This document shows, piece after piece, positions 1 through 64,000 of a DNA stretch of 64,000 nt. The DNA is taken from the IMG/VR virus record IMGVR_UViG_3300031660_000001. One strand, given 5' to 3'. Position 1 is the first letter of the stretch; every line of letters begins with the position of its first letter. Below the pieces are notes generated by a model. That model searched no databases, was not told where the DNA came from, and saw only the letters and a program-made list of their open reading frames with translations. The DNA comes from an uncultured virus (IMG/VR IMGVR_UViG_3300031660_000001). Taxonomy: Duplodnaviria > Heunggongvirae > Uroviricota > Caudoviricetes > Crassvirales. The position numbers were made by a program, and so were the translations under genes.

Positions 1-48
1 GGATATAATGTAAATGTAAAATCTGAAGCAATGGGCTATCCTTGGTAA
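1..48 (+). CDS. 3' end of an upstream gene (…GYNVNVKSEAMGYPW*), truncated by the window
   Basis: Frame 1 is open from base 1 to TAA at 46-48. Confidence 0.5.
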   Translation, partial: GYNVNVKSEAMGYPW

Positions 49-57
49 AAATAATAT

Positions 58-117
58 ATGGTAATACAAGAACTTAAAGCAGAAATAGAGATATTAAAAA
101 CTCAAATAAATAATTAA
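58..117 (+). pseudogene. Orphan C-terminal coiled-coil stub of an S74-type tail fibre (MVIQELKAEIEILKTQINN*)
   Basis: Near-identical to the end of the 118-3192 product (AIQELKAEIEILKKK); DNA 63-100 resembles 3147-3184. Confidence 0.6.
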
Positions 118-3100
118 ATGGCAATAAGAATATTAAGTAACGAAACTATAGATGGAACATTAGTTATTACTAAAGGGATAACAACTGGCTCAGCAACTGG
201 TGGTAATTCTGGATCTGTAACTATTGCAGGTGGAATAACTCAAAGTTTTCAAGCTGATGGTAGTACAGTAACTTATGGTTCACATACTAATACTGCAACA
301 GCTACAAGTAATACAGATGCTTCTGCTTTTTTAATTAGTCAAAAAAATACAGGAGGTACTGCAATTGAATATAGACAAGGTGTTATTGCTGATGGCAATG
401 CATTTTTTGGAAAATGGCAGTCAGGATCTATAACAGGAATAGGGTTAAATGTGGCTACTGGAAACGTAACTTTTTCTGGAAGTCTTACAGGAACAACTGG
501 AACTTTCACAGGATTGGTAAGCGGTATAACACCTACAGCTGCTTCAAATTATGCAATAAAATCCTATGTAGACGCACATGGAGGAGGGGTAGGCCCTTTC
601 TTACCACTTGCTGGTGGAACTTTAACTGGCGCTCTTACAATGGGAGGTAATCTCAATATGAACAGTCGTAAGATTACCAATATTAATGAGATGAGCTTTG
701 GAGCCAACGCCTACATAACATCTCCTAGCAACTTCCTAGTTCGCTTTAATCAAACAAGTGTTGATATTGCTTCAGGAAATTTAACAGCTAGTGGTAGTGG
801 AACTTTTACAGGAAATATAAATGCGGCAAGAGGGTTTTTTAATTCTGGATCTACTAATGTTGTTTCAACATTTACAAGCACAGATGGTATAGCTGCAATA
901 GCTTTAATAGATAGTGGAGGTAATGTGGAGTTGTCAGCTTCTAGTAATACTTTTCAAGTACAACCTGCTGGAGGCGCTGCCGCTTTAACTGTTAGTTCTA
1001 CTAATGCAATTTTTACAGGAAACGTTGGAATTGGAGTAACTGGGCCTGGAGAAGCACTTGAATTAGCTGGGAATATAAGAATACATAATTCTTCAAATGC
1101 ACCTTATATTGATTTTGTAGAAAGTGGAGCAACAAGTGATTCTAAAGCAAGAATTACAATGGATCAAGTTGATACTAGTAATGGTCAATTGATATTTAGT
1201 ACAGAAAATGGAGGAACTTTAACAACAGCATTAACAATAGACTCATCACAAAACGCAACTTTTTCAAACAGAGTTACTGTTGGTGGGTATTTTCAAGTAA
1301 ATAGTACCACAACATTAGGTGGCGCTGTTACTATAGAAGGTAATCTTTTTATGGATGGCTACAATATTACCAGTATTGACGAATTATCAGCTTCAACAGC
1401 AACTTTTTCAGGAACTATTAACTCCGGAGCAATAACTTCTACTGGGGCAATAATAGGACAAGTTAATAGTAATACTTTTGGCACATCTGGAGCAACAGGT
1501 AGAGCATTAATAGTACAAGCAGGTTCATCAAATCAAGCGATAATGCTCAAAAATTCTTTAGGCGGAGATGGTACAATATCTGTTACAGGTACTGCAACCA
1601 CAATGAATTACTCCTTTGGTACTTATTCGACAGGAGATGCTTTATTTATTCAAAATGACGGCAGTGTAGGTATAGGAACGGATAGTCCTGGACAGAAACT
1701 CCACGTTTCTGGAGGTAAAATTGAAGTAGATGTTAATTCTAGTGTAGGTACTGAGATAATATTGAAAAACTTAGGAGTTAATCAATTTGCTGCTGATAAA
1801 AATTACCACGAAATAAATTTCATAACATCAAACACTTCTTCAGAGACAACAGGTGGATATGTTAGAATAAAAGGAGGTCAAGAAGTATCAGGAAATGATA
1901 ATAAAAGTTATTTAGGGTTTTGGACCGCGCCTAATTCAGGAACAGTTTCCGAAAGAATGCGTATTGATTCAGCAGGAAACGTAGGTATAGGAACGGATAG
2001 TCCAGATGCTAAGTTACAAATTAATTCAGCAACACCCGATTTCTTAATTACAGATAGTGATATTAGCACGTCATTACCAATGTTTAGGGTTAGGGGATTT
2101 GATGGGGGTGGATGGGCAACAAGAGGTTCTGTTATTAGTAGCCAAGTTGGTGGAGCAGCTACAGATGTAATGTCGATAATAAACGGAAGTGTAGTTATAG
2201 GGAACGAGCCAACTCCAACAGCAAGTTGTATATTAACCTTAAGAACAAGTGCTTCAACAGGTTTATCTATTAAATCCGCAAGTAATACAGGGGAATCTTT
2301 TATAAACTTTGGAGATAATGATGACATAAATCCTGGTCAAATATATTATGGGCATACTGATAATGCAATGAGGTTTAGAACTAATGACGCTGAAAGAATG
2401 AGGATAGACAGTTCTGGATTTACTACAATATCAAACAACCCTACAAGTACTCAAGCTACTTTAACCTTAAAGAAGCTTTCAAATAGTGTTGCTATTAATA
2501 ATACTTTAGGATATTTGAATTTTTATTCAAATGACGCTTCTACATCTTCTTCAGGAGGTGTTGGAGGGATAGGTGTTTATGCAGAAACAGATTATAATAC
2601 TTCTCATACTCCATCTTATATGAGTTTTTATACTCACTCAACTGCCACTAATGATGGAACAAATATTGGGAATGTAACAGAAAGAATGAGGATTACAAGT
2701 GGGGGGGAGGTTTTCATTGGAACAAATGGCAATGCTCCAAGTGCATCACAATCAGGTTTTTCTATACAAAATAATGCAGGTTTATGTTTTGTGCTACAAG
2801 CAACAAGCGATGTAGGTACTAATACTTGTAATCACTTCATAAATCCAAATGGCACAGTTGGGAAAATACAAACAAGTGGTTTTGCTACCAATTATGTCAC
2901 TTCTTCTGATTATAGATTAAAAGAAGATTTACAAGATTTTAATGGATTAGATAAAGTTTCTAAAATTCCAGTATATGATTTTAAATGGAAACCAGACGAA
3001 TCAAGAAGTTATGGAGTAATGGCTCACGAACTACAAGACATAGTTCCAGATGCGGTTTCAGGAGAAAAAGATGAAGTAGATAAAGATGGCAAAATCGAAC

Positions 3101-3192
3101 CTCAAGGAGTAGATTATTCTAAAATAGTTCCATTATTAGTTAAAGCAATACAAGAACTAAAAGCAGAAATAGAAATATTAAAAAAGAAATAA
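118..3192 (+). CDS. Tail fibre with GNVGIGT/ERMRI repeats and C-terminal peptidase S74 intramolecular chaperone
   Basis: G/S/T/N-rich; repeated GNVGIGTxSP and ERMRIDS motifs; TSSDYRLKE…GVMAHELQ…VDYSKIVPLLVKAIQEL chaperone signature. Confidence 0.9.
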   Translation: MAIRILSNETIDGTLVITKGITTGSATGGNSGSVTIAGGITQSFQADGSTVTYGSHTNTATATSNTDASAFLISQKNTGGTAIEYRQGVIADGNAFFGKWQSGSITGIGLNVATGNVTFSGSLTGTTGTFTGLVSGITPTAASNYAIKSYVDAHGGGVGPFLPLAGGTLTGALTMGGNLNMNSRKITNINEMSFGANAYITSPSNFLVRFNQTSVDIASGNLTASGSGTFTGNINAARGFFNSGSTNVVSTFTSTDGIAAIALIDSGGNVELSASSNTFQVQPAGGAAALTVSSTNAIFTGNVGIGVTGPGEALELAGNIRIHNSSNAPYIDFVESGATSDSKARITMDQVDTSNGQLIFSTENGGTLTTALTIDSSQNATFSNRVTVGGYFQVNSTTTLGGAVTIEGNLFMDGYNITSIDELSASTATFSGTINSGAITSTGAIIGQVNSNTFGTSGATGRALIVQAGSSNQAIMLKNSLGGDGTISVTGTATTMNYSFGTYSTGDALFIQNDGSVGIGTDSPGQKLHVSGGKIEVDVNSSVGTEIILKNLGVNQFAADKNYHEINFITSNTSSETTGGYVRIKGGQEVSGNDNKSYLGFWTAPNSGTVSERMRIDSAGNVGIGTDSPDAKLQINSATPDFLITDSDISTSLPMFRVRGFDGGGWATRGSVISSQVGGAATDVMSIINGSVVIGNEPTPTASCILTLRTSASTGLSIKSASNTGESFINFGDNDDINPGQIYYGHTDNAMRFRTNDAERMRIDSSGFTTISNNPTSTQATLTLKKLSNSVAINNTLGYLNFYSNDASTSSSGGVGGIGVYAETDYNTSHTPSYMSFYTHSTATNDGTNIGNVTERMRITSGGEVFIGTNGNAPSASQSGFSIQNNAGLCFVLQATSDVGTNTCNHFINPNGTVGKIQTSGFATNYVTSSDYRLKEDLQDFNGLDKVSKIPVYDFKWKPDESRSYGVMAHELQDIVPDAVSGEKDEVDKDGKIEPQGVDYSKIVPLLVKAIQELKAEIEILKKK
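1274..1399 (+). repeat. Exact 126-bp repeat, copy 1 (copy 2 at 62691-62816)
   Basis: Compared base by base: ttactgttggtgggtatttt…ttatcagcttcaacag. Confidence 0.95.
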
Positions 3193-3193
3193 G

Positions 3194-3201
3194 TAACTTT
3201 G
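3194..3201 (+). promoter_or_regulatory. Bacteroidota-type -7 promoter box TAACTTTG
   Basis: Matches TAnnTTTG; intergenic, 15 nt before the ATG at 3217. Confidence 0.65.
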
Positions 3202-3216
3202 TAAAAAATTAGAATT

Positions 3217-3579
3217 ATGGCAATTGCATACAACTGGACAATCAATCAACTTAACGCAACCATAAAAGAAGATGGGTTAAAAAACGTAATATATACTGTA
3301 CATTGGTCTTACACAGGAACAGATTTAGAAGACACTTCTTTTGTAGCTTCTTCAATTGGCACAATGAGCACTCCTTACGAAGCAGGAACTCCCTTTATCC
3401 CTTATGAAGACACGCAAGATTTTGAGAATATAGTAATAGGATGGTTAAACGCTGGGTTAGACGTTGCAGCGATGCAGTTAAATTTAGCAAAACAAATTGA
3501 GCTTATGATAAAGCCAGTTGATGAAAACTTATATTTTACATGGATGAATCCTCCTGTCCCGCCTATTGAAAAAGAATAA
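3217..3579 (+). CDS. Tail-fibre partner protein (paralogue of 61784-62134)
   Basis: Y.W.I..L…V..VHW.YTG.D…FIPY.D…VIGW; directly follows the S74 fibre. Confidence 0.7.
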   Translation: MAIAYNWTINQLNATIKEDGLKNVIYTVHWSYTGTDLEDTSFVASSIGTMSTPYEAGTPFIPYEDTQDFENIVIGWLNAGLDVAAMQLNLAKQIELMIKPVDENLYFTWMNPPVPPIEKE

Positions 3580-3629
3580 TATATTTACTATATTTACATA
3601 AATAAAATTAATCAATAAAATAAATTAAA

Positions 3630-3893
3630 ATGAGTCAAATTAAATTAACTGAACAAGAATTAAAAAGAATCCAAGATCTAAACATGGATTTTAACAATGC
3701 TAAAATGAAAATAGCAGACAATGTATTGATGCAACAAAATGCATTAAAAGCATTAGAAGATTTAAGAACTACTTTTGGAGTAGAAGAAAGAAAATTAGCT
3801 GAGATCTACGGTCAAGATGCTATTATAAATTTAGAGACTGGAGAGGTTTCTAAAAAAGAACCTGAGCTAGTAGAGGCTGAAGAAGTAAAATAA
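3630..3893 (+). CDS. Small coiled-coil protein (YG…INLETGE motif)
   Basis: ORF track; helical acidic protein; TATATTTA box at 3589-3596. Confidence 0.7.
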   Translation: MSQIKLTEQELKRIQDLNMDFNNAKMKIADNVLMQQNALKALEDLRTTFGVEERKLAEIYGQDAIINLETGEVSKKEPELVEAEEVK

Positions 3894-3897
3894 TAAT

Positions 3898-4431
3898 ATG
3901 TCAAGAATAAGTAACACAGGAGCGTATGCAAACATTAATCCAACGTTAACGGATTATTTTGTACTGACAGATAAAGAAAATAATTTAGCGACTAAGACAT
4001 GTACTGTTAAGTCTCTTCAAACATTATTTGGATTATCTACTTCGCAAGTTAGTGTTGCTGTTCCAGCAGACAATTTATATTTTTTACAATCCTCACCTTT
4101 TGAATTAATTGCTTCTCCAGGTGCGGGATTTGCTTTATTTATAAAAGATATGGTGTGTTTTATGGACGCTGGTGCAACTGCTTTTGATTTTGCAAATACT
4201 GGAGCAATTCCAAAAATAGGTGTTTTATCATTTAATACAATTACTCAAGCAGTTTTAAATTCAGCAACAGATGTTGTGTTTAACATTGGAGGAACACCCG
4301 ATACGCAAATTTTACCTTCGGCAACAGCATTAAATCTTACAGCAGCAGCAAACACCGCAACAACAGGAGGAAGAGGAACACTATATTTTAATATAACTTA
4401 TCAGACACTTAAATTAGCGTCTACATTTTAA
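3898..4431 (+). CDS. Putative virion/tail accessory protein
   Basis: N-terminus (MSRIS…TDY…ATK) resembles that of 56788-57558. Confidence 0.55.
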   Translation: MSRISNTGAYANINPTLTDYFVLTDKENNLATKTCTVKSLQTLFGLSTSQVSVAVPADNLYFLQSSPFELIASPGAGFALFIKDMVCFMDAGATAFDFANTGAIPKIGVLSFNTITQAVLNSATDVVFNIGGTPDTQILPSATALNLTAAANTATTGGRGTLYFNITYQTLKLASTF

Positions 4432-4435
4432 TTAA

Positions 4436-4666
4436 ATGGATATTAGGAAGATTTCAATAGGAGCAGACTATAAGTCTGGAGCCATGCATTACATTGTAGG
4501 GCAAGACGTGTTAGGTGGTTCTTATTTTATTCATTTAATTCAACACGATCCAGAAGCAGAATCTTATAAAATTTGGATTGAAAAACCTGAAAAAAAAGAA
4601 ATTTTAATATGGAAAGAGTTTAAAACAACCTTACCTATATCCTTAGAATATAATATAAACTTTTAA
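4436..4666 (+). CDS. Hypothetical protein (IRKISIG.DYK..AMHY.VGQ)
   Basis: ORF track; tightly packed in the packaging operon. Confidence 0.75.
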   Translation: MDIRKISIGADYKSGAMHYIVGQDVLGGSYFIHLIQHDPEAESYKIWIEKPEKKEILIWKEFKTTLPISLEYNINF

Positions 4667-5229
4667 TGCAATCACCATACTCTTTTATTGTTCGTCCTGT
4701 AAAAGGGAGAAGATACGACAATATAAAAAACATAGGAGGTATTGATTTTATTACAAGCTCCTCAAAAGAAGATCATGTTGCGTCCAATAGATTTGGTGAA
4801 GTTATTGCTTTACCATTAGACTATAAGGGAGATGTAAAGATCAATGATATTTTACTAGTTCATCATAACGTATTTAAATTTTACTTTGACATGCAAGGGC
4901 GTGAGAAAAGTGGTAAGAGTTTTTTTATGGAGGATATGTTTTTAGTGGATAACGATCAGTTCTATTTATATTATCAAAACGGAAAATGGAATGCACATTC
5001 TAAGTATTGTTTTATTGAACCAGTTAAAGCTAAAGAATCATTTTTAGGAAAGACAGGTAAAGAAGAGCCTTTGGTTGGAAAAGTGAAATATATAAACAAA
5101 GAGTTATTACAACTAGGTGTAAATATAGGAGATGAAATATCTTTTACACCAGAAAGCGAATATGAGTTTTTAATTAACGATCAGAAACTTTATAGAATGT
5201 ATACAAATAACATCACAATGATTTTGTAA
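4666..5229 (+). CDS. GroES-like co-chaperonin with two tandem Cpn10-like domains
   Basis: Two repeats of pattern FI.P…G.V…V.IGD/IND.I/L; about twice the length of GroES. Confidence 0.6.
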   Translation: MQSPYSFIVRPVKGRRYDNIKNIGGIDFITSSSKEDHVASNRFGEVIALPLDYKGDVKINDILLVHHNVFKFYFDMQGREKSGKSFFMEDMFLVDNDQFYLYYQNGKWNAHSKYCFIEPVKAKESFLGKTGKEEPLVGKVKYINKELLQLGVNIGDEISFTPESEYEFLINDQKLYRMYTNNITMIL

Positions 5230-5504
5230 TGGATATAAAAGAAATAAAATTACAGATAATAAAAGCAGGTGAAAAAGCTGTAATACAATTAATAAAAGTA
5301 GCTAAAGAAGATATTATTAAATATGACTCTGACGATGAGCTAGCAGCAGATAGATTAAAAAATGCAGCGGCAACTAAAAAGCTAGCAATTTTTGATGCTT
5401 TTGAAATATTAAAAAGAATAGAAGAAGAGAAACAAATGCTAGATGGAACAGATATAATTAAAAATAATACACCTAAAGGATTTGCGGAATCAAGATCAAA
5501 ATAA
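5229..5504 (+). CDS. Putative terminase small subunit
   Basis: Small helical protein directly upstream of and overlapping terL. Confidence 0.45.
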   Translation: MDIKEIKLQIIKAGEKAVIQLIKVAKEDIIKYDSDDELAADRLKNAAATKKLAIFDAFEILKRIEEEKQMLDGTDIIKNNTPKGFAESRSK

Positions 5505-7731
5505 ATTAAGTTTTGCGCTATATAATATGGTGCCTAAAAGCGTTCTAGCTATAAAAAATAAGGCGAGAAGTTGGCAGTATGGATATAATGAGAAGTATGA
5601 TTTTGTGGTTATTTCTAAGTCTGGACAAATAGAAGATATAATAAATATAAGTGGTTTAAACATAGCGCTTCCTAAACCTCCCTCAAGTTGTTATAAGCGA
5701 TCTAAAAACAAAGAAGATCAGTATTGGGAAACTCACGAACTACCTAAAGAACTTAAAAGAATACAATCAATATTTCATTGGCATGATGCTCCGCCACAGT
5801 TTAAAAACGACTGGGTAGACTACATTGAAAATGAATTTGATAAAAGAGAAGAAGGTTTTTGGTTTACAAACAATGGTTTACCTACTTACATAACGGGAAC
5901 ACATTACATGTATCTACAGTGGACAAAGATTGATGTTGGTCATCCTGATTTTAGAGAAGCTAATAGATTGTTTTATATATTCTGGGAAGCATGTAAGGCT
6001 GATAAAAGAAGTTTTGGAATGTGTTACTTAAAAATAAGACGTTCTGGATTTTCATTTATGAGTTCGTGCGAGGGCGTGAATACAGCTACTATAACTAAAG
6101 ATTCAAGAGTTGGAATATTATCTAAAACAGGAGCGGATGCTAAAAAAATGTTTACAGATAAAATTGTCCCTATATCAAACAATTATCCTTTTTTCTTTAA
6201 ACCCATACAAGATGGTATGGATAAGCCAAAGACTGAATTAGCATACAGAGTTCCGGCTTCTAAGATTACTAAAAAAAATATGTATGTTTTGGATGATCAA
6301 GAGCTTGAAGGGTTAGATACAACTATTGACTGGAAAAACACATCAGATAACAGTTATGATGGAGAAAAATTACAACTACTTGTACATGATGAGAGTGGTA
6401 AATGGGAAAGGCCTGAAAATATATTAAATAACTGGCGAGTAACTAAAACGTGTTTACGTTTAGGTAGTAGGGTTATTGGTAAATGTATGATGGGATCAAC
6501 ATCAAACGCTTTAGACAAAGGGGGTAGAAATTTTAAAGATTTATTTGAATCATCTGATTGTTTAAAAAGAAACTCTAACGGACAAACAAAGAGTGGTTTA
6601 TATAATTTATTTGTTCCTATGGAATGGAATATGGAAGGCTTTATAGATATTTACGGCATGCCTGTTTTTAATAATCCAGAAAAAAAAGTAATTGGAATAG
6701 ATAAGGAAATAATAATACAAGGAGCTTTAGATTATTGGCAGAATGAAGTAGATTCATTAGCGTCAGATCCTGATGCTTTAAATGAATTTTATAGACAATT
6801 TCCTAGAACTGAGTCACATGCGTTTAGGGACGAAAGTAAGCAGTCATTATTTAATCTTACTAAAATATATCAGCAAATAGATTACAATGATTCTTTAAAT
6901 ATACACCACCATGTAACTCAAGGAGGTTTCCATTGGAAAGATGGAATTCAAGATGGTAAGGTTATATGGACTCCAAATAAAAGAGGAAGATTTTTTGTAA
7001 CTTACATACCTAAGCTTGAGCTTCAAAATAATGTTGTAATTAAGAATGGTAGAAAGCATCCTGGAAATGAACATATAGGTTCTTTTGGGTGTGACTCTTA
7101 TGATATATCTGGGGTTGTTGTAGGAAAAGGTTCTAATGGGGCTTTACATGGAATAACAAAGTTTAGCATGGCTGATGCTCCTAGTAATCATATTTTTTTA
7201 GAATATATTGCTAGACCTCAAACTGCTGAGATATTTTTTGAAGAAGTTTTAATGGCGTGTGTATTTTATGGTATGCCAATTTTGTGTGAAAATAATAAAC
7301 CTAGATTATTGTATCATTTTAAAAACAGAGGATACAGAGGGTTTAGTTTAAATAGACCAGATAAGGCATATAATAAATTGTCTAAAACAGAAAGAGAATT
7401 AGGAGGAATACCTAATAGTTCGGAAGATGTAAAGCAATCTCACGCCTCAGCAATAGAGTCGTTTATTGAAAAGCACATTGGGCTAGATTTTGAAGGAAAT
7501 TATAGAGATAAAGATGATATGGGTGTAATGTATTTTAGAAGAACATTAGAGGATTGGGCTAAGTTTGATATAAACAATAGAACAAAGTTTGATGCAGCCA
7601 TAAGTTCAGGGCTAGCTATAATGGCAAATCAAAAACACCTATACACTCCAATTCAAAAACAATCAAAAATAAGCATTAACTTTGCAAGATATAATAACAA
7701 GAACACAGTAAGTCAATTACTTAATAAATGA
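5482..7731 (+). CDS. terL: Terminase large subunit (start may be ATG at 5527)
   Basis: Walker A-like LKIRRSGFS, Walker B LLVHDESG, motif III GSTSN, nuclease FGCDSYD…KFDAAIS; precedes portal. Confidence 0.9.
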   Translation: MRNQDQNKLSFALYNMVPKSVLAIKNKARSWQYGYNEKYDFVVISKSGQIEDIINISGLNIALPKPPSSCYKRSKNKEDQYWETHELPKELKRIQSIFHWHDAPPQFKNDWVDYIENEFDKREEGFWFTNNGLPTYITGTHYMYLQWTKIDVGHPDFREANRLFYIFWEACKADKRSFGMCYLKIRRSGFSFMSSCEGVNTATITKDSRVGILSKTGADAKKMFTDKIVPISNNYPFFFKPIQDGMDKPKTELAYRVPASKITKKNMYVLDDQELEGLDTTIDWKNTSDNSYDGEKLQLLVHDESGKWERPENILNNWRVTKTCLRLGSRVIGKCMMGSTSNALDKGGRNFKDLFESSDCLKRNSNGQTKSGLYNLFVPMEWNMEGFIDIYGMPVFNNPEKKVIGIDKEIIIQGALDYWQNEVDSLASDPDALNEFYRQFPRTESHAFRDESKQSLFNLTKIYQQIDYNDSLNIHHHVTQGGFHWKDGIQDGKVIWTPNKRGRFFVTYIPKLELQNNVVIKNGRKHPGNEHIGSFGCDSYDISGVVVGKGSNGALHGITKFSMADAPSNHIFLEYIARPQTAEIFFEEVLMACVFYGMPILCENNKPRLLYHFKNRGYRGFSLNRPDKAYNKLSKTERELGGIPNSSEDVKQSHASAIESFIEKHIGLDFEGNYRDKDDMGVMYFRRTLEDWAKFDINNRTKFDAAISSGLAIMANQKHLYTPIQKQSKISINFARYNNKNTVSQLLNK

Positions 7732-10163
7732 AAAAAGTAAACATAGATATTCAGGCTGCTGCATTCCCAGATCAATTCGTTTCTGACTCTACTAAAGATT
7801 CTAAGGAGTATGGTTTACAGATAGGTCAGTCGATACAATATGAATGGTTTAGAAGAGATAGTGGCTCTTGTAGATTTTATAGTCAATGGGAAGAATTCAT
7901 GCGTTTAAGATTATACGCAAGAGGTGAGCAGTCAGTAGCCAAATACAAAAACGAATTAGCAATAGATGGCGATTTAAGTTATCTTAATTTAGACTGGACA
8001 CCACTTCCTATTATACCGAAGTTTGTAGACATTGTAGTAAATGGAATGTCTGACAGACTTTTTAAAGTTAAAGCATACGCTGAAGATGCGATGTCAGCAG
8101 AAAAAAGAAATGAGTTTCAGGAGATGATTGAAGCAGACATGTTGGCAAAGCCTATTTTAGAGCAAATGCAAGTAGATTTTAATGTAAATTTATTTACAAC
8201 AAATCAAGATGAAATACCTGAAAGTGATGAAGAGCTAGAGCTTTATATGCAAATGAAATATAAGCCAGCTGTAGAGATAGCAGAAGAAGAAGCTATCAAC
8301 ACGTTGTTTGCTGAAAATCATTATAACGACACTAGGAGTAGAGTTGATTATGACTTAGCTACAATTGGTTTAGGTATTACAAAACATGAATTTTTATTAG
8401 GATCAGGTGTTGAAATTAAATATGTAGACCCAGCAAACGTGGTTTATAGTTATACGGAAGACCCTTACTTTAAGGATTGTTTTTATTGGGGAGAAATTAA
8501 AACAGTTCCTATGACGGAGCTTATTAAAATTGACCCTGATTTAACTGATGACGATTTAAATGAAATAGCTAAGTATAGTCAGTCTTGGTATAATTATTTT
8601 AATACCGCACAGTTTTCTCAAAACAGTATGTTTTATAGAGACACCGCTACTTTAATGTATTTTAATTATAAAACCACGCATACGTTTGTTTACAAAAAAA
8701 AGAAATTAGCAGATGGAACTTATAAAACTGTAGAAAAAGATGATGAATTTAACCCTCCTCAAGAAATGATGGATGAGGGAAATTTTGAGAAAGTTACAAA
8801 AAGAATAGACGTTTGGTATGATGGGGTGATGGTGATGGGAACCAATATATTATTAAAATGGGAGTTAGCTGAAAACATGGTGAGACCTAAATCATCAAAT
8901 CAATTTGCTATGCCTAATTACGTAGCATGCGCTCCAAGAATGTATAAAGGAAGATTAGAATCACTAGTAAAAAGAATGATTCCATTTGCTGATCTTATAC
9001 AGATGACACATTTAAAAATTCAACAAGTAGTTTCTAGAGTTGTCCCGGATGGTGTGTTTATAGATGCTGATGGATTAAATGAAGTAGATTTAGGAACAGG
9101 TAACGCTTATAATCCAGAAGATGCTTTAAGATTGTATTTCCAAACAGGTAGTGTTATAGGAAGAAGTTTTACTCAAGATGGAGATTTTAATAATGGGAAA
9201 GCACCTATTACACAGTTAACTTCAAGTAGTGGAGGAACTAAGTTGCAAATGTTAATTGCTAATTATAATCATTATTTAGATATGATTAGGCAGGTAACAG
9301 GTTTAAATGAAGCTAGAGATGGTTCAATGCCAGACCCCAACTCTTTAGTGGGGGTTCAAAAATTAGCTGCATTAAATTCAAACACGGCTACAAGGCATAT
9401 TTTGCAAAGTAGTTTATATATTACCAGGACTCTTGCTGAGTGTTTATCAATAAGAACATCTGATATTTTAGAATATTCAGATTTTAAAGATGAGTTCATA
9501 ATGCAGGTAGGAAAATATAATGCAAGAATTCTTGAAGATATTAAAGATTTATATTTATTTGATTTCGGAATATTTATAGAAATGGCTCCTGATGAAGAAG
9601 AGAAAGCTATGTTGGAACAAAACATTCAAATGGCTTTATCTAAAGAGAACATAAGTTTAGAAGATGCTATAGACATAAGGGAGATTAATAATCTTAAAAT
9701 GGCGAATCAATTACTTAAGTTGAAGCGTAAACAAAAACAAGAAACAGAGCAAGCTCAAAGACAGCAAGAGCAACAAATGCAAGCGCAAATGCAAATGCAA
9801 GCTCAACAAGCTCAAGCTCAATTAGACGCTCAGAAAATTGAGATGGAAGCACAAACTAAGATTCAATATAGACAAGCTGATGTTGCTTTTGAAATAGAAA
9901 AGCTTAAAAACGAAGCGGAGTTAAAAAAACAATTAATGCAGACTGAGTTTGATTTTAACATGCAATTAAAAGGGTTGGAATCAGAAAATTTAAGTCAGCG
10001 TGAAAGCAATAGAGAAAGTGCTAAAGACAGTAGAGTAAGTCTACAGTCTACAGAACAATCTAAATTAATAGAGCAAAGGAAAAACAATCTTCCTCCAATA
10101 AATTTTGAATCTAACGAGGATAGTTTAGATGGATTTGATTTAGCTGAATTTGAACCTAGATAG
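7728..10163 (+). CDS. Portal protein
   Basis: Follows terL; 811 aa, LDWTP.PIIPKFVDIVVNG, Q-rich C-terminal coiled coil. Confidence 0.85.
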   Translation: MKKVNIDIQAAAFPDQFVSDSTKDSKEYGLQIGQSIQYEWFRRDSGSCRFYSQWEEFMRLRLYARGEQSVAKYKNELAIDGDLSYLNLDWTPLPIIPKFVDIVVNGMSDRLFKVKAYAEDAMSAEKRNEFQEMIEADMLAKPILEQMQVDFNVNLFTTNQDEIPESDEELELYMQMKYKPAVEIAEEEAINTLFAENHYNDTRSRVDYDLATIGLGITKHEFLLGSGVEIKYVDPANVVYSYTEDPYFKDCFYWGEIKTVPMTELIKIDPDLTDDDLNEIAKYSQSWYNYFNTAQFSQNSMFYRDTATLMYFNYKTTHTFVYKKKKLADGTYKTVEKDDEFNPPQEMMDEGNFEKVTKRIDVWYDGVMVMGTNILLKWELAENMVRPKSSNQFAMPNYVACAPRMYKGRLESLVKRMIPFADLIQMTHLKIQQVVSRVVPDGVFIDADGLNEVDLGTGNAYNPEDALRLYFQTGSVIGRSFTQDGDFNNGKAPITQLTSSSGGTKLQMLIANYNHYLDMIRQVTGLNEARDGSMPDPNSLVGVQKLAALNSNTATRHILQSSLYITRTLAECLSIRTSDILEYSDFKDEFIMQVGKYNARILEDIKDLYLFDFGIFIEMAPDEEEKAMLEQNIQMALSKENISLEDAIDIREINNLKMANQLLKLKRKQKQETEQAQRQQEQQMQAQMQMQAQQAQAQLDAQKIEMEAQTKIQYRQADVAFEIEKLKNEAELKKQLMQTEFDFNMQLKGLESENLSQRESNRESAKDSRVSLQSTEQSKLIEQRKNNLPPINFESNEDSLDGFDLAEFEPR

Positions 10164-10212
10164 CTTAAAATAAATATATATAATTGTTTAACTTTACTAA
10201 AAATTAAATCAA

Positions 10213-11337
10213 ATGGAAATAAAAGTAAGAGACTTAGGGGTGGTTGAAGAAAAATCCCGTGCAGAAGTGGAAGAACAATTGCTTAAAAAGCATGAAGAAA
10301 AGTTTGAAGATTCCGCACAACCCACAGAAACTGTAGATAAAGTAGAGTTAAATTCTTCTACTGAACCAGAGGCTGTTGAAAAAGAAAACACTCCAGTGCC
10401 AGAGTTAAATGACACAGACGTTCTTTCTTATATTAGAGATAGATATAATAAGGATATAAATTCGGTAGACGAATTACTTGCGGAAAAAGAGGCAAATGAG
10501 GAGCTACCAGAAGATGTATCTGCATATTTTAAGTACAAAAAAGAAACCGGCCGAGGTATCTCAGATTTTTATAATCTACAAAAAGATATTGAAAGCATGG
10601 GTGACGATGATGTACTAGCTAATTACTATAGCGCAACTGAAGAAGGTTTAGACGCTATAGATATTCAAGATATAATTGAAGACAAGTTCAGTGTCGATGA
10701 AGACGTGGATGAGCCTAAAGATATTAAGAAAATTAAATTAGCAAAAAAACGAGAACTTGCGAAAGCTAAAAAGTTTTTGAATGAACAAAAAGATAAATAT
10801 AAAGTTCCTCTTGAGTCAAGTGGGGATGGGTTATCTGCTGAACAACAAGAAAATTTAAGTGCTTATAAGAGTTACATTAATGAATCTCAAACAATTGAGG
10901 AGCAAACTAAAAAAAAGTATGATTACTTTAAAACAAAAACCGATCAGGTTTTTAACGATGAGTTCAAAGGTTTTGAATTTAAAGTTGGAGAAAGTGATAT
11001 TACTTTTAAGCCAGGGACTTCTGACGAGCTAAAAAATGTTCAATCTGATATTAATAATTTTATTGGTAAATATTTAAACAAAGATGGCTTAATAGAAGAC
11101 TCAAAAGGTTATCATCGTTCTTTAGCAGTAGCTATGAACCCTGATAAATTTGCTCAATTTTTTTACGATCAAGGTGTCTCAAATACCGTAGACAATGTTT
11201 CTAGAAAATCTAAAAACATAAATATGAATGTGAGACAGTCTCCGCAGACCATCACTAAAGATGGAATGAAAATAAGGGCAGTAGGAAATACCGATAGTGG
11301 AAGAGGACTTAGAATTAGAAGTATTAAACGAAGTTAA
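10213..11337 (+). CDS. Putative capsid scaffolding protein
   Basis: Acidic helical protein between portal and capsid; TAACTTTA box at 10189-10196. Confidence 0.7.
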   Translation: MEIKVRDLGVVEEKSRAEVEEQLLKKHEEKFEDSAQPTETVDKVELNSSTEPEAVEKENTPVPELNDTDVLSYIRDRYNKDINSVDELLAEKEANEELPEDVSAYFKYKKETGRGISDFYNLQKDIESMGDDDVLANYYSATEEGLDAIDIQDIIEDKFSVDEDVDEPKDIKKIKLAKKRELAKAKKFLNEQKDKYKVPLESSGDGLSAEQQENLSAYKSYINESQTIEEQTKKKYDYFKTKTDQVFNDEFKGFEFKVGESDITFKPGTSDELKNVQSDINNFIGKYLNKDGLIEDSKGYHRSLAVAMNPDKFAQFFYDQGVSNTVDNVSRKSKNINMNVRQSPQTITKDGMKIRAVGNTDSGRGLRIRSIKRS

Positions 11338-11360
11338 CATTATTAAAAAAAATTAAAATT

Positions 11361-12863
11361 ATGGCAGTAAATGCAATCCCCGGATTTGATTTGCAACCAA
11401 GTGCACAACAAACGCCCTTGTCTACAAATTATTTAAATAGCGCAGGTTTTACCTGGGTTCAACAATACCTTCCTGACACGTACGAAAAAGAATTCGAGCG
11501 TTATGGAAATAGAACAGTAGCATCATTCTTAAGAATGGTAGGCGCTGAAATGCCTTCTAACTCTGACCTTATCAAATGGGCAGAACAAGGAAGATTACAT
11601 CAAAAATATCAAAATTGTGTATCAGCAGGAGCAGCGGGAGCTAGAACTGGTGTATGGACAATTCCAGGTATAGGAGCAGTACCAGGAGTAGGTACTAATA
11701 ACCCAACTAACTTTAACCCACAAATAAATGCAGGTGGGCCAAATACGGCAGCTTTAAGAGTTGGACAAACTGTAGTTATTTCTGACAATACTGTTGGATC
11801 TAATTTACAAAATAAAGGTATCGTAACTGTAGCTCCTACGGCTGCTGCACCAGGTGTTTTCACAGTAGCTTACTATGAAACGGGTGGTCAAGCAATGGTA
11901 GCAGCAACTGCATTGTGTGATATATTTATCTATGGTTCTGAGTTCGCTAAAGGAACTAACGGAATGTTAGGTTCTAACGAAGCTGATGACAATATCTTTG
12001 ACAATAAGCCAATTATAATCAAGGACAGATATGCTGTTTCTGGTTCTGACATGGCTCAAATTGGATGGATAGAAGTTACAACTGAAAATGGAGCGAGTGG
12101 ATATTTATGGTACTTAAAATCTGAGCACGAAACAAGACTTAGATTTGAAGACTATTTAGAAACTGCTATGCTAGAAGCTGTACCTGCTGCTGCTGGTTCA
12201 GGAGCTGGAGATTTCTTACAAGGAAACTTAGCTGCTGGAACTTCTGCTGCTGGATTAAGTGGATCTGACGGTGTATTTTTTGTTGTAGGTAATAGAGGAA
12301 ATGTTTTTGGAGGTGGTAACCCACAGAATCTTGGAGCATTTGATAATATTATCCAAAGACTTGATAAGCAAGGAGCGATAGAAGAAAATGTAATTTTCTG
12401 TAATAGACAATTTTCATTTGATATGGATGATATGTTAGCTGCACAAAACTCTCACGGAGCGGGTGGTACATCATATGGTCTTTTTGACAATGATAAAGAC
12501 ATGGCTTTAAATCTTGGATTTACAGGATTTAGAAGAGGTTATGACTTCTATAAGTCTGACTGGAAATATCTTAACGATCCTACTATGAGAGGTGGTATTC
12601 AAGGTGGAGGAATCAATGGACTTTTAGTTCCTGCTGGTTCAACTACAGTTTATGACCAAATCTTAGGTAAGAACGCTAAGAGACCTTTCTTACATGTAAG
12701 ATATAGAGCTTCAGAAACTGAAGACAGAAGGTATAAGACTTGGATTACTGGTTCTGCTGGTGGTGCTCAATCTTCTTCCTTGGATGCAATGGAAGTAAAT
12801 TTCCTATCAGAAAGAGCTGTATGTACTTTAGGTGCAAACAACTTCTTCTTATTCCAAAACTAG
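11361..12863 (+). CDS. Major capsid protein
   Basis: Position after scaffold; 500 aa; WAEQGRLH, biased codons, downstream terminator. Confidence 0.85.
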   Translation: MAVNAIPGFDLQPSAQQTPLSTNYLNSAGFTWVQQYLPDTYEKEFERYGNRTVASFLRMVGAEMPSNSDLIKWAEQGRLHQKYQNCVSAGAAGARTGVWTIPGIGAVPGVGTNNPTNFNPQINAGGPNTAALRVGQTVVISDNTVGSNLQNKGIVTVAPTAAAPGVFTVAYYETGGQAMVAATALCDIFIYGSEFAKGTNGMLGSNEADDNIFDNKPIIIKDRYAVSGSDMAQIGWIEVTTENGASGYLWYLKSEHETRLRFEDYLETAMLEAVPAAAGSGAGDFLQGNLAAGTSAAGLSGSDGVFFVVGNRGNVFGGGNPQNLGAFDNIIQRLDKQGAIEENVIFCNRQFSFDMDDMLAAQNSHGAGGTSYGLFDNDKDMALNLGFTGFRRGYDFYKSDWKYLNDPTMRGGIQGGGINGLLVPAGSTTVYDQILGKNAKRPFLHVRYRASETEDRRYKTWITGSAGGAQSSSLDAMEVNFLSERAVCTLGANNFFLFQN

Positions 12864-12880
12864 ATTATTGTATAAATTTT

Positions 12881-12916
12881 ACCCTCACATGTGTGGGGGT
12901 AGGGTTTATTTTTTTT
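12881..12916 (+). terminator. Intrinsic terminator after the capsid gene
   Basis: Hairpin accctcac-atgt-gtgggggt followed by a T-rich run. Confidence 0.6.
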
Positions 12917-12939
12917 AAATCAAATTAAATTATATTATA

Positions 12940-13698
12940 ATGAAAACAAAAAACACTACATTAGTAAGCAAAGCATATAGATTAACAAGGGCAGAACGTC
13001 CTCTTTCTTACATGCTTTCATCAAGACATTCAGTTAGATCCCCTTTATTACATTTTGACGAAGAGAAAGGAATTAATAGACCTTTACGTTATGCAAGAAA
13101 TCAAAAAACGCCATTTGAAGATGAGCAAGATGGAAACGCTATTTTAGAGCCCGTGGTTTTTGAAGATGGTATGCTATATGTACAAAGAGAAAATCAGATA
13201 TTACAACAATTCTTACATTTTCATCCTGGTAATGGAATGATATTTGAAGAAATTAACGAATCAAAAGATGCATCTGTAGAACTAGAATATGTAGAGCTTG
13301 AAATTGACGCACAAGTTTTAGCAAAAGACTTGCCTACAGAAAAATTAATTTCTATATCTAGAATGCTGATGGGTAATGTTGCTAATAGCCTTACTACACC
13401 ACAATTAAGAAGAGACATATTAATTTATGCTAAAAACAATCCTGAAGATTTTATTGAAACAGTAAATGATCCTTTATTAGATTTACAAAATGAAGTGCAC
13501 GGATTCTTAGACGCTGGATTTATAGCTTTCAGAAACAACAATAAAGATGTTTATTACAATCTTCCTGGAAACAAGAAAAAAATGATAACCATTCCTTTTA
13601 ACGAAGATCCTAATTATGTAATTACATCTTATCTGCAAAGTGATGAAGGTATTGAGGCATATAAGTTCTTAAAAAAACGCTTAAATAAAGAAAAATAG
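12940..13698 (+). CDS. Conserved phage hypothetical protein downstream of the capsid gene
   Basis: ORF track, 252 aa. Confidence 0.8.
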   Translation: MKTKNTTLVSKAYRLTRAERPLSYMLSSRHSVRSPLLHFDEEKGINRPLRYARNQKTPFEDEQDGNAILEPVVFEDGMLYVQRENQILQQFLHFHPGNGMIFEEINESKDASVELEYVELEIDAQVLAKDLPTEKLISISRMLMGNVANSLTTPQLRRDILIYAKNNPEDFIETVNDPLLDLQNEVHGFLDAGFIAFRNNNKDVYYNLPGNKKKMITIPFNEDPNYVITSYLQSDEGIEAYKFLKKRLNKEK

Positions 13699-13704
13699 AA
13701 AGCT

Positions 13705-13712
13705 TATCTTTG
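13705..13712 (+). promoter_or_regulatory. -7 promoter box TATCTTTG
   Basis: Intergenic TAnnTTTG. Confidence 0.65.
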
Positions 13713-13742
13713 TAAATTATTAACCCATTAAAATTTTTAACT

Positions 13743-14156
13743 ATGGACAAATTTATCAAATTAAACATTGCTGGAGCAGGTGCTGACTCTGGTTTTAAAC
13801 TAATTTCTATTAACGACATTTTAGAAGTTAAACAAGAAACTAATCTGTTAATTCAGATTTTTTACAAAAACATTTCTACGGCACAATTAGGTTACGCTAT
13901 TGCAGATGATGGTTCAGCTGCGGTTCCTGCTGCAACTAATGTAGTTCAGTCTATTGCAATAACTTTAGTTGCTGCTGCTGCTGACACGTTTGCTTGGAAG
14001 AATTTCCTAAACGAATCTATTGAGACTGCTTTAACATTATCATGGCAACAACCAGTATTTACTCCTGCGGGAAGTTCATACCCACCTGTTGCTGCTGCTG
14101 GTGCTGCACCAAGTACAATTGCTTCAATTGTTTCAGGTGTAAAAGCTGCTAGCTAA
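13743..14156 (+). CDS. Ala-rich putative structural/decoration protein
   Basis: Own promoter box and terminator; codon bias like the capsid gene. Confidence 0.6.
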   Translation: MDKFIKLNIAGAGADSGFKLISINDILEVKQETNLLIQIFYKNISTAQLGYAIADDGSAAVPAATNVVQSIAITLVAAAADTFAWKNFLNESIETALTLSWQQPVFTPAGSSYPPVAAAGAAPSTIASIVSGVKAAS

Positions 14157-14186
14157 CAGCCTTAAGATTTAGTTCTTATTAAAATA

Positions 14187-14223
14187 AAAGAGAGGTTACA
14201 TAAAAGTGACCTCTTTTTTTTTT
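14187..14223 (+). terminator. Intrinsic terminator
   Basis: agaggttac-loop-gtgacctct followed by a T run. Confidence 0.8.
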
Positions 14224-14226
14224 AAC

Positions 14227-14234
14227 TATATTTG
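14227..14234 (+). promoter_or_regulatory. -7 promoter box TATATTTG
   Basis: Intergenic TAnnTTTG directly after the terminator. Confidence 0.65.
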
Positions 14235-14249
14235 TAAAAAGATTTTGAG

Positions 14250-15260
14250 ATGATTAACTCGGTTAGAAATACAGTTTTAGCTATTGCCAATAAAAACAAT
14301 TATGGATACATAGCTCCACAAGACTTTAATCTATATGCTCAACAAGCACAAATGGATTTGTTTGAAGATTACTTTTATCAATATAATAGTTGGATAGTAA
14401 AACAAAACCAAAGAGTATCAGGAACAGGATATGCTGATATAGTAAAAAGTTTAGTAGAGGTTATAGATGAATTTTCTGTAACTAAAGGGTTGATAAAACA
14501 AGGTAATAGTATGTACTTTTTGCCGGATGATTATTACTTTATAAGTAAAATAAATAATTATCCTAATTTTATAACTTCTGGAACAAACAATTTAAACAGT
14601 GTTAATAATCTAGTAGGCGATTCTACAGCTGCATTTGCAGCTAGTGGCGTACTTCCTGGACAAATAATAGTTAATACAACAGCTAGTAGCACGTACAAAG
14701 GTTTTAGTGCTTATGTAGTAAGCGTTGATAGTTTAACACAATTAACATTAAGCTCAAATATATTTCCTGTAACTGTTCCAGCATCTGCAAGCGGAAACAC
14801 ATATTCTATATTTACGACAGCTGGAATAGTAGAGGCTGAAAGAGTAAATCAAAATAAAATATTTTACCTAAATAATTCTCCATTAACAGCACCATCCGTA
14901 GGGTATCCTGCTTATGTGTTAGGTGGAGCAACAACAGGTATAACAGGAGACTCAACAACAGGGAAAGTAGGCAATAGCATCACAGTATACCCTACATCAT
15001 TAACCACAGGTGGTTCGATGATTGCGGAATATGTAAGATACCCTTTACCTCCTAACTGGACATACGCAAGTGTACTTGCAGGTGGAGCACCAGTATTCAA
15101 TTCAGCGGCAGCTGATTATCAAGATTTTGAATTACCATTGTCTGACGAACCAGGCCTTGTAGCTAAAATTTGTCAATACATAGGTATAGAAATTAGAGAG
15201 CCAGCTGTAAATCAATTTGGAATACAAGAAATCAATGAAGATAATCAAACACAAGGATAG
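14250..15260 (+). CDS. Putative head-tail adaptor/ring protein with an inserted beta domain
   Basis: NKNNYGYIAPQDFNLYAQQAQ…YVRYP.PPNW…DFELP; position in the tail module. Confidence 0.6.
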   Translation: MINSVRNTVLAIANKNNYGYIAPQDFNLYAQQAQMDLFEDYFYQYNSWIVKQNQRVSGTGYADIVKSLVEVIDEFSVTKGLIKQGNSMYFLPDDYYFISKINNYPNFITSGTNNLNSVNNLVGDSTAAFAASGVLPGQIIVNTTASSTYKGFSAYVVSVDSLTQLTLSSNIFPVTVPASASGNTYSIFTTAGIVEAERVNQNKIFYLNNSPLTAPSVGYPAYVLGGATTGITGDSTTGKVGNSITVYPTSLTTGGSMIAEYVRYPLPPNWTYASVLAGGAPVFNSAAADYQDFELPLSDEPGLVAKICQYIGIEIREPAVNQFGIQEINEDNQTQG

Positions 15261-15263
15261 GAT

Positions 15264-16184
15264 ATGGCATATATAAATGATTACGCATATTACGCAAATT
15301 CAGGAGCAGTTCCAGAAGCTAAAAACTGGGGATCCTACCAGTATGTATCGTTAGATGAAGTAGTGAATAATTTTATGTTAATGTATCAAGGAAATAATTC
15401 TCTTGTAAATAACATAGAAAGATACCAAGTTTTATTTCACGCAAAACGTGGTGTTCAAGAATTGAACTATGATGCAATGAAAGAGATTAAGGTGTTGCAA
15501 ATGGATTTAGGTGAAGAATTAAAGTTTATTCTTCCGTCTGACTATGTTAACTGGGTAAGAATATCTCAATTTGTAAATGGAGTTTTACTTCCATTAACAG
15601 AAAACATACAAACAGGTTGGGCTAGTACTTACCTACAAGATAATGATGGTAAGATTATTTATGATCAAGATGGTAATGTTTTAAAGCCTCAGGATTCAGA
15701 ATTAGATATGTCTTTTAGAAGTGGAGCAACTAGTATATACCTAAACGCAAACAGCCCTTATAATGGCCAAGAAGGTCATTGTGTAGATGGAAATTGGTAT
15801 TTTGATTATGCAGTAGGAGCAAGATTTGGATTAAACACAGAAACGGCAAACCAAAATAAGACCTTCTCAATAGATAAAGCTAGAGGAGTTATTAATTTTA
15901 GTTCAGCTCAGTCTGGAAATTCAATAGTTTTAGAATATGTTTCAGATGGTATGGAACAAGGTGTGGATGGAAATATAAGTGTAAATAAATTATTTGAAGA
16001 ATTTATATATGCATATATTAAATACTCTATTTTAAACTCTAAAATGGGGGTTCAAGAATACATAGTAAATAGAGCTAGAAAAGACAAATCTTCTTTATTA
16101 AGAAATGCTAAAATTAGATTAAGTAATATTCACCCTGGAAGACTTATGATGAGCATGAGAGGAAAGGACAAATGGATAAAGTAA
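15264..16184 (+). CDS. Putative tail/ring structural protein
   Basis: FILPSDYVNWVRIS…LEYVSDG; position in the tail module. Confidence 0.6.
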   Translation: MAYINDYAYYANSGAVPEAKNWGSYQYVSLDEVVNNFMLMYQGNNSLVNNIERYQVLFHAKRGVQELNYDAMKEIKVLQMDLGEELKFILPSDYVNWVRISQFVNGVLLPLTENIQTGWASTYLQDNDGKIIYDQDGNVLKPQDSELDMSFRSGATSIYLNANSPYNGQEGHCVDGNWYFDYAVGARFGLNTETANQNKTFSIDKARGVINFSSAQSGNSIVLEYVSDGMEQGVDGNISVNKLFEEFIYAYIKYSILNSKMGVQEYIVNRARKDKSSLLRNAKIRLSNIHPGRLMMSMRGKDKWIK

Positions 16185-16185
16185 G

Positions 16186-19100
16186 ATGCCAATAGTAACA
16201 ACAAATTTTATCGCTGGTCGAATGAACCAAAGCGTGGATGAACGATTAGTTCCACCAGGTGAATACATTGAAGCGCTTAACGTAAGGTTAGGAGCTACAG
16301 AGACCACAGAGATAGGTGCTTTAGAGAACTCTAAAGGAAACACACAAATTACAACTTTACTGTTTAATAATACCGTTTTAACAAACGCTGAGTGTATAGG
16401 AGCGTATGATGATGGAGCTAATGAAACCATGTATTGGTTTGTTACTTCAGATACAGCAGATATGATTGTATCTTTTGACACTAAAACAACTTTACTTAAT
16501 TATCATGTAACAGATGCAGGAAATGTATTAAACTTTGACTCTAAATTTTTAATTACAGGCGTTAATAAAATAGGAGATTTGTTGTTTTTTACAGATGACA
16601 AAAATCCTCCTAGAAAGATTAATGTTACTAAAGCTTACCCTGCTGTTACAGAAGCTGATATTAATGTAATTGTTCAGCCACCATTAGCAGCGCCTACCAT
16701 TACTTTATTTACTCAAGCTACAGAAGCAAATTTTATGGAAACCCGTATGATTTCTTTTGCTTACAGGTATAAATATCAAGATGAAGAATACAGTGCGTTG
16801 TCTCAGTTTAGTGACATAGCATTTGCTCCAGGAGTATTTACTTATGACCCCGCTACAAATTTAAATAAAGGAATGCTGAATATTTATAACGCTGTAACTA
16901 TTGCTTTCAATACAGGAAGCAGTAATGTAATAGGCGTAGATTTAATATTTAAGTTTGCCAACAGCAATACTCTTAATGTAATTGAAAAATTTAAGAAAGC
17001 AGATTTTGGTTGGTCAGACAATTCAATTCAAACTCAAGCATTTAGTAATAGTAAAATATATACTATTTTACCAGAAAGCGAATTATTAAGATTATATGAC
17101 AATGTGCCATTAGTTGCTAAAGCTCAGACTATAATGGCTAACAGATTAGTTTATGGTAATTATGAAGATGGAAGAGATATTATAGATTCTAATGGAATAA
17201 ATTGTAGAATAACTTATTCAGCAGAACTAACAGATGTACCTATAAGTAGTGATGAAATTGATACTACATTCTCTGCCGGACTTAACTATACTATTGACAC
17301 AACTCAAGTTATCCCTTCTTCAACAGTAATTCTTGATTTATCTGGCGTAAAAAACAATTTAAAAATAGGAGCTTTTTTTGGAATTTCTCTTACTTATTTA
17401 AAAAATAAATACACTGGAAACAGTGGAACTGTCTCAGGTAACCAAGGCTCTACGACAATAGACGTTATTTACACTATACCTCAAACCTTTTCTAGCGTTC
17501 AAGAAATGGCGCTTAGCGATAGTTTTAAAGCTGCTATTGTTACTGGATTTCAAACAGTAGGTAATTGTGCCGCAGGTACAACATTTACAGACACTTTTAA
17601 TTGTAGCGTTCAAAACCCTGCTGAAGATAATGCTGATATTACTTGGCAAAAAGATGAAGCGGGTATTACTGGATTAAACCAAGGGATATTAATCACAACT
17701 CTTGCTGACACAATTTCATTACAACTTCCAGCAATGAGGTTTTCTGATGTTGAAGGGCCGCCTTTTGCTGCTCCATTATTTGCATATTACTCAATGGTTA
17801 ACGCATCAGCTCAGTTTATACAAAACGCTAGTATTCAAAGTTTACATAGTAATAGAAACTATGAAGTTGGAATAGTTTACATGGATGAATACTTAAGAAG
17901 CACTACAGCTTTAGTTTCACAAGGAATTGATCCGACCGTTTTTGTTCCTGCTAGTAATGCGGTATTTCAAAATTCAATTAAAGTTACGATTCCGCCTTTA
18001 CAAAACCCGCCACAATGGGCTACTAAATATAAATTTGTAGTAAAAAAGGCTGAAGGGCCTTATGAAACAATATATAGTAATTTTTATTATTCGGACTCTA
18101 CAGACAATTCAATATACTTTAAGTTAGAGGGACAAAATCAAAATAAAGCAAGAACAGGAGATATATTAAGAATAAAAGCGGATAGCACCGGAGCTCTTCT
18201 AGGGTTAGCGGTTGCAGAGGTGTTAAGCGTAGATGCTCAGCAACGAAACTTCCTAACCCCAAAAGCAAACATTGAAGATGGTGATGTAAAGCCTTACATT
18301 GCTGAAATGGCAGGACTGTATATGAAGATGAAGCCTACCTCTTTTAATGTTGACACTTCAGAAAAGTCTAATTTTTTTGATAGTGGGAGACAGAATGTAT
18401 GTTTTGTATCAGGATCAAGTTTCCCTGGAGTAAAATTAGATTGTTTTTTTGAATCAGCTGACGGGCAGACTGACACAAACTTAGTGCTTCCAGCGGGAAG
18501 TTTAGTAACGTTTGATATTGAATTTAGTAGAAGAGGACAAAACGGAACTAACAAACCCTGTGGAAGAGTAATTTACACTTATGTTAGAACATTTCAAGCA
18601 AGCCAAGATTATAACAATATGTTTGATTTTGTTAATGGAGAAGGTATTGATTTTAAAGGAGGAGATATTACTAATTTTGACGATGGCGCTGATCCAAACA
18701 ACGTATATAACAATACCATAGGCACTACTTTTCCAGCAAACATCAGAGGGACTAACCAATACCAATTTATAACAAGTAATGGTCAAGTTCCTGACACTTC
18801 AAATAAATTACAATTAATTATATTAAGTGGAGTAAGTGGGTGTGCTGGTCACAGAAATTCTTGTGCTAATGGAAGAATAACAGTACAGATTGCGGATTCT
18901 TTAATGATTTTTGAAACTACTCCTATTGATATTGATAATGATATATATTATGAAAACGATACTTGTTATGATATAACAAACAATCGACATATGTCAGGAA
19001 CTTCAGCAACAGACCAAGCGCAAACTGACTTGCTTCCAGCAATAGTTAACCTAGGTTTTTTTGATTGTTATTCTTTTGGAAATGGCGTAGAAAGTTTTAA

Positions 19101-20985
19101 AGTTCAAGACTCATTAGTAGGTCAATCATTTAATTTAGGACAAAGAGTTACATCTGTATCTTCTCAAGATTTTAAAAAAGCTGATAGATTTGCTGGGTTA
19201 ACTTACAGCGGGACTTTTAATGAAGAAACTAATATTAACAAGCTAAACGAATTTAACTTAGGACTCGTTAATTTTAAAGATTTAGAAGTTAGTTATGGGA
19301 GTATAGAAATATTACACGCAAGAGAAACAAATATTCTAGTTTTACAAGAAGATAAAGTTTCTTACGTTTTAGCAGGTAAAAATTTACTTTCTAGTGCTGC
19401 TGCTGGAGGAGCTATCACTAACACCGCAGAGGTATTAGGTAATCAGATAGCAAGAATAGAGGAATACGGTATAAGTAAAAACCCTGAAAGTTTTGTTTCA
19501 TATGGTTTTGATAAATATTTTACCGACTCTAAAAGAAATGTTGTTTTAAGATTACAAGGTGATGGGCCTTCCGAACAATTAACAGTAATTTCTGAAACAG
19601 GAATGAGAGGTTTTTTTAGAGATATGTTTACACAAGATTTTGGGACACAAAAATTAGGAGGATACGATCCTTATATGAATGAATATGTGTTGTCAAATAA
19701 TTCTACCGCTATTCCAGCGGGAATTGTTCCAATAAATTGTGGAGCAACAATATCTAGACAAAATGTTACAGACGCATCTTCTAATACTTTAAATTTAGGC
19801 ACAGCACAAGGATCAGTTGTTTTTGATTTCATTGTAACTGGAACGGTTAACTTGAGTGTGGTTTGGAATAGTGTTGGCGTAATAAATCAAGACATTACAG
19901 GGAATAGTTCTGTTAGTTTTGTTAAAAATTCTACCACACCAACAACAGCAGTGGTAACAATTACCCCTACAGGAACTGCGTCTTTTGATATTACACCTAA
20001 ATGTCCAGCTGCTACGCCTTTAATAATTAGACAAATGGTATTGGGCTCTCCGCAAGATGTAGGTAAATTTATACATAATGAATTTTTCTGGAAACAAGGT
20101 ACGTTTACAAGTCCTGTTTCTAGTGAATTAATTCAATTAAATACAGACACTGCAAATATAGGTGGAGTATACATCGAAACTACTGGTGTATCATCAATAG
20201 GAATATTTCCTCCATCTGGTGCAACAATCACGATGCAGTCTAATAAAAAAGACTTTGATGATTTTGTTTTTGATCCAGCGATACATAAATTTAGAAGATT
20301 TGTAACTCCGTTTGATTACACACCAGCGCAATGGGTAAATATAGAAGGTAACTCTTCTGATGTAGTTCCTATTACTAATCCTTCTACAGGATTATATCAA
20401 GCAAGTTTTACTTATAATAATCCAAGTAATTTTGCATATTTATATTTGACTTGGGATTTAAGAACTGTGCATGCTCTAATTTTAAGAACAGGATCAACTG
20501 CCGCTATAGCTTGTTGCTCGGGGCCTTCAGCAACTTATTATTTAGATACAACTTCTTTTGCAACAGCGACAGCTGTATTTACCGATGAAACGCTACATAC
20601 TAAAGCACCTAATCAGTTTTATCAAGCTGCTAACTCTGTGAGAGAACAAGCGGCAGGAGTTTTAGGATTAGGATTTTCATGTGCGCCATGCGGAACAACA
20701 ATACCTTTATGCTTTGCTACTACAGCAGATGAAGTTTGTTGCACAGGATGTACATACTCTTCGTATGCATCATCTGTAATGTCAACAACAAGGTCTGGAG
20801 CAAGCGGCTTGGCTTTAGGTCAAACTTATTATCATAATGGTGGAACGGGAGCTCCTGTAATAAATAATTTTGTATATTCAGACGATAAAGGAACGACTAA
20901 ACTAGGAATAGGTTATTATAAGATTAGTGCTACTTTATTAATATATGTTAATAATGACGGAATGGTAACAGAAACTTTTTTATAA
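16186..20985 (+). CDS. Tail stabilisation/muzzle-like protein, N-terminal part, with Cys-rich C-terminal extension
   Basis: GRMNQSVDERL.P.GEY..ALN, LFFTD..NPPRKIN, NRLVYGNY, EYGISKNPESF, GGYDP..EYVL. Confidence 0.75.
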   Translation: MPIVTTNFIAGRMNQSVDERLVPPGEYIEALNVRLGATETTEIGALENSKGNTQITTLLFNNTVLTNAECIGAYDDGANETMYWFVTSDTADMIVSFDTKTTLLNYHVTDAGNVLNFDSKFLITGVNKIGDLLFFTDDKNPPRKINVTKAYPAVTEADINVIVQPPLAAPTITLFTQATEANFMETRMISFAYRYKYQDEEYSALSQFSDIAFAPGVFTYDPATNLNKGMLNIYNAVTIAFNTGSSNVIGVDLIFKFANSNTLNVIEKFKKADFGWSDNSIQTQAFSNSKIYTILPESELLRLYDNVPLVAKAQTIMANRLVYGNYEDGRDIIDSNGINCRITYSAELTDVPISSDEIDTTFSAGLNYTIDTTQVIPSSTVILDLSGVKNNLKIGAFFGISLTYLKNKYTGNSGTVSGNQGSTTIDVIYTIPQTFSSVQEMALSDSFKAAIVTGFQTVGNCAAGTTFTDTFNCSVQNPAEDNADITWQKDEAGITGLNQGILITTLADTISLQLPAMRFSDVEGPPFAAPLFAYYSMVNASAQFIQNASIQSLHSNRNYEVGIVYMDEYLRSTTALVSQGIDPTVFVPASNAVFQNSIKVTIPPLQNPPQWATKYKFVVKKAEGPYETIYSNFYYSDSTDNSIYFKLEGQNQNKARTGDILRIKADSTGALLGLAVAEVLSVDAQQRNFLTPKANIEDGDVKPYIAEMAGLYMKMKPTSFNVDTSEKSNFFDSGRQNVCFVSGSSFPGVKLDCFFESADGQTDTNLVLPAGSLVTFDIEFSRRGQNGTNKPCGRVIYTYVRTFQASQDYNNMFDFVNGEGIDFKGGDITNFDDGADPNNVYNNTIGTTFPANIRGTNQYQFITSNGQVPDTSNKLQLIILSGVSGCAGHRNSCANGRITVQIADSLMIFETTPIDIDNDIYYENDTCYDITNNRHMSGTSATDQAQTDLLPAIVNLGFFDCYSFGNGVESFKVQDSLVGQSFNLGQRVTSVSSQDFKKADRFAGLTYSGTFNEETNINKLNEFNLGLVNFKDLEVSYGSIEILHARETNILVLQEDKVSYVLAGKNLLSSAAAGGAITNTAEVLGNQIARIEEYGISKNPESFVSYGFDKYFTDSKRNVVLRLQGDGPSEQLTVISETGMRGFFRDMFTQDFGTQKLGGYDPYMNEYVLSNNSTAIPAGIVPINCGATISRQNVTDASSNTLNLGTAQGSVVFDFIVTGTVNLSVVWNSVGVINQDITGNSSVSFVKNSTTPTTAVVTITPTGTASFDITPKCPAATPLIIRQMVLGSPQDVGKFIHNEFFWKQGTFTSPVSSELIQLNTDTANIGGVYIETTGVSSIGIFPPSGATITMQSNKKDFDDFVFDPAIHKFRRFVTPFDYTPAQWVNIEGNSSDVVPITNPSTGLYQASFTYNNPSNFAYLYLTWDLRTVHALILRTGSTAAIACCSGPSATYYLDTTSFATATAVFTDETLHTKAPNQFYQAANSVREQAAGVLGLGFSCAPCGTTIPLCFATTADEVCCTGCTYSSYASSVMSTTRSGASGLALGQTYYHNGGTGAPVINNFVYSDDKGTTKLGIGYYKISATLLIYVNNDGMVTETFL

Positions 20986-20989
20986 TTAT

Positions 20990-23410
20990 ATGGCAACTGA
21001 TAATACATTTTATATAAACGCAGTTACTTTCGCAGCAGCAACAGCAGTGTATACTGACCCTGCTTTAACTACATTAGCAGCTGACGGATTTTATCAAGCT
21101 CCTATTGAAGGAGTTGCAACTTATAGAGAGCTTACGGGTGGTGTTCTAGCAGCAGCAGCTAATTGCACTTGTGCAGTAAGCCAGGTGTTAGAATTTAATA
21201 CTACTCCTTCTGATTTATGTTGTATAAGTCAAACAGGAGTTACTTATTTTATTGATCAAGGAACTACTTTTGACACTACTACTGGACTTTATACTGATGC
21301 AACAGGGCAAACTAAAGCTCCTGATGATACTTACAGGGTTAGTGGTACTAATACTTTTAGAGTGCAAAGTGGAGGAACTTTAGCTGCGGTTGCGTCTTGC
21401 CCTACTTGTCCAGTTTCGTGTGGCGAAATAACTATACCTAGTGGAGGGAAGGGGTCTTATAGTTTAAATGTAACTTTAGGAACTGACGTGGGATCTGTGG
21501 TTGTTTATTTTAACCCAGCTACTGTGCCTGATGGTGTTAGAGGTGTGTACGATAGTACTAGTTACAATGCGCTAGCAAGCCCTACTAACGGATATATAAA
21601 AACAACAAGTGGTGTTGCTAATGCGTTTACAATTATAGGTAATGCAGCTGACGCATGCCTTCCGTCAATACCTAACACTACTTTATATAATTTTTATGAT
21701 GCAATAGTTAGTAATGCATGGGTACAAAACGGAACAGAATCTGTAACTATAAATACTGGAGACGTACAAGGAGGAGGTTCGAATGAATATAGTTCTTTAG
21801 TAATACCTAAACCAAATGCAAATCCTCAAACTATGGATTTAAAAGCTTTAGGGCCTTGTACCGGAACAGTGTTTGGATTAGAAATTGTTTGTCCAGCCGC
21901 CTTACCGTCATGGTCAACGAGCACAATTGCACAAAACGGCTCATCGGCATCTGCATGTGCGGGTTCGGGAGCAACAGGATTTTTTGCTAAACAATATACT
22001 GATAGAAATAATGCTGGCGTGGTATTACCTATACTTCATAACTGGGTATTTTCAGATAATACAGGAGCAACAGTGTTGCCTAATGGATTTTATAAAATAA
22101 CCGCAACTACTGTAGCTCAAGTAGCTAATGGCGTGGTTACGGCAATTACAACTTGCGCTTCATCTTCATCTTATTCTAGTTCAACTATACAATCTACAAC
22201 AGCTTTAGCTTGTAGTAGCACAGCAAATCAAACGTATTATCACAGTGGATCTGGAGCACTTCCAGCTTCTGGAGAATTCGTTTACTCTGATGCAGCTTTA
22301 ACTACTGTTTTAGGAAATGGGTTTTATAAACTTAATACAACATCGTTTTTAGAGGTTACAAGCGGAACAGGATTAGTTTCTGGGCCTTCAAGCTTTGCCT
22401 TTCAAACAGCTTGGTCTGGTGGATTGCTAGATTCAAATGGAAACACAGCGTGTGGTTTTGCTTTAAATCAAAATTATTTTACTAATGATGCTACTGGAGG
22501 TATGGCTACAGGAGATCCTTCACCAAGAATTAGTGACTTAGTTTATTCAGATGCGTGTGGTAACAATCCATTACCTGCTGGATTTTATAATAGCGCAACT
22601 AATGATGCTGGTCAAACTTACACAGATATTTTAGAAGTAGCATCTTCTCCGGCTGGAGAGGTGGTAGATCTTATTAAGTGTACTCCTACTACAAGTTATA
22701 CTAGTGGCGCTAAACAAACATCAGTAATTTTAGCTTGTCCTACAACTGTAAATTTACCTTATTTTCATAGTGGAGCAAGTGCTTTGCCAGTTGTTACTAA
22801 TTTTGTTTATTCAGATAATTTTGGACAAACCACTTTAGGAGCTGGATTCTATAAATTAACAGGAACCACTTACATTCAAGTAAATGCAGCTGGAGCCGTT
22901 ACTTTAGTTGGAACATTTTCTTTAGGAACGTCTTGGTCTAGTAGTGTAGTAGCGGCTGATATAAACGCTGCGTGTGCATTATCAACAAGCACAACCTTTA
23001 CACATGATAATAATTCTGGTGACCCTATAGTTAATGATGCTTGTTATACAGACGCTTGTAAAACTACTGCATTAGCTAATGGATTCTATAAAACTAGCAA
23101 TAACACTGTTGTAAGTATTACAGGTGGAGCTGGTAATGTAGTGGCTGTAACTGCTTGTGTAACATATTATCCTTTTTCAGTTCACGAAGTAGCTAATACT
23201 ACTTTAGCTTGTACTTACAGTGGGACATTAGACGAAACAATTTACACCACGATTGCAACAGGCCCAGCACCAAATATAGTTATTTACAGTGATCAATCTG
23301 GAACTGTAGTGCCAGCGGGTGTTTATGTGAATCAAGTAACTGGAACGAACGCATATTTTTCAACTAACGCAACATCAGTAGATAGTAACGGAGTAGTATC
23401 ATGTCCTTAA
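20990..23410 (+). CDS. Cys/Thr-rich repeat protein, probable virion appendage or adhesin
   Basis: Repeated ~75-80 aa unit AC…YxHSG…P…VYSD…L..GFYK. Confidence 0.7.
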   Translation: MATDNTFYINAVTFAAATAVYTDPALTTLAADGFYQAPIEGVATYRELTGGVLAAAANCTCAVSQVLEFNTTPSDLCCISQTGVTYFIDQGTTFDTTTGLYTDATGQTKAPDDTYRVSGTNTFRVQSGGTLAAVASCPTCPVSCGEITIPSGGKGSYSLNVTLGTDVGSVVVYFNPATVPDGVRGVYDSTSYNALASPTNGYIKTTSGVANAFTIIGNAADACLPSIPNTTLYNFYDAIVSNAWVQNGTESVTINTGDVQGGGSNEYSSLVIPKPNANPQTMDLKALGPCTGTVFGLEIVCPAALPSWSTSTIAQNGSSASACAGSGATGFFAKQYTDRNNAGVVLPILHNWVFSDNTGATVLPNGFYKITATTVAQVANGVVTAITTCASSSSYSSSTIQSTTALACSSTANQTYYHSGSGALPASGEFVYSDAALTTVLGNGFYKLNTTSFLEVTSGTGLVSGPSSFAFQTAWSGGLLDSNGNTACGFALNQNYFTNDATGGMATGDPSPRISDLVYSDACGNNPLPAGFYNSATNDAGQTYTDILEVASSPAGEVVDLIKCTPTTSYTSGAKQTSVILACPTTVNLPYFHSGASALPVVTNFVYSDNFGQTTLGAGFYKLTGTTYIQVNAAGAVTLVGTFSLGTSWSSSVVAADINAACALSTSTTFTHDNNSGDPIVNDACYTDACKTTALANGFYKTSNNTVVSITGGAGNVVAVTACVTYYPFSVHEVANTTLACTYSGTLDETIYTTIATGPAPNIVIYSDQSGTVVPAGVYVNQVTGTNAYFSTNATSVDSNGVVSCP

Positions 23411-23420
23411 ATAAATAATT

Positions 23421-24209
23421 ATGGCAGACAAAACTTTATCATATAGTGGAAGTGGGAGAGCCCCAGGGTGGCCTTCATTTTATTCTTTTATTCCTGAATA
23501 CATGAAAGGAATGAACGGATATTTTTATTCATTTAAAGGAGGCAACTTATATAGGCACAATACTAATGACACTAGAAATAATTACTACGGTGTTCAATAC
23601 AGTTCTAGTATTAAAAGTGTCTTTAATCCTGAGCCTAGTTTATCTATTAAGCTTTTTAAAACCATGTCTTATGAAAGCGACAGCAACTGGTCTGTTAGTT
23701 TAAATACAGACTTAAGTTCTGGATCAATGCTTGCAACTTATTTTGAACAGAAAGAAGGAGAATGGTTTTCTTACATAAGAAGCAATGCATCAACAGTAGA
23801 CTGGAAATTAAGATCAGCTCAGGGAGTGGGAATTGCTAAACTAGTTACAGGCAATTTAGACGAAAGAGTTATAGAGTTTGCTGAACCTATAGGAAGTATT
23901 GTAAATGTTGGTGACGTTTTATATGTCTCGACTAACAATAATGGAATTTATTCTAGTCCTAAAATAGCCGCACCTATATTATCTAGAACAAGCAACACAC
24001 TAACTGTTGATGTTTCTATTGATACTCCACCACAAAATCCATTACCAACAAATCCAACAACTGATTCCGCTATATTAGTTTACAAAAACAGCGTAGCAGA
24101 GTCAAACGGAGCTAGAGGTTATTTTATGGAATTTACAATGACTAACGGTTCTACAAGTGCAGTAGAGTTGTTTTCTGTTGGTAGCAGTGTTATGAAAAGT
24201 TATCCTTAG
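23421..24209 (+). CDS. Putative C-terminal part of the tail stabilisation/muzzle protein
   Basis: TLSYS…GWPSFYSFIPE…FKGGNLYRHN…RNNYYG…KEGEWF…G.RGY…ELFSV. Confidence 0.65.
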   Translation: MADKTLSYSGSGRAPGWPSFYSFIPEYMKGMNGYFYSFKGGNLYRHNTNDTRNNYYGVQYSSSIKSVFNPEPSLSIKLFKTMSYESDSNWSVSLNTDLSSGSMLATYFEQKEGEWFSYIRSNASTVDWKLRSAQGVGIAKLVTGNLDERVIEFAEPIGSIVNVGDVLYVSTNNNGIYSSPKIAAPILSRTSNTLTVDVSIDTPPQNPLPTNPTTDSAILVYKNSVAESNGARGYFMEFTMTNGSTSAVELFSVGSSVMKSYP

Positions 24210-24216
24210 AATTTGT

Positions 24217-24234
24217 TATCTTTGCTTATATTTG
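24217..24234 (+). promoter_or_regulatory. Tandem -7 boxes TATCTTTG and TATATTTG
   Basis: Two TAnnTTTG copies 10 bp apart before the ATG at 24240. Confidence 0.6.
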
Positions 24235-24239
24235 AGCAA

Positions 24240-24767
24240 ATGCAATTACAAAAAAATCATGTTGGTCAAGAAATGTTAAAGAGTATACCTTTGATAAGAG
24301 GTATAATGTGGGAGAAGATAGAAGAGTTTGGAAAAATGATGGCTTCAAACATTGAAGGTTGTATTACACATACTCCTGGCAATAAGCAATCAAAAGAAAT
24401 GCAAGAAGCGTTTCCTGTTAAACAACACTTAGAAAACGGACTTTACACTAGAGAGGTTTTAATGCCTAAAGGAAGTTTAGTGATTAGTTTAATACATAAA
24501 CAAAATCATCCTTCTTTTTTTTTAGAAGGAGAAATGTCCATCTTAGCGGATAATGGTGAGGTTAAAGAGTTAAAAGCTCCCATGAATTTAAATACAAAAA
24601 TTGGAACTCAAAGAGTTGCTTACATGCATGAAGACTGTAAGTGGATTTGCGTGTATAAAACAGATGCAACTACTTTTGAGGAAGCAGAAGTTGATGTGTA
24701 TACTAATAATTACAGAGAGCTTCCGATAGAATTAATAAATAATAATAAATTATTATGGCAGGAATAG
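24240..24767 (+). CDS. Cupin-fold protein (ATG start preferred over TTG at 24213)
   Basis: H.LENGLYTREVLMPKG…IHKQNH…G…G.QRVAY.HED. Confidence 0.6.
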   Translation: MQLQKNHVGQEMLKSIPLIRGIMWEKIEEFGKMMASNIEGCITHTPGNKQSKEMQEAFPVKQHLENGLYTREVLMPKGSLVISLIHKQNHPSFFLEGEMSILADNGEVKELKAPMNLNTKIGTQRVAYMHEDCKWICVYKTDATTFEEAEVDVYTNNYRELPIELINNNKLLWQE

Positions 24768-25513
24768 GTATAGCAATAGCTGGGTTAGCGGTAAGCGGAG
24801 CAAGCGCAGGAATGGGTTTTGCTCAAGCTTCAAAAGCTAGAAAATTAGCAGCTCAAGAAAATCAAAAGGCTGAAAGATTAATGAACGAGGCTAGAGCAAA
24901 AGCTGAAAAAAATGTATATGAAGGACTGCAAATTCCTATGGAAGCTTACAATAGAGAGTTTAGAGAAAACACTGCTCAACAAATGCAAAACGTACAATCG
25001 CTTCAGGAAGCTGGGGGAAGAACTTTAGCAGCTGGAATTGGTAAAGTTGCTGGACAGGGACAACAAGGTAATGCTGAAATTCAAGGAAGATTAGGTCAAG
25101 CTCTTTATGATAATGACAAAATGAAGGCAGATGGCGCACAAGATGTAAACCAACAATTAATACAAATGGATGTTGGTCAGTCATCAAGTGCAACTAGAAA
25201 GGCGGCAGATTTAAAAACTGAGGCCGCTCAAGCAACGCAAGGTGCTATATCTTCAGTAGGTTCAGCATTAAGTTATGGTACCGCTGTAGCAGCACCTTTA
25301 TTTCCTAATAACGCAAGTACTACTGCTGATATATTAAAGCAACAAAACTTAGTTATGGGGGATAGAGCTTCTGGACAACCTCTAACCAAAACTCCTTTGA
25401 ATTCAATGCAAGGTGGAAAAACAATGGAAAACCCAATGAATGATGAAAATTACTGGAACTCTATGATGTTAAAGTATGATGAAAATCTAAAGAAAGCCAA
25501 CAAGACCCCTTAA
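24755..25513 (+). CDS. Putative ejection/pilot protein
   Basis: Gly/Ala-rich hydrophobic N-terminus then Q/A-rich coiled coil; first of three internal-protein-like genes. Confidence 0.55.
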   Translation: MAGIGIAIAGLAVSGASAGMGFAQASKARKLAAQENQKAERLMNEARAKAEKNVYEGLQIPMEAYNREFRENTAQQMQNVQSLQEAGGRTLAAGIGKVAGQGQQGNAEIQGRLGQALYDNDKMKADGAQDVNQQLIQMDVGQSSSATRKAADLKTEAAQATQGAISSVGSALSYGTAVAAPLFPNNASTTADILKQQNLVMGDRASGQPLTKTPLNSMQGGKTMENPMNDENYWNSMMLKYDENLKKANKTP

Positions 25514-25523
25514 TAAAATCATT

Positions 25524-27671
25524 ATGGCAGAAGAAAAAACTAAACTAGAAGATTACCAGCCAGGATTTGTTGATGAATCCCTGCAAAAAACAGTTAAAAA
25601 AAACAACTCTGTTAGAGTTAACAGTTATGACACTTATGTTTCTAGGAACGTAAGTGAAGATACTTTAAACTGGAATACAGTAGCTAAAACCATTACAGGA
25701 CAATTAAATGCTATTGCTAAAGACAGGAAAGATAGAAAACAAAACATAGTAGATCAAACTCAAAAAGCGATAGGCATCTTAGAAAATATTGATGACTATA
25801 CAAATGCTAATGTAAATAATGCTGTAATAGATATGGCCCAAGGCATTAAAGAACAACTTTTAATTCGTAACAAGTTAGTAGAATCAGGTGCTATAAAGCC
25901 TGTAGATTATTTAAAATTTGTAGAAGCAGCTAAATCTCAAATGAAGACTTGGGGAGTTGCATCTAAAAACTTTGAAACTGATTATGTAGCACATCTTGAA
26001 AGGCAAGAAAACAACACAGCTGCTGCTGATGAAACTTTTAATGCAGAATCCTATTATGGGTTTGGCAACATGAATGAGGTAAAAAGTTTTGTGTCTCCAA
26101 CAGGAAAGGCTTATTTGGTTAAAGTAGATCCTAAAACAGGAGCGATGCCAGATTTTGATAAAGAACCAGGTAAATTTTTACCTGTTCAAACTATGAACGG
26201 AAGAAATAAGTTTACTGCGGAAAGAATACAATTTGATATAAGAGAACAGGTAAAAATTCAAACCGCAGAAATGGGGGTATTTTTAAGAGAGTCTTTAATA
26301 GATACCGAGACTTTTGAAAATGGTGTTATTAAATTAACAAAAAAAGGATTAGCTGCATTAAACGATCCTTATAATAAAGATATAAAAGCTAAATGGTTAG
26401 CATACAAGAAGTCAGTTGAAAATAGAATTGTAGGAGAGGAAGATGATCAGCGTCTAGCTAATATTTTAGTTCAGTCACAATCAGGATATAATTATGCTAC
26501 TAGTGTTAAACAGTACAAGGAAAAATATGGAGATGACTTAAGTAAAATGATTATTTTAGATATGACAAACATGCCTCCTACTTACACCTTTGGGAAGGAT
26601 GGCAAAGAAGAGGAGAAGATGCGAGCAGAAGCTAAAAGATTAGTAAATGAAGAAATTGATTTCCAAATAGGAAGTTCTGAGGAAAAAACTTTAAGTAAGA
26701 AACCTCCCACTGATATTCAACTAAATCCTCCAAGTTCGACAGAAACAACGGATGCATTGAATAAATCTTCACTTGTAACGTTTATTAATGATATACAGAG
26801 TGGTGTGGATGGAAGTCAAAGTAAATTTGATCAAGATGAAGGTCAACTAGAAGTAGAGAGTATTCAAATGGTAGATAAAAACGGTAAAGTAACTGAAGAT
26901 GAAAGTGATGCTATAAGTATGAGGGTTGTAAAAATACAAGGCAATCAAGAGGTAACAACTAATATAGAATTAAGAGAAGAAATAGATGGGTCAAGAATTG
27001 ACAAGAGAAAGACTATTAAAGATAAAGATGGAAAAAATATTCCTAATCCAAATCTCGGAAAACCTAACGCACAATTAAGCAATGAACTAATATTAGAAGG
27101 TTATTTAGGAAATTTAGGTGTAAAAAATTCAGAAATTGATGACTACATGAAAGCTTATAAAGCAAGTGGAGGAAAAATAGGTGATTTCGTAGGGAAAAAT
27201 TATAAAAGAGAAAGTGTTAGGATTGTGGATACATCTGCGCAACCAATAGATAGAAAAAATGGAAAGGAAGGTACTACTGGATTAATTATTACTGAAGTTT
27301 TAGAAAACAAAGAAGATGAAAGTCCGTTTCAAGCACTCTTTGCTGCTGCTAATGTTAAAGATGCTTCTGATAAAGCCAAAAAAGACTTTAATCGATATAA
27401 AGTAAACATGATAAGTTCTTATATTAATGATGCTTTTGGAATATCTTTAAGAGGTAAACCATTTAATTTACGACTAAACGATGACGGAACTATTACTGTA
27501 AAATTTAATAACAGCGACATAACTCTGCCGAAAACTTTATCAGGGTATAATACTAGCGGTCAGCAAATGATAAGTGATATTGAGGATATATTAAATTTAG
27601 ATAGACTTCCTGTGGGAACTTGTGTAAACGGGAGAAAAAAACTTGCAGGTGGAGTTTTCGACCCTTGTTAA
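25524..27671 (+). CDS. Putative ejection/internal virion protein
   Basis: 715 aa, K/D/E-rich; position. Confidence 0.5.
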   Translation: MAEEKTKLEDYQPGFVDESLQKTVKKNNSVRVNSYDTYVSRNVSEDTLNWNTVAKTITGQLNAIAKDRKDRKQNIVDQTQKAIGILENIDDYTNANVNNAVIDMAQGIKEQLLIRNKLVESGAIKPVDYLKFVEAAKSQMKTWGVASKNFETDYVAHLERQENNTAAADETFNAESYYGFGNMNEVKSFVSPTGKAYLVKVDPKTGAMPDFDKEPGKFLPVQTMNGRNKFTAERIQFDIREQVKIQTAEMGVFLRESLIDTETFENGVIKLTKKGLAALNDPYNKDIKAKWLAYKKSVENRIVGEEDDQRLANILVQSQSGYNYATSVKQYKEKYGDDLSKMIILDMTNMPPTYTFGKDGKEEEKMRAEAKRLVNEEIDFQIGSSEEKTLSKKPPTDIQLNPPSSTETTDALNKSSLVTFINDIQSGVDGSQSKFDQDEGQLEVESIQMVDKNGKVTEDESDAISMRVVKIQGNQEVTTNIELREEIDGSRIDKRKTIKDKDGKNIPNPNLGKPNAQLSNELILEGYLGNLGVKNSEIDDYMKAYKASGGKIGDFVGKNYKRESVRIVDTSAQPIDRKNGKEGTTGLIITEVLENKEDESPFQALFAAANVKDASDKAKKDFNRYKVNMISSYINDAFGISLRGKPFNLRLNDDGTITVKFNNSDITLPKTLSGYNTSGQQMISDIEDILNLDRLPVGTCVNGRKKLAGGVFDPC

Positions 27672-27683
27672 AAAAAATAAAAT

Positions 27684-30600
27684 ATGAAGAAATATAAGTC
27701 TCCAGACGGAACTATTTTTACAGAAGCTGAAGCTATAAAAACTTATGGAGATAGGTTTCAGAGTTTTGTTGATGATGGCCAATTAAAATTAGTTGAAGGT
27801 GAAGAAGAAGTTATAGAAGAAGTACAAGAAGAAGTTGATGTTGTAACATATGAGTCTCCAGACGGAACTATTTTTACAGAGGCTGAAGCCATAGAAACTT
27901 ATGGAGATAGGTTTCAGAGTTTTGTTGATGATGGCCAATTAAAAAAAAAAGGCTCGTCCGACTTATCTGGCACTGGGCAAGAGGAAAATACGGAGTCTAC
28001 TACAGAAATCGTACAAGAAGATGGTTCTTTGGCTTCTGGTCAAAACCCAGCTAGGGAGTTAAGTTCAATCGAACAAATGTATCAAGAATCTGGAGAAGAA
28101 GCAGTTTATGAAACTGTAAACATTCCAGGGGGTGGTAGTTACAGAAAAAAAGTAGGAGTAGTTTATAATCAACCTTTGATAGATGAATTAATGGTTGAGC
28201 CTGGTATAAAGGCAGCTTTAGATGCAGGTAAAATCACTGCTCTTGATATTAAAACCGCTGCTAGTAATGATCCATCTAGTGCGAAATTCCGCGCGAAAGT
28301 TGATGAGTTTAGGGTAAAATCTTCTGAAGAAATTTCTGAAATATTAACTAATGAAAATTTAAATAAACCTTACATATATGAAGAGGCGGCAGTGGACGAT
28401 GATTTTATAGATAGTGTTTTTTCTAATGCACAACTTCAAGGACTGCAAAATTTTAATATAGAAGATTTTAATGGATTTGTTACTGAAAAGGGATACAAAG
28501 CTGATTATTTAAAAAGATTAGAGGATGGTAACTACGACTCTAACTCTTCTTTTCAATCTAAAAAAAACAAGAACTTAATGCTTCAAGTCTTGAAAGAGAA
28601 AGACGAATTAAGAATGATTACTTTGTATTTAGAAGAACTTCAGGAAAGAGATTTAAGATTTCAAGAATTACAATGGAGAAAAGATAACAAGGGGGTAAGT
28701 GCTTCTGATGTAAAATTTATTCCTGCGCAAATTATAAACCCCAATCAATTAAGTGAGTTTATTAAACAAAACATGCCCAACTTTGCGTCTTCAATTAACC
28801 AGCAAAGAGAAAAAGTTGAAGAGCAGTATAATAAAATGAAAAACAACAAACAAAATGGTTTGTGGGAATTTGCAAAAAGTTATGGGAATAGTTTTGATGA
28901 TAGATTAAACCAAGTTACAGCTTCTGTATTTGATTTTTTTGGAGATTCAGCCGCTACAGGAGTAAGAATGGCTGAAGAATATGAGGCTATGATGAAAGAT
29001 CCTAGTTTACAATACGGATATGTAAGTGGTAATGAAGTAGAAATAGGAGGAGTTAATTATTTAGTTAATGCAGATGGAAATGTTTTTGACACAGATGCAA
29101 AAGCTCAAGTAACTTCTGCGTTAGACCAAGAAAGTATAAAATTAATAAGAGAAGAAGCTAAAAAAAATGGAAAGGCTGGTACAAGTTTTAGCACGCAAGG
29201 TATTGCAATTGATACCGCTGGAGTTCTTGGATCTATTACTGTTGATTTATTTTTAACAAAAGGAGCTTCATCCGCAATGACGGTAGGAGGGGGAGCTTTA
29301 ACGCTTGGAGCAAGTTATACGGGAGGAGCAAAAATTGTGGCAAAAAGTTTAGATAAACTTAGAAGTGTGCCTGTTTCTAGAGGAATGTCATCATCTATAA
29401 TAGCACAAACAACCTTGGGACTTTCTCAAGGTGTAGAGTCAACTTTAAGAGAGGCTAAGGCAGCAGGATTAAATGATGAAGACGCTAAAGAATTAGCTAC
29501 AATAGCAGGATTAGAAATGGCAACTCTTTATGGATTAACAGGATTTATTTCTCCTCAAACCAAGGCTACAGAATTATTATTTGGAGGAATTAATAAAACT
29601 ACTTTAATAAAAGAAGCTCTAAAAAAATACACAAAAGAAGGAACAAAGGGTTTTGTGAATAGGTTTAAACAAGCGGGTAGAGATATAGCTAAAAATCCTA
29701 TTAACACAATTAAAAATGCTGGTAAAGAAATATTAGATTATGGTGGAGAAGGAGCAAAAGAGTTTATACAAGAGAATGTACAACAAGCAGGAGAAAGGTT
29801 TGTTGTTAATCCAAGTTTAAATAAAATTGCCGCAGAAAAAATAATGGCAGATACAATAAGTGGAGATGAATTTATAAATACCTCTATGTTATCTTTTGCG
29901 GCTGCATTCATAATGCCTGGTGCAGGTAAAGTGACATCTTCCATTACTTCTTTATTTCCAGGTAATGATATAGATAAGTTACAAATGTTAGGGCTTTTAA
30001 ATTCTAATAAAGACAAAACACTTCAGCTTTTAGATACTCAAGTAGATTCAGGTTTAATAACATCAAAACAAAGAAATGATGTTGCACGTCAAATGAAAAT
30101 ATATGCAGGAAGCATAAATTTGATTCCTAATAATTTTTCAGCTAGTACAGCCAATGCTGTTATGGATAATGTATACGAAATCTCAAGATTAGAAAATGAA
30201 AAAGAAGGTAAAGCTAAGGCGATTAAAGCAGATATAGATAAACAAATAGAGGCTTTAAATTTAGAGATTGATTCTGCTATAGCTTTTTCTAATTTTGATA
30301 AGGAAACTCAAAAAGACGAATTAAAGAAAGCTAAAAATGAATTACAAAAAAAAGATCCTAAAAAAATATTAACCGATAACGAAATTTTAAAATATGCCAT
30401 TCAAAAGCAAAGCACAGAGAACGTGGATGCAAAAAAATCTACCGAAGGTGGCAAAAAGGTGGATGAAAATGTACTCGACAACGAATCTACCGGAAAGGGT
30501 GACCCCGAAGGTGAAAATAAAAACAAAGAGAAATCCAAAACGAAAGTAGATAAACAAACAATAATACCTCCTAAAACTGACAAAGAAATAAAAGAAGGGT

Positions 30601-33600
30601 TAAACAAAGAAGGATACACTCCTAAAAAAGGAATGGTGACTTTTCGTGTGCCTATTATATCTCGTTTTTTTAAAAATCTAAAAATAGATGTAGCGGCAGA
30701 CAACCCTATAGCTAAAGTAACTAATCGTATTAATAGAACCTTAAAACAAGCGTTTACATCTTTAGGGAATAAACCTATTTCATCTGGCACAAGTAGTGAA
30801 AAATCTAGAAACGAACAAGCTTCTATATTATTTAAGGCAGGTAAAGCTGCTCAAACTTTTAATAGATTATTTAAAGTTACTAAAAATGAATCTGATTTAA
30901 CTCCGGAACAGTTACAAAAAATGAGTGATGATATTTCTGCGGCTCTTGAAGGTAAAGCTAAAAATTCTAAAGGAAAAGAAATAACTTTAGAACAATTTGT
31001 TAAAAATTATAGATTTAAAAACAATAAAAACAAAAAAAACAGAGGCTTAAGTCAGGGTTTTCAAAATATAATATTAAAATTAAGGTCTGATATAGATCAA
31101 ATGTCTCAAAGTATTCTTAATGAAGACGGTGCTCCTACTAGTGTAAAAGAAATTATAAAAACCAATATAGGAGCTTATTTAAATAAATCTTATAGGTTTT
31201 ATGAAGGTAATAAAAAAGGGGATGAATATATAGAAACACTAAGTGCTGAAGTTTTAAATGAGGCTAGAGCTTTTTTATCAAAAGATGAAATTATAATTGA
31301 TAACGCTAAAAAGTCTAGCAAAAAAGCAGGATTGAAATTTACAGATGAGTTGACACGTTTAGTAGATTTAGAAATAAATGAAATGTTAAGTGAAAAAACA
31401 ACAATTAATAGTTTTGGAACTATAGTTACTATGACGGGGAATAAACAGGGTGTTTTTAAGCAAAGAAAATTAGACAGTCCACAACTAAAGGCTTTATTAG
31501 GAGAGATAACTGATCCGATTGCTAAGTATATCACTACTATGTCTAAAACAGCAGCTATTCTTTCACAGGCAAAACACTATAACAATGTATTTAATTCTGG
31601 GAATGGTGTTTATTTATTTGAAAAAAACGATCCTAATAGGCCTAAAGGTAAAATGGATAAAATTGAAGGGACTAATTCTCCTTTAGACGGATTGTATGCA
31701 TATCCTGATGTTATAGAGTCAATAACAGGTTCTGGAGTAACAGACGTTAAACAAATGGTAAAAGGAATATATAATCCAAAAGAGAGTAATTGGGTTAAAA
31801 GAAGCTTAGATAGTTTAGTTGATGGAATTTTTGCTGTAGCCGTTTCTTTTCCTAGGGAAGCTAAAACAGTTTTATCTTTTTCTACTCAAATTATAAACTT
31901 TGGCTCGAATGTAAACTTTGCGGTTATTAATGGTCATTTACCTGTTTCTTTGGTAAATAAAAAAATGAGTATTAAATCATATACTACAGCAGCTAAAACA
32001 GTTATGGGTTCTCTTTTAAATAAAACAGATGAAGAATTGGAGGAAAAACTTGCTGAGTATTACGCAAAAGGTATTATAGGCCAAAGTGTGGACGTAAGAG
32101 AATTGAGAGATATAATGAGGGAAGGAGATGATGAAACGGATTTATTAAAAAGATTTAGTCAAGATCCTGTTTATAAAACTAGTAAATTTTGGGACACTGT
32201 TTTGTTTAAAAAGTTTAGAAAAGGAGCTGCTAAAGTGTATCAAGTAGGAGATGATTTTTGGAAAATAATGGGTTATGAGCAACAGATGGCTGTCAATGCA
32301 CCATTATATTATGATAAAAATCTTAAAGATTTAAACGCAAATGAATTAAAATTTGTGTCTGATAGAGCGGCAGAAATGGTTAAAAATCAATATCCTAATT
32401 ATGACAGGATTCCAAAGGCTGCTAGGTTTTTTAAATACCTTCCATTTGCAGGAAATTTTATTTCATTCCAAGCAGAGTCATACAGAACAGCTTACAATAC
32501 TGTATCAGGATCTTACAATATGTTAAATGATGGGAACCGATTAATTAAGGATGGGGAAAAAGACAAAACCACAGATGAGGGAAAAGAAAAGATTGCAAAA
32601 GGGAAAAGGTTTAGAAAAGAAGCTTTAAGGAAAATAGGAAACATAGCGGCTTATACAATGATGAGGGACGTTGTTTTATATCAAGTTGCTACAAGATTAG
32701 GAGGTAAAGTTTTAGGGGGCATAAGCTCTATGATAAAAGATGATGAAGAAGATGAAGAGAAAGATACTGTAGGGGGATTAAGTGAAAACGAAAAAGCAAT
32801 AAGAAACTTCTTGCCTGAATGGCAAAAAAACTCAAATGTAATTATAACACAAGCAAGTGATGGAACAATAAAATTAATAGATGCTTCTACTTTTGATCCT
32901 CATCAATTGCTTCAAGCTAACTTAAATGTTTTATTGCAATCAAAAAATTATTCAGATGCTATAAAGGGAATAATACAAGAAAACACTAAAACATTTGCTA
33001 GTAAAGATTTTGTATTTGACGCTATAAACAAAGCCGCTGATGCTTACAAAAGAACAGGGTATGATATGCCTTATAAAGTAGGAGGAGATACTAATTGGTA
33101 TGAGTTTCATAAAAAATTCCTTCAACCCGTTGTAGCAAGGGCGCTACTACCAGGAACAGTATTGCAGATTGAAGATGGGCTTGGCGATACCCCTATATCA
33201 GGGAGAAAACCAAAAGATCCAGATTGGAAAAAATTAGTTGGGATTAGAAGTACGACTGTTGATGTCTCTAGACAATTTTATTTTAATATACAGCCTAAAC
33301 AGGCAAAACAAAATCAAAAAGAAGCAACATTAAGAAAAGCATGGGGTGCTTTGGAAAGACAAATTAATAATAATGAAATAACTTTTGAGGAAGCTTCTAA
33401 AAGATTAAAAAAACTTACTACTACCGATGTTTCTAGTCTTAATGAAAGAAAAATGAAAATGCAAAAATACATAACAAAACAAATACAGTATGCTATTTTG
33501 TTAGGAGCTAAAGGAGAAGATCTTATTAATACATTAAAAGGGTACAATATAGGATTAAAAAAAGGTGATATAGAGGCAATAGGTAAAGGTGGAATGATTC

Positions 33601-33659
33601 CAATTCCTCAAATTCCTAAGAAATATTTTTCTAAATCTGAAGATAAAGGTGTGTTATGA
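27684..33659 (+). CDS. Giant putative ejection/internal virion protein (1991 aa)
   Basis: Position; Gly/Ala-rich membrane-like segment, EGAKEFIQE, GDDFWK…YPNY…PFAGNFISF.AE. Confidence 0.65.
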   Translation: MKKYKSPDGTIFTEAEAIKTYGDRFQSFVDDGQLKLVEGEEEVIEEVQEEVDVVTYESPDGTIFTEAEAIETYGDRFQSFVDDGQLKKKGSSDLSGTGQEENTESTTEIVQEDGSLASGQNPARELSSIEQMYQESGEEAVYETVNIPGGGSYRKKVGVVYNQPLIDELMVEPGIKAALDAGKITALDIKTAASNDPSSAKFRAKVDEFRVKSSEEISEILTNENLNKPYIYEEAAVDDDFIDSVFSNAQLQGLQNFNIEDFNGFVTEKGYKADYLKRLEDGNYDSNSSFQSKKNKNLMLQVLKEKDELRMITLYLEELQERDLRFQELQWRKDNKGVSASDVKFIPAQIINPNQLSEFIKQNMPNFASSINQQREKVEEQYNKMKNNKQNGLWEFAKSYGNSFDDRLNQVTASVFDFFGDSAATGVRMAEEYEAMMKDPSLQYGYVSGNEVEIGGVNYLVNADGNVFDTDAKAQVTSALDQESIKLIREEAKKNGKAGTSFSTQGIAIDTAGVLGSITVDLFLTKGASSAMTVGGGALTLGASYTGGAKIVAKSLDKLRSVPVSRGMSSSIIAQTTLGLSQGVESTLREAKAAGLNDEDAKELATIAGLEMATLYGLTGFISPQTKATELLFGGINKTTLIKEALKKYTKEGTKGFVNRFKQAGRDIAKNPINTIKNAGKEILDYGGEGAKEFIQENVQQAGERFVVNPSLNKIAAEKIMADTISGDEFINTSMLSFAAAFIMPGAGKVTSSITSLFPGNDIDKLQMLGLLNSNKDKTLQLLDTQVDSGLITSKQRNDVARQMKIYAGSINLIPNNFSASTANAVMDNVYEISRLENEKEGKAKAIKADIDKQIEALNLEIDSAIAFSNFDKETQKDELKKAKNELQKKDPKKILTDNEILKYAIQKQSTENVDAKKSTEGGKKVDENVLDNESTGKGDPEGENKNKEKSKTKVDKQTIIPPKTDKEIKEGLNKEGYTPKKGMVTFRVPIISRFFKNLKIDVAADNPIAKVTNRINRTLKQAFTSLGNKPISSGTSSEKSRNEQASILFKAGKAAQTFNRLFKVTKNESDLTPEQLQKMSDDISAALEGKAKNSKGKEITLEQFVKNYRFKNNKNKKNRGLSQGFQNIILKLRSDIDQMSQSILNEDGAPTSVKEIIKTNIGAYLNKSYRFYEGNKKGDEYIETLSAEVLNEARAFLSKDEIIIDNAKKSSKKAGLKFTDELTRLVDLEINEMLSEKTTINSFGTIVTMTGNKQGVFKQRKLDSPQLKALLGEITDPIAKYITTMSKTAAILSQAKHYNNVFNSGNGVYLFEKNDPNRPKGKMDKIEGTNSPLDGLYAYPDVIESITGSGVTDVKQMVKGIYNPKESNWVKRSLDSLVDGIFAVAVSFPREAKTVLSFSTQIINFGSNVNFAVINGHLPVSLVNKKMSIKSYTTAAKTVMGSLLNKTDEELEEKLAEYYAKGIIGQSVDVRELRDIMREGDDETDLLKRFSQDPVYKTSKFWDTVLFKKFRKGAAKVYQVGDDFWKIMGYEQQMAVNAPLYYDKNLKDLNANELKFVSDRAAEMVKNQYPNYDRIPKAARFFKYLPFAGNFISFQAESYRTAYNTVSGSYNMLNDGNRLIKDGEKDKTTDEGKEKIAKGKRFRKEALRKIGNIAAYTMMRDVVLYQVATRLGGKVLGGISSMIKDDEEDEEKDTVGGLSENEKAIRNFLPEWQKNSNVIITQASDGTIKLIDASTFDPHQLLQANLNVLLQSKNYSDAIKGIIQENTKTFASKDFVFDAINKAADAYKRTGYDMPYKVGGDTNWYEFHKKFLQPVVARALLPGTVLQIEDGLGDTPISGRKPKDPDWKKLVGIRSTTVDVSRQFYFNIQPKQAKQNQKEATLRKAWGALERQINNNEITFEEASKRLKKLTTTDVSSLNERKMKMQKYITKQIQYAILLGAKGEDLINTLKGYNIGLKKGDIEAIGKGGMIPIPQIPKKYFSKSEDKGVL
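27697..27944 (+). repeat. 92-bp direct repeat (27697-27788 and 27853-27944), 3 mismatches
   Basis: SPDGTIFTEAEAI.TYGDRFQSFVDDGQLK encoded twice. Confidence 0.95.
27941..27950 (+). other. A10 candidate slippage/frameshift site
   Basis: A10 inside the CDS; both alternative frames stay open for 34-36 codons downstream. Confidence 0.5.
30394..30549 (+). CDS. Nested +1-frame basic microprotein MPFKSKAQRTWMQKNLPKVAKRWMKMYSTTNLPERVTPKVKIKTKRNPKRK (51 aa)
   Basis: ATG in AT-rich context to TAG; local GC rise; resembles the MPFKS..QR.W small phage proteins (from recall). Confidence 0.7.
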   Translation: MPFKSKAQRTWMQKNLPKVAKRWMKMYSTTNLPERVTPKVKIKTKRNPKRK

Positions 33660-33937
33660 AAGTTTTTGATGAACATACATGTATGCTTAGTAGTTATTAT
33701 GTTATAACTAATCAGGTAAGTTATGAGCAATTAGCAAACAGAGATGATTTTACTCTTATCTTTAATCCTAGAGAAAAAATTGATCCAATTATAGATGATA
33801 CCTATGACGTGTTGATTGATTACTTTGAAGATTTAGAAGACTATGAAAAGTGTGCAGAACTTTTGGAATACAAAGAAATAGCCCTTAAAAATAGTGAGTT
33901 AGCCTGGCCACTTGACCAAGGTCTTTATGGTGAATAA
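33656..33937 (+). CDS. Small protein with UvrB/UvrC-type motif
   Basis: YFEDLEDYEKCAELL. Confidence 0.6.
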   Translation: MKVFDEHTCMLSSYYVITNQVSYEQLANRDDFTLIFNPREKIDPIIDDTYDVLIDYFEDLEDYEKCAELLEYKEIALKNSELAWPLDQGLYGE

Positions 33938-34985
33938 ACCCCTCACAGGCTTTAGGAGCTCCTTTAAAGCCTTTTCTAGAGTGCCAGCTGTCAGCAGAGG
34001 AAGGAGACCTCATGTACTCTACAGTCACTCCTATGAAGTCCTTAGCGTCTCTCCATTTATGTTTGATTTTATGATGTATATGATGTAAGTACCAATACCT
34101 AGTAGTTGTATCAGCCCACATGTGAGGTTTTTCTTGAGCCATAAGCAGTGGTAAGTTGTCCATTTTAGCACCATCACCATGCTCTAATCCTATTAAAGAC
34201 TTACCGTATTGATAATATTTTCTGTGAGCAACACTCACATCAAAAGTAATGTCATCAGCGTTACGAAACCATGCTTGTAAAGTGTGAGCTAAATGAAAAC
34301 CAGATTGATAGTCATGGTTACTCATACTATGTACTACATCTACAGGAGCAATCAATCGTAAAGTCTCTATACATTCTACATATAGAGCTAAAGCCAGCTC
34401 ATAATGTTCCCACCACTTACCATCAGTATCTTGAGGTGTTCCTTTTGTAGTAGTGCCATAAACGTTATCAATATGTAACACATCATTACCTATACAAAAC
34501 AAAACTCTTTCTATTTCAAAACCTTTAGATTTATCTATAAGCCCATGAATCCCTTCTATTACCCTGTGTATTGCTATAGATGTGTTATACTGTTCTCCTG
34601 TTTCAGTCTCACTTGCATACTTACCTATATGAATGTCAGCAGGATTAATAACTAAAAGATGTGGACTTTTTTTCTTTGATCTAGGAATTTTATGATAAGC
34701 AGGTGCATACTGAGATACAAATTGGTTTACCTTATCAAAAATATCTTTTTCTTTAAGGTCTAAATTTTCTTTAGTAACAATAGAAAACCTATAGTCACCA
34801 CTAGCACTTTGCCAATGCTTAACACTAATAACATCATCCTGATCAATTCCTCTTTCATCAAGGTGTGTAGATAATGCAGAGTTGTCGTTTATGTTGTCTA
34901 TTTGACCAGCACGAAGCTCACGAATCATATCAACTTCACTCATACTAAGCCTAAGTCTAGGCCCTTCAGCTTTTTTAGACTTCAT
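33885..34985 (-). CDS. Calcineurin-like metallophosphoesterase
   Basis: ADIHIG, GND.LH, SNHD, EHGD, HHIHH motifs. Confidence 0.8.
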   Translation of the reverse strand: MKSKKAEGPRLRLSMSEVDMIRELRAGQIDNINDNSALSTHLDERGIDQDDVISVKHWQSASGDYRFSIVTKENLDLKEKDIFDKVNQFVSQYAPAYHKIPRSKKKSPHLLVINPADIHIGKYASETETGEQYNTSIAIHRVIEGIHGLIDKSKGFEIERVLFCIGNDVLHIDNVYGTTTKGTPQDTDGKWWEHYELALALYVECIETLRLIAPVDVVHSMSNHDYQSGFHLAHTLQAWFRNADDITFDVSVAHRKYYQYGKSLIGLEHGDGAKMDNLPLLMAQEKPHMWADTTTRYWYLHHIHHKIKHKWRDAKDFIGVTVEYMRSPSSADSWHSRKGFKGAPKACEGFIHHKDLGQVARLTHYF

Positions 34986-35166
34986 CTGATAAGGATTGAA
35001 TTAAATCAACCATAATCTTACTAATGTTTTGTGCTTTGATTTTGGCTTGAGCGTGATCTCTTTCCATTAAATCTTCATATAATTCAGTTACGAGGTCGTG
35101 AGAGTTATTAGTCACAAAATTAATGTGCTTAATAGCGTTTACATCGTCTACTGAAATCTTTGTCAT
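34975..35166 (-). CDS. Hypothetical protein
   Basis: ORF track; coupled to neighbours. Confidence 0.7.
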   Translation of the reverse strand: MTKISVDDVNAIKHINFVTNNSHDLVTELYEDLMERDHAQAKIKAQNISKIMVDLIQSLSDEV

Positions 35167-35399
35167 TATTTGTCCATGTGATATAGTAAACTAGTTCCTA
35201 CAGATGAGTCAATTTTTTGTATAGCTTTATAAAGAGCCTTTGAATTTTTTTTAACAATTTGCTTTTCTGTTTTTGTAGAATCACTTCCAAGGTTACAATA
35301 CATATCACTATCTATTCTAAAAAACTCATCCATTTTTCTTCTCGAATCCCAGGAAGAGAAATTTAAAACCTTGTCAATATCTTCAATAGTATATACCAT
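35166..35399 (-). CDS. Hypothetical protein (ATG at 35399 preferred)
   Basis: ORF track; TATATTTA box on the minus strand at 35405-35412. Confidence 0.65.
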   Translation of the reverse strand: MVYTIEDIDKVLNFSSWDSRRKMDEFFRIDSDMYCNLGSDSTKTEKQIVKKNSKALYKAIQKIDSSVGTSLLYHMDK

Positions 35400-35422
35400 T
35401 TTTATAAATATAGTAAAATTAT

Positions 35423-35866
35423 TTAACATTTAATCTGTTTTTGCCAGTTTCTAGCCTGTTCTGCCGCTAAAGCTTGTGAATATAAAAATAATTCATCTAA
35501 ATTTTTTTTATTTAAACAATCTACTTTATCTTTTAAAAGCCTTCTTTTCACAGCAAAACTATCATTATAATCTCCACTACCAAACAATGCCTCAACCACA
35601 AAATTATGCCATTTTTTTAATTTAGGATTATATTTTAAATAAATTTCATAGTTTTTTAGTGAATGCGAAACAGTCGCATGATCCATCGGCCTATTATTTC
35701 TAGTAAAAAAATTTGCAATTTGAATCAATTTCAATTCTTGATATTCCCTTAAAATTTTTATAAGCACCGCTCTTATCTCGATGATTTCTCTTTTCCTGCT
35801 ATTTTCAAAAGGATTTAATTTTGATACTTCAGACAGGTTGTTTGCGATTTTTTTATTAAAATTCAT
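35423..35866 (-). CDS. DnaA domain IV-like HTH protein
   Basis: SRKREIIEIR…L.QIA.FF…DHATVSHSL. Confidence 0.7.
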   Translation of the reverse strand: MNFNKKIANNLSEVSKLNPFENSRKREIIEIRAVLIKILREYQELKLIQIANFFTRNNRPMDHATVSHSLKNYEIYLKYNPKLKKWHNFVVEALFGSGDYNDSFAVKRRLLKDKVDCLNKKNLDELFLYSQALAAEQARNWQKQIKC

Positions 35867-35869
35867 TTT

Positions 35870-36109
35870 TTATCCTTTATATATTTCTGTTTTAAAACCA
35901 TAACTTTCTAGCTCTTTTATCCTATACTCTTGCAATTTAGAAACCTTGCCTGTTGGTTTTTTTATTTCCGAAAACAAAACATCACAGTTTTTAGGAAACG
36001 CTACAAGATCAGGGATACCATTTTTGTTAGTCTTAATTAGTTTAAGCACATAATACCCCTCAGCTTCTAATTCTTTAATTCTTTTATATTGTATCTGTTG
36101 TTCCGTCAT
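35870..36109 (-). CDS. VRR-NUC domain nuclease
   Basis: EQQIQ…GIPDL…FSEIK.PTG.VS.LQ. Confidence 0.85.
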   Translation of the reverse strand: MTEQQIQYKRIKELEAEGYYVLKLIKTNKNGIPDLVAFPKNCDVLFSEIKKPTGKVSKLQEYRIKELESYGFKTEIYKG

Positions 36110-37170
36110 TCTCCTAATACTTTTAAAAGAACATCAAGCATTTCAATAGTTTTTAAATTATGCATTACAAATTGTTTTCGGTTAAGAGTGCATTCAAATT
36201 CTGTTCTACCTTCGTATATTCTTTTTTCTACTGTTGTAATAGGTATTTTATACGTTTCTAAAACGTGTCTTGCAAAATCTCTTGTGGTTCTAAAATTTTT
36301 ATTGTCGTAAACGTGTCTTGGTTTGCGCTTTTCTTTTAACTCATTTCTTAATTCATCAATAAGTTTTTGAGTAAATATACTATACCCGTAAGTGTATTTC
36401 CCATATTCTTTTATGTACCAGTCTCCTAAAGTTTCTCTTTGTTTTCTTTGGTATTTATTATGTGTTTCGTGTCTGCATTTTTTACAAGTATTATCAAGTT
36501 TATGAAATTCTTTATTGATTTTAACTTTGTCGCAACCTTTACAATATTTTTCGCCATCGGTATATTTATAGTTCTTACGTCTTCCTACAGCGTAATTATT
36601 AATACATTCTTGGCACTTGCTAACGTCATTTGGAAAATTATCTACCACATCAATCTTGCCACACTTAGAGCATTCTTTATGTGTTCTATTATCGTAAAAC
36701 TCCTTATTTGTTTCATTTGCCTTTTTTAGATTATTCGGAGTGGCTATAATTGTTCTTGCGCTTTTAACCATATCAGTTTGTTTAGATTTTTTACGAGTAA
36801 CTTTTTTTAAGTTTTCAATTCTGTTATCTAAACATTTTTTATTTATATGCATTACACATTCATTCTTTAGAAAATCTATTTTTGGATAAAATGATTGAAA
36901 AACAAACCTACCAGATTGTTTGCCTTTTTTAAATATGGTTACTACAAGACCATCTATTCTACCATTTTTTGCCTTAATAATACTTTGTTTTAGTATTTTT
37001 TCCTCAACAATTCTCGGAGTCCCCCATCTTGTATTTACTTCACGCTGTAAAGACTTAATTCGTCCTAAAGAAGAAACTTCATAAATACCATCATATTCAA
37101 AGGCGTCTATCCATTTTTCATTTGGCAAATCTTCTAACTGAAAATTGTTATGTATCTGTTGTTCTGTCAT
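36106..37170 (-). mobile_element. NUMOD4 + HNH-like homing endonuclease gene with two Zn-finger repeats, flanked by a 20-bp repeat
   Basis: EKW…YDGIYEVSSLGRIKS; MHINK..LDN.IENL; CxxC pairs; repeats at 36090-36109 and 37151-37170. Confidence 0.75.
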
Positions 37171-37173
37171 GTT

Positions 37174-37584
37174 CTATATTATTTTAATTAAATTAGCAAC
37201 TATTTTCCAGTCTTCTGTTGTGCTATTATCTTTTTTTTTATATAACACACGAAAAGAATTTATAGCATCATTAATTCTTTGTTTCTTTGTTTTATTCTTA
37301 TTATTAAAATCTACAGGTAATCTATCTGTTAAATCCCATTCTATTACATTTCTTCCTGTTACAGTGCATAATCTTTCGCCTCTTTCATAAATTACTCCTA
37401 AATCTCGCAATTCCGTAAATCTTCCACTTTGATTTGTTTTAAGATTTTTATCATTAAAAACTTCTGAAGCCGTGCAGGGAGCATGATTAAAAATTGACTC
37501 ATATACCTGTAATCTTCTTTTGCTTAATAATCCTTCTTGTTTAATTTTATTAAAGCATTCTATTGATGTTTTTCTTGTAATCAT
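37174..37584 (-). CDS. Putative winged-helix DNA-binding protein
   Basis: VY..I…TA.EV…SGRFTELRDLG.I…R.CTVTGR. Confidence 0.55.
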   Translation of the reverse strand: MITRKTSIECFNKIKQEGLLSKRRLQVYESIFNHAPCTASEVFNDKNLKTNQSGRFTELRDLGVIYERGERLCTVTGRNVIEWDLTDRLPVDFNNKNKTKKQRINDAINSFRVLYKKKDNSTTEDWKIVANLIKII

Positions 37585-37600
37585 ATTTTTTTAATTGTAT

Positions 37601-38833
37601 TTACCTAAGTGTAAGTAAATCTCTTTTAAAATGTCTAAGCGTATAATCTTTTTTATTCAATACACTTTTATAAATTTCCTTTTCAATACCACCTTTAGCA
37701 AATACCCAATATATCTTATTATACTTTCTGTCTTTAGTAGTCATCCTGTCTCTTGACTGCCAATAGCTAGTAGCACTAAAATCTATGTTGTAATATACTA
37801 GAGCTTCAGCCTGTTTTAAACTGATACCTTCTCGTCCTGAAACAATTTGCAAAGCTATAGATTTACTAGTAGAGTTAAACTCTTCTAGATCAGTACACAA
37901 CTGGTCTCCATACACTTGTTTTAATGCGTTGAACTCTTCTTTAAACTTATAAAATATACCAATTTTTACATCACCAAAATTGTCATTTATAAATTGAGCT
38001 TTAGTTAAATCTAACACCATAGACTTACCGGACTCAAACTTTACAGTGCCTGAATACAGCTGATGCGTTTTACTCATTAATTTTACTGCTGTATCAGCTA
38101 ATATAACTTCCTCCTTACCTTGTACCACTAAATCTTTAGTTAAATCTCTAATAATGTTTTTAACTTTATTAGAAACGTCTACATATAAGATTTCCTCATC
38201 GGTCTTAACTTCAAACCCAGCTTCTTTTTGAGTGTAAGATATTGTGTATGGTTTCATCTCTTCAATTATAGAGTCAAAGCCACCGCTATAATCATTAATA
38301 GTCATAGAACCAATCTTTTTTTGAGTCACATTAACATACTCATGAGCAAACTTATAAAAACTCTTGTATCGTTTAAACGGGTTGTTAGGTATTGAATAAA
38401 CTTGATGATACATCTGAGAGTAAGACTCTGGTGTTGGTGTCCCAGACAATAAAATAACATAAGGATTATTAATCATTACAAGAGACTTAACCATCTTTGA
38501 TCTACGGCTTGGTTTAGGAAACGCTCCCATGCCATGAGCTTCGTCACAGATAATCATATCCCACTTAATCTCCTCTATTTTATGTAGAGACTCATAATTG
38601 ACAATAGTAATATCGTAACTAAAACTGAAGTTGTTGTAATCATCTTGTATACTTGAAATTGCTTTTTTTTTGGTAATAAATAAAAGGTTTTGAACTGGCA
38701 ATAGGTTACTAATACTCAAACTCGTAAGTGTCTTACCAGTTCTAACCTCCATTGCAAGATATAAAAATTTATGTTTGTTTAAAACTTCTACTCCCTTTTT
38801 CGTAATTTCCTTTTGATAATCTCTAAGCTCCAT
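37601..38833 (-). CDS. SF2 (SNF2-like) helicase
   Basis: MEVRTGKT, DEAH, LSGTP, SGREGISL, QSRDR. Confidence 0.85.
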   Translation of the reverse strand: MELRDYQKEITKKGVEVLNKHKFLYLAMEVRTGKTLTSLSISNLLPVQNLLFITKKKAISSIQDDYNNFSFSYDITIVNYESLHKIEEIKWDMIICDEAHGMGAFPKPSRRSKMVKSLVMINNPYVILLSGTPTPESYSQMYHQVYSIPNNPFKRYKSFYKFAHEYVNVTQKKIGSMTINDYSGGFDSIIEEMKPYTISYTQKEAGFEVKTDEEILYVDVSNKVKNIIRDLTKDLVVQGKEEVILADTAVKLMSKTHQLYSGTVKFESGKSMVLDLTKAQFINDNFGDVKIGIFYKFKEEFNALKQVYGDQLCTDLEEFNSTSKSIALQIVSGREGISLKQAEALVYYNIDFSATSYWQSRDRMTTKDRKYNKIYWVFAKGGIEKEIYKSVLNKKDYTLRHFKRDLLTLR

Positions 38834-38834
38834 A

Positions 38835-41246
38835 TTAAAATTCTATTTCTAAATTTTCTTCTAACTCATGTTTAGTTCTAAATCTGATCCATCTAGAACT
38901 GTTGTCACGACCTTCTTCAGGATCACAATCATATTTAAACTGATTATAAGCAATAAGCCACTTATAAAATTTAGTTCTTGATATAGTCATTTTTGCTTTA
39001 GGGGCAAAGTCTGGATTATCTTCTATAAAATCTATATATAAATCTTGTTTATAAGATTTTTTGTTCAGTTGCAACGATTCATGTTCTGTCATTCCTTTTA
39101 ACAATCCACACCACTCTATAAACTCATGGCATGTTTCAGCTGACAATCTTCTGATTTTAAGATTTACAAACTCACTTTTAATAAGACCATGTTGTAAATA
39201 CATTTGCAAACATTCTATCATGTAATTATCAAAAGCACACCACTCGTCTTCATCCCATTCTCCAAACATTAATCTTCCAAACTCTCTTAATGGAGTGTTG
39301 TCTTTAGTATAGTGTTGCGCTAATTCTAGCTCCCATTTTCTTCTTTCAAACGAACTTCCTTTTCCTCTAATAGCATAATTAGTGGTAATACAAACTTTTG
39401 GAGATTTCTTAAAAGGTATTTTAATTGCATCTTTGTTTTTCTTTTCTAGTGTCAAACCTTCTGTAACAACAGAAAATAATCTTTCAAAATTAAAATGCTT
39501 ACTAACATCATCAAAACAAAGTATTTGAGTGTCGGCACTTACAAGCTGATAAGCAAAACTTTTTTCAAAATTAAAAGACTTACCATCTATTACAACGAGT
39601 TTTTTCATTTGCCCCAATGCAGTCATAAACAACCCCTTACCTGTGCCACCCTCAGGATTATCAGAAATAACCTCATCGTTTAATATAGTTGCGGGACAAT
39701 AGGATAAGTTTTTCCAGGCGTGTAATAAATAACCTATCGTAGACTTCATAGTGTTTATCCTACCTTTATCGCCATTACAAATGTTCTCTATAAAAAACTT
39801 ATAATCGCAATCACTAGATTTGCATTTTATGTATGGTCTGTCAATTACATGGTCTTTCCAAACATAGCCACCTAAATCTAAGTAGTCTATTGAAACCACT
39901 TTATCATGTGTAATTTTAACTGCGGAGTTGTTGTAATATAAATAAGCACAACCTTTTGTATCTTCAATAAAATACACATCGATAGATGATAGTAAGGTCA
40001 AAAACTCTTCCCTGAAATACCTAGTACATTCGGCAAAATGATTATAAGCTAAAATTTCATCAAGCTCTATCAAATAATTTAAAATAAAATCTTTAATTTC
40101 TTTCTCACTCGTATGGTCTATAAGATTATTTGTAACTCTTACAAAAACATAATTTTTACTGCCCTCGGGATTAAATTTATAAAAGCCATGTTCTTCAAGA
40201 AAGTGTTTAAACATGATGTGTATTATTTTGACTACACCTTTTTCAGATACAGACCAAAATTTTTGACTTGACTGCTCGTCTTCAAGCCTGTGTATTACAT
40301 TATCTATTGTACCGGCTTCAATACTTTCGTCTTCTAATTGAGACTGGATTTCTTTTTTTGGCACTCCTCTTTTTAGTTTAGCTTTTATCAAATTAACCTT
40401 ATCTTCATCTTCATAATATTTAGTCCCAAAATTCTGTATATTTTGATAAGCTGAATCAATAGTTCTTTTAATCTCTCCTTTTTTAAAATCTTTAGAAGAG
40501 AACCCATTCATTACATACTCAGCTAATGTCTTAGAAACTCCAAAGTCATTAAATGCTGAAGCTAAAACGAATGTATTGTGATTACGCTGACCTTCAATCA
40601 TAGGAAACTTTTTCTGCCACCACTTCTTTAGAATGTCTACAATCTTGTTCTCGTCTGTAATGGGTATAGTAGGAATGTCTAAGTTTTTTGTCACTTCAGT
40701 AAACTGTTCTTCCTCTATTTTATTCCAAGTAATTGATTGCTCGTTAACATGAATTAAAGGGTCATATGACTCATAGCATACTCTTGATATATTTTTAGAT
40801 GTCTTATCAAAATAAGGAGAGTTTAAGCTATTCTGTAAACTAACAAAATAGTTTATATGATTTTCTGGTTCTTTAGGAATCTTAACTAATGCTTTTAATC
40901 CTTTACCACTAGGAGAAATAAAAACACAAAACATATGCTTATTTTTACATAGTTTCTCTTTATCAATTAACAAATCTTTATTTGTTTCGTAACCATCAAA
41001 ATCCAAGCAAATTAATCCACTGTGTTCTTGTAATGATTTATCATTTCGTTTTGTAAACTTACCACTGAAGCAAACTGCGGGTAGTTTTTGTTTTAATAAA
41101 TTTCTTTTTTCTTTATCTTTTTCTACTCTAATTTTCTTTACTAAGTCTTTAGAAGCTCCTTCTTGTATTCGGCTTATAATCGCACGAACATCTCTAAAAA
41201 AAGGCTGAGAAGTAACTTTAATATCTTTGAATATGGTAATCTGCAT
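38835..41246 (-). CDS. Primase-helicase (VirE_N/BT4734-like AEP + PriCT-like + P-loop helicase)
   Basis: KLPAVCFSG, ICLDFD, ISPSG.GLK, GQRN, GGTGKG Walker A, FDD Walker B, TTN. Confidence 0.85.
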   Translation of the reverse strand: MQITIFKDIKVTSQPFFRDVRAIISRIQEGASKDLVKKIRVEKDKEKRNLLKQKLPAVCFSGKFTKRNDKSLQEHSGLICLDFDGYETNKDLLIDKEKLCKNKHMFCVFISPSGKGLKALVKIPKEPENHINYFVSLQNSLNSPYFDKTSKNISRVCYESYDPLIHVNEQSITWNKIEEEQFTEVTKNLDIPTIPITDENKIVDILKKWWQKKFPMIEGQRNHNTFVLASAFNDFGVSKTLAEYVMNGFSSKDFKKGEIKRTIDSAYQNIQNFGTKYYEDEDKVNLIKAKLKRGVPKKEIQSQLEDESIEAGTIDNVIHRLEDEQSSQKFWSVSEKGVVKIIHIMFKHFLEEHGFYKFNPEGSKNYVFVRVTNNLIDHTSEKEIKDFILNYLIELDEILAYNHFAECTRYFREEFLTLLSSIDVYFIEDTKGCAYLYYNNSAVKITHDKVVSIDYLDLGGYVWKDHVIDRPYIKCKSSDCDYKFFIENICNGDKGRINTMKSTIGYLLHAWKNLSYCPATILNDEVISDNPEGGTGKGLFMTALGQMKKLVVIDGKSFNFEKSFAYQLVSADTQILCFDDVSKHFNFERLFSVVTEGLTLEKKNKDAIKIPFKKSPKVCITTNYAIRGKGSSFERRKWELELAQHYTKDNTPLREFGRLMFGEWDEDEWCAFDNYMIECLQMYLQHGLIKSEFVNLKIRRLSAETCHEFIEWCGLLKGMTEHESLQLNKKSYKQDLYIDFIEDNPDFAPKAKMTISRTKFYKWLIAYNQFKYDCDPEEGRDNSSRWIRFRTKHELEENLEIEF

Positions 41247-41276
41247 TTGTTTGTTTAATTTAAGTTCATTAAAATA

Positions 41277-41311
41277 GACACCATGAGAAGCATCGAACCT
41301 CTCATGGTGTT
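41277..41311 (-). terminator. Hairpin between the ssb-like and primase genes
   Basis: acaccatgaga/tctcatggtgt inverted repeat, short U tract on the minus strand. Confidence 0.55.
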
Positions 41312-41318
41312 TGGTTAG

Positions 41319-41567
41319 TTAAAATATATCCTCAGATGATTTGCTTTTTGGAGCATCATTTGATTCAGGTTTAACATACTTGTCACTAATTTTAATTGAA
41401 AGTTTAACATCTCCTCCTTGAGTTGTTCCCTTCCATCCAGCTAATTCTTTTTCTGATCCATCAGGTAATGTGATTGATCCCTTAAAGTCTGGTTGATTTG
41501 GTTTGTCCTTGTAGCTATTCTTAAATAAAGAACCGCTACCATTTGGATGTACGAAGTTTTCTGCCAT
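41319..41567 (-). CDS. Putative single-stranded DNA-binding protein
   Basis: GSLFKN…QPDFKG.I…LAGW, C-terminal tail ending EDIF. Confidence 0.6.
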   Translation of the reverse strand: MAENFVHPNGSGSLFKNSYKDKPNQPDFKGSITLPDGSEKELAGWKGTTQGGDVKLSIKISDKYVKPESNDAPKSKSSEDIF

Positions 41568-41758
41568 TATTTTATTATTTTAATTTTTTGCTCCAATCGG
41601 TTAATTAAATCAAAGAGAATTATTTCTTTCTCTTCTTTAGATTTACAGGAGCTTGGAACATTCTCCCATATAATCTTTTTGTTTGTAGTTTCCTCTATTT
41701 GAAGAAAACTAAAGAGTTTCTTTATGAATATAGTTAAGTATGTTGTGAGTCTTTTCAT
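41567..41758 (-). CDS. Hypothetical protein (start uncertain)
   Basis: ORF track; fills the gap but overlaps the upstream gene. Confidence 0.45.
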   Translation of the reverse strand: MKRLTTYLTIFIKKLFSFLQIEETTNKKIIWENVPSSCKSKEEKEIILFDLINRLEQKIKIIK

Positions 41759-42437
41759 TGCTAAAAAATTTATTATATACTTCGGTTGCTTTCTCTACTT
41801 TGTTTTTACCTCCTTCAATAAAGTGCGGAGAACAATCGTAGATTCCCATTTGAAATGATTGTTTGTCAATAACATAAAATCTCAGTGGCTTATTAAAGAA
41901 TCTTTGATAAAGATACGCCTGGGAATCGTAGTTGTAATTCATACAGCTCCAATAAAATTTAGAAATATCATTAGTAGTCTTAATATCTATTACAAATTCA
42001 TCTGTAACAATATCAGCCTTTCCTTTCCAAGTGTTACCCATTATTTCTGAAATTTGAGGGACTTCATACTCGTTTCCTTCTTTATATATTTCATCAAACG
42101 TTTCAAGATTTGACTGCATTTTATCAATTAAACTATCAAGGTGAATCTTTTCTTTTTGTAATAATAATATTTCACCTTCCCCACAAGCTTCTTTATATGC
42201 TTTTGTGGATCTGGATGCTACGTCTATAACCTCAAAGTTTTTAAGTTTTTTAGGCTCTAACATTGCAGTATGAAAATAATTACCCTCTACCATAGCCTTT
42301 GTTTTAGCTTGTGGAACCTTAAATTTTTCTGGAAACTTAAGTAAGTTTAATATATCTGAGTTTGATAAATATTGTCTACCAAACTCTCCATAATAATTGA
42401 TGTCGTTTTTTAATTTTTCTATAATATCCTTAATCAT
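41709..42437 (-). CDS. RecE/exonuclease VIII-like PD-(D/E)XK nuclease
   Basis: YLSNSD…G.YFH.A.LEP…KGKAD…DIKTT…Y.SQAY.Y. Confidence 0.8.
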   Translation of the reverse strand: MIKDIIEKLKNDINYYGEFGRQYLSNSDILNLLKFPEKFKVPQAKTKAMVEGNYFHTAMLEPKKLKNFEVIDVASRSTKAYKEACGEGEILLLQKEKIHLDSLIDKMQSNLETFDEIYKEGNEYEVPQISEIMGNTWKGKADIVTDEFVIDIKTTNDISKFYWSCMNYNYDSQAYLYQRFFNKPLRFYVIDKQSFQMGIYDCSPHFIEGGKNKVEKATEVYNKFFSNEKTHNILNYIHKETL

Positions 42438-43089
42438 TTTCTTGATTTTTAGATTTATAGTTTTTTATAACACCCTTTAATGAAACCTCTTTACCATCTT
42501 TATCATAGGCAGTTCCTTGATATTTTTCGCTAAACCTTAAAACAAGTTCTTCTATTCCAAGAGCTTTGTTTTTAATTATATATTTAAAAACTCCCTCATA
42601 ATTATTTTTTGGATTACTTTCTTTACTTAAGTCCAACACAAATTTATCAGCTTTAGGATTTATAACTTGTTTTTCACTAACAACATTCACTTCATTAAAT
42701 ATGTATTCTATATCTTCATTAATCCACATAGATAATCCTAACCCATGCATTGCTATTGCTTTTGCAGTTGCTCTCTGTATTGTAGTGTTAACTTGCATAG
42801 AAGTTATCTTGGCTAAAGGAACAGATTTATTAGAATAATCTTTAACAGGTAAATAATCGATGTGTTCAATGCCATTTACAATTATACCAACCTTAACTGA
42901 AGCAGTTTTTCCATCAGTAAAATAAGGTAACTCTGTTTGATTTGATTCATAAACTTTTCTTTGCGCATCAGGATAAGACTCTTTTAGTAATGTCCAAGCT
43001 ATAGCCCAGGAAAGATAAGTGTAATTGCCTTTCTTTTGTTGCATTTTTTTAATGTTGATTGCAGACAACTTTTTAAAATAATTCTCCAT
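42430..43089 (-). CDS. Sak/DUF1071-like single-strand annealing protein
   Basis: YLSWA.AW…LPV.D..N…N..IQRA..KAIA.HGLGL. Confidence 0.8.
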   Translation of the reverse strand: MENYFKKLSAINIKKMQQKKGNYTYLSWAIAWTLLKESYPDAQRKVYESNQTELPYFTDGKTASVKVGIIVNGIEHIDYLPVKDYSNKSVPLAKITSMQVNTTIQRATAKAIAMHGLGLSMWINEDIEYIFNEVNVVSEKQVINPKADKFVLDLSKESNPKNNYEGVFKYIIKNKALGIEELVLRFSEKYQGTAYDKDGKEVSLKGVIKNYKSKNQEND

Positions 43090-43498
43090 TTTGTTTCGAT
43101 TTTAATTGATTAAACTTCTTTTTGTTGATTGTATACTTGTTCATTATTTTTTCTCGACTGCTCTTTAAGTTCTGTATATGCTTATCGTTTTTTCGAGTAT
43201 TTACTTCTGTCTTTATATTTACTTCTATTATCTCTAGCTTATGTAGGCAGTTATTTAAAGCTACCTGAAGGACTCCTAACTCCCATCCGTTGGTGTAAAA
43301 AAAATCATACTCTTCTAAAGTACATTCTCTCCCATAATCCCCCCCTTTTGCTACATTGAATATCTCTATTCTATCTAGAAATTTTTCTATTTTTACTCCT
43401 TTACTTAGGATTGCCTGACTCTTAGACTTGCTAATTACAATAGACTTTTCACTCTCCAGAGCTTCTCTATAAATGCTTTCTAATTCCCAATTAATCAT
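43073..43498 (-). CDS. Hypothetical protein
   Basis: ORF track; coupled overlaps. Confidence 0.7.
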   Translation of the reverse strand: MINWELESIYREALESEKSIVISKSKSQAILSKGVKIEKFLDRIEIFNVAKGGDYGRECTLEEYDFFYTNGWELGVLQVALNNCLHKLEIIEVNIKTEVNTRKNDKHIQNLKSSREKIMNKYTINKKKFNQLKSKQNGELF

Positions 43499-43787
43499 TC
43501 TCTTGGATTACTTTAATTAAATTTTGATAGTCCGGGTCGGAATCAATTAATTTTTTTGCTTGTTTATAACCATGAATTATAGTTGAATGAGAAACTTCAT
43601 AACCACGTTCTTTCATAAAAGTTCTCACATAACTTATTCTAATAGGTCTTTCCACGCACAACCACCATAACATTTGCCTAGCATCTACCACATCTCTCTT
43701 TTTAGTTTTAGTAAACATTTCATCTAAAGTTAAGTGAAATTGTTCAGCAATGGCATACGCATAATTTTCGAATATCGTCTTTTTCAT
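43491..43787 (-). CDS. DnaA domain IV-like HTH protein
   Basis: IAEQF.LT.DEM..KTKKRDVVDARQM…SHSTIIHG. Confidence 0.75.
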   Translation of the reverse strand: MKKTIFENYAYAIAEQFHLTLDEMFTKTKKRDVVDARQMLWWLCVERPIRISYVRTFMKERGYEVSHSTIIHGYKQAKKLIDSDPDYQNLIKVIQEND

Positions 43788-43964
43788 TTTATTAAATTTT
43801 GATTTTTACCACCAAAGCCCCCTTGCATTATGAGAACAAGGAGGTGTTGGATCGGATTTAACCTAAACAAACTATTTTATATAAACAGAAAATCTGTTTC
43901 GTATATCTCTTCTAAATTTGGGTCATTAAGCTTCATTATATGTCTATTAAAATACAAATCTAGT

Positions 43965-44243
43965 TTATTTTTTTAACAAAACCTCTTCTATTTCATAAAA
44001 TCCTACCTTAGCTTTCTTTATATTTTCTTCATACTCTTCATCCCCATCAGCATAGCCACAAGCCTCAGCATCTATATTACTATAAACTTTACCTATGTAA
44101 TTTCCGTAAACTCTATACCAATTTACCTCTTCCGATAACTTGGCTTTTTCACCCACAAGCTTCTTTGTTTTTTTTATTAAAGTAATAATCTCATTTTGTT
44201 TTTCGAGAAGAGTTCCATATAAATCTATTTCATTTTTATTCAT
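43965..44243 (-). CDS. Hypothetical early protein
   Basis: ORF track. Confidence 0.65.
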   Translation of the reverse strand: MNKNEIDLYGTLLEKQNEIITLIKKTKKLVGEKAKLSEEVNWYRVYGNYIGKVYSNIDAEACGYADGDEEYEENIKKAKVGFYEIEEVLLKK

Positions 44244-44440
44244 GATTCTTTTTTTAATATTAAATTAAATGCCTCACACCAATTGTCAAGTGTTGCCCAA
44301 TTTACACCATAATTTGCATCATGTTCTTTGACCATTGCATGTAACACCTTCATGCCTTGCTTGTCTGTACACTCCCATCCTTGTGAACGAATGTCTTCAA
44401 CAGACCAGGTTATCGACACCTCTAAAGTTTTTGTATTCAT
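44240..44440 (-). CDS. Hypothetical early protein (W..ED…HDA..G..W)
   Basis: ORF track; ATGA overlap. Confidence 0.7.
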   Translation of the reverse strand: MNTKTLEVSITWSVEDIRSQGWECTDKQGMKVLHAMVKEHDANYGVNWATLDNWCEAFNLILKKES

Positions 44441-44444
44441 AATT

Positions 44445-44582
44445 TTATTTTTTATTTAAATTCTCTATTAAATCTTGGGCTTCAGCTATTTTCTTTAAAG
44501 CCCTCGCTTTTTCTTTGCTTTCTAAAGTATGTTCATTTACTTCCTGATAAACATTGTCAAGCATTGCTATTATATATCTCAT
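44445..44582 (-). CDS. 45-aa hypothetical protein MRYIIAMLDNV…NLNKK
   Basis: Read manually; fills the gap between ORFs. Confidence 0.55.
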   Translation of the reverse strand: MRYIIAMLDNVYQEVNEHTLESKEKARALKKIAEAQDLIENLNKK

Positions 44583-44594
44583 GATTTTTTCTTT

Positions 44595-44882
44595 TTATTT
44601 TTTTCCTAGTACTTCTTTTCTAAACTTATAATAATCTTTTTTTCCATTTTTTAAACAATATTTATAATCTTTTTTCGCTAATTTAAGTGCCTTAATTAAA
44701 TCATTTACCATAAATATATTTAGTTCGGTATTTATATATTTAGGATTTCTTGGTTGAATATGTTCCCAATCCTCAGCAATGTGCAAATTAAAAATAACTG
44801 CTTCAAATTCATTTCCTCCCACTTCAACATCAAGTTCTATATCGTATGCTTCAGCTAATGGCACTTTATATGTTATTCCCAT
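44595..44882 (-). CDS. Hypothetical early protein
   Basis: ORF track. Confidence 0.65.
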   Translation of the reverse strand: MGITYKVPLAEAYDIELDVEVGGNEFEAVIFNLHIAEDWEHIQPRNPKYINTELNIFMVNDLIKALKLAKKDYKYCLKNGKKDYYKFRKEVLGKK

Positions 44883-44888
44883 TTTTAT

Positions 44889-44999
44889 TTAATTATCCTC
44901 ATTAATGAACTCACAATTCTCTTTACAATCACTGCACCTACCATAATCGGTACTGCCTAGGTAGGGTGTTGCTCCACAACAATCAGATATAAAACTCAT
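44889..44999 (-). CDS. 36-aa Cys-rich microprotein MSFISDCCGATPYLGSTDYGRCSDCKENCEFINEDN
   Basis: Read manually; CC…CxxC…C Zn-ribbon-like; ATGA overlap with the upstream gene. Confidence 0.7.
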   Translation of the reverse strand: MSFISDCCGATPYLGSTDYGRCSDCKENCEFINEDN

Positions 45000-45193
45000 G
45001 ATTTAGTTTTTTTAGTTGATTCAATTATAATTTCTTTACATTTTTTCATGTGTTTTTTCATAGGCAGAAAATCATCAAAACCTATGTGTTCGTGTCTGTC
45101 TCCAAATGTTAATGAGATTTTCTCTATTAAATTTGATGGAGTGAATGTGTCGATAAATTCATCGACAACTTGCTTGTCTGTTTTTTTATTCAT
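44996..45193 (-). CDS. Hypothetical early protein
   Basis: ORF track. Confidence 0.6.
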   Translation of the reverse strand: MNKKTDKQVVDEFIDTFTPSNLIEKISLTFGDRHEHIGFDDFLPMKKHMKKCKEIIIESTKKTKS

Positions 45194-45216
45194 AGTTATT
45201 TAATTTAATTTAATTT

Positions 45217-45525
45217 TTAATCTATTGTTCCTGATGTATTACCTCTTTTTAAATAATACTCTTTTTCTTTTACTCTTTCTTTTTGTAAGGCTTTCGCATG
45301 ATTATAAATCTGAGCCTCAAAAAATCCTCTAACTTCCTCCATTATTTCTGTGCCATAATTTTTAAAAGTATCGTGCAGAATTTTATCATAGTCATCAAAA
45401 TCTAAATAATTAATATCTAAATTTTCAGCTATGGACTCTATATCTTCTGTTGACCATATCATTTCACTACCCCTATAATCTGAATATTGGTAAGTGTTTT
45501 TTGTTTCTTTACTCATGATTTTCAT
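45217..45525 (-). CDS. Hypothetical early protein
   Basis: ORF track. Confidence 0.65.
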   Translation of the reverse strand: MKIMSKETKNTYQYSDYRGSEMIWSTEDIESIAENLDINYLDFDDYDKILHDTFKNYGTEIMEEVRGFFEAQIYNHAKALQKERVKEKEYYLKRGNTSGTID

Positions 45526-45534
45526 ATTTAATTG

Positions 45535-45750
45535 TTAATGTTCTCTTGCGTATTCTACTACCTCTTCATACAAATCAAGGTAATCAAAATAAAAATCTGT
45601 AATGTCCATATCGTTTAACCAAACATCCGTTATTTCTAGTTCTTCCTCTGGAGGTTGCTCGTGTGTTCCATCCTCGGAATAATACTCGTATCGTATTACT
45701 ATCTCGTATTTGTCCTGAGTTAAGGTAAATGTGCCTCTTTTTCGTGTCAT
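45535..45750 (-). CDS. Acidic hypothetical early protein
   Basis: ORF track; strongly acidic. Confidence 0.65.
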   Translation of the reverse strand: MTRKRGTFTLTQDKYEIVIRYEYYSEDGTHEQPPEEELEITDVWLNDMDITDFYFDYLDLYEEVVEYAREH

Positions 45751-45751
45751 A

Positions 45752-46153
45752 CTATATAGTTTTATTGTGTTGGTTAATAAATTCTACTACTGCTTGATAT
45801 GTAGTCTCTAATTTAGACTTTCCGTTATCTTTAATGATTTCAATAGTATCTCCATTACTATCTTGAATAACACAATAATTTGTGCTTCCTATGGTAACAT
45901 TATAACTATTGTTTTCATCAAAAATGAAATTTTCAATCTTTTCTACTACAGGCATAAGCCAATCCCAAGATTTATGATATTCTAATTCAACATCTGGAAT
46001 CCATTCTTCCTTATTTATAAAATAGTATGAACCTTTGTGTTCCTTTAGCCCCATAAATTCAGCTATTAACTCATTGTCTGTTTTTGATGGTATATTTACT
46101 ACTCTATCTCCAAATGAGTCTTTCATCATTTCGTTAAATTCTTTTATGTTCAT
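45752..46153 (-). CDS. Phage hypothetical protein (IAEFMG…YH.SWDWLMPVVEKI)
   Basis: ORF track. Confidence 0.7.
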   Translation of the reverse strand: MNIKEFNEMMKDSFGDRVVNIPSKTDNELIAEFMGLKEHKGSYYFINKEEWIPDVELEYHKSWDWLMPVVEKIENFIFDENNSYNVTIGSTNYCVIQDSNGDTIEIIKDNGKSKLETTYQAVVEFINQHNKTI

Positions 46154-46362
46154 GATTCGTCATGGTTTTTATATTCTTCTAATACCTCCAACATTTCTTC
46201 TTTTCTTGTTGGCGCATCGTCAAGTATTAAGTTGACTAAATACTCTATTTCATCTCGCAAATCATCGCATTGTTCAACTGCCCATAATGAATAGACTTTG
46301 ATTTTACTTCCTAGACATCCTGAATGAACTGTTTTTACTTCTTTGTTTTGTTCTATTTTCAT
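46150..46362 (-). CDS. Hypothetical early protein
   Basis: ORF track; ATGA overlaps. Confidence 0.65.
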   Translation of the reverse strand: MKIEQNKEVKTVHSGCLGSKIKVYSLWAVEQCDDLRDEIEYLVNLILDDAPTRKEEMLEVLEEYKNHDES

Positions 46363-46592
46363 GATTTAGGAGTGTTTAAACGATGTCTAATCGAGGTTAG
46401 TTTTTTTAACTGATCAACAACAATGTCTAACATTTCGCCCTCGCTTAGAAAATCGCTCGACTGATCGTCTTTTGTAAATTTCGGGTTTTCAACATACGCT
46501 ATTAATTGCTTTAGATAATTAATATTTTTTTGTCTATCTTTTTGTAATGCTTCGATCTGAGCATTTTTGTAATCTAATAATTCATTTGCCAT
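46359..46592 (-). CDS. Hypothetical early protein
   Basis: ORF track. Confidence 0.65.
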   Translation of the reverse strand: MANELLDYKNAQIEALQKDRQKNINYLKQLIAYVENPKFTKDDQSSDFLSEGEMLDIVVDQLKKLTSIRHRLNTPKS

Positions 46593-46593
46593 A

Positions 46594-46749
46594 TTATTTA
46601 AGTTTTTTTAAGATTAATATTCCCAATATCCAAATGCTTATTATTCCTATTATTAACAGAACATTTAACATTTCGTATTGGTCGGTGTATTCTAAATGAT
46701 CGTTTAAGTAATGATCACTTAAAATGTCTTGTAGAGTTATCGTATCCAT
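46594..46749 (-). CDS. 51-aa single-pass membrane protein MDTITLQDIL…LLIIGIISIWILGILILKKLK
   Basis: Read manually; hydrophobic helix with basic C-terminus. Confidence 0.6.
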   Translation of the reverse strand: MDTITLQDILSDHYLNDHLEYTDQYEMLNVLLIIGIISIWILGILILKKLK

Positions 46750-46752
46750 AAA

Positions 46753-46839
46753 TTAAATTATTATTATTATTATTATTATTGCTCCCACTATGAAAGCTAT
46801 TTTATCTATTTTCTCTAAATTATTATACCAATCTTTCAT
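46753..46839 (-). CDS. 28-aa membrane micropeptide MKDWYNNLEKIDKIAFIVGAIIIIIIII
   Basis: Read manually; poly-Ile encoded by an (ATA)7 repeat. Confidence 0.5.
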   Translation of the reverse strand: MKDWYNNLEKIDKIAFIVGAIIIIIIII

Positions 46840-47044
46840 ATTATTTATTTAAAATTACAGGTGTTTTAATTTGTCTTAGAGTAGGTGTCACCATTTTACA
46901 CCATTTTATTATTTATTTGATAATTCAATCGTAACTTTTAAACTCGGGAACTCTAACCTTTGACGCGTTACCCTTTAAGATAAAAACTATCTTTTGTTAT
47001 CAATTACTTTGCTAATATAAAACTAAATGTTTATTAATTCCTAA

Positions 47045-47236
47045 TTATTTTAGTATTATTTTATTATTATTTCTTTTTACTCTGTTAATTTTTTTCTTCG
47101 GTACGTTTAAACGCTCTTTAATTTTTGCTTTGTCGTACTCGGTTAATATTAATAATTCGCTTTTTGTATAGACTGCGTTTAAACGTTGTCTCTTTGCTTT
47201 CTTTACGTTGTGAAAAAACTTTGCTTTGTTGCTCAT
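47045..47236 (-). CDS. Basic hypothetical protein (ATG at 47236 preferred)
   Basis: ORF track; MSNKAKFFHN… with an A-rich leader. Confidence 0.5.
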   Translation of the reverse strand: MSNKAKFFHNVKKAKRQRLNAVYTKSELLILTEYDKAKIKERLNVPKKKINRVKRNNNKIILK

Positions 47237-47314
47237 AGTTTTATTTATTACTCCAAATTTTACGATGCATAGCTTCCGCCCGTTCCTGATCTTCAACAGA
47301 ACAAACCCACCTTG

Positions 47315-47647
47315 TTAAGGCTTTGATAGGTTATTATTATAGTTAGTTTCAATTTCTATTAATTCTTTTTTTAAGCAATTTTCTTTTAATGATCTTCTTA
47401 ATATTATATTATTTTCTTTGCAATACATTGAAAGAGGCTTACCCCAATTTCCACTTATTTTATTAAATTGTGTTAAAATTGCTTTTGCTTCTTGTTCAAA
47501 TTGTGTCCCGTATCCGTTCTGCATTTGCATTAAAAAAGTTTCTTTGGTTTCTGTTCCATAGTTTAAAGTAATAGTTCCACAGAAATAAGAATTTCCGTTT
47601 TTATTGTCAAACCATTCTTTGGCATTTACATCGATTGTGTTTATCAT
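47315..47647 (-). CDS. Hypothetical early protein (WFD..NGNSYF…GYG)
   Basis: ORF track. Confidence 0.7.
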   Translation of the reverse strand: MINTIDVNAKEWFDNKNGNSYFCGTITLNYGTETKETFLMQMQNGYGTQFEQEAKAILTQFNKISGNWGKPLSMYCKENNIILRRSLKENCLKKELIEIETNYNNNLSKP

Positions 47648-47675
47648 AATTATTTATTTAGTTTATTATTAAGTT

Positions 47676-48188
47676 TTATTTATAATTTATAGTTTCTAAT
47701 TTGTTTAATCTTTCTAACCTTTCATTCACTGGTAATGTGTCCCAGTTGTTCGGCTTCTCCCAATTTGGGATATTAGCTTTCATTGTAGCAAATACGATCC
47801 TTTCTTTATATTTTAGTTTGTCTTCTTTGCTTTCGTTCTGGTTTGTTAAATTACCCAACTTTAAAAACGCACTCATAAAATTTAATGAATCGTTTTTGTT
47901 TTCTTTTTGTCCTTTGCCTTCCATCATATTAGACATTTCTTTATTAGATATTTTCTTTGCTAGATGTCTTATTCCCGTACTTGTTTGGGTCATTTGCTTT
48001 GCTGTACTCATTGAATATCTTTTTTCGTTTTCATACCATTGCCCGTCCTTATATATAAAAATTGGATAGTACCCGTATGATTTAACAATATAACAACCGT
48101 TTTGATTTTCGGCACTTAAATTGTTTGCTTTGAATTCTTTTTTGTTTGTTGTAAAATAGTGACTTTCTTTGTTGGATGTTTTTTTCAT
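47676..48188 (-). CDS. Hypothetical early protein (Y.V.SYG.YP…YS.ST.KQ)
   Basis: ORF track. Confidence 0.7.
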   Translation of the reverse strand: MKKTSNKESHYFTTNKKEFKANNLSAENQNGCYIVKSYGYYPIFIYKDGQWYENEKRYSMSTAKQMTQTSTGIRHLAKKISNKEMSNMMEGKGQKENKNDSLNFMSAFLKLGNLTNQNESKEDKLKYKERIVFATMKANIPNWEKPNNWDTLPVNERLERLNKLETINYK

Positions 48189-48209
48189 GATTATTTTTAT
48201 TTATTTAAT

Positions 48210-48353
48210 TTAATATTTATAACTTTTTTTGATTTTATTATACGACACGTTTTTATTGTCGCAATATTTCATTGCTTCATCAAATAATATAAATAGATTA
48301 TTATTTACAAAGTAATGAGGGGTTGAGCTTCTTTCTATTTTTAATTTGTGCAT
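48210..48353 (-). CDS. 47-aa hypothetical protein MHKLKIERSS…
   Basis: Read manually. Confidence 0.5.
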   Translation of the reverse strand: MHKLKIERSSTPHYFVNNNLFILFDEAMKYCDNKNVSYNKIKKSYKY

Positions 48354-48376
48354 AATTATATATTTAAATTAATTGT

Positions 48377-48553
48377 TTATTTAATTATTTGTATATCGTA
48401 AATTGATTTATTATTTATTTTACAATCGGTTAATATTTGAACCGCATAAGGTGTAATTTCTGAAGGTGGGCAGTTATTCGCTTTTAATAAATCTTCTATG
48501 TATTTTAATTTTTTAATTGTTATTAAATTAGTAATTCTTTTCAATGCGCTCAT
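48377..48553 (-). CDS. 58-aa hypothetical protein MSALKRITNL…, first gene of the leftward unit
   Basis: Read manually; follows a minus-strand promoter box. Confidence 0.5.
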   Translation of the reverse strand: MSALKRITNLITIKKLKYIEDLLKANNCPPSEITPYAVQILTDCKINNKSIYDIQIIK

Positions 48554-48584
48554 AATTGTATAGGGTTTTAAGTATTAATTTATT

Positions 48585-48592
48585 CAAAGATA
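48585..48592 (-). promoter_or_regulatory. Leftward -7 promoter box TATCTTTG
   Basis: caaagata on the plus strand, at the head of the minus-strand block. Confidence 0.65.
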
Positions 48593-48807
48593 TACTATTT
48601 TTTTATATAAAACTATTATTTTAGTATTAAATTATGTTTAAACAACCTGCAACAGGTAGAAAAAACTTTTATAATGCTTTATACATAACGTTTAAACAGG
48701 CTTATGTTCTGTACTTTAGGCGGTTACATTTGTAAACTTTGGGGGTGTTTTGTTTTCATTTGTAAATTGTCGCGGGGGTATTACTCTTTAATGACGCATG
48801 TGTGAAC

Positions 48808-48837
48808 AGAGAGAGGGAGGAAGGGAAGGGAAGAAGG
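48808..48837 (+). repeat. 30-bp homopurine tract
   Basis: agagagagggaggaagggaagggaagaagg. Confidence 0.9.
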
Positions 48838-48848
48838 TATAGGATAAA

Positions 48849-48897
48849 GCGCGTGTGCGTACGTGCGTGTGCGCGTGTGCGTGTGCGTGTGCGCGTG
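48849..48897. repeat. 49-bp perfect purine-pyrimidine alternation (GC/GT)
   Basis: gcgcgtgtgcgtacgtgcgtgtgcgcgtgtgcgtgtgcgtgtgcgcgtg. Confidence 0.95.
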
Positions 48898-49062
48898 GGT
48901 AATAGGACTACCCTTGATAGTAAAAGCCAAACAATCTGAAAGAAAAATTTATGTTCCTCTGTTGACCTCTGAATATTTTCGGTTTCCTTTTTAGCGTCTC
49001 GTCTCGTATGAAGACATATAACCCTAAACCTCTATATATGTAATGCAAAAAAAAATTTTTAC

Positions 49063-49070
49063 TATATTTG
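49063..49070 (+). promoter_or_regulatory. -7 promoter box TATATTTG
   Basis: Upstream of the ATG at 49087. Confidence 0.65.
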
Positions 49071-49086
49071 TATTAAACTTTATACT

Positions 49087-49284
49087 ATGAATAGTAATGA
49101 TTACGTTAAAGGCCTATACGTTAAGAACGGTAGGTTAATCAATGATCGTAAAGACGGAGAGTCAGGTATCGCTAGAGCGGCTTCAATTAAGAGAGCTGTA
49201 GATAATGACAGAAAAATTAACCAGATAGCTGAAGGAATTCAGTTAGCAGAAAACAAGAAAAACTTTAATCAATTAGAGTATTAA
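49087..49284 (+). CDS. 65-aa hypothetical protein (GLYVKNGRLIN)
   Basis: Bounded by a promoter box and a terminator. Confidence 0.75.
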   Translation: MNSNDYVKGLYVKNGRLINDRKDGESGIARAASIKRAVDNDRKINQIAEGIQLAENKKNFNQLEY

Positions 49285-49314
49285 AAAAAATTGTTCTGTT
49301 TCGATTAGTTGATT

Positions 49315-49350
49315 GAAGAGGGATTTCTAACGAGATCCTTCTTTTTTTTT
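49315..49350 (+). terminator. Intrinsic terminator
   Basis: agagggatttc/gagatccttct stem followed by T9. Confidence 0.75.
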
Positions 49351-49646
49351 GTGTCGATTTTGGATTTAACATAATGTTGAAAATCCGAAGTACTATGCAT
49401 GCATAGTAAATAAATTTTTAGGCAACCCTAAAAAACAGCCTAAAATGTCGATAATCGACACTAAGGTGTCAATAATTTTTTAAAATCGACACTAATTAAT
49501 TGTTTGATTATCAATACTTTAACTACTATATTTATTACTTGTGTCGATAATGTCGAAAAAAAACCTATTATACTATAGTAAAAAAAAGTAAAAAGTAAAA
49601 AACACTATAGTCTGTATATGAACAAGAAAATCGACATTTCCGACAC
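49351..49646. repeat. Cluster of TGTCGA/TCGACA repeats; candidate replication origin
   Basis: Exact copies at 49352, 49446, 49455, 49486, 49542, 49551, 49631, plus variants, in AT-rich non-coding DNA. Confidence 0.6.
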
Positions 49647-49669
49647 CATTATAAAATCAATTTATTTAC

Positions 49670-49677
49670 TATCTTTG
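49670..49677 (+). promoter_or_regulatory. -7 promoter box TATCTTTG for groEL
   Basis: TAnnTTTG upstream of the ATG at 49700. Confidence 0.65.
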
Positions 49678-49699
49678 TTTTAAATCAAATTTAATTTTA

Positions 49700-51298
49700 A
49701 TGAAACAATCATACATTCCAAAAGACTTAACGTTTGACAATGAAGGTCGCTCAAAATTGATCAAAGGAATTTCTAAAATATCTAAAGCAGTTAAGAGTAC
49801 CTTAGGCCCTAGAGGCCGCACTGTTCTAATCGAATCTCCAGAACATCTTGCAGGTATCACAGTGACTAAGGATGGTGTGACTGTAGCTAATTCAATCTTC
49901 TTGGATGATCCAATAGAAAACTTAGCTATACAGATGATGAAAGATGCTGCTAGTAGAACTGCCCAGCAAGCTGGTGATGGTACCACTACGGCAATCGTTT
50001 TGACCGAGGCTATTGTAAATGCGGGTGAGACTCACTTAACTCCGGAGCATAATGTAACTGAGGTTATTAAATACATAAATAAATTTAAAGATAATTTGAT
50101 TGAAAAGCTTGAGAAGGGATCTAAAAAGATTACTAAGTCTAGGTTATTAGATGTTGCTACCATATCGGCTAACAACGATAAAGAGATTGGATCAATTATA
50201 GCGGATGCTTACAAAAAAGTTGGGAATGATGGGATAGTTACCGTGGAGAAGAGTATGAATCATGAGACGTATGCTGAGGTTACTAACGGGATTAAAGTAG
50301 ATCGTGGATATACATCCAACTTATTTCTAAACAACCAGCGTAAGGATGAATGCATTATGGAGGATGTAATGGTTCTAGTGTGTGACCAGGAGATTAATAA
50401 CATCTTGCAAATTGAGAATGTACTTAAGCCTATTATACAGCAAAACAAAAAACTTTTAATGATTGCGCCTTGTTCGGCTAATGTAATTAATACACTTGCC
50501 GCTAACGTGGTAAGAAACGGACTGCAATTATGTAATATTGTTCCTCCAAACTTTGGATACAAGCAGCATGAGCTGATGCAAGACATAGCATTTGCGGTTG
50601 GAGCGAAATACTATTCAGAAAAAACAGGAGATGACTTAAGTTTACTAAGTCTAACCGACCTAGGCCATGTAGATAAAATTATAGTTGGTAAATCCACTAG
50701 TGTTTTAATCAAAGATGCACCTATAACACAAGAAACTACGGATCGTATAGCTGAGCTTAGAGAGCAGCAAGAAGCTACAACCTTCCAATCTGACCGAGAT
50801 TTCATTAACGAACGTATAGCAAGCCTTGCAGGAGCCATAGGCTGTATCTATGTTGGTGGAAATAGTGATATTGAACAAAAAGAAAAATTTGACCGAGTCG
50901 ATGACTCGGTATGCGCTGTGCGCAGTGCTATGCAAGAAGGAATTATAACTGGAGGAGGGTTAGCTTTGTTCAATACAGTAGATAATTTAAGTTCTAGTGC
51001 AACTAACTCTAACCAGGCAGTGGCATTTAAAATACTAAAAGAAGCGGTGAAGGTGCCTTTGAAACAAATTATTATTAATTCAGGTAAAAATCCTAATGAT
51101 ATTATTGTTTTATTTTTACCAGAGAATCCTGACCACGGTTATGATGTAAAAAACGAAAAGATGGGAGACATGTTTAAGATGGGAGTAATAGATCCCCTTA
51201 AGGTTACTAAGAATGCATTAATTAATGCAGTGTCTGTAGCAACGACAATACTGTCCACTAACGCAATAGTAACACACGCTAGAGCACAAATAACTTAA
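49700..51298 (+). CDS. groEL: Phage chaperonin GroEL
   Basis: TLGPRGR, TKDGVTVA, AGDGTTTA, ISAN, GGG.AL, GVIDP.KV; no GGM tail. Confidence 0.95.
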   Translation: MKQSYIPKDLTFDNEGRSKLIKGISKISKAVKSTLGPRGRTVLIESPEHLAGITVTKDGVTVANSIFLDDPIENLAIQMMKDAASRTAQQAGDGTTTAIVLTEAIVNAGETHLTPEHNVTEVIKYINKFKDNLIEKLEKGSKKITKSRLLDVATISANNDKEIGSIIADAYKKVGNDGIVTVEKSMNHETYAEVTNGIKVDRGYTSNLFLNNQRKDECIMEDVMVLVCDQEINNILQIENVLKPIIQQNKKLLMIAPCSANVINTLAANVVRNGLQLCNIVPPNFGYKQHELMQDIAFAVGAKYYSEKTGDDLSLLSLTDLGHVDKIIVGKSTSVLIKDAPITQETTDRIAELREQQEATTFQSDRDFINERIASLAGAIGCIYVGGNSDIEQKEKFDRVDDSVCAVRSAMQEGIITGGGLALFNTVDNLSSSATNSNQAVAFKILKEAVKVPLKQIIINSGKNPNDIIVLFLPENPDHGYDVKNEKMGDMFKMGVIDPLKVTKNALINAVSVATTILSTNAIVTHARAQIT

Positions 51299-51300
51299 TT

Positions 51301-51540
51301 ATGGCACACGAACCACATGCATTTGAAAATCAAATCTTTCAACACTTTAGAGATAATGCTAAGAAGATTAATAACTGTATTGAATTTTTAACAGAACACA
51401 ACTACACTGTTATAGATTTGGAAGGAGAAATTATCACAAAAGATAATTTAAAGAAACAAGATAAATTTGATTTAGACTTTAAAGAATCAAGCAACTACAG
51501 GATACCTAAACTAAAAAAAAATAATGAAACCAATAGGTAA
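51301..51540 (+). CDS. Hypothetical protein between groEL and groES
   Basis: ORF track. Confidence 0.65.
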   Translation: MAHEPHAFENQIFQHFRDNAKKINNCIEFLTEHNYTVIDLEGEIITKDNLKKQDKFDLDFKESSNYRIPKLKKNNETNR

Positions 51541-51781
51541 ATATATTATCATCAACAAGATTGAAGAAGAGCATAAAACTGAATCAGGCTTGTTGTTATC
51601 AGCAGCTGATGTGCAAGAGTTTCGTTATATCAAAGGGGAGGTTGTAAAATCAGGAAGTGATGTAAGTGTAATTCACGAAAAAGATATTATCTACTATGAT
51701 AGTGGGGCAGGTCACAGTATGTTTATTGGAGATAAGCCGTATACCATCATCACTGAGAGAGATGTCGTTGTTGTTTTATAA
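51524..51781 (+). CDS. groES: Co-chaperonin GroES
   Basis: MKPIGKYIII…KTESGLLL…GEVV..G…I.ERDV. Confidence 0.85.
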   Translation: MKPIGKYIIINKIEEEHKTESGLLLSAADVQEFRYIKGEVVKSGSDVSVIHEKDIIYYDSGAGHSMFIGDKPYTIITERDVVVVL

Positions 51782-52229
51782 ACTCATTCATTTCAATCAT
51801 AGTGTTTCTGTAAACTTTATCCATGTAAGAGGCATCGTTACGGAATAAAGGATTTGAATGTGCTGTCTCCGCAACCTCTTCACCATTAAGTTTTTTATAA
51901 ATCATCGTTATAATGCGTTTAGCTTTATAAGTTAACTCGTATAGAGTTGCTTCATTACCCTGGCGTTTTCTCCACACATGTATCCAATCATCCCTAAGCA
52001 TTCTAGAGAATCTTTTAATATCCCAACTCATAACTTCTTCGTAAGTACTAAACTGTGTCTTGTTAAAAATATCCTCGCTGTATAAGAACAATAACATTTC
52101 TAAATCTGGAGTAGTAAGGCCATACTTAGCCTTTACCCAGTAACGGATAACTCTCCAATATTTTAAATAATTATGTGATGGTATTCGCCTAGTCGTAGGC
52201 TTTCGTTTTTGAACTCCTTTAATTTTCAT
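51750..52229 (-). CDS. Putative winged-helix transcription regulator
   Basis: YGLTTPDLEMLLFL…LYELTYKA, MarR-like pattern. Confidence 0.55.
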   Translation of the reverse strand: MKIKGVQKRKPTTRRIPSHNYLKYWRVIRYWVKAKYGLTTPDLEMLLFLYSEDIFNKTQFSTYEEVMSWDIKRFSRMLRDDWIHVWRKRQGNEATLYELTYKAKRIITMIYKKLNGEEVAETAHSNPLFRNDASYMDKVYRNTMIEMNEFIKQQRHLSQ

Positions 52230-52242
52230 TAAATTTAATTTG

Positions 52243-52258
52243 TATATTTGTAAAGATA
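52243..52258. promoter_or_regulatory. Abutting face-to-face -7 boxes (+ TATATTTG 52243-52250; - TATCTTTA 52251-52258)
   Basis: Sequence tgtatatttgtaaagataat between divergent genes. Confidence 0.55.
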
Positions 52259-52284
52259 ATAATTACTAATTTAAAAATATAATT

Positions 52285-52389
52285 ATGCCAACAGTAGGAA
52301 AAAAGAAATTTGCATATACTCCAAAAGGAAAGGCATCAGCTAAAAAAGCCGCTAAAAAAACAGGCAAAAAAGTTAAATCTAAATATTAA
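52285..52389 (+). CDS. 34-aa Lys-rich microprotein MPTVGKKKFAYTPKGKASAKKAAKKTGKKVKSKY
   Basis: Read manually; first ATG after the promoter box. Confidence 0.75.
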   Translation: MPTVGKKKFAYTPKGKASAKKAAKKTGKKVKSKY

Positions 52390-52390
52390 C

Positions 52391-52630
52391 ATGCCAGATA
52401 AAAAAAGAACTAAAACGCAAAAAAAAGCTGATAGACAAAAAACAGTTACTTACATTAAGACCTCTAAGTATGGGCCAAATAAAGTAAGAAAAATTTCTAA
52501 AAATGCTGCTCGTAGAAAAGTAAATAGAAAAATGAGTCAAGATATTAGTCCGGTAGATAAGCCTTTGACTATTTTAATTAAAGATAATGCTAAGAACAAG
52601 CGTCCTCCTAGTATTAAATCAATGTTATAA
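52391..52630 (+). CDS. Basic hypothetical protein MPDKKRTK… (ATG at 52391, not 52310)
   Basis: Starts right after the stop at 52389. Confidence 0.65.
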   Translation: MPDKKRTKTQKKADRQKTVTYIKTSKYGPNKVRKISKNAARRKVNRKMSQDISPVDKPLTILIKDNAKNKRPPSIKSML

Positions 52631-52663
52631 TTGATGGCAAAGTAAAAAAAGCTAAAAAATAAA

Positions 52664-52915
52664 ATGCCACCTAGAAAAGGAAAAGCTAAAGTTAAAGTCA
52701 CCTCTTCAGGCAAGCGTGTAAGCTACGGTCAAGCTGGCAGTGCAAAAGGAGGAGGCCCAAGAGTAAGACCTGGTACTTCTAAAGGTGATAGCTACTGCGC
52801 TAGAAGCCTGGGAATAAAAAGAAGACTATCCAAGAAAAAACAAAACGATCCTAACACCCCAAACAATCTATCTCGTAAGCGTTGGAAATGTGTTGGAGCT
52901 AAGTCTAAAAGATAA
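52664..52915 (+). CDS. Basic protein (VSYGQAG…SYCARS…RWKC)
   Basis: ORF track. Confidence 0.75.
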   Translation: MPPRKGKAKVKVTSSGKRVSYGQAGSAKGGGPRVRPGTSKGDSYCARSLGIKRRLSKKKQNDPNTPNNLSRKRWKCVGAKSKR

Positions 52916-52957
52916 TAATAAATAATTCTTATATTTGTAATATATAAAACTATTATT

Positions 52958-53155
52958 ATGCACAAACAAGGATATAATTCAAGACTAGACGAATCATTAG
53001 GAGCTAGAAACGGAAAGAAAAAACAATCTATGAAATCTCGTAGAGATGAATCAAAAGGAATGTCCAAAAAAATGTACGGTCACGCTTATGGCGCTGACAA
53101 GTCTATGTCATACAGACACACTGCTAAAGTAGTTAAGCACGATCATTTAAGTTAA
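52958..53155 (+). CDS. Basic protein (QGYNSRLDESLG)
   Basis: ORF track; TATATTTG at 52930-52937. Confidence 0.75.
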   Translation: MHKQGYNSRLDESLGARNGKKKQSMKSRRDESKGMSKKMYGHAYGADKSMSYRHTAKVVKHDHLS

Positions 53156-53158
53156 ATT

Positions 53159-53314
53159 ATGGCTAAAGATTTTATACAGAACGTATTTCAAGGAGCTAAA
53201 AAAAGAGGAACTTTAGGGGATTGCACTGGTGATAAATTTGGAAGTCAAAGTTGTCCTAAGGGCAGTAAGAAATATAATTTTGCCAAAACAATGCGCAAAA
53301 TAAATAAAAAGTAA
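53159..53314 (+). CDS. 51-aa basic protein MAKDFIQNVFQGAKKRGTLGDCTG…SCP…KINKK
   Basis: Read manually; fills the gap. Confidence 0.7.
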   Translation: MAKDFIQNVFQGAKKRGTLGDCTGDKFGSQSCPKGSKKYNFAKTMRKINKK

Positions 53315-53324
53315 ATAAAATCAA

Positions 53325-53525
53325 ATGGCAAAGAGTAAAAAATTTATTGGATTAGATAAAGAACAAGATAATTCTTTAGAAGTCTATAAAAAAAACATGG
53401 CTCTTAGGGCTATAGAATTAAAGCAAAGAATAGTAAATGTTGCAGAGCTTAATAAAATGTTAGAAGAGAAAGCTGATAAAGACGCAAAACTTAAAAAGAA
53501 AAATGGCAAAGCAAAAAAAAAGTAA
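53325..53525 (+). CDS. Basic hypothetical protein
   Basis: ORF track. Confidence 0.6.
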   Translation: MAKSKKFIGLDKEQDNSLEVYKKNMALRAIELKQRIVNVAELNKMLEEKADKDAKLKKKNGKAKKK

Positions 53526-53751
53526 AGACACTTTAAGTGCAAAAAAAATTAGCGAAAGTAAACTTGCGAGTGGCTTAGTGAACTTAAAGAAAAAGATGGA
53601 TAGTATTGCTAGGGGGAAATCAACGAATAATATTAATTTTAGCACAAAAGATATAAATGCTATAGTTAATAATAGATATAATTCTTCTATGGCTAAATCT
53701 TTTAAAAAACAAAAAAGAAAATTAGATTCAATGGCTAAATTGAAAAAATAA
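53503..53751 (+). CDS. Basic hypothetical protein
   Basis: ORF track. Confidence 0.6.
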   Translation: MAKQKKSKDTLSAKKISESKLASGLVNLKKKMDSIARGKSTNNINFSTKDINAIVNNRYNSSMAKSFKKQKRKLDSMAKLKK

Positions 53752-53753
53752 TT

Positions 53754-53978
53754 ATGGGGAAAACTTGTAGAATATCTGTTTTAGGAAAAAGTTTTAAAGG
53801 TAAGGTTTCTAAAGAACAAAGAAAACAAATTAATAACTGTAAGTTGGAAAAATTTAAAAACAAAGGTAAAAGTCTTTTAAATAAAACTAGAGATTTTGTA
53901 AAAAAACCAGTGATTACAACTAAAAGTGGAGACACTATAAGTCTTAGAAATCCAATAATTAGAAAACAAAATAAATAA
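53754..53978 (+). CDS. Basic hypothetical protein
   Basis: ORF track. Confidence 0.6.
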   Translation: MGKTCRISVLGKSFKGKVSKEQRKQINNCKLEKFKNKGKSLLNKTRDFVKKPVITTKSGDTISLRNPIIRKQNK

Positions 53979-53986
53979 AAAGATAA

Positions 53987-54070
53987 GTGAATAAAATTAA
54001 ACCATGTCAGTGCGGAACAACTCAAGATCCAAATGGAAATTGTGACGGCTCACATCTATTAAATATATGA
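53987..54070 (+). CDS. 27-aa CDGSH-type Fe-S microprotein (GTG start) MNKIKPCQCGTTQDPNGNCDGSHLLNI
   Basis: CxC…CDGSH motif; ATGA overlap with the next gene. Confidence 0.65.
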   Translation: MNKIKPCQCGTTQDPNGNCDGSHLLNI

Positions 54071-54213
54071 AATCAAAAGGACTCGGGGATAGTATTGAAA
54101 AATTTACTACAGCAACAGGAATAAAAAAAGTAGTTGACACTGTGACTCAAGGTGGGTGTGGGTGCAACGATCGTAAGGATAGTTTAAACAGAATGTTTCC
54201 TTACAAAAAATAA
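54067..54213 (+). CDS. 48-aa protein MKSKGLGDSIEK…GCGCNDRKDSLNRMFPYKK
   Basis: Read manually; GLGD…CGC..R…LN pattern. Confidence 0.75.
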   Translation: MKSKGLGDSIEKFTTATGIKKVVDTVTQGGCGCNDRKDSLNRMFPYKK

Positions 54214-54242
54214 GAGAATTTTTAACCCTCTAAAACAAAAAA

Positions 54243-55010
54243 ATGGCATATCCAAAAATTACAGTTAACACAGCTTTAGCTTTAGAAATATTAGCTAGTG
54301 ATACATTAACAATACCAGCACCAGACTTACCTGTATTGTCAGGTACTTCCACAGGAATTACAAGCGGAACAGCAAACGCTAATGTTGTTAGTGAATTAGT
54401 AGATACTACAACAGACTTTTTAGCCGCAACACCTCCACTACCAGTTGTAGTAGGAGATACAGTTATTTCAATAGTGTCTGGAGCAGCAACTGCTGCAATA
54501 GCACCTATTACAGCAACAGGAATAGCTTTAGGAGCAGATATATTTCCTGAGGGAAATGAAACTTATGCTATTGTTAAAGCAAGTCATTTAATTGTATCTG
54601 GAGAAACATTTGTAACCAAAGGTGTAAGTATTGGAGATATAGTGTATAACACAACTGCTAACACTAGTAGTTCTGTGGTATCAGTAAATAATAATACTGA
54701 TATAACATTAGCAGATGACTTATTTGGTGGAAGTGCAACTTTTAATGACAACTACGAAATATATTTAGGAGGCCCTAATGGATCTTCCAGGATAAATTCT
54801 GCTGAAGGATGTTTACTTTATGTAGGAAGCTCTTTAAGTCCAATGACATTGGCTGGTAGTTATACAACGGTAAAAGTAAAAACAGTTGCGGGAAATGATG
54901 TAACTTTTAATAATTTTCCAGTAGGAAATTATTTACCTATACAAATTCTTCAATTATTTTCAACAGGGACTGACGCTGTGTCAAGAAATAATTGTGTAGC
55001 AATATGGTAG
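54243..55010 (+). CDS. Putative virion structural protein with nested beta domains
   Basis: T/S/V-rich; C-terminal LYVG…V.T..G.DVTF…G..LP.Q. Confidence 0.65.
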   Translation: MAYPKITVNTALALEILASDTLTIPAPDLPVLSGTSTGITSGTANANVVSELVDTTTDFLAATPPLPVVVGDTVISIVSGAATAAIAPITATGIALGADIFPEGNETYAIVKASHLIVSGETFVTKGVSIGDIVYNTTANTSSSVVSVNNNTDITLADDLFGGSATFNDNYEIYLGGPNGSSRINSAEGCLLYVGSSLSPMTLAGSYTTVKVKTVAGNDVTFNNFPVGNYLPIQILQLFSTGTDAVSRNNCVAIW

Positions 55011-55055
55011 ATTACATACAAACAAACTCGGCCTTTTTAGAAATAAAAATAACAT

Positions 55056-55220
55056 ATGAAATTGTTAATAATGACAGACTGGAAACTATACGCTCTTAAT
55101 AGCGCTGCACTTGGACTATCTTTAACGGAAATAGAAACGAGTCTAAAGATAATATTACTTCTTTTGACAATAGGTTATACTGTTCACAAATGGTTAAAGA
55201 TAAAAAAAAATGATAAGTGA
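55056..55220 (+). CDS. Putative small holin with two in-frame starts (55056 and 55071)
   Basis: MKLLI-MTDWKLYALNSAALGLSLTEIETSLKIILLLLTIGYTVHKWLKIKKNDK; overlaps the endolysin start. Confidence 0.6.
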   Translation: MKLLIMTDWKLYALNSAALGLSLTEIETSLKIILLLLTIGYTVHKWLKIKKNDK

Positions 55221-55674
55221 ACATATTTCAGAAAAAGAGGCTACTAAGTCAATAACAGCTATGAGATTAAGTCTTGACAATACTCCAGACGGAGTTGTGT
55301 TAAGTAACATGAAAACTATAGCTGAAAAAGTATTCGAACCATTACGCAAATGGACAAAAGGCCCAATAAGAATAAATAGCTTTTATAGATCAGAAGCTCT
55401 CAATAAAGCTATTGGGGGGAGCTCTACCAGCCAGCATTGCGAAGGAAAAGCTTTAGATTTAGACGATATTTATGGTCATAAAACTAACGCAGAAATGTTT
55501 AACTTTATAAAAGAAAAATTATCGTTTGATCAAATGATTTGGGAGTTTGGAACTTCAGAGAATCCTGATTGGGTTCATGTAAGTTATATTGATGAAGATG
55601 AAAACAGAAATAGGATTTTAAAGGCGGTAAGAGATAAAGGAAAAACAAAATATATAGATATAACAAATGGCTAA
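55210..55674 (+). CDS. Endolysin, peptidase M15 family
   Basis: INSFYRS..LN.AIGGS..SQHC.G.A.D…WVHVSY. Confidence 0.9.
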   Translation: MISEHISEKEATKSITAMRLSLDNTPDGVVLSNMKTIAEKVFEPLRKWTKGPIRINSFYRSEALNKAIGGSSTSQHCEGKALDLDDIYGHKTNAEMFNFIKEKLSFDQMIWEFGTSENPDWVHVSYIDEDENRNRILKAVRDKGKTKYIDITNG

Positions 55675-55972
55675 TAGGAAGATAGAAGACAAGTCTGTGG
55701 GAATTGATTTAGATGGTGATGGAGTTAAAGACTTTACGCTCGATTTTAAAACAATTATTGTTTGTTTAGGTGGATTAATTTCTTTGGTTTTAACTTATTC
55801 AAAACTAACAGAACAAATAGATCTTAACAAGCAAGAAATCGAAGTGGCTAAAAAATTACCACCAACACAATCACATGATCTTATGGATCAAAAAATATTA
55901 TTTTTAGAAGAGCATATAAAAGAACAGAATGTTCGCTTAGATAAAATAGAAGATAAAATTTATAGAAGATGA
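55667..55972 (+). CDS. Single-TM coiled-coil protein (spanin candidate)
   Basis: TM IIVCLGGLISLVLTY then coiled coil; DLDGDG motif. Confidence 0.5.
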   Translation: MANRKIEDKSVGIDLDGDGVKDFTLDFKTIIVCLGGLISLVLTYSKLTEQIDLNKQEIEVAKKLPPTQSHDLMDQKILFLEEHIKEQNVRLDKIEDKIYRR

Positions 55973-56352
55973 AAAAACTAATATCCCCTTTTTTATTATT
56001 AATAGTAATATTACTATTTGCATTAAGCTGCGGTACTTATACTCCAGCTAAAGTTGCATCACATATAGTTGCTGTTACTTTACAGGGAGATACTATATTA
56101 GTTCCTATAGATAGAATAAGACCTAACATGTATCATAGTTATTATCCGGTTTATAGTAGTTATAATTACTACAGGCCATATTATGGTCAAAACAACTATC
56201 AATTTAGATATTCTGACAACAGAGGCTTTAAATCAAGTGGAGGAGGCAAGAAAAGTAATGGTGAAGTAAAGATAAATCCTAAACCTATAAACACAACTCC
56301 TGATATTGTTGGCAGACCAAGTTCAGCTGTCCTGATGAAACCTAAGAAGTAA
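55969..56352 (+). CDS. Lipoprotein (spanin candidate)
   Basis: Signal peptide with lipobox FALSC. Confidence 0.6.
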   Translation: MKKLISPFLLLIVILLFALSCGTYTPAKVASHIVAVTLQGDTILVPIDRIRPNMYHSYYPVYSSYNYYRPYYGQNNYQFRYSDNRGFKSSGGGKKSNGEVKINPKPINTTPDIVGRPSSAVLMKPKK

Positions 56353-56747
56353 TGAAAACAATACTAGCAAAGTTATTTGGTAAGGCTGGTGGAGGATTAG
56401 CTAGTAAACTATCATCTATTGTAGATAAATTTGTACACACCAAAGATGAGCAGGCGGCTTTCAAAAAAGAAATGGATGAATTGTGGATAGATGCTGAAGC
56501 AGACATGCAAAAGAATATTACTGAAAGATGGCTGTCAGACGGAAAATCAGATTCATGGCTCAGTAAAAATGTACGTCCAATGGTTCTTATATTTTTATGT
56601 ATAAGCACTGTGCTAATGGTGTTTATAGATGCTGGAGCAATTAGCTTTGATTTAAAAGACTCACACACTGATTTATTACAAATGATCTTGTTAACTTGTA
56701 TTGGAGCGTATTTCGGAGGTCGATCATACGAGAAGATTAAAAAATAG
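56352..56747 (+). CDS. 3TM-type holin
   Basis: RW.SD..SDSWLSKNVRP…AYFGGRS.EK. Confidence 0.75.
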   Translation: MKTILAKLFGKAGGGLASKLSSIVDKFVHTKDEQAAFKKEMDELWIDAEADMQKNITERWLSDGKSDSWLSKNVRPMVLIFLCISTVLMVFIDAGAISFDLKDSHTDLLQMILLTCIGAYFGGRSYEKIKK

Positions 56748-56762
56748 GTAATTCTTTTTTAT

Positions 56763-56770
56763 TATCTTTG
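56763..56770 (+). promoter_or_regulatory. -7 promoter box TATCTTTG
   Basis: Intergenic TAnnTTTG. Confidence 0.65.
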
Positions 56771-56787
56771 TTCTATAAATTTCTACA

Positions 56788-57558
56788 ATGGCAAGAATTA
56801 GTACATATCCTTTAGACACTAAACTTATTGGAACGGATTATTGGATTGGCTCAGATGCTAATAGTAATTTTGCAACTAAAAACTTTTCTATTGATTCGGT
56901 AGCTGCTTACATGAATAGAGAGGGCGCAGCACGTCAAGCTATTAATTACGATTATACTGAAACAGTGCCAGTAGGCGCAGGTTCTATAAGTTTTAGAAAT
57001 CCTGCAACAGGAGCTTTAGAACCTCAAGGCACTATACCTTTTAATGAAATAGGAAACGGAGTAGCAGGTAAACCTGTTAGTATTGCGTTAAGTAAAAATG
57101 AATTATCTGAAGCAGGTTTAGATATATCAGGGTTTTATGTAAATCCATTAGGAGGAGCAGATGTTTTAATCACTCAAGCTAATGATGTAGCTAATTTTGG
57201 AATATTTTTATGGGGCGCTGCAACACAACTGCCAGCTCCACATGGAGACTTTTATAATGTACCTTTAACCTTTAAATCAGGAAGCGGAAGCTTAACATTA
57301 GGAAAGGAATATTTTATATCTTTGCTAACAGCAGCAGGAGGTGGAGGAGATTTGAGTTTTAAAGCAACATTAACAGGGGCTTCAACTTATACGGTATCTC
57401 ATAATTTAAATAAATACCCATCTGTTTCAATTGCTAAAATAGTAACTGGAACAACTAAATATAAAGAAGTGTATGCGGACATAACGTATGAAGATGTAAA
57501 TACTGTAACATTAGATTTTGCAGATACATTTAATGACGGAGAAGCATATTTTAATTAA
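56788..57558 (+). CDS. Tail accessory protein
   Basis: MARISTYP…IGSD…TKNF N-terminus; C-terminal HNLNKYPSV domain. Confidence 0.65.
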   Translation: MARISTYPLDTKLIGTDYWIGSDANSNFATKNFSIDSVAAYMNREGAARQAINYDYTETVPVGAGSISFRNPATGALEPQGTIPFNEIGNGVAGKPVSIALSKNELSEAGLDISGFYVNPLGGADVLITQANDVANFGIFLWGAATQLPAPHGDFYNVPLTFKSGSGSLTLGKEYFISLLTAAGGGGDLSFKATLTGASTYTVSHNLNKYPSVSIAKIVTGTTKYKEVYADITYEDVNTVTLDFADTFNDGEAYFN

Positions 57559-57572
57559 GAAAATAAAAAATT

Positions 57573-59102
57573 ATGGCAATATCGTATTTATCGAATATTA
57601 ATTTAAACAACAATCAGTTAAAATCTTTTGCTGTTGACAACATTACAGGGGCGGCTGATCCAGGTGCAGGAGATTCTGTGCAAGGAAGGCTTATATATAG
57701 AACTTCTAGTAATGTTTTAAAATTTTATAACGGAACTACATGGATTGCCTTAGATGGGTCTATATATAATTGGACTGTTAAAGGTGATACAGGTAGTCAG
57801 GTTGTAGCTAGCGGATCAACTGTTGATTTTATAGGTTCTCAAGGAATATCAACAGCTGTAACCTTAGATGGTGCGATTAGAAAAAACACAATAACTATAG
57901 ATAACACAGTCGCTGATATGACTGGAACTACTTTTACTAATGCTACAATTACTGTAGATAGACAAGGTAGGCTTTTAACAGCGGGAATTGGATCTGCTCC
58001 AATTACTTCTTTTAATATTGAAGGAAATGGAACGAATGCTCAAGCTATAAGCGAAGGCGTTTCTATTGATTTTGTTTCTAATACTGGACTTACTATTGTA
58101 ACTTCTAGTATTAATGCTACTAATAAGGCGGCTACAATTAATTTAGCTTTACCAGATCTTCCAGACATGACTCAAGTTTGGTTAGGCACCGATGAGTTTA
58201 TTGTTTTAGATAATACAGGGCATGGAGGAGAAACACAGAAAAGAAAAGCTTCAAACGAAATTCCATTAAACATTTTAGGCACTCCTACTGCTAGCTTAGC
58301 AATGGGTAGTAATAAAATAACTGGACTTAGTAACGGAACTGCTAATGGAGATGCGGTAAACTTAAGTCAATTAAATGCTGCTGTTGTTGGTTCATTACAA
58401 ATAAAAGGAGGATTTAATGCTGCTACCGGAGCAATTGGTGGGGGTGGTAACTTAACTTCAGGCGCAGCAAGAGTTGCTATAGCTATTGGAGATTTTTATG
58501 TTGTTACAACAGATGGTAATTTCTTTGGAAATGCCGCTACACCACTTACAGTAGGAGATCAAGTTATATGTAATACGGCTGCTGCTGCTGGAGCGTCTGT
58601 AGAAGGCGATTTTGTAATAGTACAATCAGATACGGATATAGCAACTGCAACAACCGTAGGTTTAGCTAGTTTTCCAACATCAGGAGGTACGGCAATTACA
58701 GCTGGAGGTGCAGTATCTTTAGCGGCTCAAACATCAGCAGGAACTTATGGATCAGCATCTAAAACTTTACAGGCTGTTGTTGATGCAAAAGGAATAGTTA
58801 CATCAATGTCTGATCCTGATATTTCAATTACCTCTTCTCAGGTAAGTAATTTTTGTGCCGCAGTTACAACGTGTACTGCTGCTAATAGTTTTACAGCTAA
58901 CATTGGAGATGGAAGCACCTTATCAATCACTACATTACACAGTTTAGGAACTCAAGATATAATGGTACAGCTTTACAGTACAGCGTCACCTTTTGACACT
59001 GTATATGCTGATGTTACTAGGCCAAATGTAAATAACGTAACTGTTACAACAACAAGTGCAATAGCAACAAATGGAGTTAGATTATTGGTGACTAAAGTGT
59101 AA
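57573..59102 (+). CDS. Tail fibre/proximal fibre protein
   Basis: G/A/T-rich; NKITGL…DAVNLSQL, VD.KG.VT; C-terminal HSLG.D..VQ domain. Confidence 0.7.
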   Translation: MAISYLSNINLNNNQLKSFAVDNITGAADPGAGDSVQGRLIYRTSSNVLKFYNGTTWIALDGSIYNWTVKGDTGSQVVASGSTVDFIGSQGISTAVTLDGAIRKNTITIDNTVADMTGTTFTNATITVDRQGRLLTAGIGSAPITSFNIEGNGTNAQAISEGVSIDFVSNTGLTIVTSSINATNKAATINLALPDLPDMTQVWLGTDEFIVLDNTGHGGETQKRKASNEIPLNILGTPTASLAMGSNKITGLSNGTANGDAVNLSQLNAAVVGSLQIKGGFNAATGAIGGGGNLTSGAARVAIAIGDFYVVTTDGNFFGNAATPLTVGDQVICNTAAAAGASVEGDFVIVQSDTDIATATTVGLASFPTSGGTAITAGGAVSLAAQTSAGTYGSASKTLQAVVDAKGIVTSMSDPDISITSSQVSNFCAAVTTCTAANSFTANIGDGSTLSITTLHSLGTQDIMVQLYSTASPFDTVYADVTRPNVNNVTVTTTSAIATNGVRLLVTKV

Positions 59103-59120
59103 TAAATTTAATTTAATTAC

Positions 59121-61781
59121 ATGGCGATAAAATTTCTTAGCGGACAGACTATAACCGGAAGCATAACGGTATCCGCCAATGTACAAGCCGCCACATTTAA
59201 TAGCCTTGCTATAAACACTACAGGTGTAAACAATGTTGCTAATCAAATAGTAAGAACTGAATCTAATGGTTATGCAAACTTTGGTTGGATAAACTCAGTA
59301 TCCGGGAACCATACAGGATCAATCACAAGAATTACAGCAAGTAATGATGCATATTTAAGATATGTAACTCCAGCTCAATTTAGAACAGGTGTAACAGATG
59401 GATTTTATGCACCGTCTAGTACGGTTAGTGGAGTAACGTCTGTAGCTACAGGAAATGGATTGACTGGAGGTGCGATAATATCGACTGGAACTTTATCAAT
59501 GTCTGGTTCATATACTGGAAATTATACAAATAATGGGCTAGTTACAATTACCTATACTGGCGATAATCAATTAATGTTAACCAGTCCAAGCACGTGGTGT
59601 GGAATAGGGTTTGATGATAGTCAATCAGTTAACGAATATTTATGGTATAATGGAGCTTATGGAACTTTTGCTTTGGGGGGTGGAGGTTCAAGTGTAGTTA
59701 ATAAAAGATTACACGTCGATGGTGGAATGACTGTTGGAACGAATTATGATGCTACAGCGGTGGCATCAAACTCTTTAAATGTTCAAGGATCAATTACATC
59801 AGCGGGAATAATATACGCTTCTGGTGGAAATTCTAATACTTGGAATACTCACACAACTAATACTGGTACTGTTACTTCAGTGGCCACAGGTACTGGACTG
59901 ACGGGTGGAACAATAACAACAACAGGAACTTTATCAGTGGATACTAGTGTTGTAAGAGTAGGAATTACAAATACACCGGCAAATACAAAATTTGCTTCAT
60001 CATCTACTGCTACAGGTTATTCAGTAGCTTCTATTGAATTAAGAGAATCTAATTATTCGGGTGCAGCAGGTACACCTCCTTTTCTAGGATTTCATTGGAG
60101 TGGAGTTGTTGCTTCAAATATCTCAATAGAATCAAGTGGAAGGATAGCAATTCTAAATAATCCGGGTACTAGTTATGAAGCTTTTATAGCAGGTACTATA
60201 ACTGCTGCATCTTCTTTTCAAGGTAATTTAACAGGAAACGTAACAGGAAATGTAACAGGTTCTTCTGGATCAACTACAGGCAATGCAGCCACGTCTACAA
60301 CTTTTAGCACTGGTAGAGGAAATTACAAGGGAGTTACTGATTCAGCAGTTATTGGACAAATGATGTGGAAAAACTATGGTAATAACCATACTATTTTTGA
60401 TGCATCAGCTTCAACCTCACCATCAGGAACTTCTGTAAATAACACTAATTCCGGGACAGCGTGGTCAGCAACTTATCCTACTCTTATGGGTTGGAATGGT
60501 GCTAATACTTATGGGGTTAGAGTAGATAGTGCAAGAATAGCAGATTCAGCCGCCAATCAAGGGAATTATTTGCCTTTAGTGGGTGGAAACATGTCTGGAA
60601 ATATTACTGTAAACTCTGGAATTGGGATGCGATATAGTAGTACACACTGGATTCGTCCTAGAGATGCGGGGGGAAATATGCATTTATATGCTAGCTCAGG
60701 GGGAATATATATTGATTGTGATACTATAAACTTTAGAATGGCTGGCGGTACGCTAGGTGCCACATATGCTAGTGGAATTATGCAAGCTAATGCATCTATG
60801 CGTGCTCCAATATTCTATGATTCAAATAATACCGCTTATTATGGAGATTTTGCTACTACAAGTAACATAAACCTACTTCAAACAGCTGGTGCTGTAGTTA
60901 TAGGAGGTAATTTTTCAAATAATCCATATAATTCTACAACTGGTTCTAGACTTTTATTTGGAGGGGGAGTATCTACTAATGAAATAAATTACTATATAGG
61001 TACTAACATGGAAAACTATGGTGGTAATTACAATAAATTAGATATTGCATTTCATACAGGTATAAGGATGGGGGCGAGATCTAGTTATGGTGGAATAAGG
61101 TTTTATGAGAATGAACTTTTAGGAACTGAAATTTTTGCTATAGGAAAATCAGGTAATTATGTTCAGGCTGCTTATAGTTTAAGAGCTCCTATATTTTACG
61201 ATTCAACTAATACAACTTATTATACTAGACCAGCTACATCAAGTAATATAAATTCTTTATATACTGCTGGGTTAGTTCAAGTGGGATCAGGTGGGTCAGG
61301 TAATCTATACATTGGTAACAGCGGTTCTACACAGAAATTAAGGTTTTCTATAGCTAGTGGAAGTACTTCATATTTTGATATGGATGGTGGAGATATTCAT
61401 TGGAGACAAAATAATGGTGTAAGTACGAGGTATTGGTTCTATATGACTACAGCTAATATGACTATATCTGGAACCTTAACGCAATTATCAGATTTAAGGT
61501 TAAAGGAAAATATAGTTGAAATAGGTGATTGTATTAGTAAGGTGAAAGCCATGAGAGGTATTTACTATAATAGAACTGATTTTAATACAGAAGTAACTAA
61601 AGTAGGAGTAATTGCACAGGAGGTAGAAAAAGTATTACCTGAGTTAGTTCTTCACAATGAAGAAGGTCAGAAATCTGTAGCTTATGCTGAATTATCAGCA
61701 GTATTAATAAACGCAATAAAAGAACAACAAGTTATGATAGATGACTTGAAATCAAGATTACAAATATTAGAAAACAATTAA
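59121..61781 (+). CDS. Tail fibre with peptidase S74 chaperone
   Basis: VTSVATG.GLTGG x2, RAPIFYDS x2, SDLRLKENI…GVIAQEVE…INAIKEQQ. Confidence 0.9.
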   Translation: MAIKFLSGQTITGSITVSANVQAATFNSLAINTTGVNNVANQIVRTESNGYANFGWINSVSGNHTGSITRITASNDAYLRYVTPAQFRTGVTDGFYAPSSTVSGVTSVATGNGLTGGAIISTGTLSMSGSYTGNYTNNGLVTITYTGDNQLMLTSPSTWCGIGFDDSQSVNEYLWYNGAYGTFALGGGGSSVVNKRLHVDGGMTVGTNYDATAVASNSLNVQGSITSAGIIYASGGNSNTWNTHTTNTGTVTSVATGTGLTGGTITTTGTLSVDTSVVRVGITNTPANTKFASSSTATGYSVASIELRESNYSGAAGTPPFLGFHWSGVVASNISIESSGRIAILNNPGTSYEAFIAGTITAASSFQGNLTGNVTGNVTGSSGSTTGNAATSTTFSTGRGNYKGVTDSAVIGQMMWKNYGNNHTIFDASASTSPSGTSVNNTNSGTAWSATYPTLMGWNGANTYGVRVDSARIADSAANQGNYLPLVGGNMSGNITVNSGIGMRYSSTHWIRPRDAGGNMHLYASSGGIYIDCDTINFRMAGGTLGATYASGIMQANASMRAPIFYDSNNTAYYGDFATTSNINLLQTAGAVVIGGNFSNNPYNSTTGSRLLFGGGVSTNEINYYIGTNMENYGGNYNKLDIAFHTGIRMGARSSYGGIRFYENELLGTEIFAIGKSGNYVQAAYSLRAPIFYDSTNTTYYTRPATSSNINSLYTAGLVQVGSGGSGNLYIGNSGSTQKLRFSIASGSTSYFDMDGGDIHWRQNNGVSTRYWFYMTTANMTISGTLTQLSDLRLKENIVEIGDCISKVKAMRGIYYNRTDFNTEVTKVGVIAQEVEKVLPELVLHNEEGQKSVAYAELSAVLINAIKEQQVMIDDLKSRLQILENN

Positions 61782-61783
61782 TT

Positions 61784-62134
61784 ATGAACATAACTTATAC
61801 TTGGGCTATAACAGCCATGGAAATGGCCCCATCGTTAGATGGTTTAACTGATGTAGTTACAAACGTAAAATTTAAATACACAGGAACAGATTCAGACTCT
61901 GGGTTTGATGGAGTGTTTGATGGAGCAATACCAGTTGGTACTCCTGATCCTTCTAGCTTTGTCCCTTTAGCAGATTTAACAGAAGATGAAGTAATTGCTT
62001 GGGTTCAATCTATATATCCTATGGATCATCCTAATGAAATGGTATTAGAACAAATCCAAAATAAGATTACTCCAGTAAATGAAACTGCTCCAATGCCTTG
62101 GGCACCTGCTCCTACTCCACCACCAGAAGTTTAA
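61784..62134 (+). CDS. Tail-fibre partner protein (paralogue of 3217-3579)
   Basis: YTW.I…V…YTG.D…FVP..DLTE..VI.W. Confidence 0.7.
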   Translation: MNITYTWAITAMEMAPSLDGLTDVVTNVKFKYTGTDSDSGFDGVFDGAIPVGTPDPSSFVPLADLTEDEVIAWVQSIYPMDHPNEMVLEQIQNKITPVNETAPMPWAPAPTPPPEV

Positions 62135-62149
62135 TCTTTAATTTAAAAC

Positions 62150-62188
62150 ATGGCGAATCTTTCAAATATAAATAACATATTAATTTGA
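62150..62188 (+). pseudogene. Orphan N-terminal stub MANLSNINNILI*
   Basis: Good initiation context; shares LSNIN with the start of 57573 (MAISYLSNINLNN). Confidence 0.4.
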
Positions 62189-62189
62189 C

Positions 62190-62197
62190 TATCTTTG
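62190..62197 (+). promoter_or_regulatory. -7 promoter box TATCTTTG
   Basis: Upstream of the ATG at 62213. Confidence 0.65.
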
Positions 62198-62212
62198 CAT
62201 AAATAGGCGTTT

Positions 62213-64000
62213 ATGGCAATTAAATTTTTAAGTAGCGGAAATATATCAGGAAATCTTGAGGTAAACAAATCAGCCAATGCGGCTGTAGAAATAGCAAAAT
62301 TTAAAGTAACTGGCACGGGGGGATCATTTGGCGCATTTTCTTTTGTTTCAATACTCCCTGGCTCTGGTAACTTTGCAACACAATTAAGACTTCATACTAA
62401 TAATACAGGTAATGCTTTTCAATCTATAAATAATAATGCAGGGGTTTTAGAGTTAGCTACAAATGATAATAACCCACTAGTATTAAAAACAAACTCAACA
62501 ACAAGGCTAACAATATCAAATGTTGGTGCTGCAACTTTTACAGGCTCAGTAAGTGGAATTACACCTACTGCTGCTGCTAACTTTGTAACTAAAGCATATG
62601 CTGATGGATTAGCACCAGGTGCAGGGGTATTTTTACCCTTAGCTGGTGGAACTCTTACAGGAGCTACGGCAACTGCAACTGGTATATCATTTACTGTTGG
62701 TGGGTATTTTCAAGTAAATAGTACCACAACATTAGGTGGCGCTGTTACTATAGAAGGTAATCTTTTTATGGATGGCTACAATATTACCAGTATTGACGAA
62801 TTATCAGCTTCAACAGGAACTTTTGCAGGAAATGTAAATATAAGTTCAGCAGGAGATTTATATATAAACTCTGGAACTTCTTATAATAATAAAGGTTCTA
62901 TTTTTATGTCTAATCAAAGAACTGAAATAGTTTCTGACATAGTAGATGGAACAGCAAATGGAGATACAAGTTTAAACTTTAAAACAAGAAGTGGGGGTGC
63001 TACAGCTTCTGCTTTGTTTATAGATGAATTTAGAAGAATAGGAATAGGAACGGATTCGCCTGATGGTAAACTTGATGTTAGTGGAGCTGCTGTATCACAA
63101 TATATAACTTCTACATCAGGATCACAAGCCACATTATTTATAGGAAGAAGTGTTGATACACAAGCAAAAATTACTTCAGGTGATGTTTCTGCAAATGATT
63201 TGTGTTTTTATGTAAATAACACCCGTAGATTAGTTATTCAAAATGGTGGCAATGTCGGGATTGGGACGGATTCGCCTGGTAGTAAACTTACAGTTTCAGG
63301 AACAAGCACCGCTGCTTCAAACACACCCTCTCAAGCTATTGTTGATATAGTAGGTACTTCAACTGCCCATTTACTTATGGGAACTGCCTCAGTTTCTCCT
63401 TATGGTGCGTGGATAAACACAGATTCTACTACCCAGCCACTTATTTTAATGGGTACAGGAGGTAATGTGGGGATCGGGACGACTTCGCCTGATGAAATAT
63501 TACATGTATATAACGCATCCGCTGGAGATGCTTCAGTAAAAATTGAATCAACGTCAGGTGGTGACCCAACTATATATCTGACTAGTCAAACAGCAAATAG
63601 ACAAGGAATAATTAGTTTTCAAGATAATGGAATTAATGCTGGTAGAATCATCTATGAACATGCCACTGATATAATGACATTTTACACTGGAGGAACTGGT
63701 GCTGCTCATTTAGAATTAACTTTAGAAGAAACCACTGGAGCAATATTTAGAACTAAAATAGGAATTGGATTGACTACACCATCAGGAAATTTATCAATGA
63801 ATAGTCAAATTTATTTAGGTACTAATCCACCATCTACCTATACTACTAATACAACTGCTACACGATACCAATCTTTTTTTAATAGTGGTTATGGTGTTAC
63901 TTCTGATGGATTAGGACCTTACCCAAGATATTTTGATATGGTAGCCACTGGATCTCCTGATGGATTTAATGGAGGTTCTAATATTAGATTTTTTACAACT
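62213..64000 (+). CDS. Tail fibre with GNVGIGT repeats, truncated by the window (not in the ORF track)
   Basis: MAIKFLSSGNISG…FLPLAGGTLTG…GNVGIGTDSP; open to the window end. Confidence 0.85.
   Translation, partial: MAIKFLSSGNISGNLEVNKSANAAVEIAKFKVTGTGGSFGAFSFVSILPGSGNFATQLRLHTNNTGNAFQSINNNAGVLELATNDNNPLVLKTNSTTRLTISNVGAATFTGSVSGITPTAAANFVTKAYADGLAPGAGVFLPLAGGTLTGATATATGISFTVGGYFQVNSTTTLGGAVTIEGNLFMDGYNITSIDELSASTGTFAGNVNISSAGDLYINSGTSYNNKGSIFMSNQRTEIVSDIVDGTANGDTSLNFKTRSGGATASALFIDEFRRIGIGTDSPDGKLDVSGAAVSQYITSTSGSQATLFIGRSVDTQAKITSGDVSANDLCFYVNNTRRLVIQNGGNVGIGTDSPGSKLTVSGTSTAASNTPSQAIVDIVGTSTAHLLMGTASVSPYGAWINTDSTTQPLILMGTGGNVGIGTTSPDEILHVYNASAGDASVKIESTSGGDPTIYLTSQTANRQGIISFQDNGINAGRIIYEHATDIMTFYTGGTGAAHLELTLEETTGAIFRTKIGIGLTTPSGNLSMNSQIYLGTNPPSTYTTNTTATRYQSFFNSGYGVTSDGLGPYPRYFDMVATGSPDGFNGGSNIRFFTT
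62691..62816 (+). repeat. Exact 126-bp repeat, copy 2
   Basis: Identical to 1274-1399. Confidence 0.95.

Follow-up and report, generated by a model that had tools for sequence, protein, structure and literature searches.

What appears to be the giant virion ("polyvalent"-type) protein gene of a marine flavobacterial-type podophage carries near its 5' end a run of ten adenines (A10) at which expression is probably recoded, in a programmed manner, into the -1 frame, most likely by slippage of RNA polymerase from A10 to A11. The gene lies in the 64,000-nucleotide stretch of DNA analysed here (the window). Its conserved 5' cassette consists, in this order, of two acidic repeat units, the A10 and a hidden, start-less -1 ORF, which spans 17 to 43 codons. 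The DNA read as written gives a protein of 1991 aa; a fraction of the expression would shift to the -1 frame at the run and end 34 codons further on, giving a short product of about 123 aa in which the acidic repeat head is joined through a Lys run to a tail that is basic and aromatic and contains Gly. The features concerned are the following:

27684..33659, + strand: late gene for a giant protein of 1991 aa, the structural operon's last large gene (ORF list)
27693..27785, + strand: N-terminal repeat unit 1, about aa 4-34 (translation; AlphaFold model)
27849..27941, + strand: N-terminal repeat unit 2, about aa 56-86 (translation; AlphaFold model)
27941..27950, + strand: A10 homopolymer, proposed slippage or shift site, TTA AAA AAA AAA G (sequence; invariant among relatives)
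27950..28054, + strand: putative -1 tail ORF, 34 codons and TAG (translation, alignment, selection tests, tail HMM)
27952..28062, + strand: +1 open stretch, 36 codons and stop (translation)

The gene follows those for the terminase, the portal, a capsid-region structural protein, the muzzle and the fibres, so that a giant protein is encoded among virion late genes, as is characteristic of polyvalent proteins. The window protein matched no Pfam or PHROG family and, at full length, no PDB sequence, so that nothing in these searches supports the idea of a crAss-type virion RNA polymerase. Its C-terminal ~800 aa match gp123 of Cellulophaga phage phi18:3 (23% identity to window protein aa 1156-1739), whose annotation as a virion structural protein rests on MS/MS, and giant metagenomic phage ORFs match the same region. 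The 1991-aa protein is thus classed as a polyvalent-type virion protein, its presence in the virion being predicted by homology only. Distant homologues with the common C-terminal region harbor LPD5, LPD1, ART-PolyVal, InPase, GGDEF, SNF2, methylase and other domains, and in one member of the family (L034) an N6_N4 DNA methylase is inserted. LPD38, an Atlas lead, is only a candidate for the window protein, where Pfam matched no domain. No cultured member of the phage group was found, all DNA compared being metagenomic assemblies, and a scan of genome contigs with alignment A1 returned no relative. The record nearest to the window (G001) is a 20-kb fragment in which the gene is absent.

Recomputation agreed closely with the original prediction, made from the window letters, in its reading of the site. 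TTA AAA AAA AAA GGC occupies codons 86-90 of the ORF 27684..33659 (1991 aa). Its translations match letter for letter, in the -1 frame from 27950 (34 codons, stop 28052-28054) and in the +1 frame from 27952 (36 codons, stop 28060-28062). The GC content that had been counted by hand as 48% over 100 nt is 0.48 (27951-28050), vs 0.32 for the whole gene, in which only 0.26% of 100-nt windows reach this value. The frame-0 codons given as ggc tcg tcc ggg acg are all present but not contiguous, their order being ggc tcg tcc gac tta tct ggc act ggg ... acg. Frame 0 after the run is, as described, an acidic linker, rich in Ser, Thr and Gly, and is preceded by two copies of a repeat of ~31 aa; the last base of the final codon of the second copy is the first base of the run (...caatt-A10-ggctcg...). 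Two repeat units stand ahead of the run in every relative, with very divergent sequences. In the AlphaFold model of aa 1-89 (mean pLDDT 77.5), each unit is a beta-hairpin and an 18-residue helix; the best Foldseek match of this head model in the PDB has E = 2.5, and Pfam and PHROGs scans of head and tail gave sub-threshold noise only.

The A10, a homopolymer of at least 9 A/T inside coding sequence (27941-27950), is the longest A-run in the 64-kb window. About 2.2 runs of at least 10 A are expected per 64 kb under a first-order Markov model and 1.1 under an iid model, and the A-run lengths of the window decay smoothly, so that the run of the window alone is not beyond chance. Both alternative frames are open for at least 34 codons at 7 of 10,161 codon positions in 15 large + strand genes; three triple-open stretches of at least 30 codons exist, one of which begins exactly at the A10.

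The evidence comes from relatives. The window and 27 homologous loci (clade 1) fall into 14 clusters at <97% nucleotide identity, with 35-79% aa identity, and all 28 records carry exactly A10, at codon 60-105. A conserved run in homologues, which the original prediction had proposed as a check, was therefore found at 27/27 homologous loci, and also at 12/15 loci of a second clade; homologues with AAG-interrupted Lys codons were looked for as well, with the opposite outcome, the A10 being kept. K87-K89 are the sole invariant columns among the first 124 residues, and the A10 is the longest invariant nucleotide stretch in a codon alignment of ~7 kb in which 13% of nucleotides are invariant overall. 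Elsewhere in this alignment, AAA is used throughout in just 8 of the 22 invariant-Lys columns, and third-position A is fixed in 2 of 39 Leu/Val columns. One relative (L038) holds the A10 in another codon phase (gAA AAA AAA AAt, coding EKKN and not KKK), which indicates that the run length is conserved rather than the KKK peptide. The A10 is the only run of at least 9 A in most giant ORFs of both clades. A second A-run in the same gene differs between assemblies (A8 in L039, A9 in L040). These alignments establish conservation of the A10 at the nucleotide level.

It could be argued that no recoding occurs at all, the run being a chance AAA-rich Lys triplet of an AT-rich genome and the open frames a consequence of the acidic, GC-richer linker. 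The expected number of such runs in the window (about 1-2) and the share of AAA among clade 1 Lys codons (81-90%) are in line with this, and the original prediction had itself cautioned that acidic frame-0 codons make alternative frames basic. We regard this reading as highly improbable, and the comparison of homologues already contradicts it: the A10 is kept despite saturated synonymous divergence (pS about 0.58), against codon bias and in another phase, synonymous-codon shuffles that hold the acidic sequence rarely leave the -1 frame open, and the wobble pattern and pN/pS described below indicate the -1 frame.

Arg, Trp, Phe, Tyr and Gly abound in the -1 tail of the window, whose net charge is +9; it would be entered if the mRNA gained a single A or if the ribosome shifted by -1. 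Across homologues, the -1 frame after the run is open for 17-43 codons and encodes a conserved tail rich in the same five residues. In 14/14 representatives, the interval of 3-13 codons that separates the tail from the preceding -1 stop contains no ATG, GTG or TTG. Synonymous-codon shuffles gave P values of 0.0001-0.053 for a -1 frame at least as open as observed (13 representatives), the sequences being phylogenetically related and the per-sequence values not independent. Variability at frame-0 codon positions 1/2/3 is 0.33/0.43/0.36 after the run vs 0.36/0.28/0.48 gene-wide; position 2, the wobble position of the -1 frame, is the most variable after the run (top 0.8% of 1943 windows). The pN/pS after the run is 0.71 in the -1 frame and 0.88 in frame 0, and elsewhere in the gene 1.2-1.33 and 0.53-0.64, respectively. 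The -1 value after the run is in the lowest 1% of 2287 windows, and in a scan of 2169 windows the post-run stretch is the only stop-free -1 window with pN/pS <0.75. Compared between clades, the -1 frame is 35% identical and frame 0 29%. As to the reduced synonymous variation that had been proposed as a check, a cruder test of synonymous-site depression places the stretch at the 6.5th percentile of windows only. Taken from the alignments, the absence of a start codon, the depletion of stops and purifying selection characterize the -1 frame. An AlphaFold model of the tail alignment (A3; pLDDT 61, three beta strands) was too weak to use.

The +1 stretch behaves differently from the -1 frame in these respects. 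Stop depletion had been expected in both alternative frames; in the -1 frame it goes beyond amino-acid constraint, but the +1 frame closes after 2-3 codons in L038. No selection signal was detected in the +1 frame, whose pN/pS of 0.85 is within the usual +1 range for the gene. Of the one or two short proteins proposed besides the 1991-aa protein, the -1 product is thus supported and the +1 product, with its unselected tail, is not; the +1 stretch, if read from A9 or A12 transcripts, probably yields a side product that is merely tolerated.

A further reading, to which we accord almost no weight, would explain the run without any shift, either as a conserved frame-0 KKK peptide (a cleavage or binding site) or as a DNA or RNA signal (an A-tract bend, a promoter element or a structure). 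The invariance of K87-K89 in frame 0 fits it, as does a recurring frame-0 pattern, D-G-S-L-x-S-G. Against this, L038 encodes EKKN with the A10 intact, frame 0 is near neutral at this place, no conserved RNA structure was found (see below), and a scan of 27000-31000 detected no excess of promoter-like or terminator-like sites and no + strand terminator 3' of the -1 stop; moreover, this reading would not explain why a -1 ORF that is under selection, with neither a start codon nor internal stops, opens right at the A10.

The same cassette is present in a second clade. Its 15 loci were found in IMG/VR with protein P0005 as query, and P0008 alone as query had no match there. BLASTP of the window protein against the giant ORFs from six of these loci gave no match at E 1e-3 or better; these six harbor LPD38 or LPD23 domains. 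Exactly A10 occurs at the same place and in the same phase at 12 of the 15 loci, and it is the sole run of at least 9 A in all nine genes examined, four of which have a GC content of 0.51-0.53 and use AAA for only 19-31% of Lys codons. Stop-depletion P values are modest in this clade (0.05-0.16). The conserved tail motif of the -1 frame recurs across both clades.

As for the route into the -1 frame, we infer that the polymerase, and not the ribosome, is responsible. In the portions of the review consulted, Atkins et al. (2016, PMC5009743) describe highly efficient slippage of bacterial RNA polymerase at runs of 9 A or T, as the original prediction had stated for A, with one or more A added in diminishing proportion and an RNA-DNA hybrid of 9-10 bp. 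Slippage that adds mostly one A fits the observation that the conserved frame is the -1 (one-extra-A) frame. The A10/T10 tract is about as long as the hybrid; slippage on it would add one A, ordinary translation of the A11 mRNA would give the short protein, and the run length would set the ratio of short to long product. The slipping enzyme is probably that of the host, because none of the window's genes was recognised as encoding a phage RNA polymerase.

The main rival would make the same short product from an unchanged mRNA, by programmed -1 ribosomal frameshifting on A_AAA_AAA, and we consider it unlikely though worth serious attention. Ribosomes are known to shift on A runs (Atkins et al. 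2016, PMC5009743, in the portion consulted), the evidence for the -1 ORF fits this route equally well, and the heptamer pointed out in the original prediction is indeed in phase in 14/14 representatives, L038 included, and at 12 second-clade loci. Moreover, in 3 of 6 sequences folded singly (z -1.9 to +1.7), a moderate hairpin lies 0-6 nt 3' of the run (z -1.66 to -1.94). These hairpins, however, have different registers, the other three sequences fold no more stably than their shuffled versions (z +0.7 to +1.7), and RNAalifold found 0 conserved pairs among 14 sequences (-30 to +120), so that the conserved 3' stem-loop or pseudoknot that stimulates ribosomal frameshifting was not observed. Seven A's would do for the ribosome, yet all ten are invariant, and the A10 is held in L038, with its other phase and residues, and in GC-rich genes that prefer AAG. 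Finally, database ORFs with the tail in frame indicate that molecules of altered run length exist.

These ORFs come from a search of 1.84 billion proteins with a tail profile, whose matches in the window are confined to 27950..28054. Seven proteins of 78-106 aa consist of two repeats, a Lys run and a C-terminal tail, an architecture that agrees with the acidic repeated head and cationic aromatic tail originally proposed. Nine database proteins (7 clusters) carry the head and the tail in a single frame, with 1-2 contigs apiece; P0004, for example, is the L033 head followed by KKK and the -1 tail, i.e. the A11 reading. They are from ENA and Logan assemblies, whose source molecule could be RNA or DNA; if DNA, they would point to length variation at the DNA level. 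A word-based search with the 40-aa -1 ORF for longer proteins among 5.8 billion gave no candidate. Logan contigs of four RNA runs (X15, X16, X17 and X19) were also compared, two of which cross the run (X19 record 7 and X17 record 6, which belong to this phage and to an L038-like relative, respectively). Both have A10 with no indel; they are neutral on slippage, because assembled contigs drop minority forms and DNA carry-over is possible.

Length variation in the DNA would be expected of a contingency locus, in which replication slippage switches between A10 (giant protein ON) and A9 or A11 (OFF, short product) as a form of bet-hedging. Homopolymer cases of this kind are reported for coliphages in the available part of a preprint (bioRxiv 10.1101/2025.10.21.683753), and the nine one-frame proteins and the variable second run (A8 or A9) would agree with such a switch. 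We nevertheless find it improbable: in none of the 40 assembled records (28 of clade 1, 12 of clade 2) does the run deviate from A10, so that variation in tract length between genomes was not seen, and a plain OFF switch leaves the purifying selection on the tail and its cross-clade motif unexplained.

The proposed polymerase slippage at the A10 has several partial precedents, those from Atkins et al. (2016, PMC5009743) being compared here as described in the portions consulted. One is dnaX of Thermus thermophilus (gamma/tau), where a 9-nt A/T run, a homopolymer of hybrid length inside a long ORF, yields through extra A's a shorter product with a common N-terminus in a set ratio. There, the alternative frames stop almost at once and the tail is functionless, whereas here, in a gene for a phage virion protein, a selected tail of 17-43 aa is present and the shift would come after only 60-130 of ~2000 codons. 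Similarly, potyvirus P3N-PIPO arises from a start-less conserved ORF that overlaps a longer one, through insertion of one A at a conserved A-rich site (same review), and like the proposed short product it fuses a shared N-terminus to a new C-terminus. There, however, the genome is RNA, the polymerase is RNA-dependent, the slippage motif is short and the efficiency is low; here we have a dsDNA phage, an A10 and presumably the multisubunit enzyme of the host. In Shigella spa13 and mxiE, productive polymerase slippage at a homopolymer alters the C-terminus (same review), but these are chromosomal or plasmid type III secretion genes in which slippage extends or restores the frame. Among ribosomal cases, E. 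coli dnaX and lambda G/GT also give two products with a common N-terminus in a fixed ratio, on A_AAA_AAG and G_GGA_AAG, respectively, as compared with A_AAA_AAA in phase here. Seven nucleotides suffice in these two genes, with stimulators (a stem-loop or a Shine-Dalgarno-like element), whereas the present site has ten invariant A's and no conserved structure; lambda G/GT is a phage late gene, as here, but its shifted product is the longer one.

The gene also resembles those of polyvalent proteins, as presented in the available text of Iyer et al. (2017, PMC5512222), in that a giant product is encoded among virion late genes. Polyvalent proteins are multidomain, and polyvalent-type domains (LPD, ART-PolyVal, InPase, helicase, methylase) occur in relatives, the window protein itself having no recognised Pfam domain. 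No counterpart of the repeat/A10/hidden-tail cassette was found in that text, where the word "slippage" appears 0 times. With the phage contingency loci of the preprint (bioRxiv 10.1101/2025.10.21.683753, available part), the present gene shares a frame-shifting homopolymer inside phage coding sequence; those tracts vary in the DNA and silence genes, whereas this one is fixed at ten (40/40) and followed by a conserved shifted peptide. No case of transcriptional slippage in a phage virion gene was found in the literature searched.

To our knowledge, productive transcriptional slippage in DNA-based systems concerns only a handful of genes. The comparative data alone would add to them one with deep conservation, from that class of phage virion proteins which is both the largest and the least understood; if true, it would be the first programmed transcriptional slippage described in a virion-protein gene of tailed phages and also in phages of Bacteroidota-type hosts. 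The strict ten, which matches the RNA-DNA hybrid, would offer a clean natural system for relating run length to slippage ratio. The predicted short product is missed entirely by gene callers, which implies that the proteomes of such phages are under-annotated.

At least two marine phage clades carry the cassette, and BLASTP finds no similarity between their giant proteins. Polyvalent proteins have been proposed to be packaged and injected (Iyer et al. 2017, PMC5512222, available text). We infer that the common head serves both products, for example in capsid incorporation, and the tail may bind DNA or membrane. Tentatively, and as a possibility rather than an expectation, the head, the A10 and the -1 tail could form a portable leader cassette acquired by unrelated giant injected proteins, with a ratio fixed by slippage and both products loaded into the capsid through the head; the small Arg/Trp-rich product would then travel with the DNA and be DNA-binding or membrane-active. 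The common head would also offer a way to study the sorting of giant injected proteins into capsids.

Finally, a second overlapping ORF, separately initiated and encoding 51 aa, is nested in the 1991-aa gene. A likeness of its MPFKSKAQ start to a known small-protein family had no Pfam support. The presence of this second ORF suggests that the low-complexity linkers of giant proteins may be birthplaces of new genes.

The window is a phage genome (GC about 33%) with a structural operon whose last large gene encodes a protein of 1991 aa.

+ strand: structural operon with large terminase, portal, capsid-region virion structural protein, 1599-aa muzzle-type protein, crAss_MUZ_C domain protein and S74-type fibres
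27684..33659, + strand: giant gene, last large structural gene, 1991 aa
27941-27950, + strand: A10 run, codons 86-90 of the giant gene
after the structural operon: replication module (- strand), then lysis genes, a GroEL-like gene and a GroES-like gene

The portal is nearest to those of uncultured and flavobacterial podophages (MW202828, 70%; Maribacter phage Panino and Flavobacterium phage elemo, 47-50%), and Cellulophaga phages match it likewise. No match to the giant protein was found in Pfam, PHROG or PDB sequences. Its C-terminal part matches gp123 of Cellulophaga phage phi18:3 (Pachyviridae), whose annotation as a virion structural protein comes from MS/MS, and also giant metagenomic ORFs bearing effector or LPD domains (LPD5, LPD1, ART-PolyVal, InPase, GGDEF, SNF2, strawberry-notch-like helicase, methyltransferase). 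Such ORFs are the "polyvalent proteins" of Iyer et al. 2017 (PMC5512222), proposed there to be packaged and injected. Three loci of the A10 family (L034, L035, L041) have an N6_N4 DNA methylase domain inserted at aa ~1404-1610 of the giant ORF that is absent from the window protein, indicating that the giant protein gains and loses effector domains.

The A10 run lies after two copies of a ~31-aa repeat, at the codons named in the original prediction, whose translations of the -1 and +1 frames are identical to ours and whose GC value for the 100 nt after the run (0.48, vs 0.32 gene-wide) was reproduced. One to two A-runs of at least ten are expected by chance in 64 kb and, judged within the window alone, the A10 run goes only partly beyond chance. 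Both alternative frames are open for at least 34 codons at 7 of 10,161 codon positions in the 15 large + strand genes; there are three triple-open stretches, one of which begins at the A10 run. Other 9-nt homopolymers within coding sequences are A9 on the coding strand at 38663-38671 (- strand gene 37601..38833) and 37231-37239 (- strand gene 37174..37584), and T9 at 24515-24523 (+ strand gene 24213..24767). Their count is close to the expectation of a Markov model, and one sits ~55 codons into an SNF2-type helicase gene. Further A9 runs (51513-51521, 53513-53521, 55202-55210 and 49047-49055) lie at or just upstream of gene starts or are intergenic; they may be A-rich translation-initiation regions.

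Relatives were sought in IMG/VR and metagenome contigs with the window protein and then with an alignment of its family. These scans recovered a full-length family of 25 metagenome loci (35-79% identity, two of them 5'-truncated), as well as 5 IMG/VR contigs and 54 distant loci, the distant ones having only the C-terminal ~800 aa in common with the window protein. The conserved A-run looked for in homologues is present: exactly ten A's occur at codon 60-105 in every record reaching the 5' part, that is, the window and 27 loci, representing 14 clusters at <97% nucleotide identity around the site. K87, K88 and K89 are the first invariant columns of the protein alignment, amid an otherwise unalignable N-terminus, and nowhere else in the codon alignment of the gene do nucleotides stay invariant over so long a stretch as in the run. 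Of 22 further columns with invariant Lys, only 8 use AAA throughout, and only 2 of 39 Leu/Val columns have A throughout at the third position. In one locus (L038) the ten A's lie in a different phase (gAA AAA AAA AAt, EKKN), so the conserved element is the run and not the peptide. Runs of at least nine A are absent from the giant ORFs of all 54 distant loci and from phi18:3 gp123. A second A-run at codon ~180 (KKK) is A9 in L040:10385 and A8 in L039:10385, where it breaks the frame in the assembly; assemblies thus do register homopolymer indels, making the A10 invariance more telling. Extra A10 or A9 runs also occur in single lineages, at a Q-K-K-N site in L038:3385 (codon 273) and at a KKK site at codon ~850 (alignment column 992) in one subclade (L023-L030 and L044), and a gene-wide scan found no alternative-frame ORF at these runs.

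Each of the 14 cluster representatives has an open -1 frame of 32-39 codons after the run. The upstream -1 stop lies 3-13 codons before this tail with no ATG, GTG or TTG between, so that the ORF can be entered only from frame 0. When synonymous codons were resampled with the acidic frame-0 sequence kept (13 representatives, all but the L039/L040 cluster), a -1 frame as open as observed arose with P = 0.0001-0.053, as against P = 0.008-0.10 for the +1 frame, which closes after 2-3 codons in L038. Nucleotide variability by frame-0 codon position is 0.33/0.43/0.36 after the run vs 0.36/0.28/0.48 gene-wide; it thus peaks at position 2, where the -1 frame has its wobble, a pattern within the top 0.8% of 1943 windows. 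Column changes such as GGT/GCT/GAT/GTT or TCT/TTA are radical in frame 0, and the -1 frame retains W/C-F-[FLI]-G-x-[WF]. Over the 38 columns downstream of the run, Nei-Gojobori pN/pS is 0.71 in the -1 frame, 0.88 in frame 0 and 0.85 in the +1 frame, vs 1.2-1.33 (-1) and 0.53-0.64 (frame 0) elsewhere in the gene. The -1 value falls within the lowest 1% of 2287 windows, and a systematic scan identified this stretch as the sole stop-free window with -1 pN/pS <0.75. The reduced synonymous variation anticipated by the original prediction was seen in a cruder test (observed/expected ~0.5), but at the 6.5th percentile only. Between clades, the -1 frame is the most similar (35% identity, vs 31% for the +1 frame and 29% for frame 0). 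Comparative evidence from these sequences therefore strongly supports a -1 product from the A10 site; the +1 product also proposed is not supported.

The -1 tails align well (K-K-K-R and an aromatic stretch, followed by G-[KR]-[YF]-G and [WC]-F-x-G-x-[WF]), with a net charge of +6 to +10, 6-10 aromatic and 0-1 acidic residues. A tail HMM matched each family locus once, exactly at the post-run place (the window and 34 loci), and also L106; it had no other match when the six-frame peptides of all loci were scanned. When the tail profile was compared with 1.84 billion representative proteins, 8 hits emerged, 7 of them proteins of 78-106 aa in which two N-terminal repeats and a stretch of two to four Lys precede a tail at the extreme C-terminus. 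One of them (P0004) is exactly the head of locus L033, KKK and the L033 -1 tail, the architecture that an A11 template encodes. Each short protein occurs on 1-2 contigs of ENA or Logan assemblies, which may stem from RNA or from DNA.

Through another short protein (P0005), 15 IMG/VR loci of a second clade were identified. Their giant ORFs lack BLASTP similarity to the window protein in the 6 loci tested and there carry LPD38 or LPD23 domains. In 12 of the 15 loci, two repeats precede exactly ten A's in the same phase, and the -1 frame behind the A's holds an ORF of 17-43 codons that lacks a start codon and resembles the first-clade tails in its Y-G...W-F-x-G-F character. Stop-depletion P values are modest here (0.05-0.16). 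The A10 is the only run of at least nine A in all 9 genes examined, four of which have a GC of 51-53% and use AAA for just 19-31% of Lys codons. The remaining loci (L112, L113 and L114) have the two repeats without A-run or tail-like ORF, and are natural comparators for the cassette's contribution. Full-text searches on transcriptional slippage and frameshifting in phages, crAss phages, polyvalent proteins and Pachyviridae gave no description of the A10 site among the papers listed.

In bacteria, RNA polymerase slippage is efficient where nine A or T occur in a row, the hybrid spans 9-10 bp, and transcripts gain one extra A or more, the larger additions being progressively rarer (Atkins et al. 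2016, PMC5009743). Slippage at the A10 run would accordingly have the one-extra-A frame as its main alternative product, which is the frame under selection. A -1 ribosomal frameshift would yield the same protein; however, the ribosome needs seven A's, yet all ten are fixed, even where the phase has changed or codon usage disfavours AAA. Moreover, no conserved structure lies downstream (single folds, z from -1.9 to +1.7), and the short database proteins read as changed run length, be their source RNA or DNA. On these grounds polymerase slippage is probably the mechanism, and ribosomal frameshifting a distinctly less favoured one. As a scan of 55 window ORFs turned up no recognisable phage RNA polymerase, the host enzyme likely transcribes the gene. 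Two RNA-run contigs cross the run, both with A10, although contigs conceal minority forms. A DNA-level contingency locus (preprint 10.1101/2025.10.21.683753) is a minor alternative, since run length varies in none of 40 assemblies and a plain OFF switch would leave the tail unconserved.

The predicted short product would join a head in common with the giant protein to a strongly basic, aromatic tail. The head is acidic (charge -3 to -21) and is modelled as two beta-hairpin-plus-helix units with a disordered acidic linker between them (pLDDT 77.5), for which no structural match was found; the tail was modelled with low confidence (pLDDT 61), as three strands. Most economically, the head would be a sorting or assembly module serving both products and the tail would bind DNA or membrane, the short product being a small internal or co-injected protein; a role as assembly chaperone would fit equally well.

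A second hidden ORF and other features were noted.

30394-30549, + strand (+1 frame): ORF of 51 codons in the giant gene, with its own conserved ATG
4666-5229: GroES-like protein (PHROG 13932)
49700-51298: GroEL-type chaperonin (PHROG 5725, Pfam Cpn60_TCP1)
36106-37170, - strand: HNH/NUMOD4 endonuclease gene, between exonuclease and helicase genes

The 51-codon ORF is present in all 14 representatives, and its product begins M-P-F-K-S and has a conserved basic end. Its +1 frame has a pN/pS of 0.35 (frame 0, 1.53), nucleotide variability at the three frame-0 codon positions is 0.47/0.30/0.23, and it is the sole stop-free +1 window of the gene with low pN/pS (minimum 0.18). The product has no Pfam family, one weak PHROG match and just two, near-identical, database proteins. 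The ORF has the look of a nested gene overprinted on a K/E/S/T linker. Finally, a 79-aa ORF adjoining the HNH/NUMOD4 gene matches only the middle of an endonuclease family, which, together with the position of that gene, suggests a homing endonuclease insertion.

Follow-up and report, generated by a model that had tools for sequence, protein, structure and literature searches.

A small ORF nested in a giant virion gene

The window (the whole stretch of DNA that was analysed, 64,000 nt) contains a very long gene and, inside it, a much shorter ORF on the same strand in the +1 frame. The relevant features are the following.

27684..33659, + strand: giant host gene, a 1991-aa ORF closing the virion structural module
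30290..30297, + strand: promoter-like TAATTTTG, which fits TAnnTTTG and lies 104 nt upstream of the nested ATG
30354..30393, + strand: A/T-rich upstream stretch of 40 nt, GC 0.20, with no SD-like motif
30393..30548, + strand: host-frame counterpart of the nested gene, residues 904-955, acidic/polar, linker-like and stop-free
30394..30549, + strand: putative nested small gene, 51 codons plus TAG, MPFKSKAQ family, phrog_1375-like

The nested ORF runs from an ATG at 30394 to a TAG at 30547-30549, and its start, stop and 51-aa translation are exactly as given in a first-pass annotation that was made from the sequence alone. The product (P0001) is strongly basic, as was also claimed there, with 12 K, 5 R and 1 E, and its AF2 model is a helical hairpin (helices 6-15 and 17-26) followed by an NLPERV segment and a K/R-rich tail. 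The same annotation had pointed to a jump in GC (about 41% versus about 22% upstream); measured values are 0.41-0.43 across 30400-30549 and 0.23 in 30300-30399, with flanks at 0.28-0.32 and the ORF itself at 0.412.

The length of the ORF is within chance and was dropped as evidence for a gene, since a +1 ATG ORF of at least 51 codons occurs in 789/2000 synonymous shuffles of the giant gene. The very same span is open in the +1 frame in 227 of these 2000 shuffles, and +1 ORFs of 50, 49 and 46 codons occur within other genes of the window. Two minus-strand ORFs (30387..30557 and 30401..30790) were rejected as by-products of the A-rich strand; both are closed in the closest relative, L003. As judged from the sequences, what goes beyond chance at this locus is homology and dual-frame conservation rather than length.

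The giant protein (P0002) has no match in a Pfam scan or among PDB sequences, and its gene has none in a blastn search against isolate phages. Over its C-terminal third, the protein shares 26% identity with L088, a remote relative that lacks the nested copy. Two A10 runs were found (one of them in the giant gene, at 27941-27950), which is no excess, given that at least two are present in 95/100 shuffles; the first-pass idea of up to four proteins encoded here with the help of the A10 site is not supported.

The MPFKSKAQ family

In a database of 5.8 billion sequences, the window peptide has relatives such as P0004 (78% identity, E 7e-18) and P0005 (57%, E 1.3e-6). Furthermore, 277 of 600 candidate stretches from viral contigs code for relatives of the peptide, and among the best 80 of these 277 all matches start at residue 1. 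With a profile of 71 members, 669 clusters are retrieved at E<=1e-10 and 4066 at E<=1e-3. The domain is almost always N-terminal, and for most of the 150 top-scoring proteins profile positions 1-40 correspond to residues 1-40. Across the 71 distinct members M1, P2, F3, K4, S5, A7, Q8 and P17 are invariant and K6, A20 and W23 nearly so, and the window peptide has all of them, at identities to the other 70 members of mostly 41-78% (lowest 35%). The ATG start is invariant in 83/83 loci, of which 51 are free-standing genes (counts here and below are of loci, not of independent lineages).

Almost two thirds of the aligned members (47/71) match phrog_1375, with a best E of 2.2e-7. The window peptide itself matches no PHROG or Pfam model at E<=1, phrog_1375 included, and its family membership follows from its similarity, pairwise and by profile, to members with such matches. 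No match was obtained in an NCBIfam scan of the 71 members or in a PDB sequence search with the peptide, while a fold search of the AF2 model gave nothing below E 5 in the PDB and only uncharacterised small phage proteins in BFVD. The first tblastn of the peptide against isolate phage genomes returned E values of only 0.5-5, yet it pointed to free-standing copies. Thirty longer proteins with the family domain at the N terminus include one DUF5661 match and weak ParB-like and AAA matches, none of them an informative Pfam partner, and the C-terminal parts of such fusion proteins are unrelated to the giants, two marginal matches excepted. By sequence similarity, the window peptide is one of the MPFKSKAQ proteins, which are small phage proteins and form a very large family.

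Conservation and coding in two frames

Five relatives of the giant gene were collected via the host protein (37-43% identity), independently of the small ORF. All five contain an intact 51-codon nested copy in which ATG, stop and length are kept and peptide identity is 67-78%. For the same nucleotides, the small-frame translations average 0.76 in pairwise identity and the host-frame translations 0.48. Of the 51 small-frame codons, 23 vary at the first position, 18 at the second and 40 at the third. The alignment of the nested ORF has zero indels, whereas the adjoining upstream part of the host gene is rich in them (gap fraction 0.67). This substitution pattern fits selection on the +1 frame. 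Four variants over the nested ORF in RNA-library contigs, which cover parts of the window only, all fall at small-frame third positions and, by codon reading, each of them leaves the small protein unaltered and replaces a residue of the host protein. Most nested loci beyond the five host-found relatives were ascertained by peptide similarity, and the apparent conservation outside these five is therefore inflated.

The first-pass annotation had proposed a recurring small phage protein family, naming free-standing homologues and nested copies with conserved ATG and stop as support, and a lack of homologues and of a conserved +1 frame in related giant genes as refutation. The profile and phrog_1375 matches bear out the family, free-standing homologues are in the majority, the nested copies with both signals are present in every host-found relative, and homologues and conserved +1 frame were thus both found.

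The host frame reads YAIQKQSTENVDAKKSTEGG... across the nested span (residues 904-955), which agrees with its earlier description as linker-like, and the out-of-frame shadow that had been suspected in host genes could be confirmed as the [DNY]A[VIL]Q[KE]QS of the MPFKSKAQ family. When the peptide was recoded with the codon usage of the window, the host frame stayed open in only 2/20000 trials, and the expected GC was 0.324 +/- 0.018 versus the 0.412 observed; the local GC bump is therefore a consequence of the host frame being held stop-free. When 19 giant hosts were tested, openness proved similarly rare (<=13/3000 recodings) in 17, among them the window. Codon choice at F3 of the small gene is a case in point: it is TTC in 32/32 nested loci, while the free loci have TTT in 32 and TTC in 19, and the rare TTC is used because TTT would make TAA in the host frame. 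Judged by these recodings, selection keeps the host frame open over the nested span. Four further loci (L029, L030, L049 and L074) were rejected as nested cases, since with their high GC the host frame is open by chance (456-763/3000 recodings); in L029, TerL homology starts downstream of the small ORF.

Exactly one copy, and a nested one, is found in each of two CheckV-complete relatives, two partial ones and one cultured Flavobacterium phage, vB_FspP_elemo (NC_055853.1). In the latter, which grows on Flavobacterium sp. BAL314, the copy lies at 52379..52507 within the CDS 48718..59802 and is absent from the annotation of the record, just as a gene missed by gene callers, which had been suspected for the window, would be. 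The nested arrangement recurs across many other phages, and in another clade the copy sits inside a post-portal gene, not the giant gene. An MPFKSKAQ nested gene did not turn up in full-text literature searches, which covered the motif string as well as nested and overlapping genes of phages.

Start signals

An SD-like 4-mer at -15..-7 precedes the small gene in 11/13 nested loci with host GC >= 0.42 (9/10 once three doubtful hosts are removed), compared with a background of 13.7% and 0/34 for other +1-phase ATGs. Among AT-rich nested loci it is present in 1/19, and none is found upstream of the nested ATG of the window. There, the last 30 nt before the ATG rank at percentile 5 for GC within the host gene, and 30354..30393 is a candidate region for SD-less initiation. 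Across AT-rich loci, upstream AT-richness is inconsistent (percentiles 0.05 to 0.65), and it was rejected as a start signal that would apply to them in general.

The sequence TAnnTTTG is the Bacteroidota -7 promoter consensus. It is found upstream in only 2/6 relatives, and a conserved internal promoter was rejected. Two RNA-library contigs start at 30310 and 30312. Together, the consensus match and these contig starts give a weak hint of a promoter at 30290..30297.

Alternative explanations

The best surviving alternative is that a free-standing small gene was engulfed by the fusion of two flanking genes, leaving the +1 ORF as an untranslated fossil. Capture by fusion is plausible in view of the many free-standing loci (51/83), and the explanation would also suit a window copy without recognisable SD and a +1 span that stays open in 227/2000 shuffles with the host protein fixed. 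Such a fossil should decay, yet all five host-found relatives, themselves only 37-43% identical, preserve ATG, stop, length and 67-78% of the peptide, and variation clusters at +1-frame third positions (40/51). The SD-like motif in GC-richer loci (11/13 versus 13.7%) and the complete genomes without any second copy also speak against a fossil, for which the chances appear slim.

Ribosomes on the giant gene could also slip to +1, in which case the MPFKS segment would be the C-terminal extension of a fragment of roughly 900 aa. Programmed frameshifts occur in phage structural genes, the overlap is a same-strand +1 one, and elsewhere in the giant gene there is an A10 run (27941-27950). Frameshifting is nevertheless very improbable, as the ATG is invariant in all 83 loci and free-standing and fused proteins alike begin with the domain. 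Moreover, the window has a +1-frame stop one codon upstream of the ATG, as do 11/15 other giant-host loci at a distance of 0-12 codons (28-43 in L021, L065, L075 and L077), and a stop so close leaves hardly any room for a shift site.

An ORF that arose by chance in an A-rich linker of low complexity, and that resembles small basic proteins only spuriously, would be in line with the ordinary length (789/2000 shuffles), the minus-strand frames open across the same span and the poor E values of the first tblastn, but it may be regarded as effectively refuted by the P0004 match (E 7e-18 in the 5.8-billion-sequence database), the eight residues invariant in 71 distinct members, conservation in relatives found via the host protein, and minus-strand frames that are not conserved in L003.

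Comparison with known systems

Lambda Rz1 sits entirely within Rz in the +1 frame, forming an embedded gene pair of tailed phages. The arrangement described here is similar in that a small gene is fully contained, in the +1 frame, within a longer gene on the same strand, with both frames maintained, and in that embedded and separated (here free-standing) forms alternate across phages. Unlike the spanin subunits Rz and Rz1, the partners are a giant virion/polyvalent-type protein and a basic helical microprotein; the embedded family is also far wider than the embedding, and the host gene differs in some phages.

The cluster phrog_1375 (PHROGs v4, no assigned function) has the same size class and N-terminal motif as MPFKSKAQ members. 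PHROGs are built from annotated proteins, and nested unannotated copies are therefore presumably not represented in them.

For the polyvalent proteins of phages and conjugative elements, co-injection with DNA has been proposed (Iyer et al. 2017, PMC5512222); a term search in that article gave nothing on ORFs that overlap or are frameshifted. The giants that host nested copies resemble these proteins in having matches to LPD23, ParB_N, ART-PolyVal (weak) and DUF3293, while the giant of the window differs from them in having no Pfam match of its own; LPD5, LPD1 and ART-PolyVal are present in its remote relative L088.

By language-model features, the nearest named cluster is DUF3008 (PF11450; small phage/bacterial proteins) at 0.84, which serves as a lead only, and the PF11450 model matches 0/71 family members at E<=5. 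The internal proteins of T4 are basic head proteins of a large phage with N-terminal capsid-targeting segments. As a purely functional analogy, MPFKSKAQ proteins are likewise small and basic, their genes lie in or beside head/internal-protein genes, and their N-terminal module also fronts longer proteins.

Proposed expression, origin and function

Taken as a whole, these comparisons make it highly probable that 30394..30549 is a real, selected coding gene that shares its nucleotides with the linker of a giant virion gene. The late structural mRNA would then serve two reading frames. Ribosomes engaged on the giant gene would cross the span in frame 0 and produce an acidic, probably disordered linker, and others would initiate at the internal ATG and, reading in frame +1, produce a strongly basic protein of 51 aa that consists of a helical hairpin at the N terminus, an LPERV segment and a tail of Lys/Arg. 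In the AT-rich phage of the window, initiation at the internal ATG would presumably take place without an SD.

The term ‘overprinted’ used in the first-pass annotation, in the sense of a gene born inside the giant gene, is unlikely to be right. The family extends far beyond the nested arrangement, often in free-standing form, which makes it more probable that the host linker is secondary: the small gene would probably be the older partner, and the acidic linker of the giant the younger reading.

A capsid-internal or co-injected nucleic-acid-binding protein, with an N-terminal module for incorporation or binding, is a possible but tentative prediction of its role; DNA binding and packaging in the virion are guesses from composition, gene neighbourhood and fusions. 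A more far-reaching idea, to which only a small chance can be given, is that the MPFKSKAQ gene and the overlapping linker form a coupled, dual-coding unit. The gene would be tolerated in disordered acidic linkers of capsid-internal protein genes, where residence is possible because its -1 reading is a harmless acidic linker, and it would have entered at least two unrelated host genes (giant polyvalent-type and post-portal) in the same frame relation. Its basic product might then act on or with the protein that bears the charge-complementary peptide from the same nucleotides, for instance as a built-in packaging or ejection partner. If true, this would be a gene-inside-a-gene that couples overlap, stoichiometry and interaction.

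Significance

Only a handful of nested genes are known in tailed phages, and gene callers suppress such genes. The nesting of MPFKSKAQ genes is a widespread case backed by comparative evidence. In whole clades, cultured Flavobacterium phages included, a family of thousands of clusters is encoded solely within another gene, and is therefore missing there from annotation and protein catalogues. Dual coding inside AT-rich genes can be flagged by local GC bumps and rare-codon use, and the cultured carrier isolate offers a concrete test system for the nested gene, as a host-silent change of its ATG is possible. The arrangement is apparently the reverse of classical overprinting: an old small gene that has come to be overlaid by a younger linker, itself part of a giant protein that is probably injected.

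The nested reading frame and its setting

The window has the gene content of a phage (large terminase, portal, several virion structural PHROGs, tail-fibre-like proteins, GroEL and replication genes), and the giant gene is the last of its structural block. Translation places a 51-codon frame, with the product MPFKSKAQRTWMQKNLPKVAKRWMKMYSTTNLPERVTPKVKIKTKRNPKRK, in the +1 frame of this gene, whose own reading across the same nucleotides, YAIQKQSTENVDAKKSTEGGKKVDENV..., forms residues 904-955 of the giant protein. The first-pass annotation had described this start, length and frame, with a linker-like host reading, and both coordinates and translation agree; the rise in GC content that it reported is likewise found (0.41-0.43 across the ORF versus 0.23 immediately upstream and about 0.3 in the surroundings).

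Features of the window
30394..30549 (+): nested ORF, 51 codons, ATG at 30394, TAG at 30547-30549
27684..33659 (+): giant host gene, 1991 codons
27693-27788 and 27849-27944: tandem duplication of a 32-aa segment (...SPDGTIFTEAEAI.TYGDRFQSFVDDGQLK...) that opens the giant gene, 92 of 96 nt identical
27941-27950: A10 run, the end of the second tandem copy
30387-30557 (-): ORF of 56 aa overlapping the nested gene
30401-30790 (-): ORF of 129 aa overlapping the nested gene
10213-11337: post-portal gene (phrog_16786, 374 aa) with an acidic N-terminal region and a 50-codon +1 ATG ORF at offset 667
118-3192: tail-fibre-like gene with a 78-codon ATG ORF in the +2 frame at offset 296, the longest alternative-frame ORF of the window
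49700-51298: GroEL-like chaperonin (phrog_5725, E 2e-133)

Past the A10 run, no stop occurs for 36 and 33 codons in the remaining two frames, and A10 runs are not enriched in the window. The plus strand is very A-rich around the nested gene (AT skew 0.5-0.65), so few minus-strand stops fall over it; both minus-strand ORFs are closed in the closest relative, L003.

The length of the nested ORF was rejected as evidence for a gene, because, when the giant gene was shuffled synonymously 2000 times, 789 of the shuffles contained a +1 ORF of at least 51 codons, and the span of the small ORF itself remained open in 227. Other +1-frame ATG ORFs among the genes of the window have 50, 49 and 46 codons. 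With length thus within chance, the case depends on comparison with other sequences.

Conservation of both frames

Viral contigs were searched with the giant protein, a test that is based on the host and independent of the small ORF, and eight loci were obtained. All five giant relatives with 37-43% identity to the giant protein (L083-L087) hold an intact 51-codon copy with the same stop position, and their small peptides are 67-78% identical to that of the window; the three remote relatives (L088, L089 and L090; 22-26% identity, 3243-4208 codons) have no ORF beginning MPFKS. Compared over the same nucleotides, the window and these five relatives have a mean pairwise identity of 0.76 in the small frame versus 0.48 in the host frame, the giant protein overall averaging 0.39 per alignment column. 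Variation is commonest at the third codon position of the small frame, where 40 of 51 columns vary, against 23 at position 1 and 18 at position 2. That third position is the first of the host codons, so the host frame alone would be expected to give the opposite pattern; the periodicity agrees with purifying selection on the +1 frame. The nested ORF is free of indels, in a host alignment that has many of them immediately upstream (gap fraction 0.67). A weaker trend of the same kind (0.73 versus 0.56; variable columns 14, 12 and 18 of 27) is seen with the post-portal hosts described below, a set that, unlike L083-L087, was ascertained through the small peptide.

Random synonymous recoding of the peptide, with the codon usage of the window (TTT 463, TTC 64), left the host frame stop-free in 2 of 20000 trials; on average it introduced 6.3 stops. 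Among 19 giant hosts including the window, at most 13 of 3000 trials were stop-free in 17, the exceptions being L041 (86/3000) and the GC-rich L081 (538/3000). The F3 codon is TTC in all 32 nested loci, versus 32 TTT and 19 TTC in free-standing ones; TTT followed by AAR would create a TAA in the host frame. Judged from such codon choices, the host frame is likewise maintained over the small ORF. Recoding predicts a GC content of 0.324 +/- 0.018, versus 0.412 observed, and the bump recurs in AT-rich nested loci (0.42-0.48 versus 0.32-0.34) but not in AT-rich free-standing copies; the GC bump is therefore a footprint of dual coding. These comparisons support 30394..30549 as a conserved, dual-coding, same-strand nested gene.

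The MPFKSKAQ family

The peptide had been assigned to a recurring family of small phage proteins, and this is amply borne out. A word-indexed search found called proteins of 51 aa (78% identity, E 7e-18) and 50 aa (57%, E 1.3e-6), and a scan of viral contigs found relatives in at least 277 of 600 candidate stretches, with alignments starting at query residue 1 in all of the best 80. In the 83 loci examined (80 viral contigs, two isolate phages and the window) the ORF always begins MPFKS and mostly spans 34-64 aa, apart from two longer fusions. Eight positions (M1, P2, F3, K4, S5, A7, Q8 and P17) are invariant in an alignment of 71 distinct members, and three more (K6, A20 and W23) are near-invariant; the profile built from this alignment, run against 1.84 billion representatives, reached 4066 clusters at E<=1e-3, 669 of them at E<=1e-10, in proteins of 46 to 980 aa with the family domain nearly always at the extreme N terminus. 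While 47 of the 71 members match phrog_1375 (function unknown), none has a convincing match in Pfam, DUF3008 included, the family has no match in NCBIfam or, by sequence, in the PDB, and the peptide of the window reaches no PHROG or Pfam model by itself.

The N-terminal module also fronts unrelated longer proteins, some of them Ala/Gly/Gln-rich and one ParB-like. In two GC-rich viral contigs (L016:4001-4747 and L027:4001-5086) it is the in-frame N terminus of proteins of 248 and 361 aa, and the profile search yielded many further fusions, the longest of 980 aa, whose C-terminal parts are largely of low complexity.

Recurrence of nesting

A locus was counted as nested when the host frame (-1 relative to the small ORF) was open for at least 140 codons through the entire small ORF. 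This holds for 32 of the 83 loci; the other 51 lack a host frame of this kind and are free-standing.

Host genes of the 32 nested loci
Giant hosts: 16 loci including the window; ORFs of 1191 to more than 2600 codons
Post-portal hosts: 12 loci; ORFs of 381-423 codons directly after the portal gene (phrog_6547, the same PHROG as the portal of the window)
Doubtful: 4 GC-rich loci (L029, L030, L049 and L074)

All of these small ORFs lie in the +1 frame of their host, whose reading over their start is [DNY]A[VIL]Q[KEV][QE][SG]..., which confirms that the AIQ.QS motif is an out-of-frame shadow of the family. The giant hosts are related to each other by remote, patchy similarity only. The post-portal hosts are orthologues of the gene at 10213..11337 (38-41% identity over residues 83-372) from another clade (e.g. 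L006, L011 and L076); the gene of the window and all 80 close relatives examined lack the MPFKS ORF, so related phages carry the small gene in different host genes.

Free-standing copies adjoin the large terminase, portal or ribonucleotide reductase, or directly follow genes of 980-1300 aa, some of them phrog_32588, with homology to the C-terminal part of the giants; gene order thus differs from that in the giants, where the nested copy is found upstream of this part. At five loci (L005, L012, L014, L026 and L052) the preceding gene stops 2-9 nt short of the small ATG. The isolate phage 023Pt_psg01, which carries a free-standing copy, encodes GroES.

Scans of whole records found exactly one family member, nested, in two CheckV-complete relatives (62.3 and 65.2 kb), and likewise in two partial relatives and Flavobacterium phage vB_FspP_elemoF_6-3D. 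The copy in NC_055853.1 (42 aa, at 52379..) is +1 within the CDS of a 3694-aa 'structural protein' (48718..59802, DUF3293) and has no annotated feature of its own; the same kind of match occurs in 68 Flavobacterium phage records, one of which was inspected.

Start signals and hints of expression

An SD-like 4-mer lies at -15..-7 of the nested ATG in 11 of 13 loci with host GC of at least 0.42 (9 of 10 GC-richer loci once doubtful hosts are removed), compared with a background of 13.7% over all +1-phase positions in the same genes, where none of 34 other +1-phase ATGs has one. In AT-rich nested loci the motif is essentially absent (1 of 19, and not in the window). Upstream of its nested ATG the window is very A/T-rich (GC 0.20 over 40 nt), a property not consistent across the AT-rich group. 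Translation in Bacteroidota generally proceeds without SD sequences, and one cultured carrier of a nested copy infects Flavobacterium; the AT-rich loci, among them the window, are compatible with SD-less initiation.

The stretch is found in marine metagenomes from many studies. Two metatranscriptomic libraries, from different studies, each contain a single short contig that covers the start of the ORF (30310-30477 and 30312-30499), although DNA carry-over is possible and such contigs do not show transcript ends. Their four differences from the window all fall at small-frame third positions and, read by codon, are synonymous for the small protein and alter the residue in the host. TAATTTTG at 30290-30297, just upstream of the shared contig start near 30310, gives a weak hint of a transcription signal; a motif of this type precedes the nested ORF in two of six relatives.

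Possible function and origin

The small protein is modelled with confidence (mean pLDDT 82): helices at residues 6-15 and 17-26 form a hairpin, and behind them comes an extended basic tail. Fold searches with this model returned uncharacterised small phage proteins only. In Pfam, giant hosts of nested copies bear LPD23, ParB_N, a weak ART-PolyVal match and DUF3293; LPD5, LPD1 and ART-PolyVal occur in L088, a giant relative without the nested copy and the sole one of L088-L090 scanned. Such domains are typical of the polyvalent proteins, which Iyer et al. (PMC5512222) proposed to be injected with phage DNA. As the giant of the window has no Pfam match of its own, its membership in this class is indirect. 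From the partner domains, the model, the gene neighbourhood and the N-terminal fusions, one may guess, with low confidence, at a nucleic-acid-binding protein packaged in the capsid or co-injected, whose conserved N-terminal module would serve incorporation or binding.

The first-pass annotation called the ORF an overprinted gene missed by gene callers. The lack of annotation in NC_055853.1 agrees with the second part of this claim; as to the first, an origin of the small gene within the giant one is unlikely, because the family is far wider than the nested arrangement, is commonly free-standing and has two or more unrelated genes as hosts. These distributions are most simply explained if a host gene came to run, in its own frame, through a small gene that already existed, whether because flanking genes fused or because the small gene was inserted into linkers; the host linker over it would then be a secondary, tolerated reading. 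Full-text searches for the motif and for phage genes that overlap or are nested, subscription journals lying outside their scope, returned no description of the case, and a term search of the polyvalent-protein paper (PMC5512222) turned up nothing on overlapping frames. The nested gene would thus be a new and widespread example of an already known arrangement.
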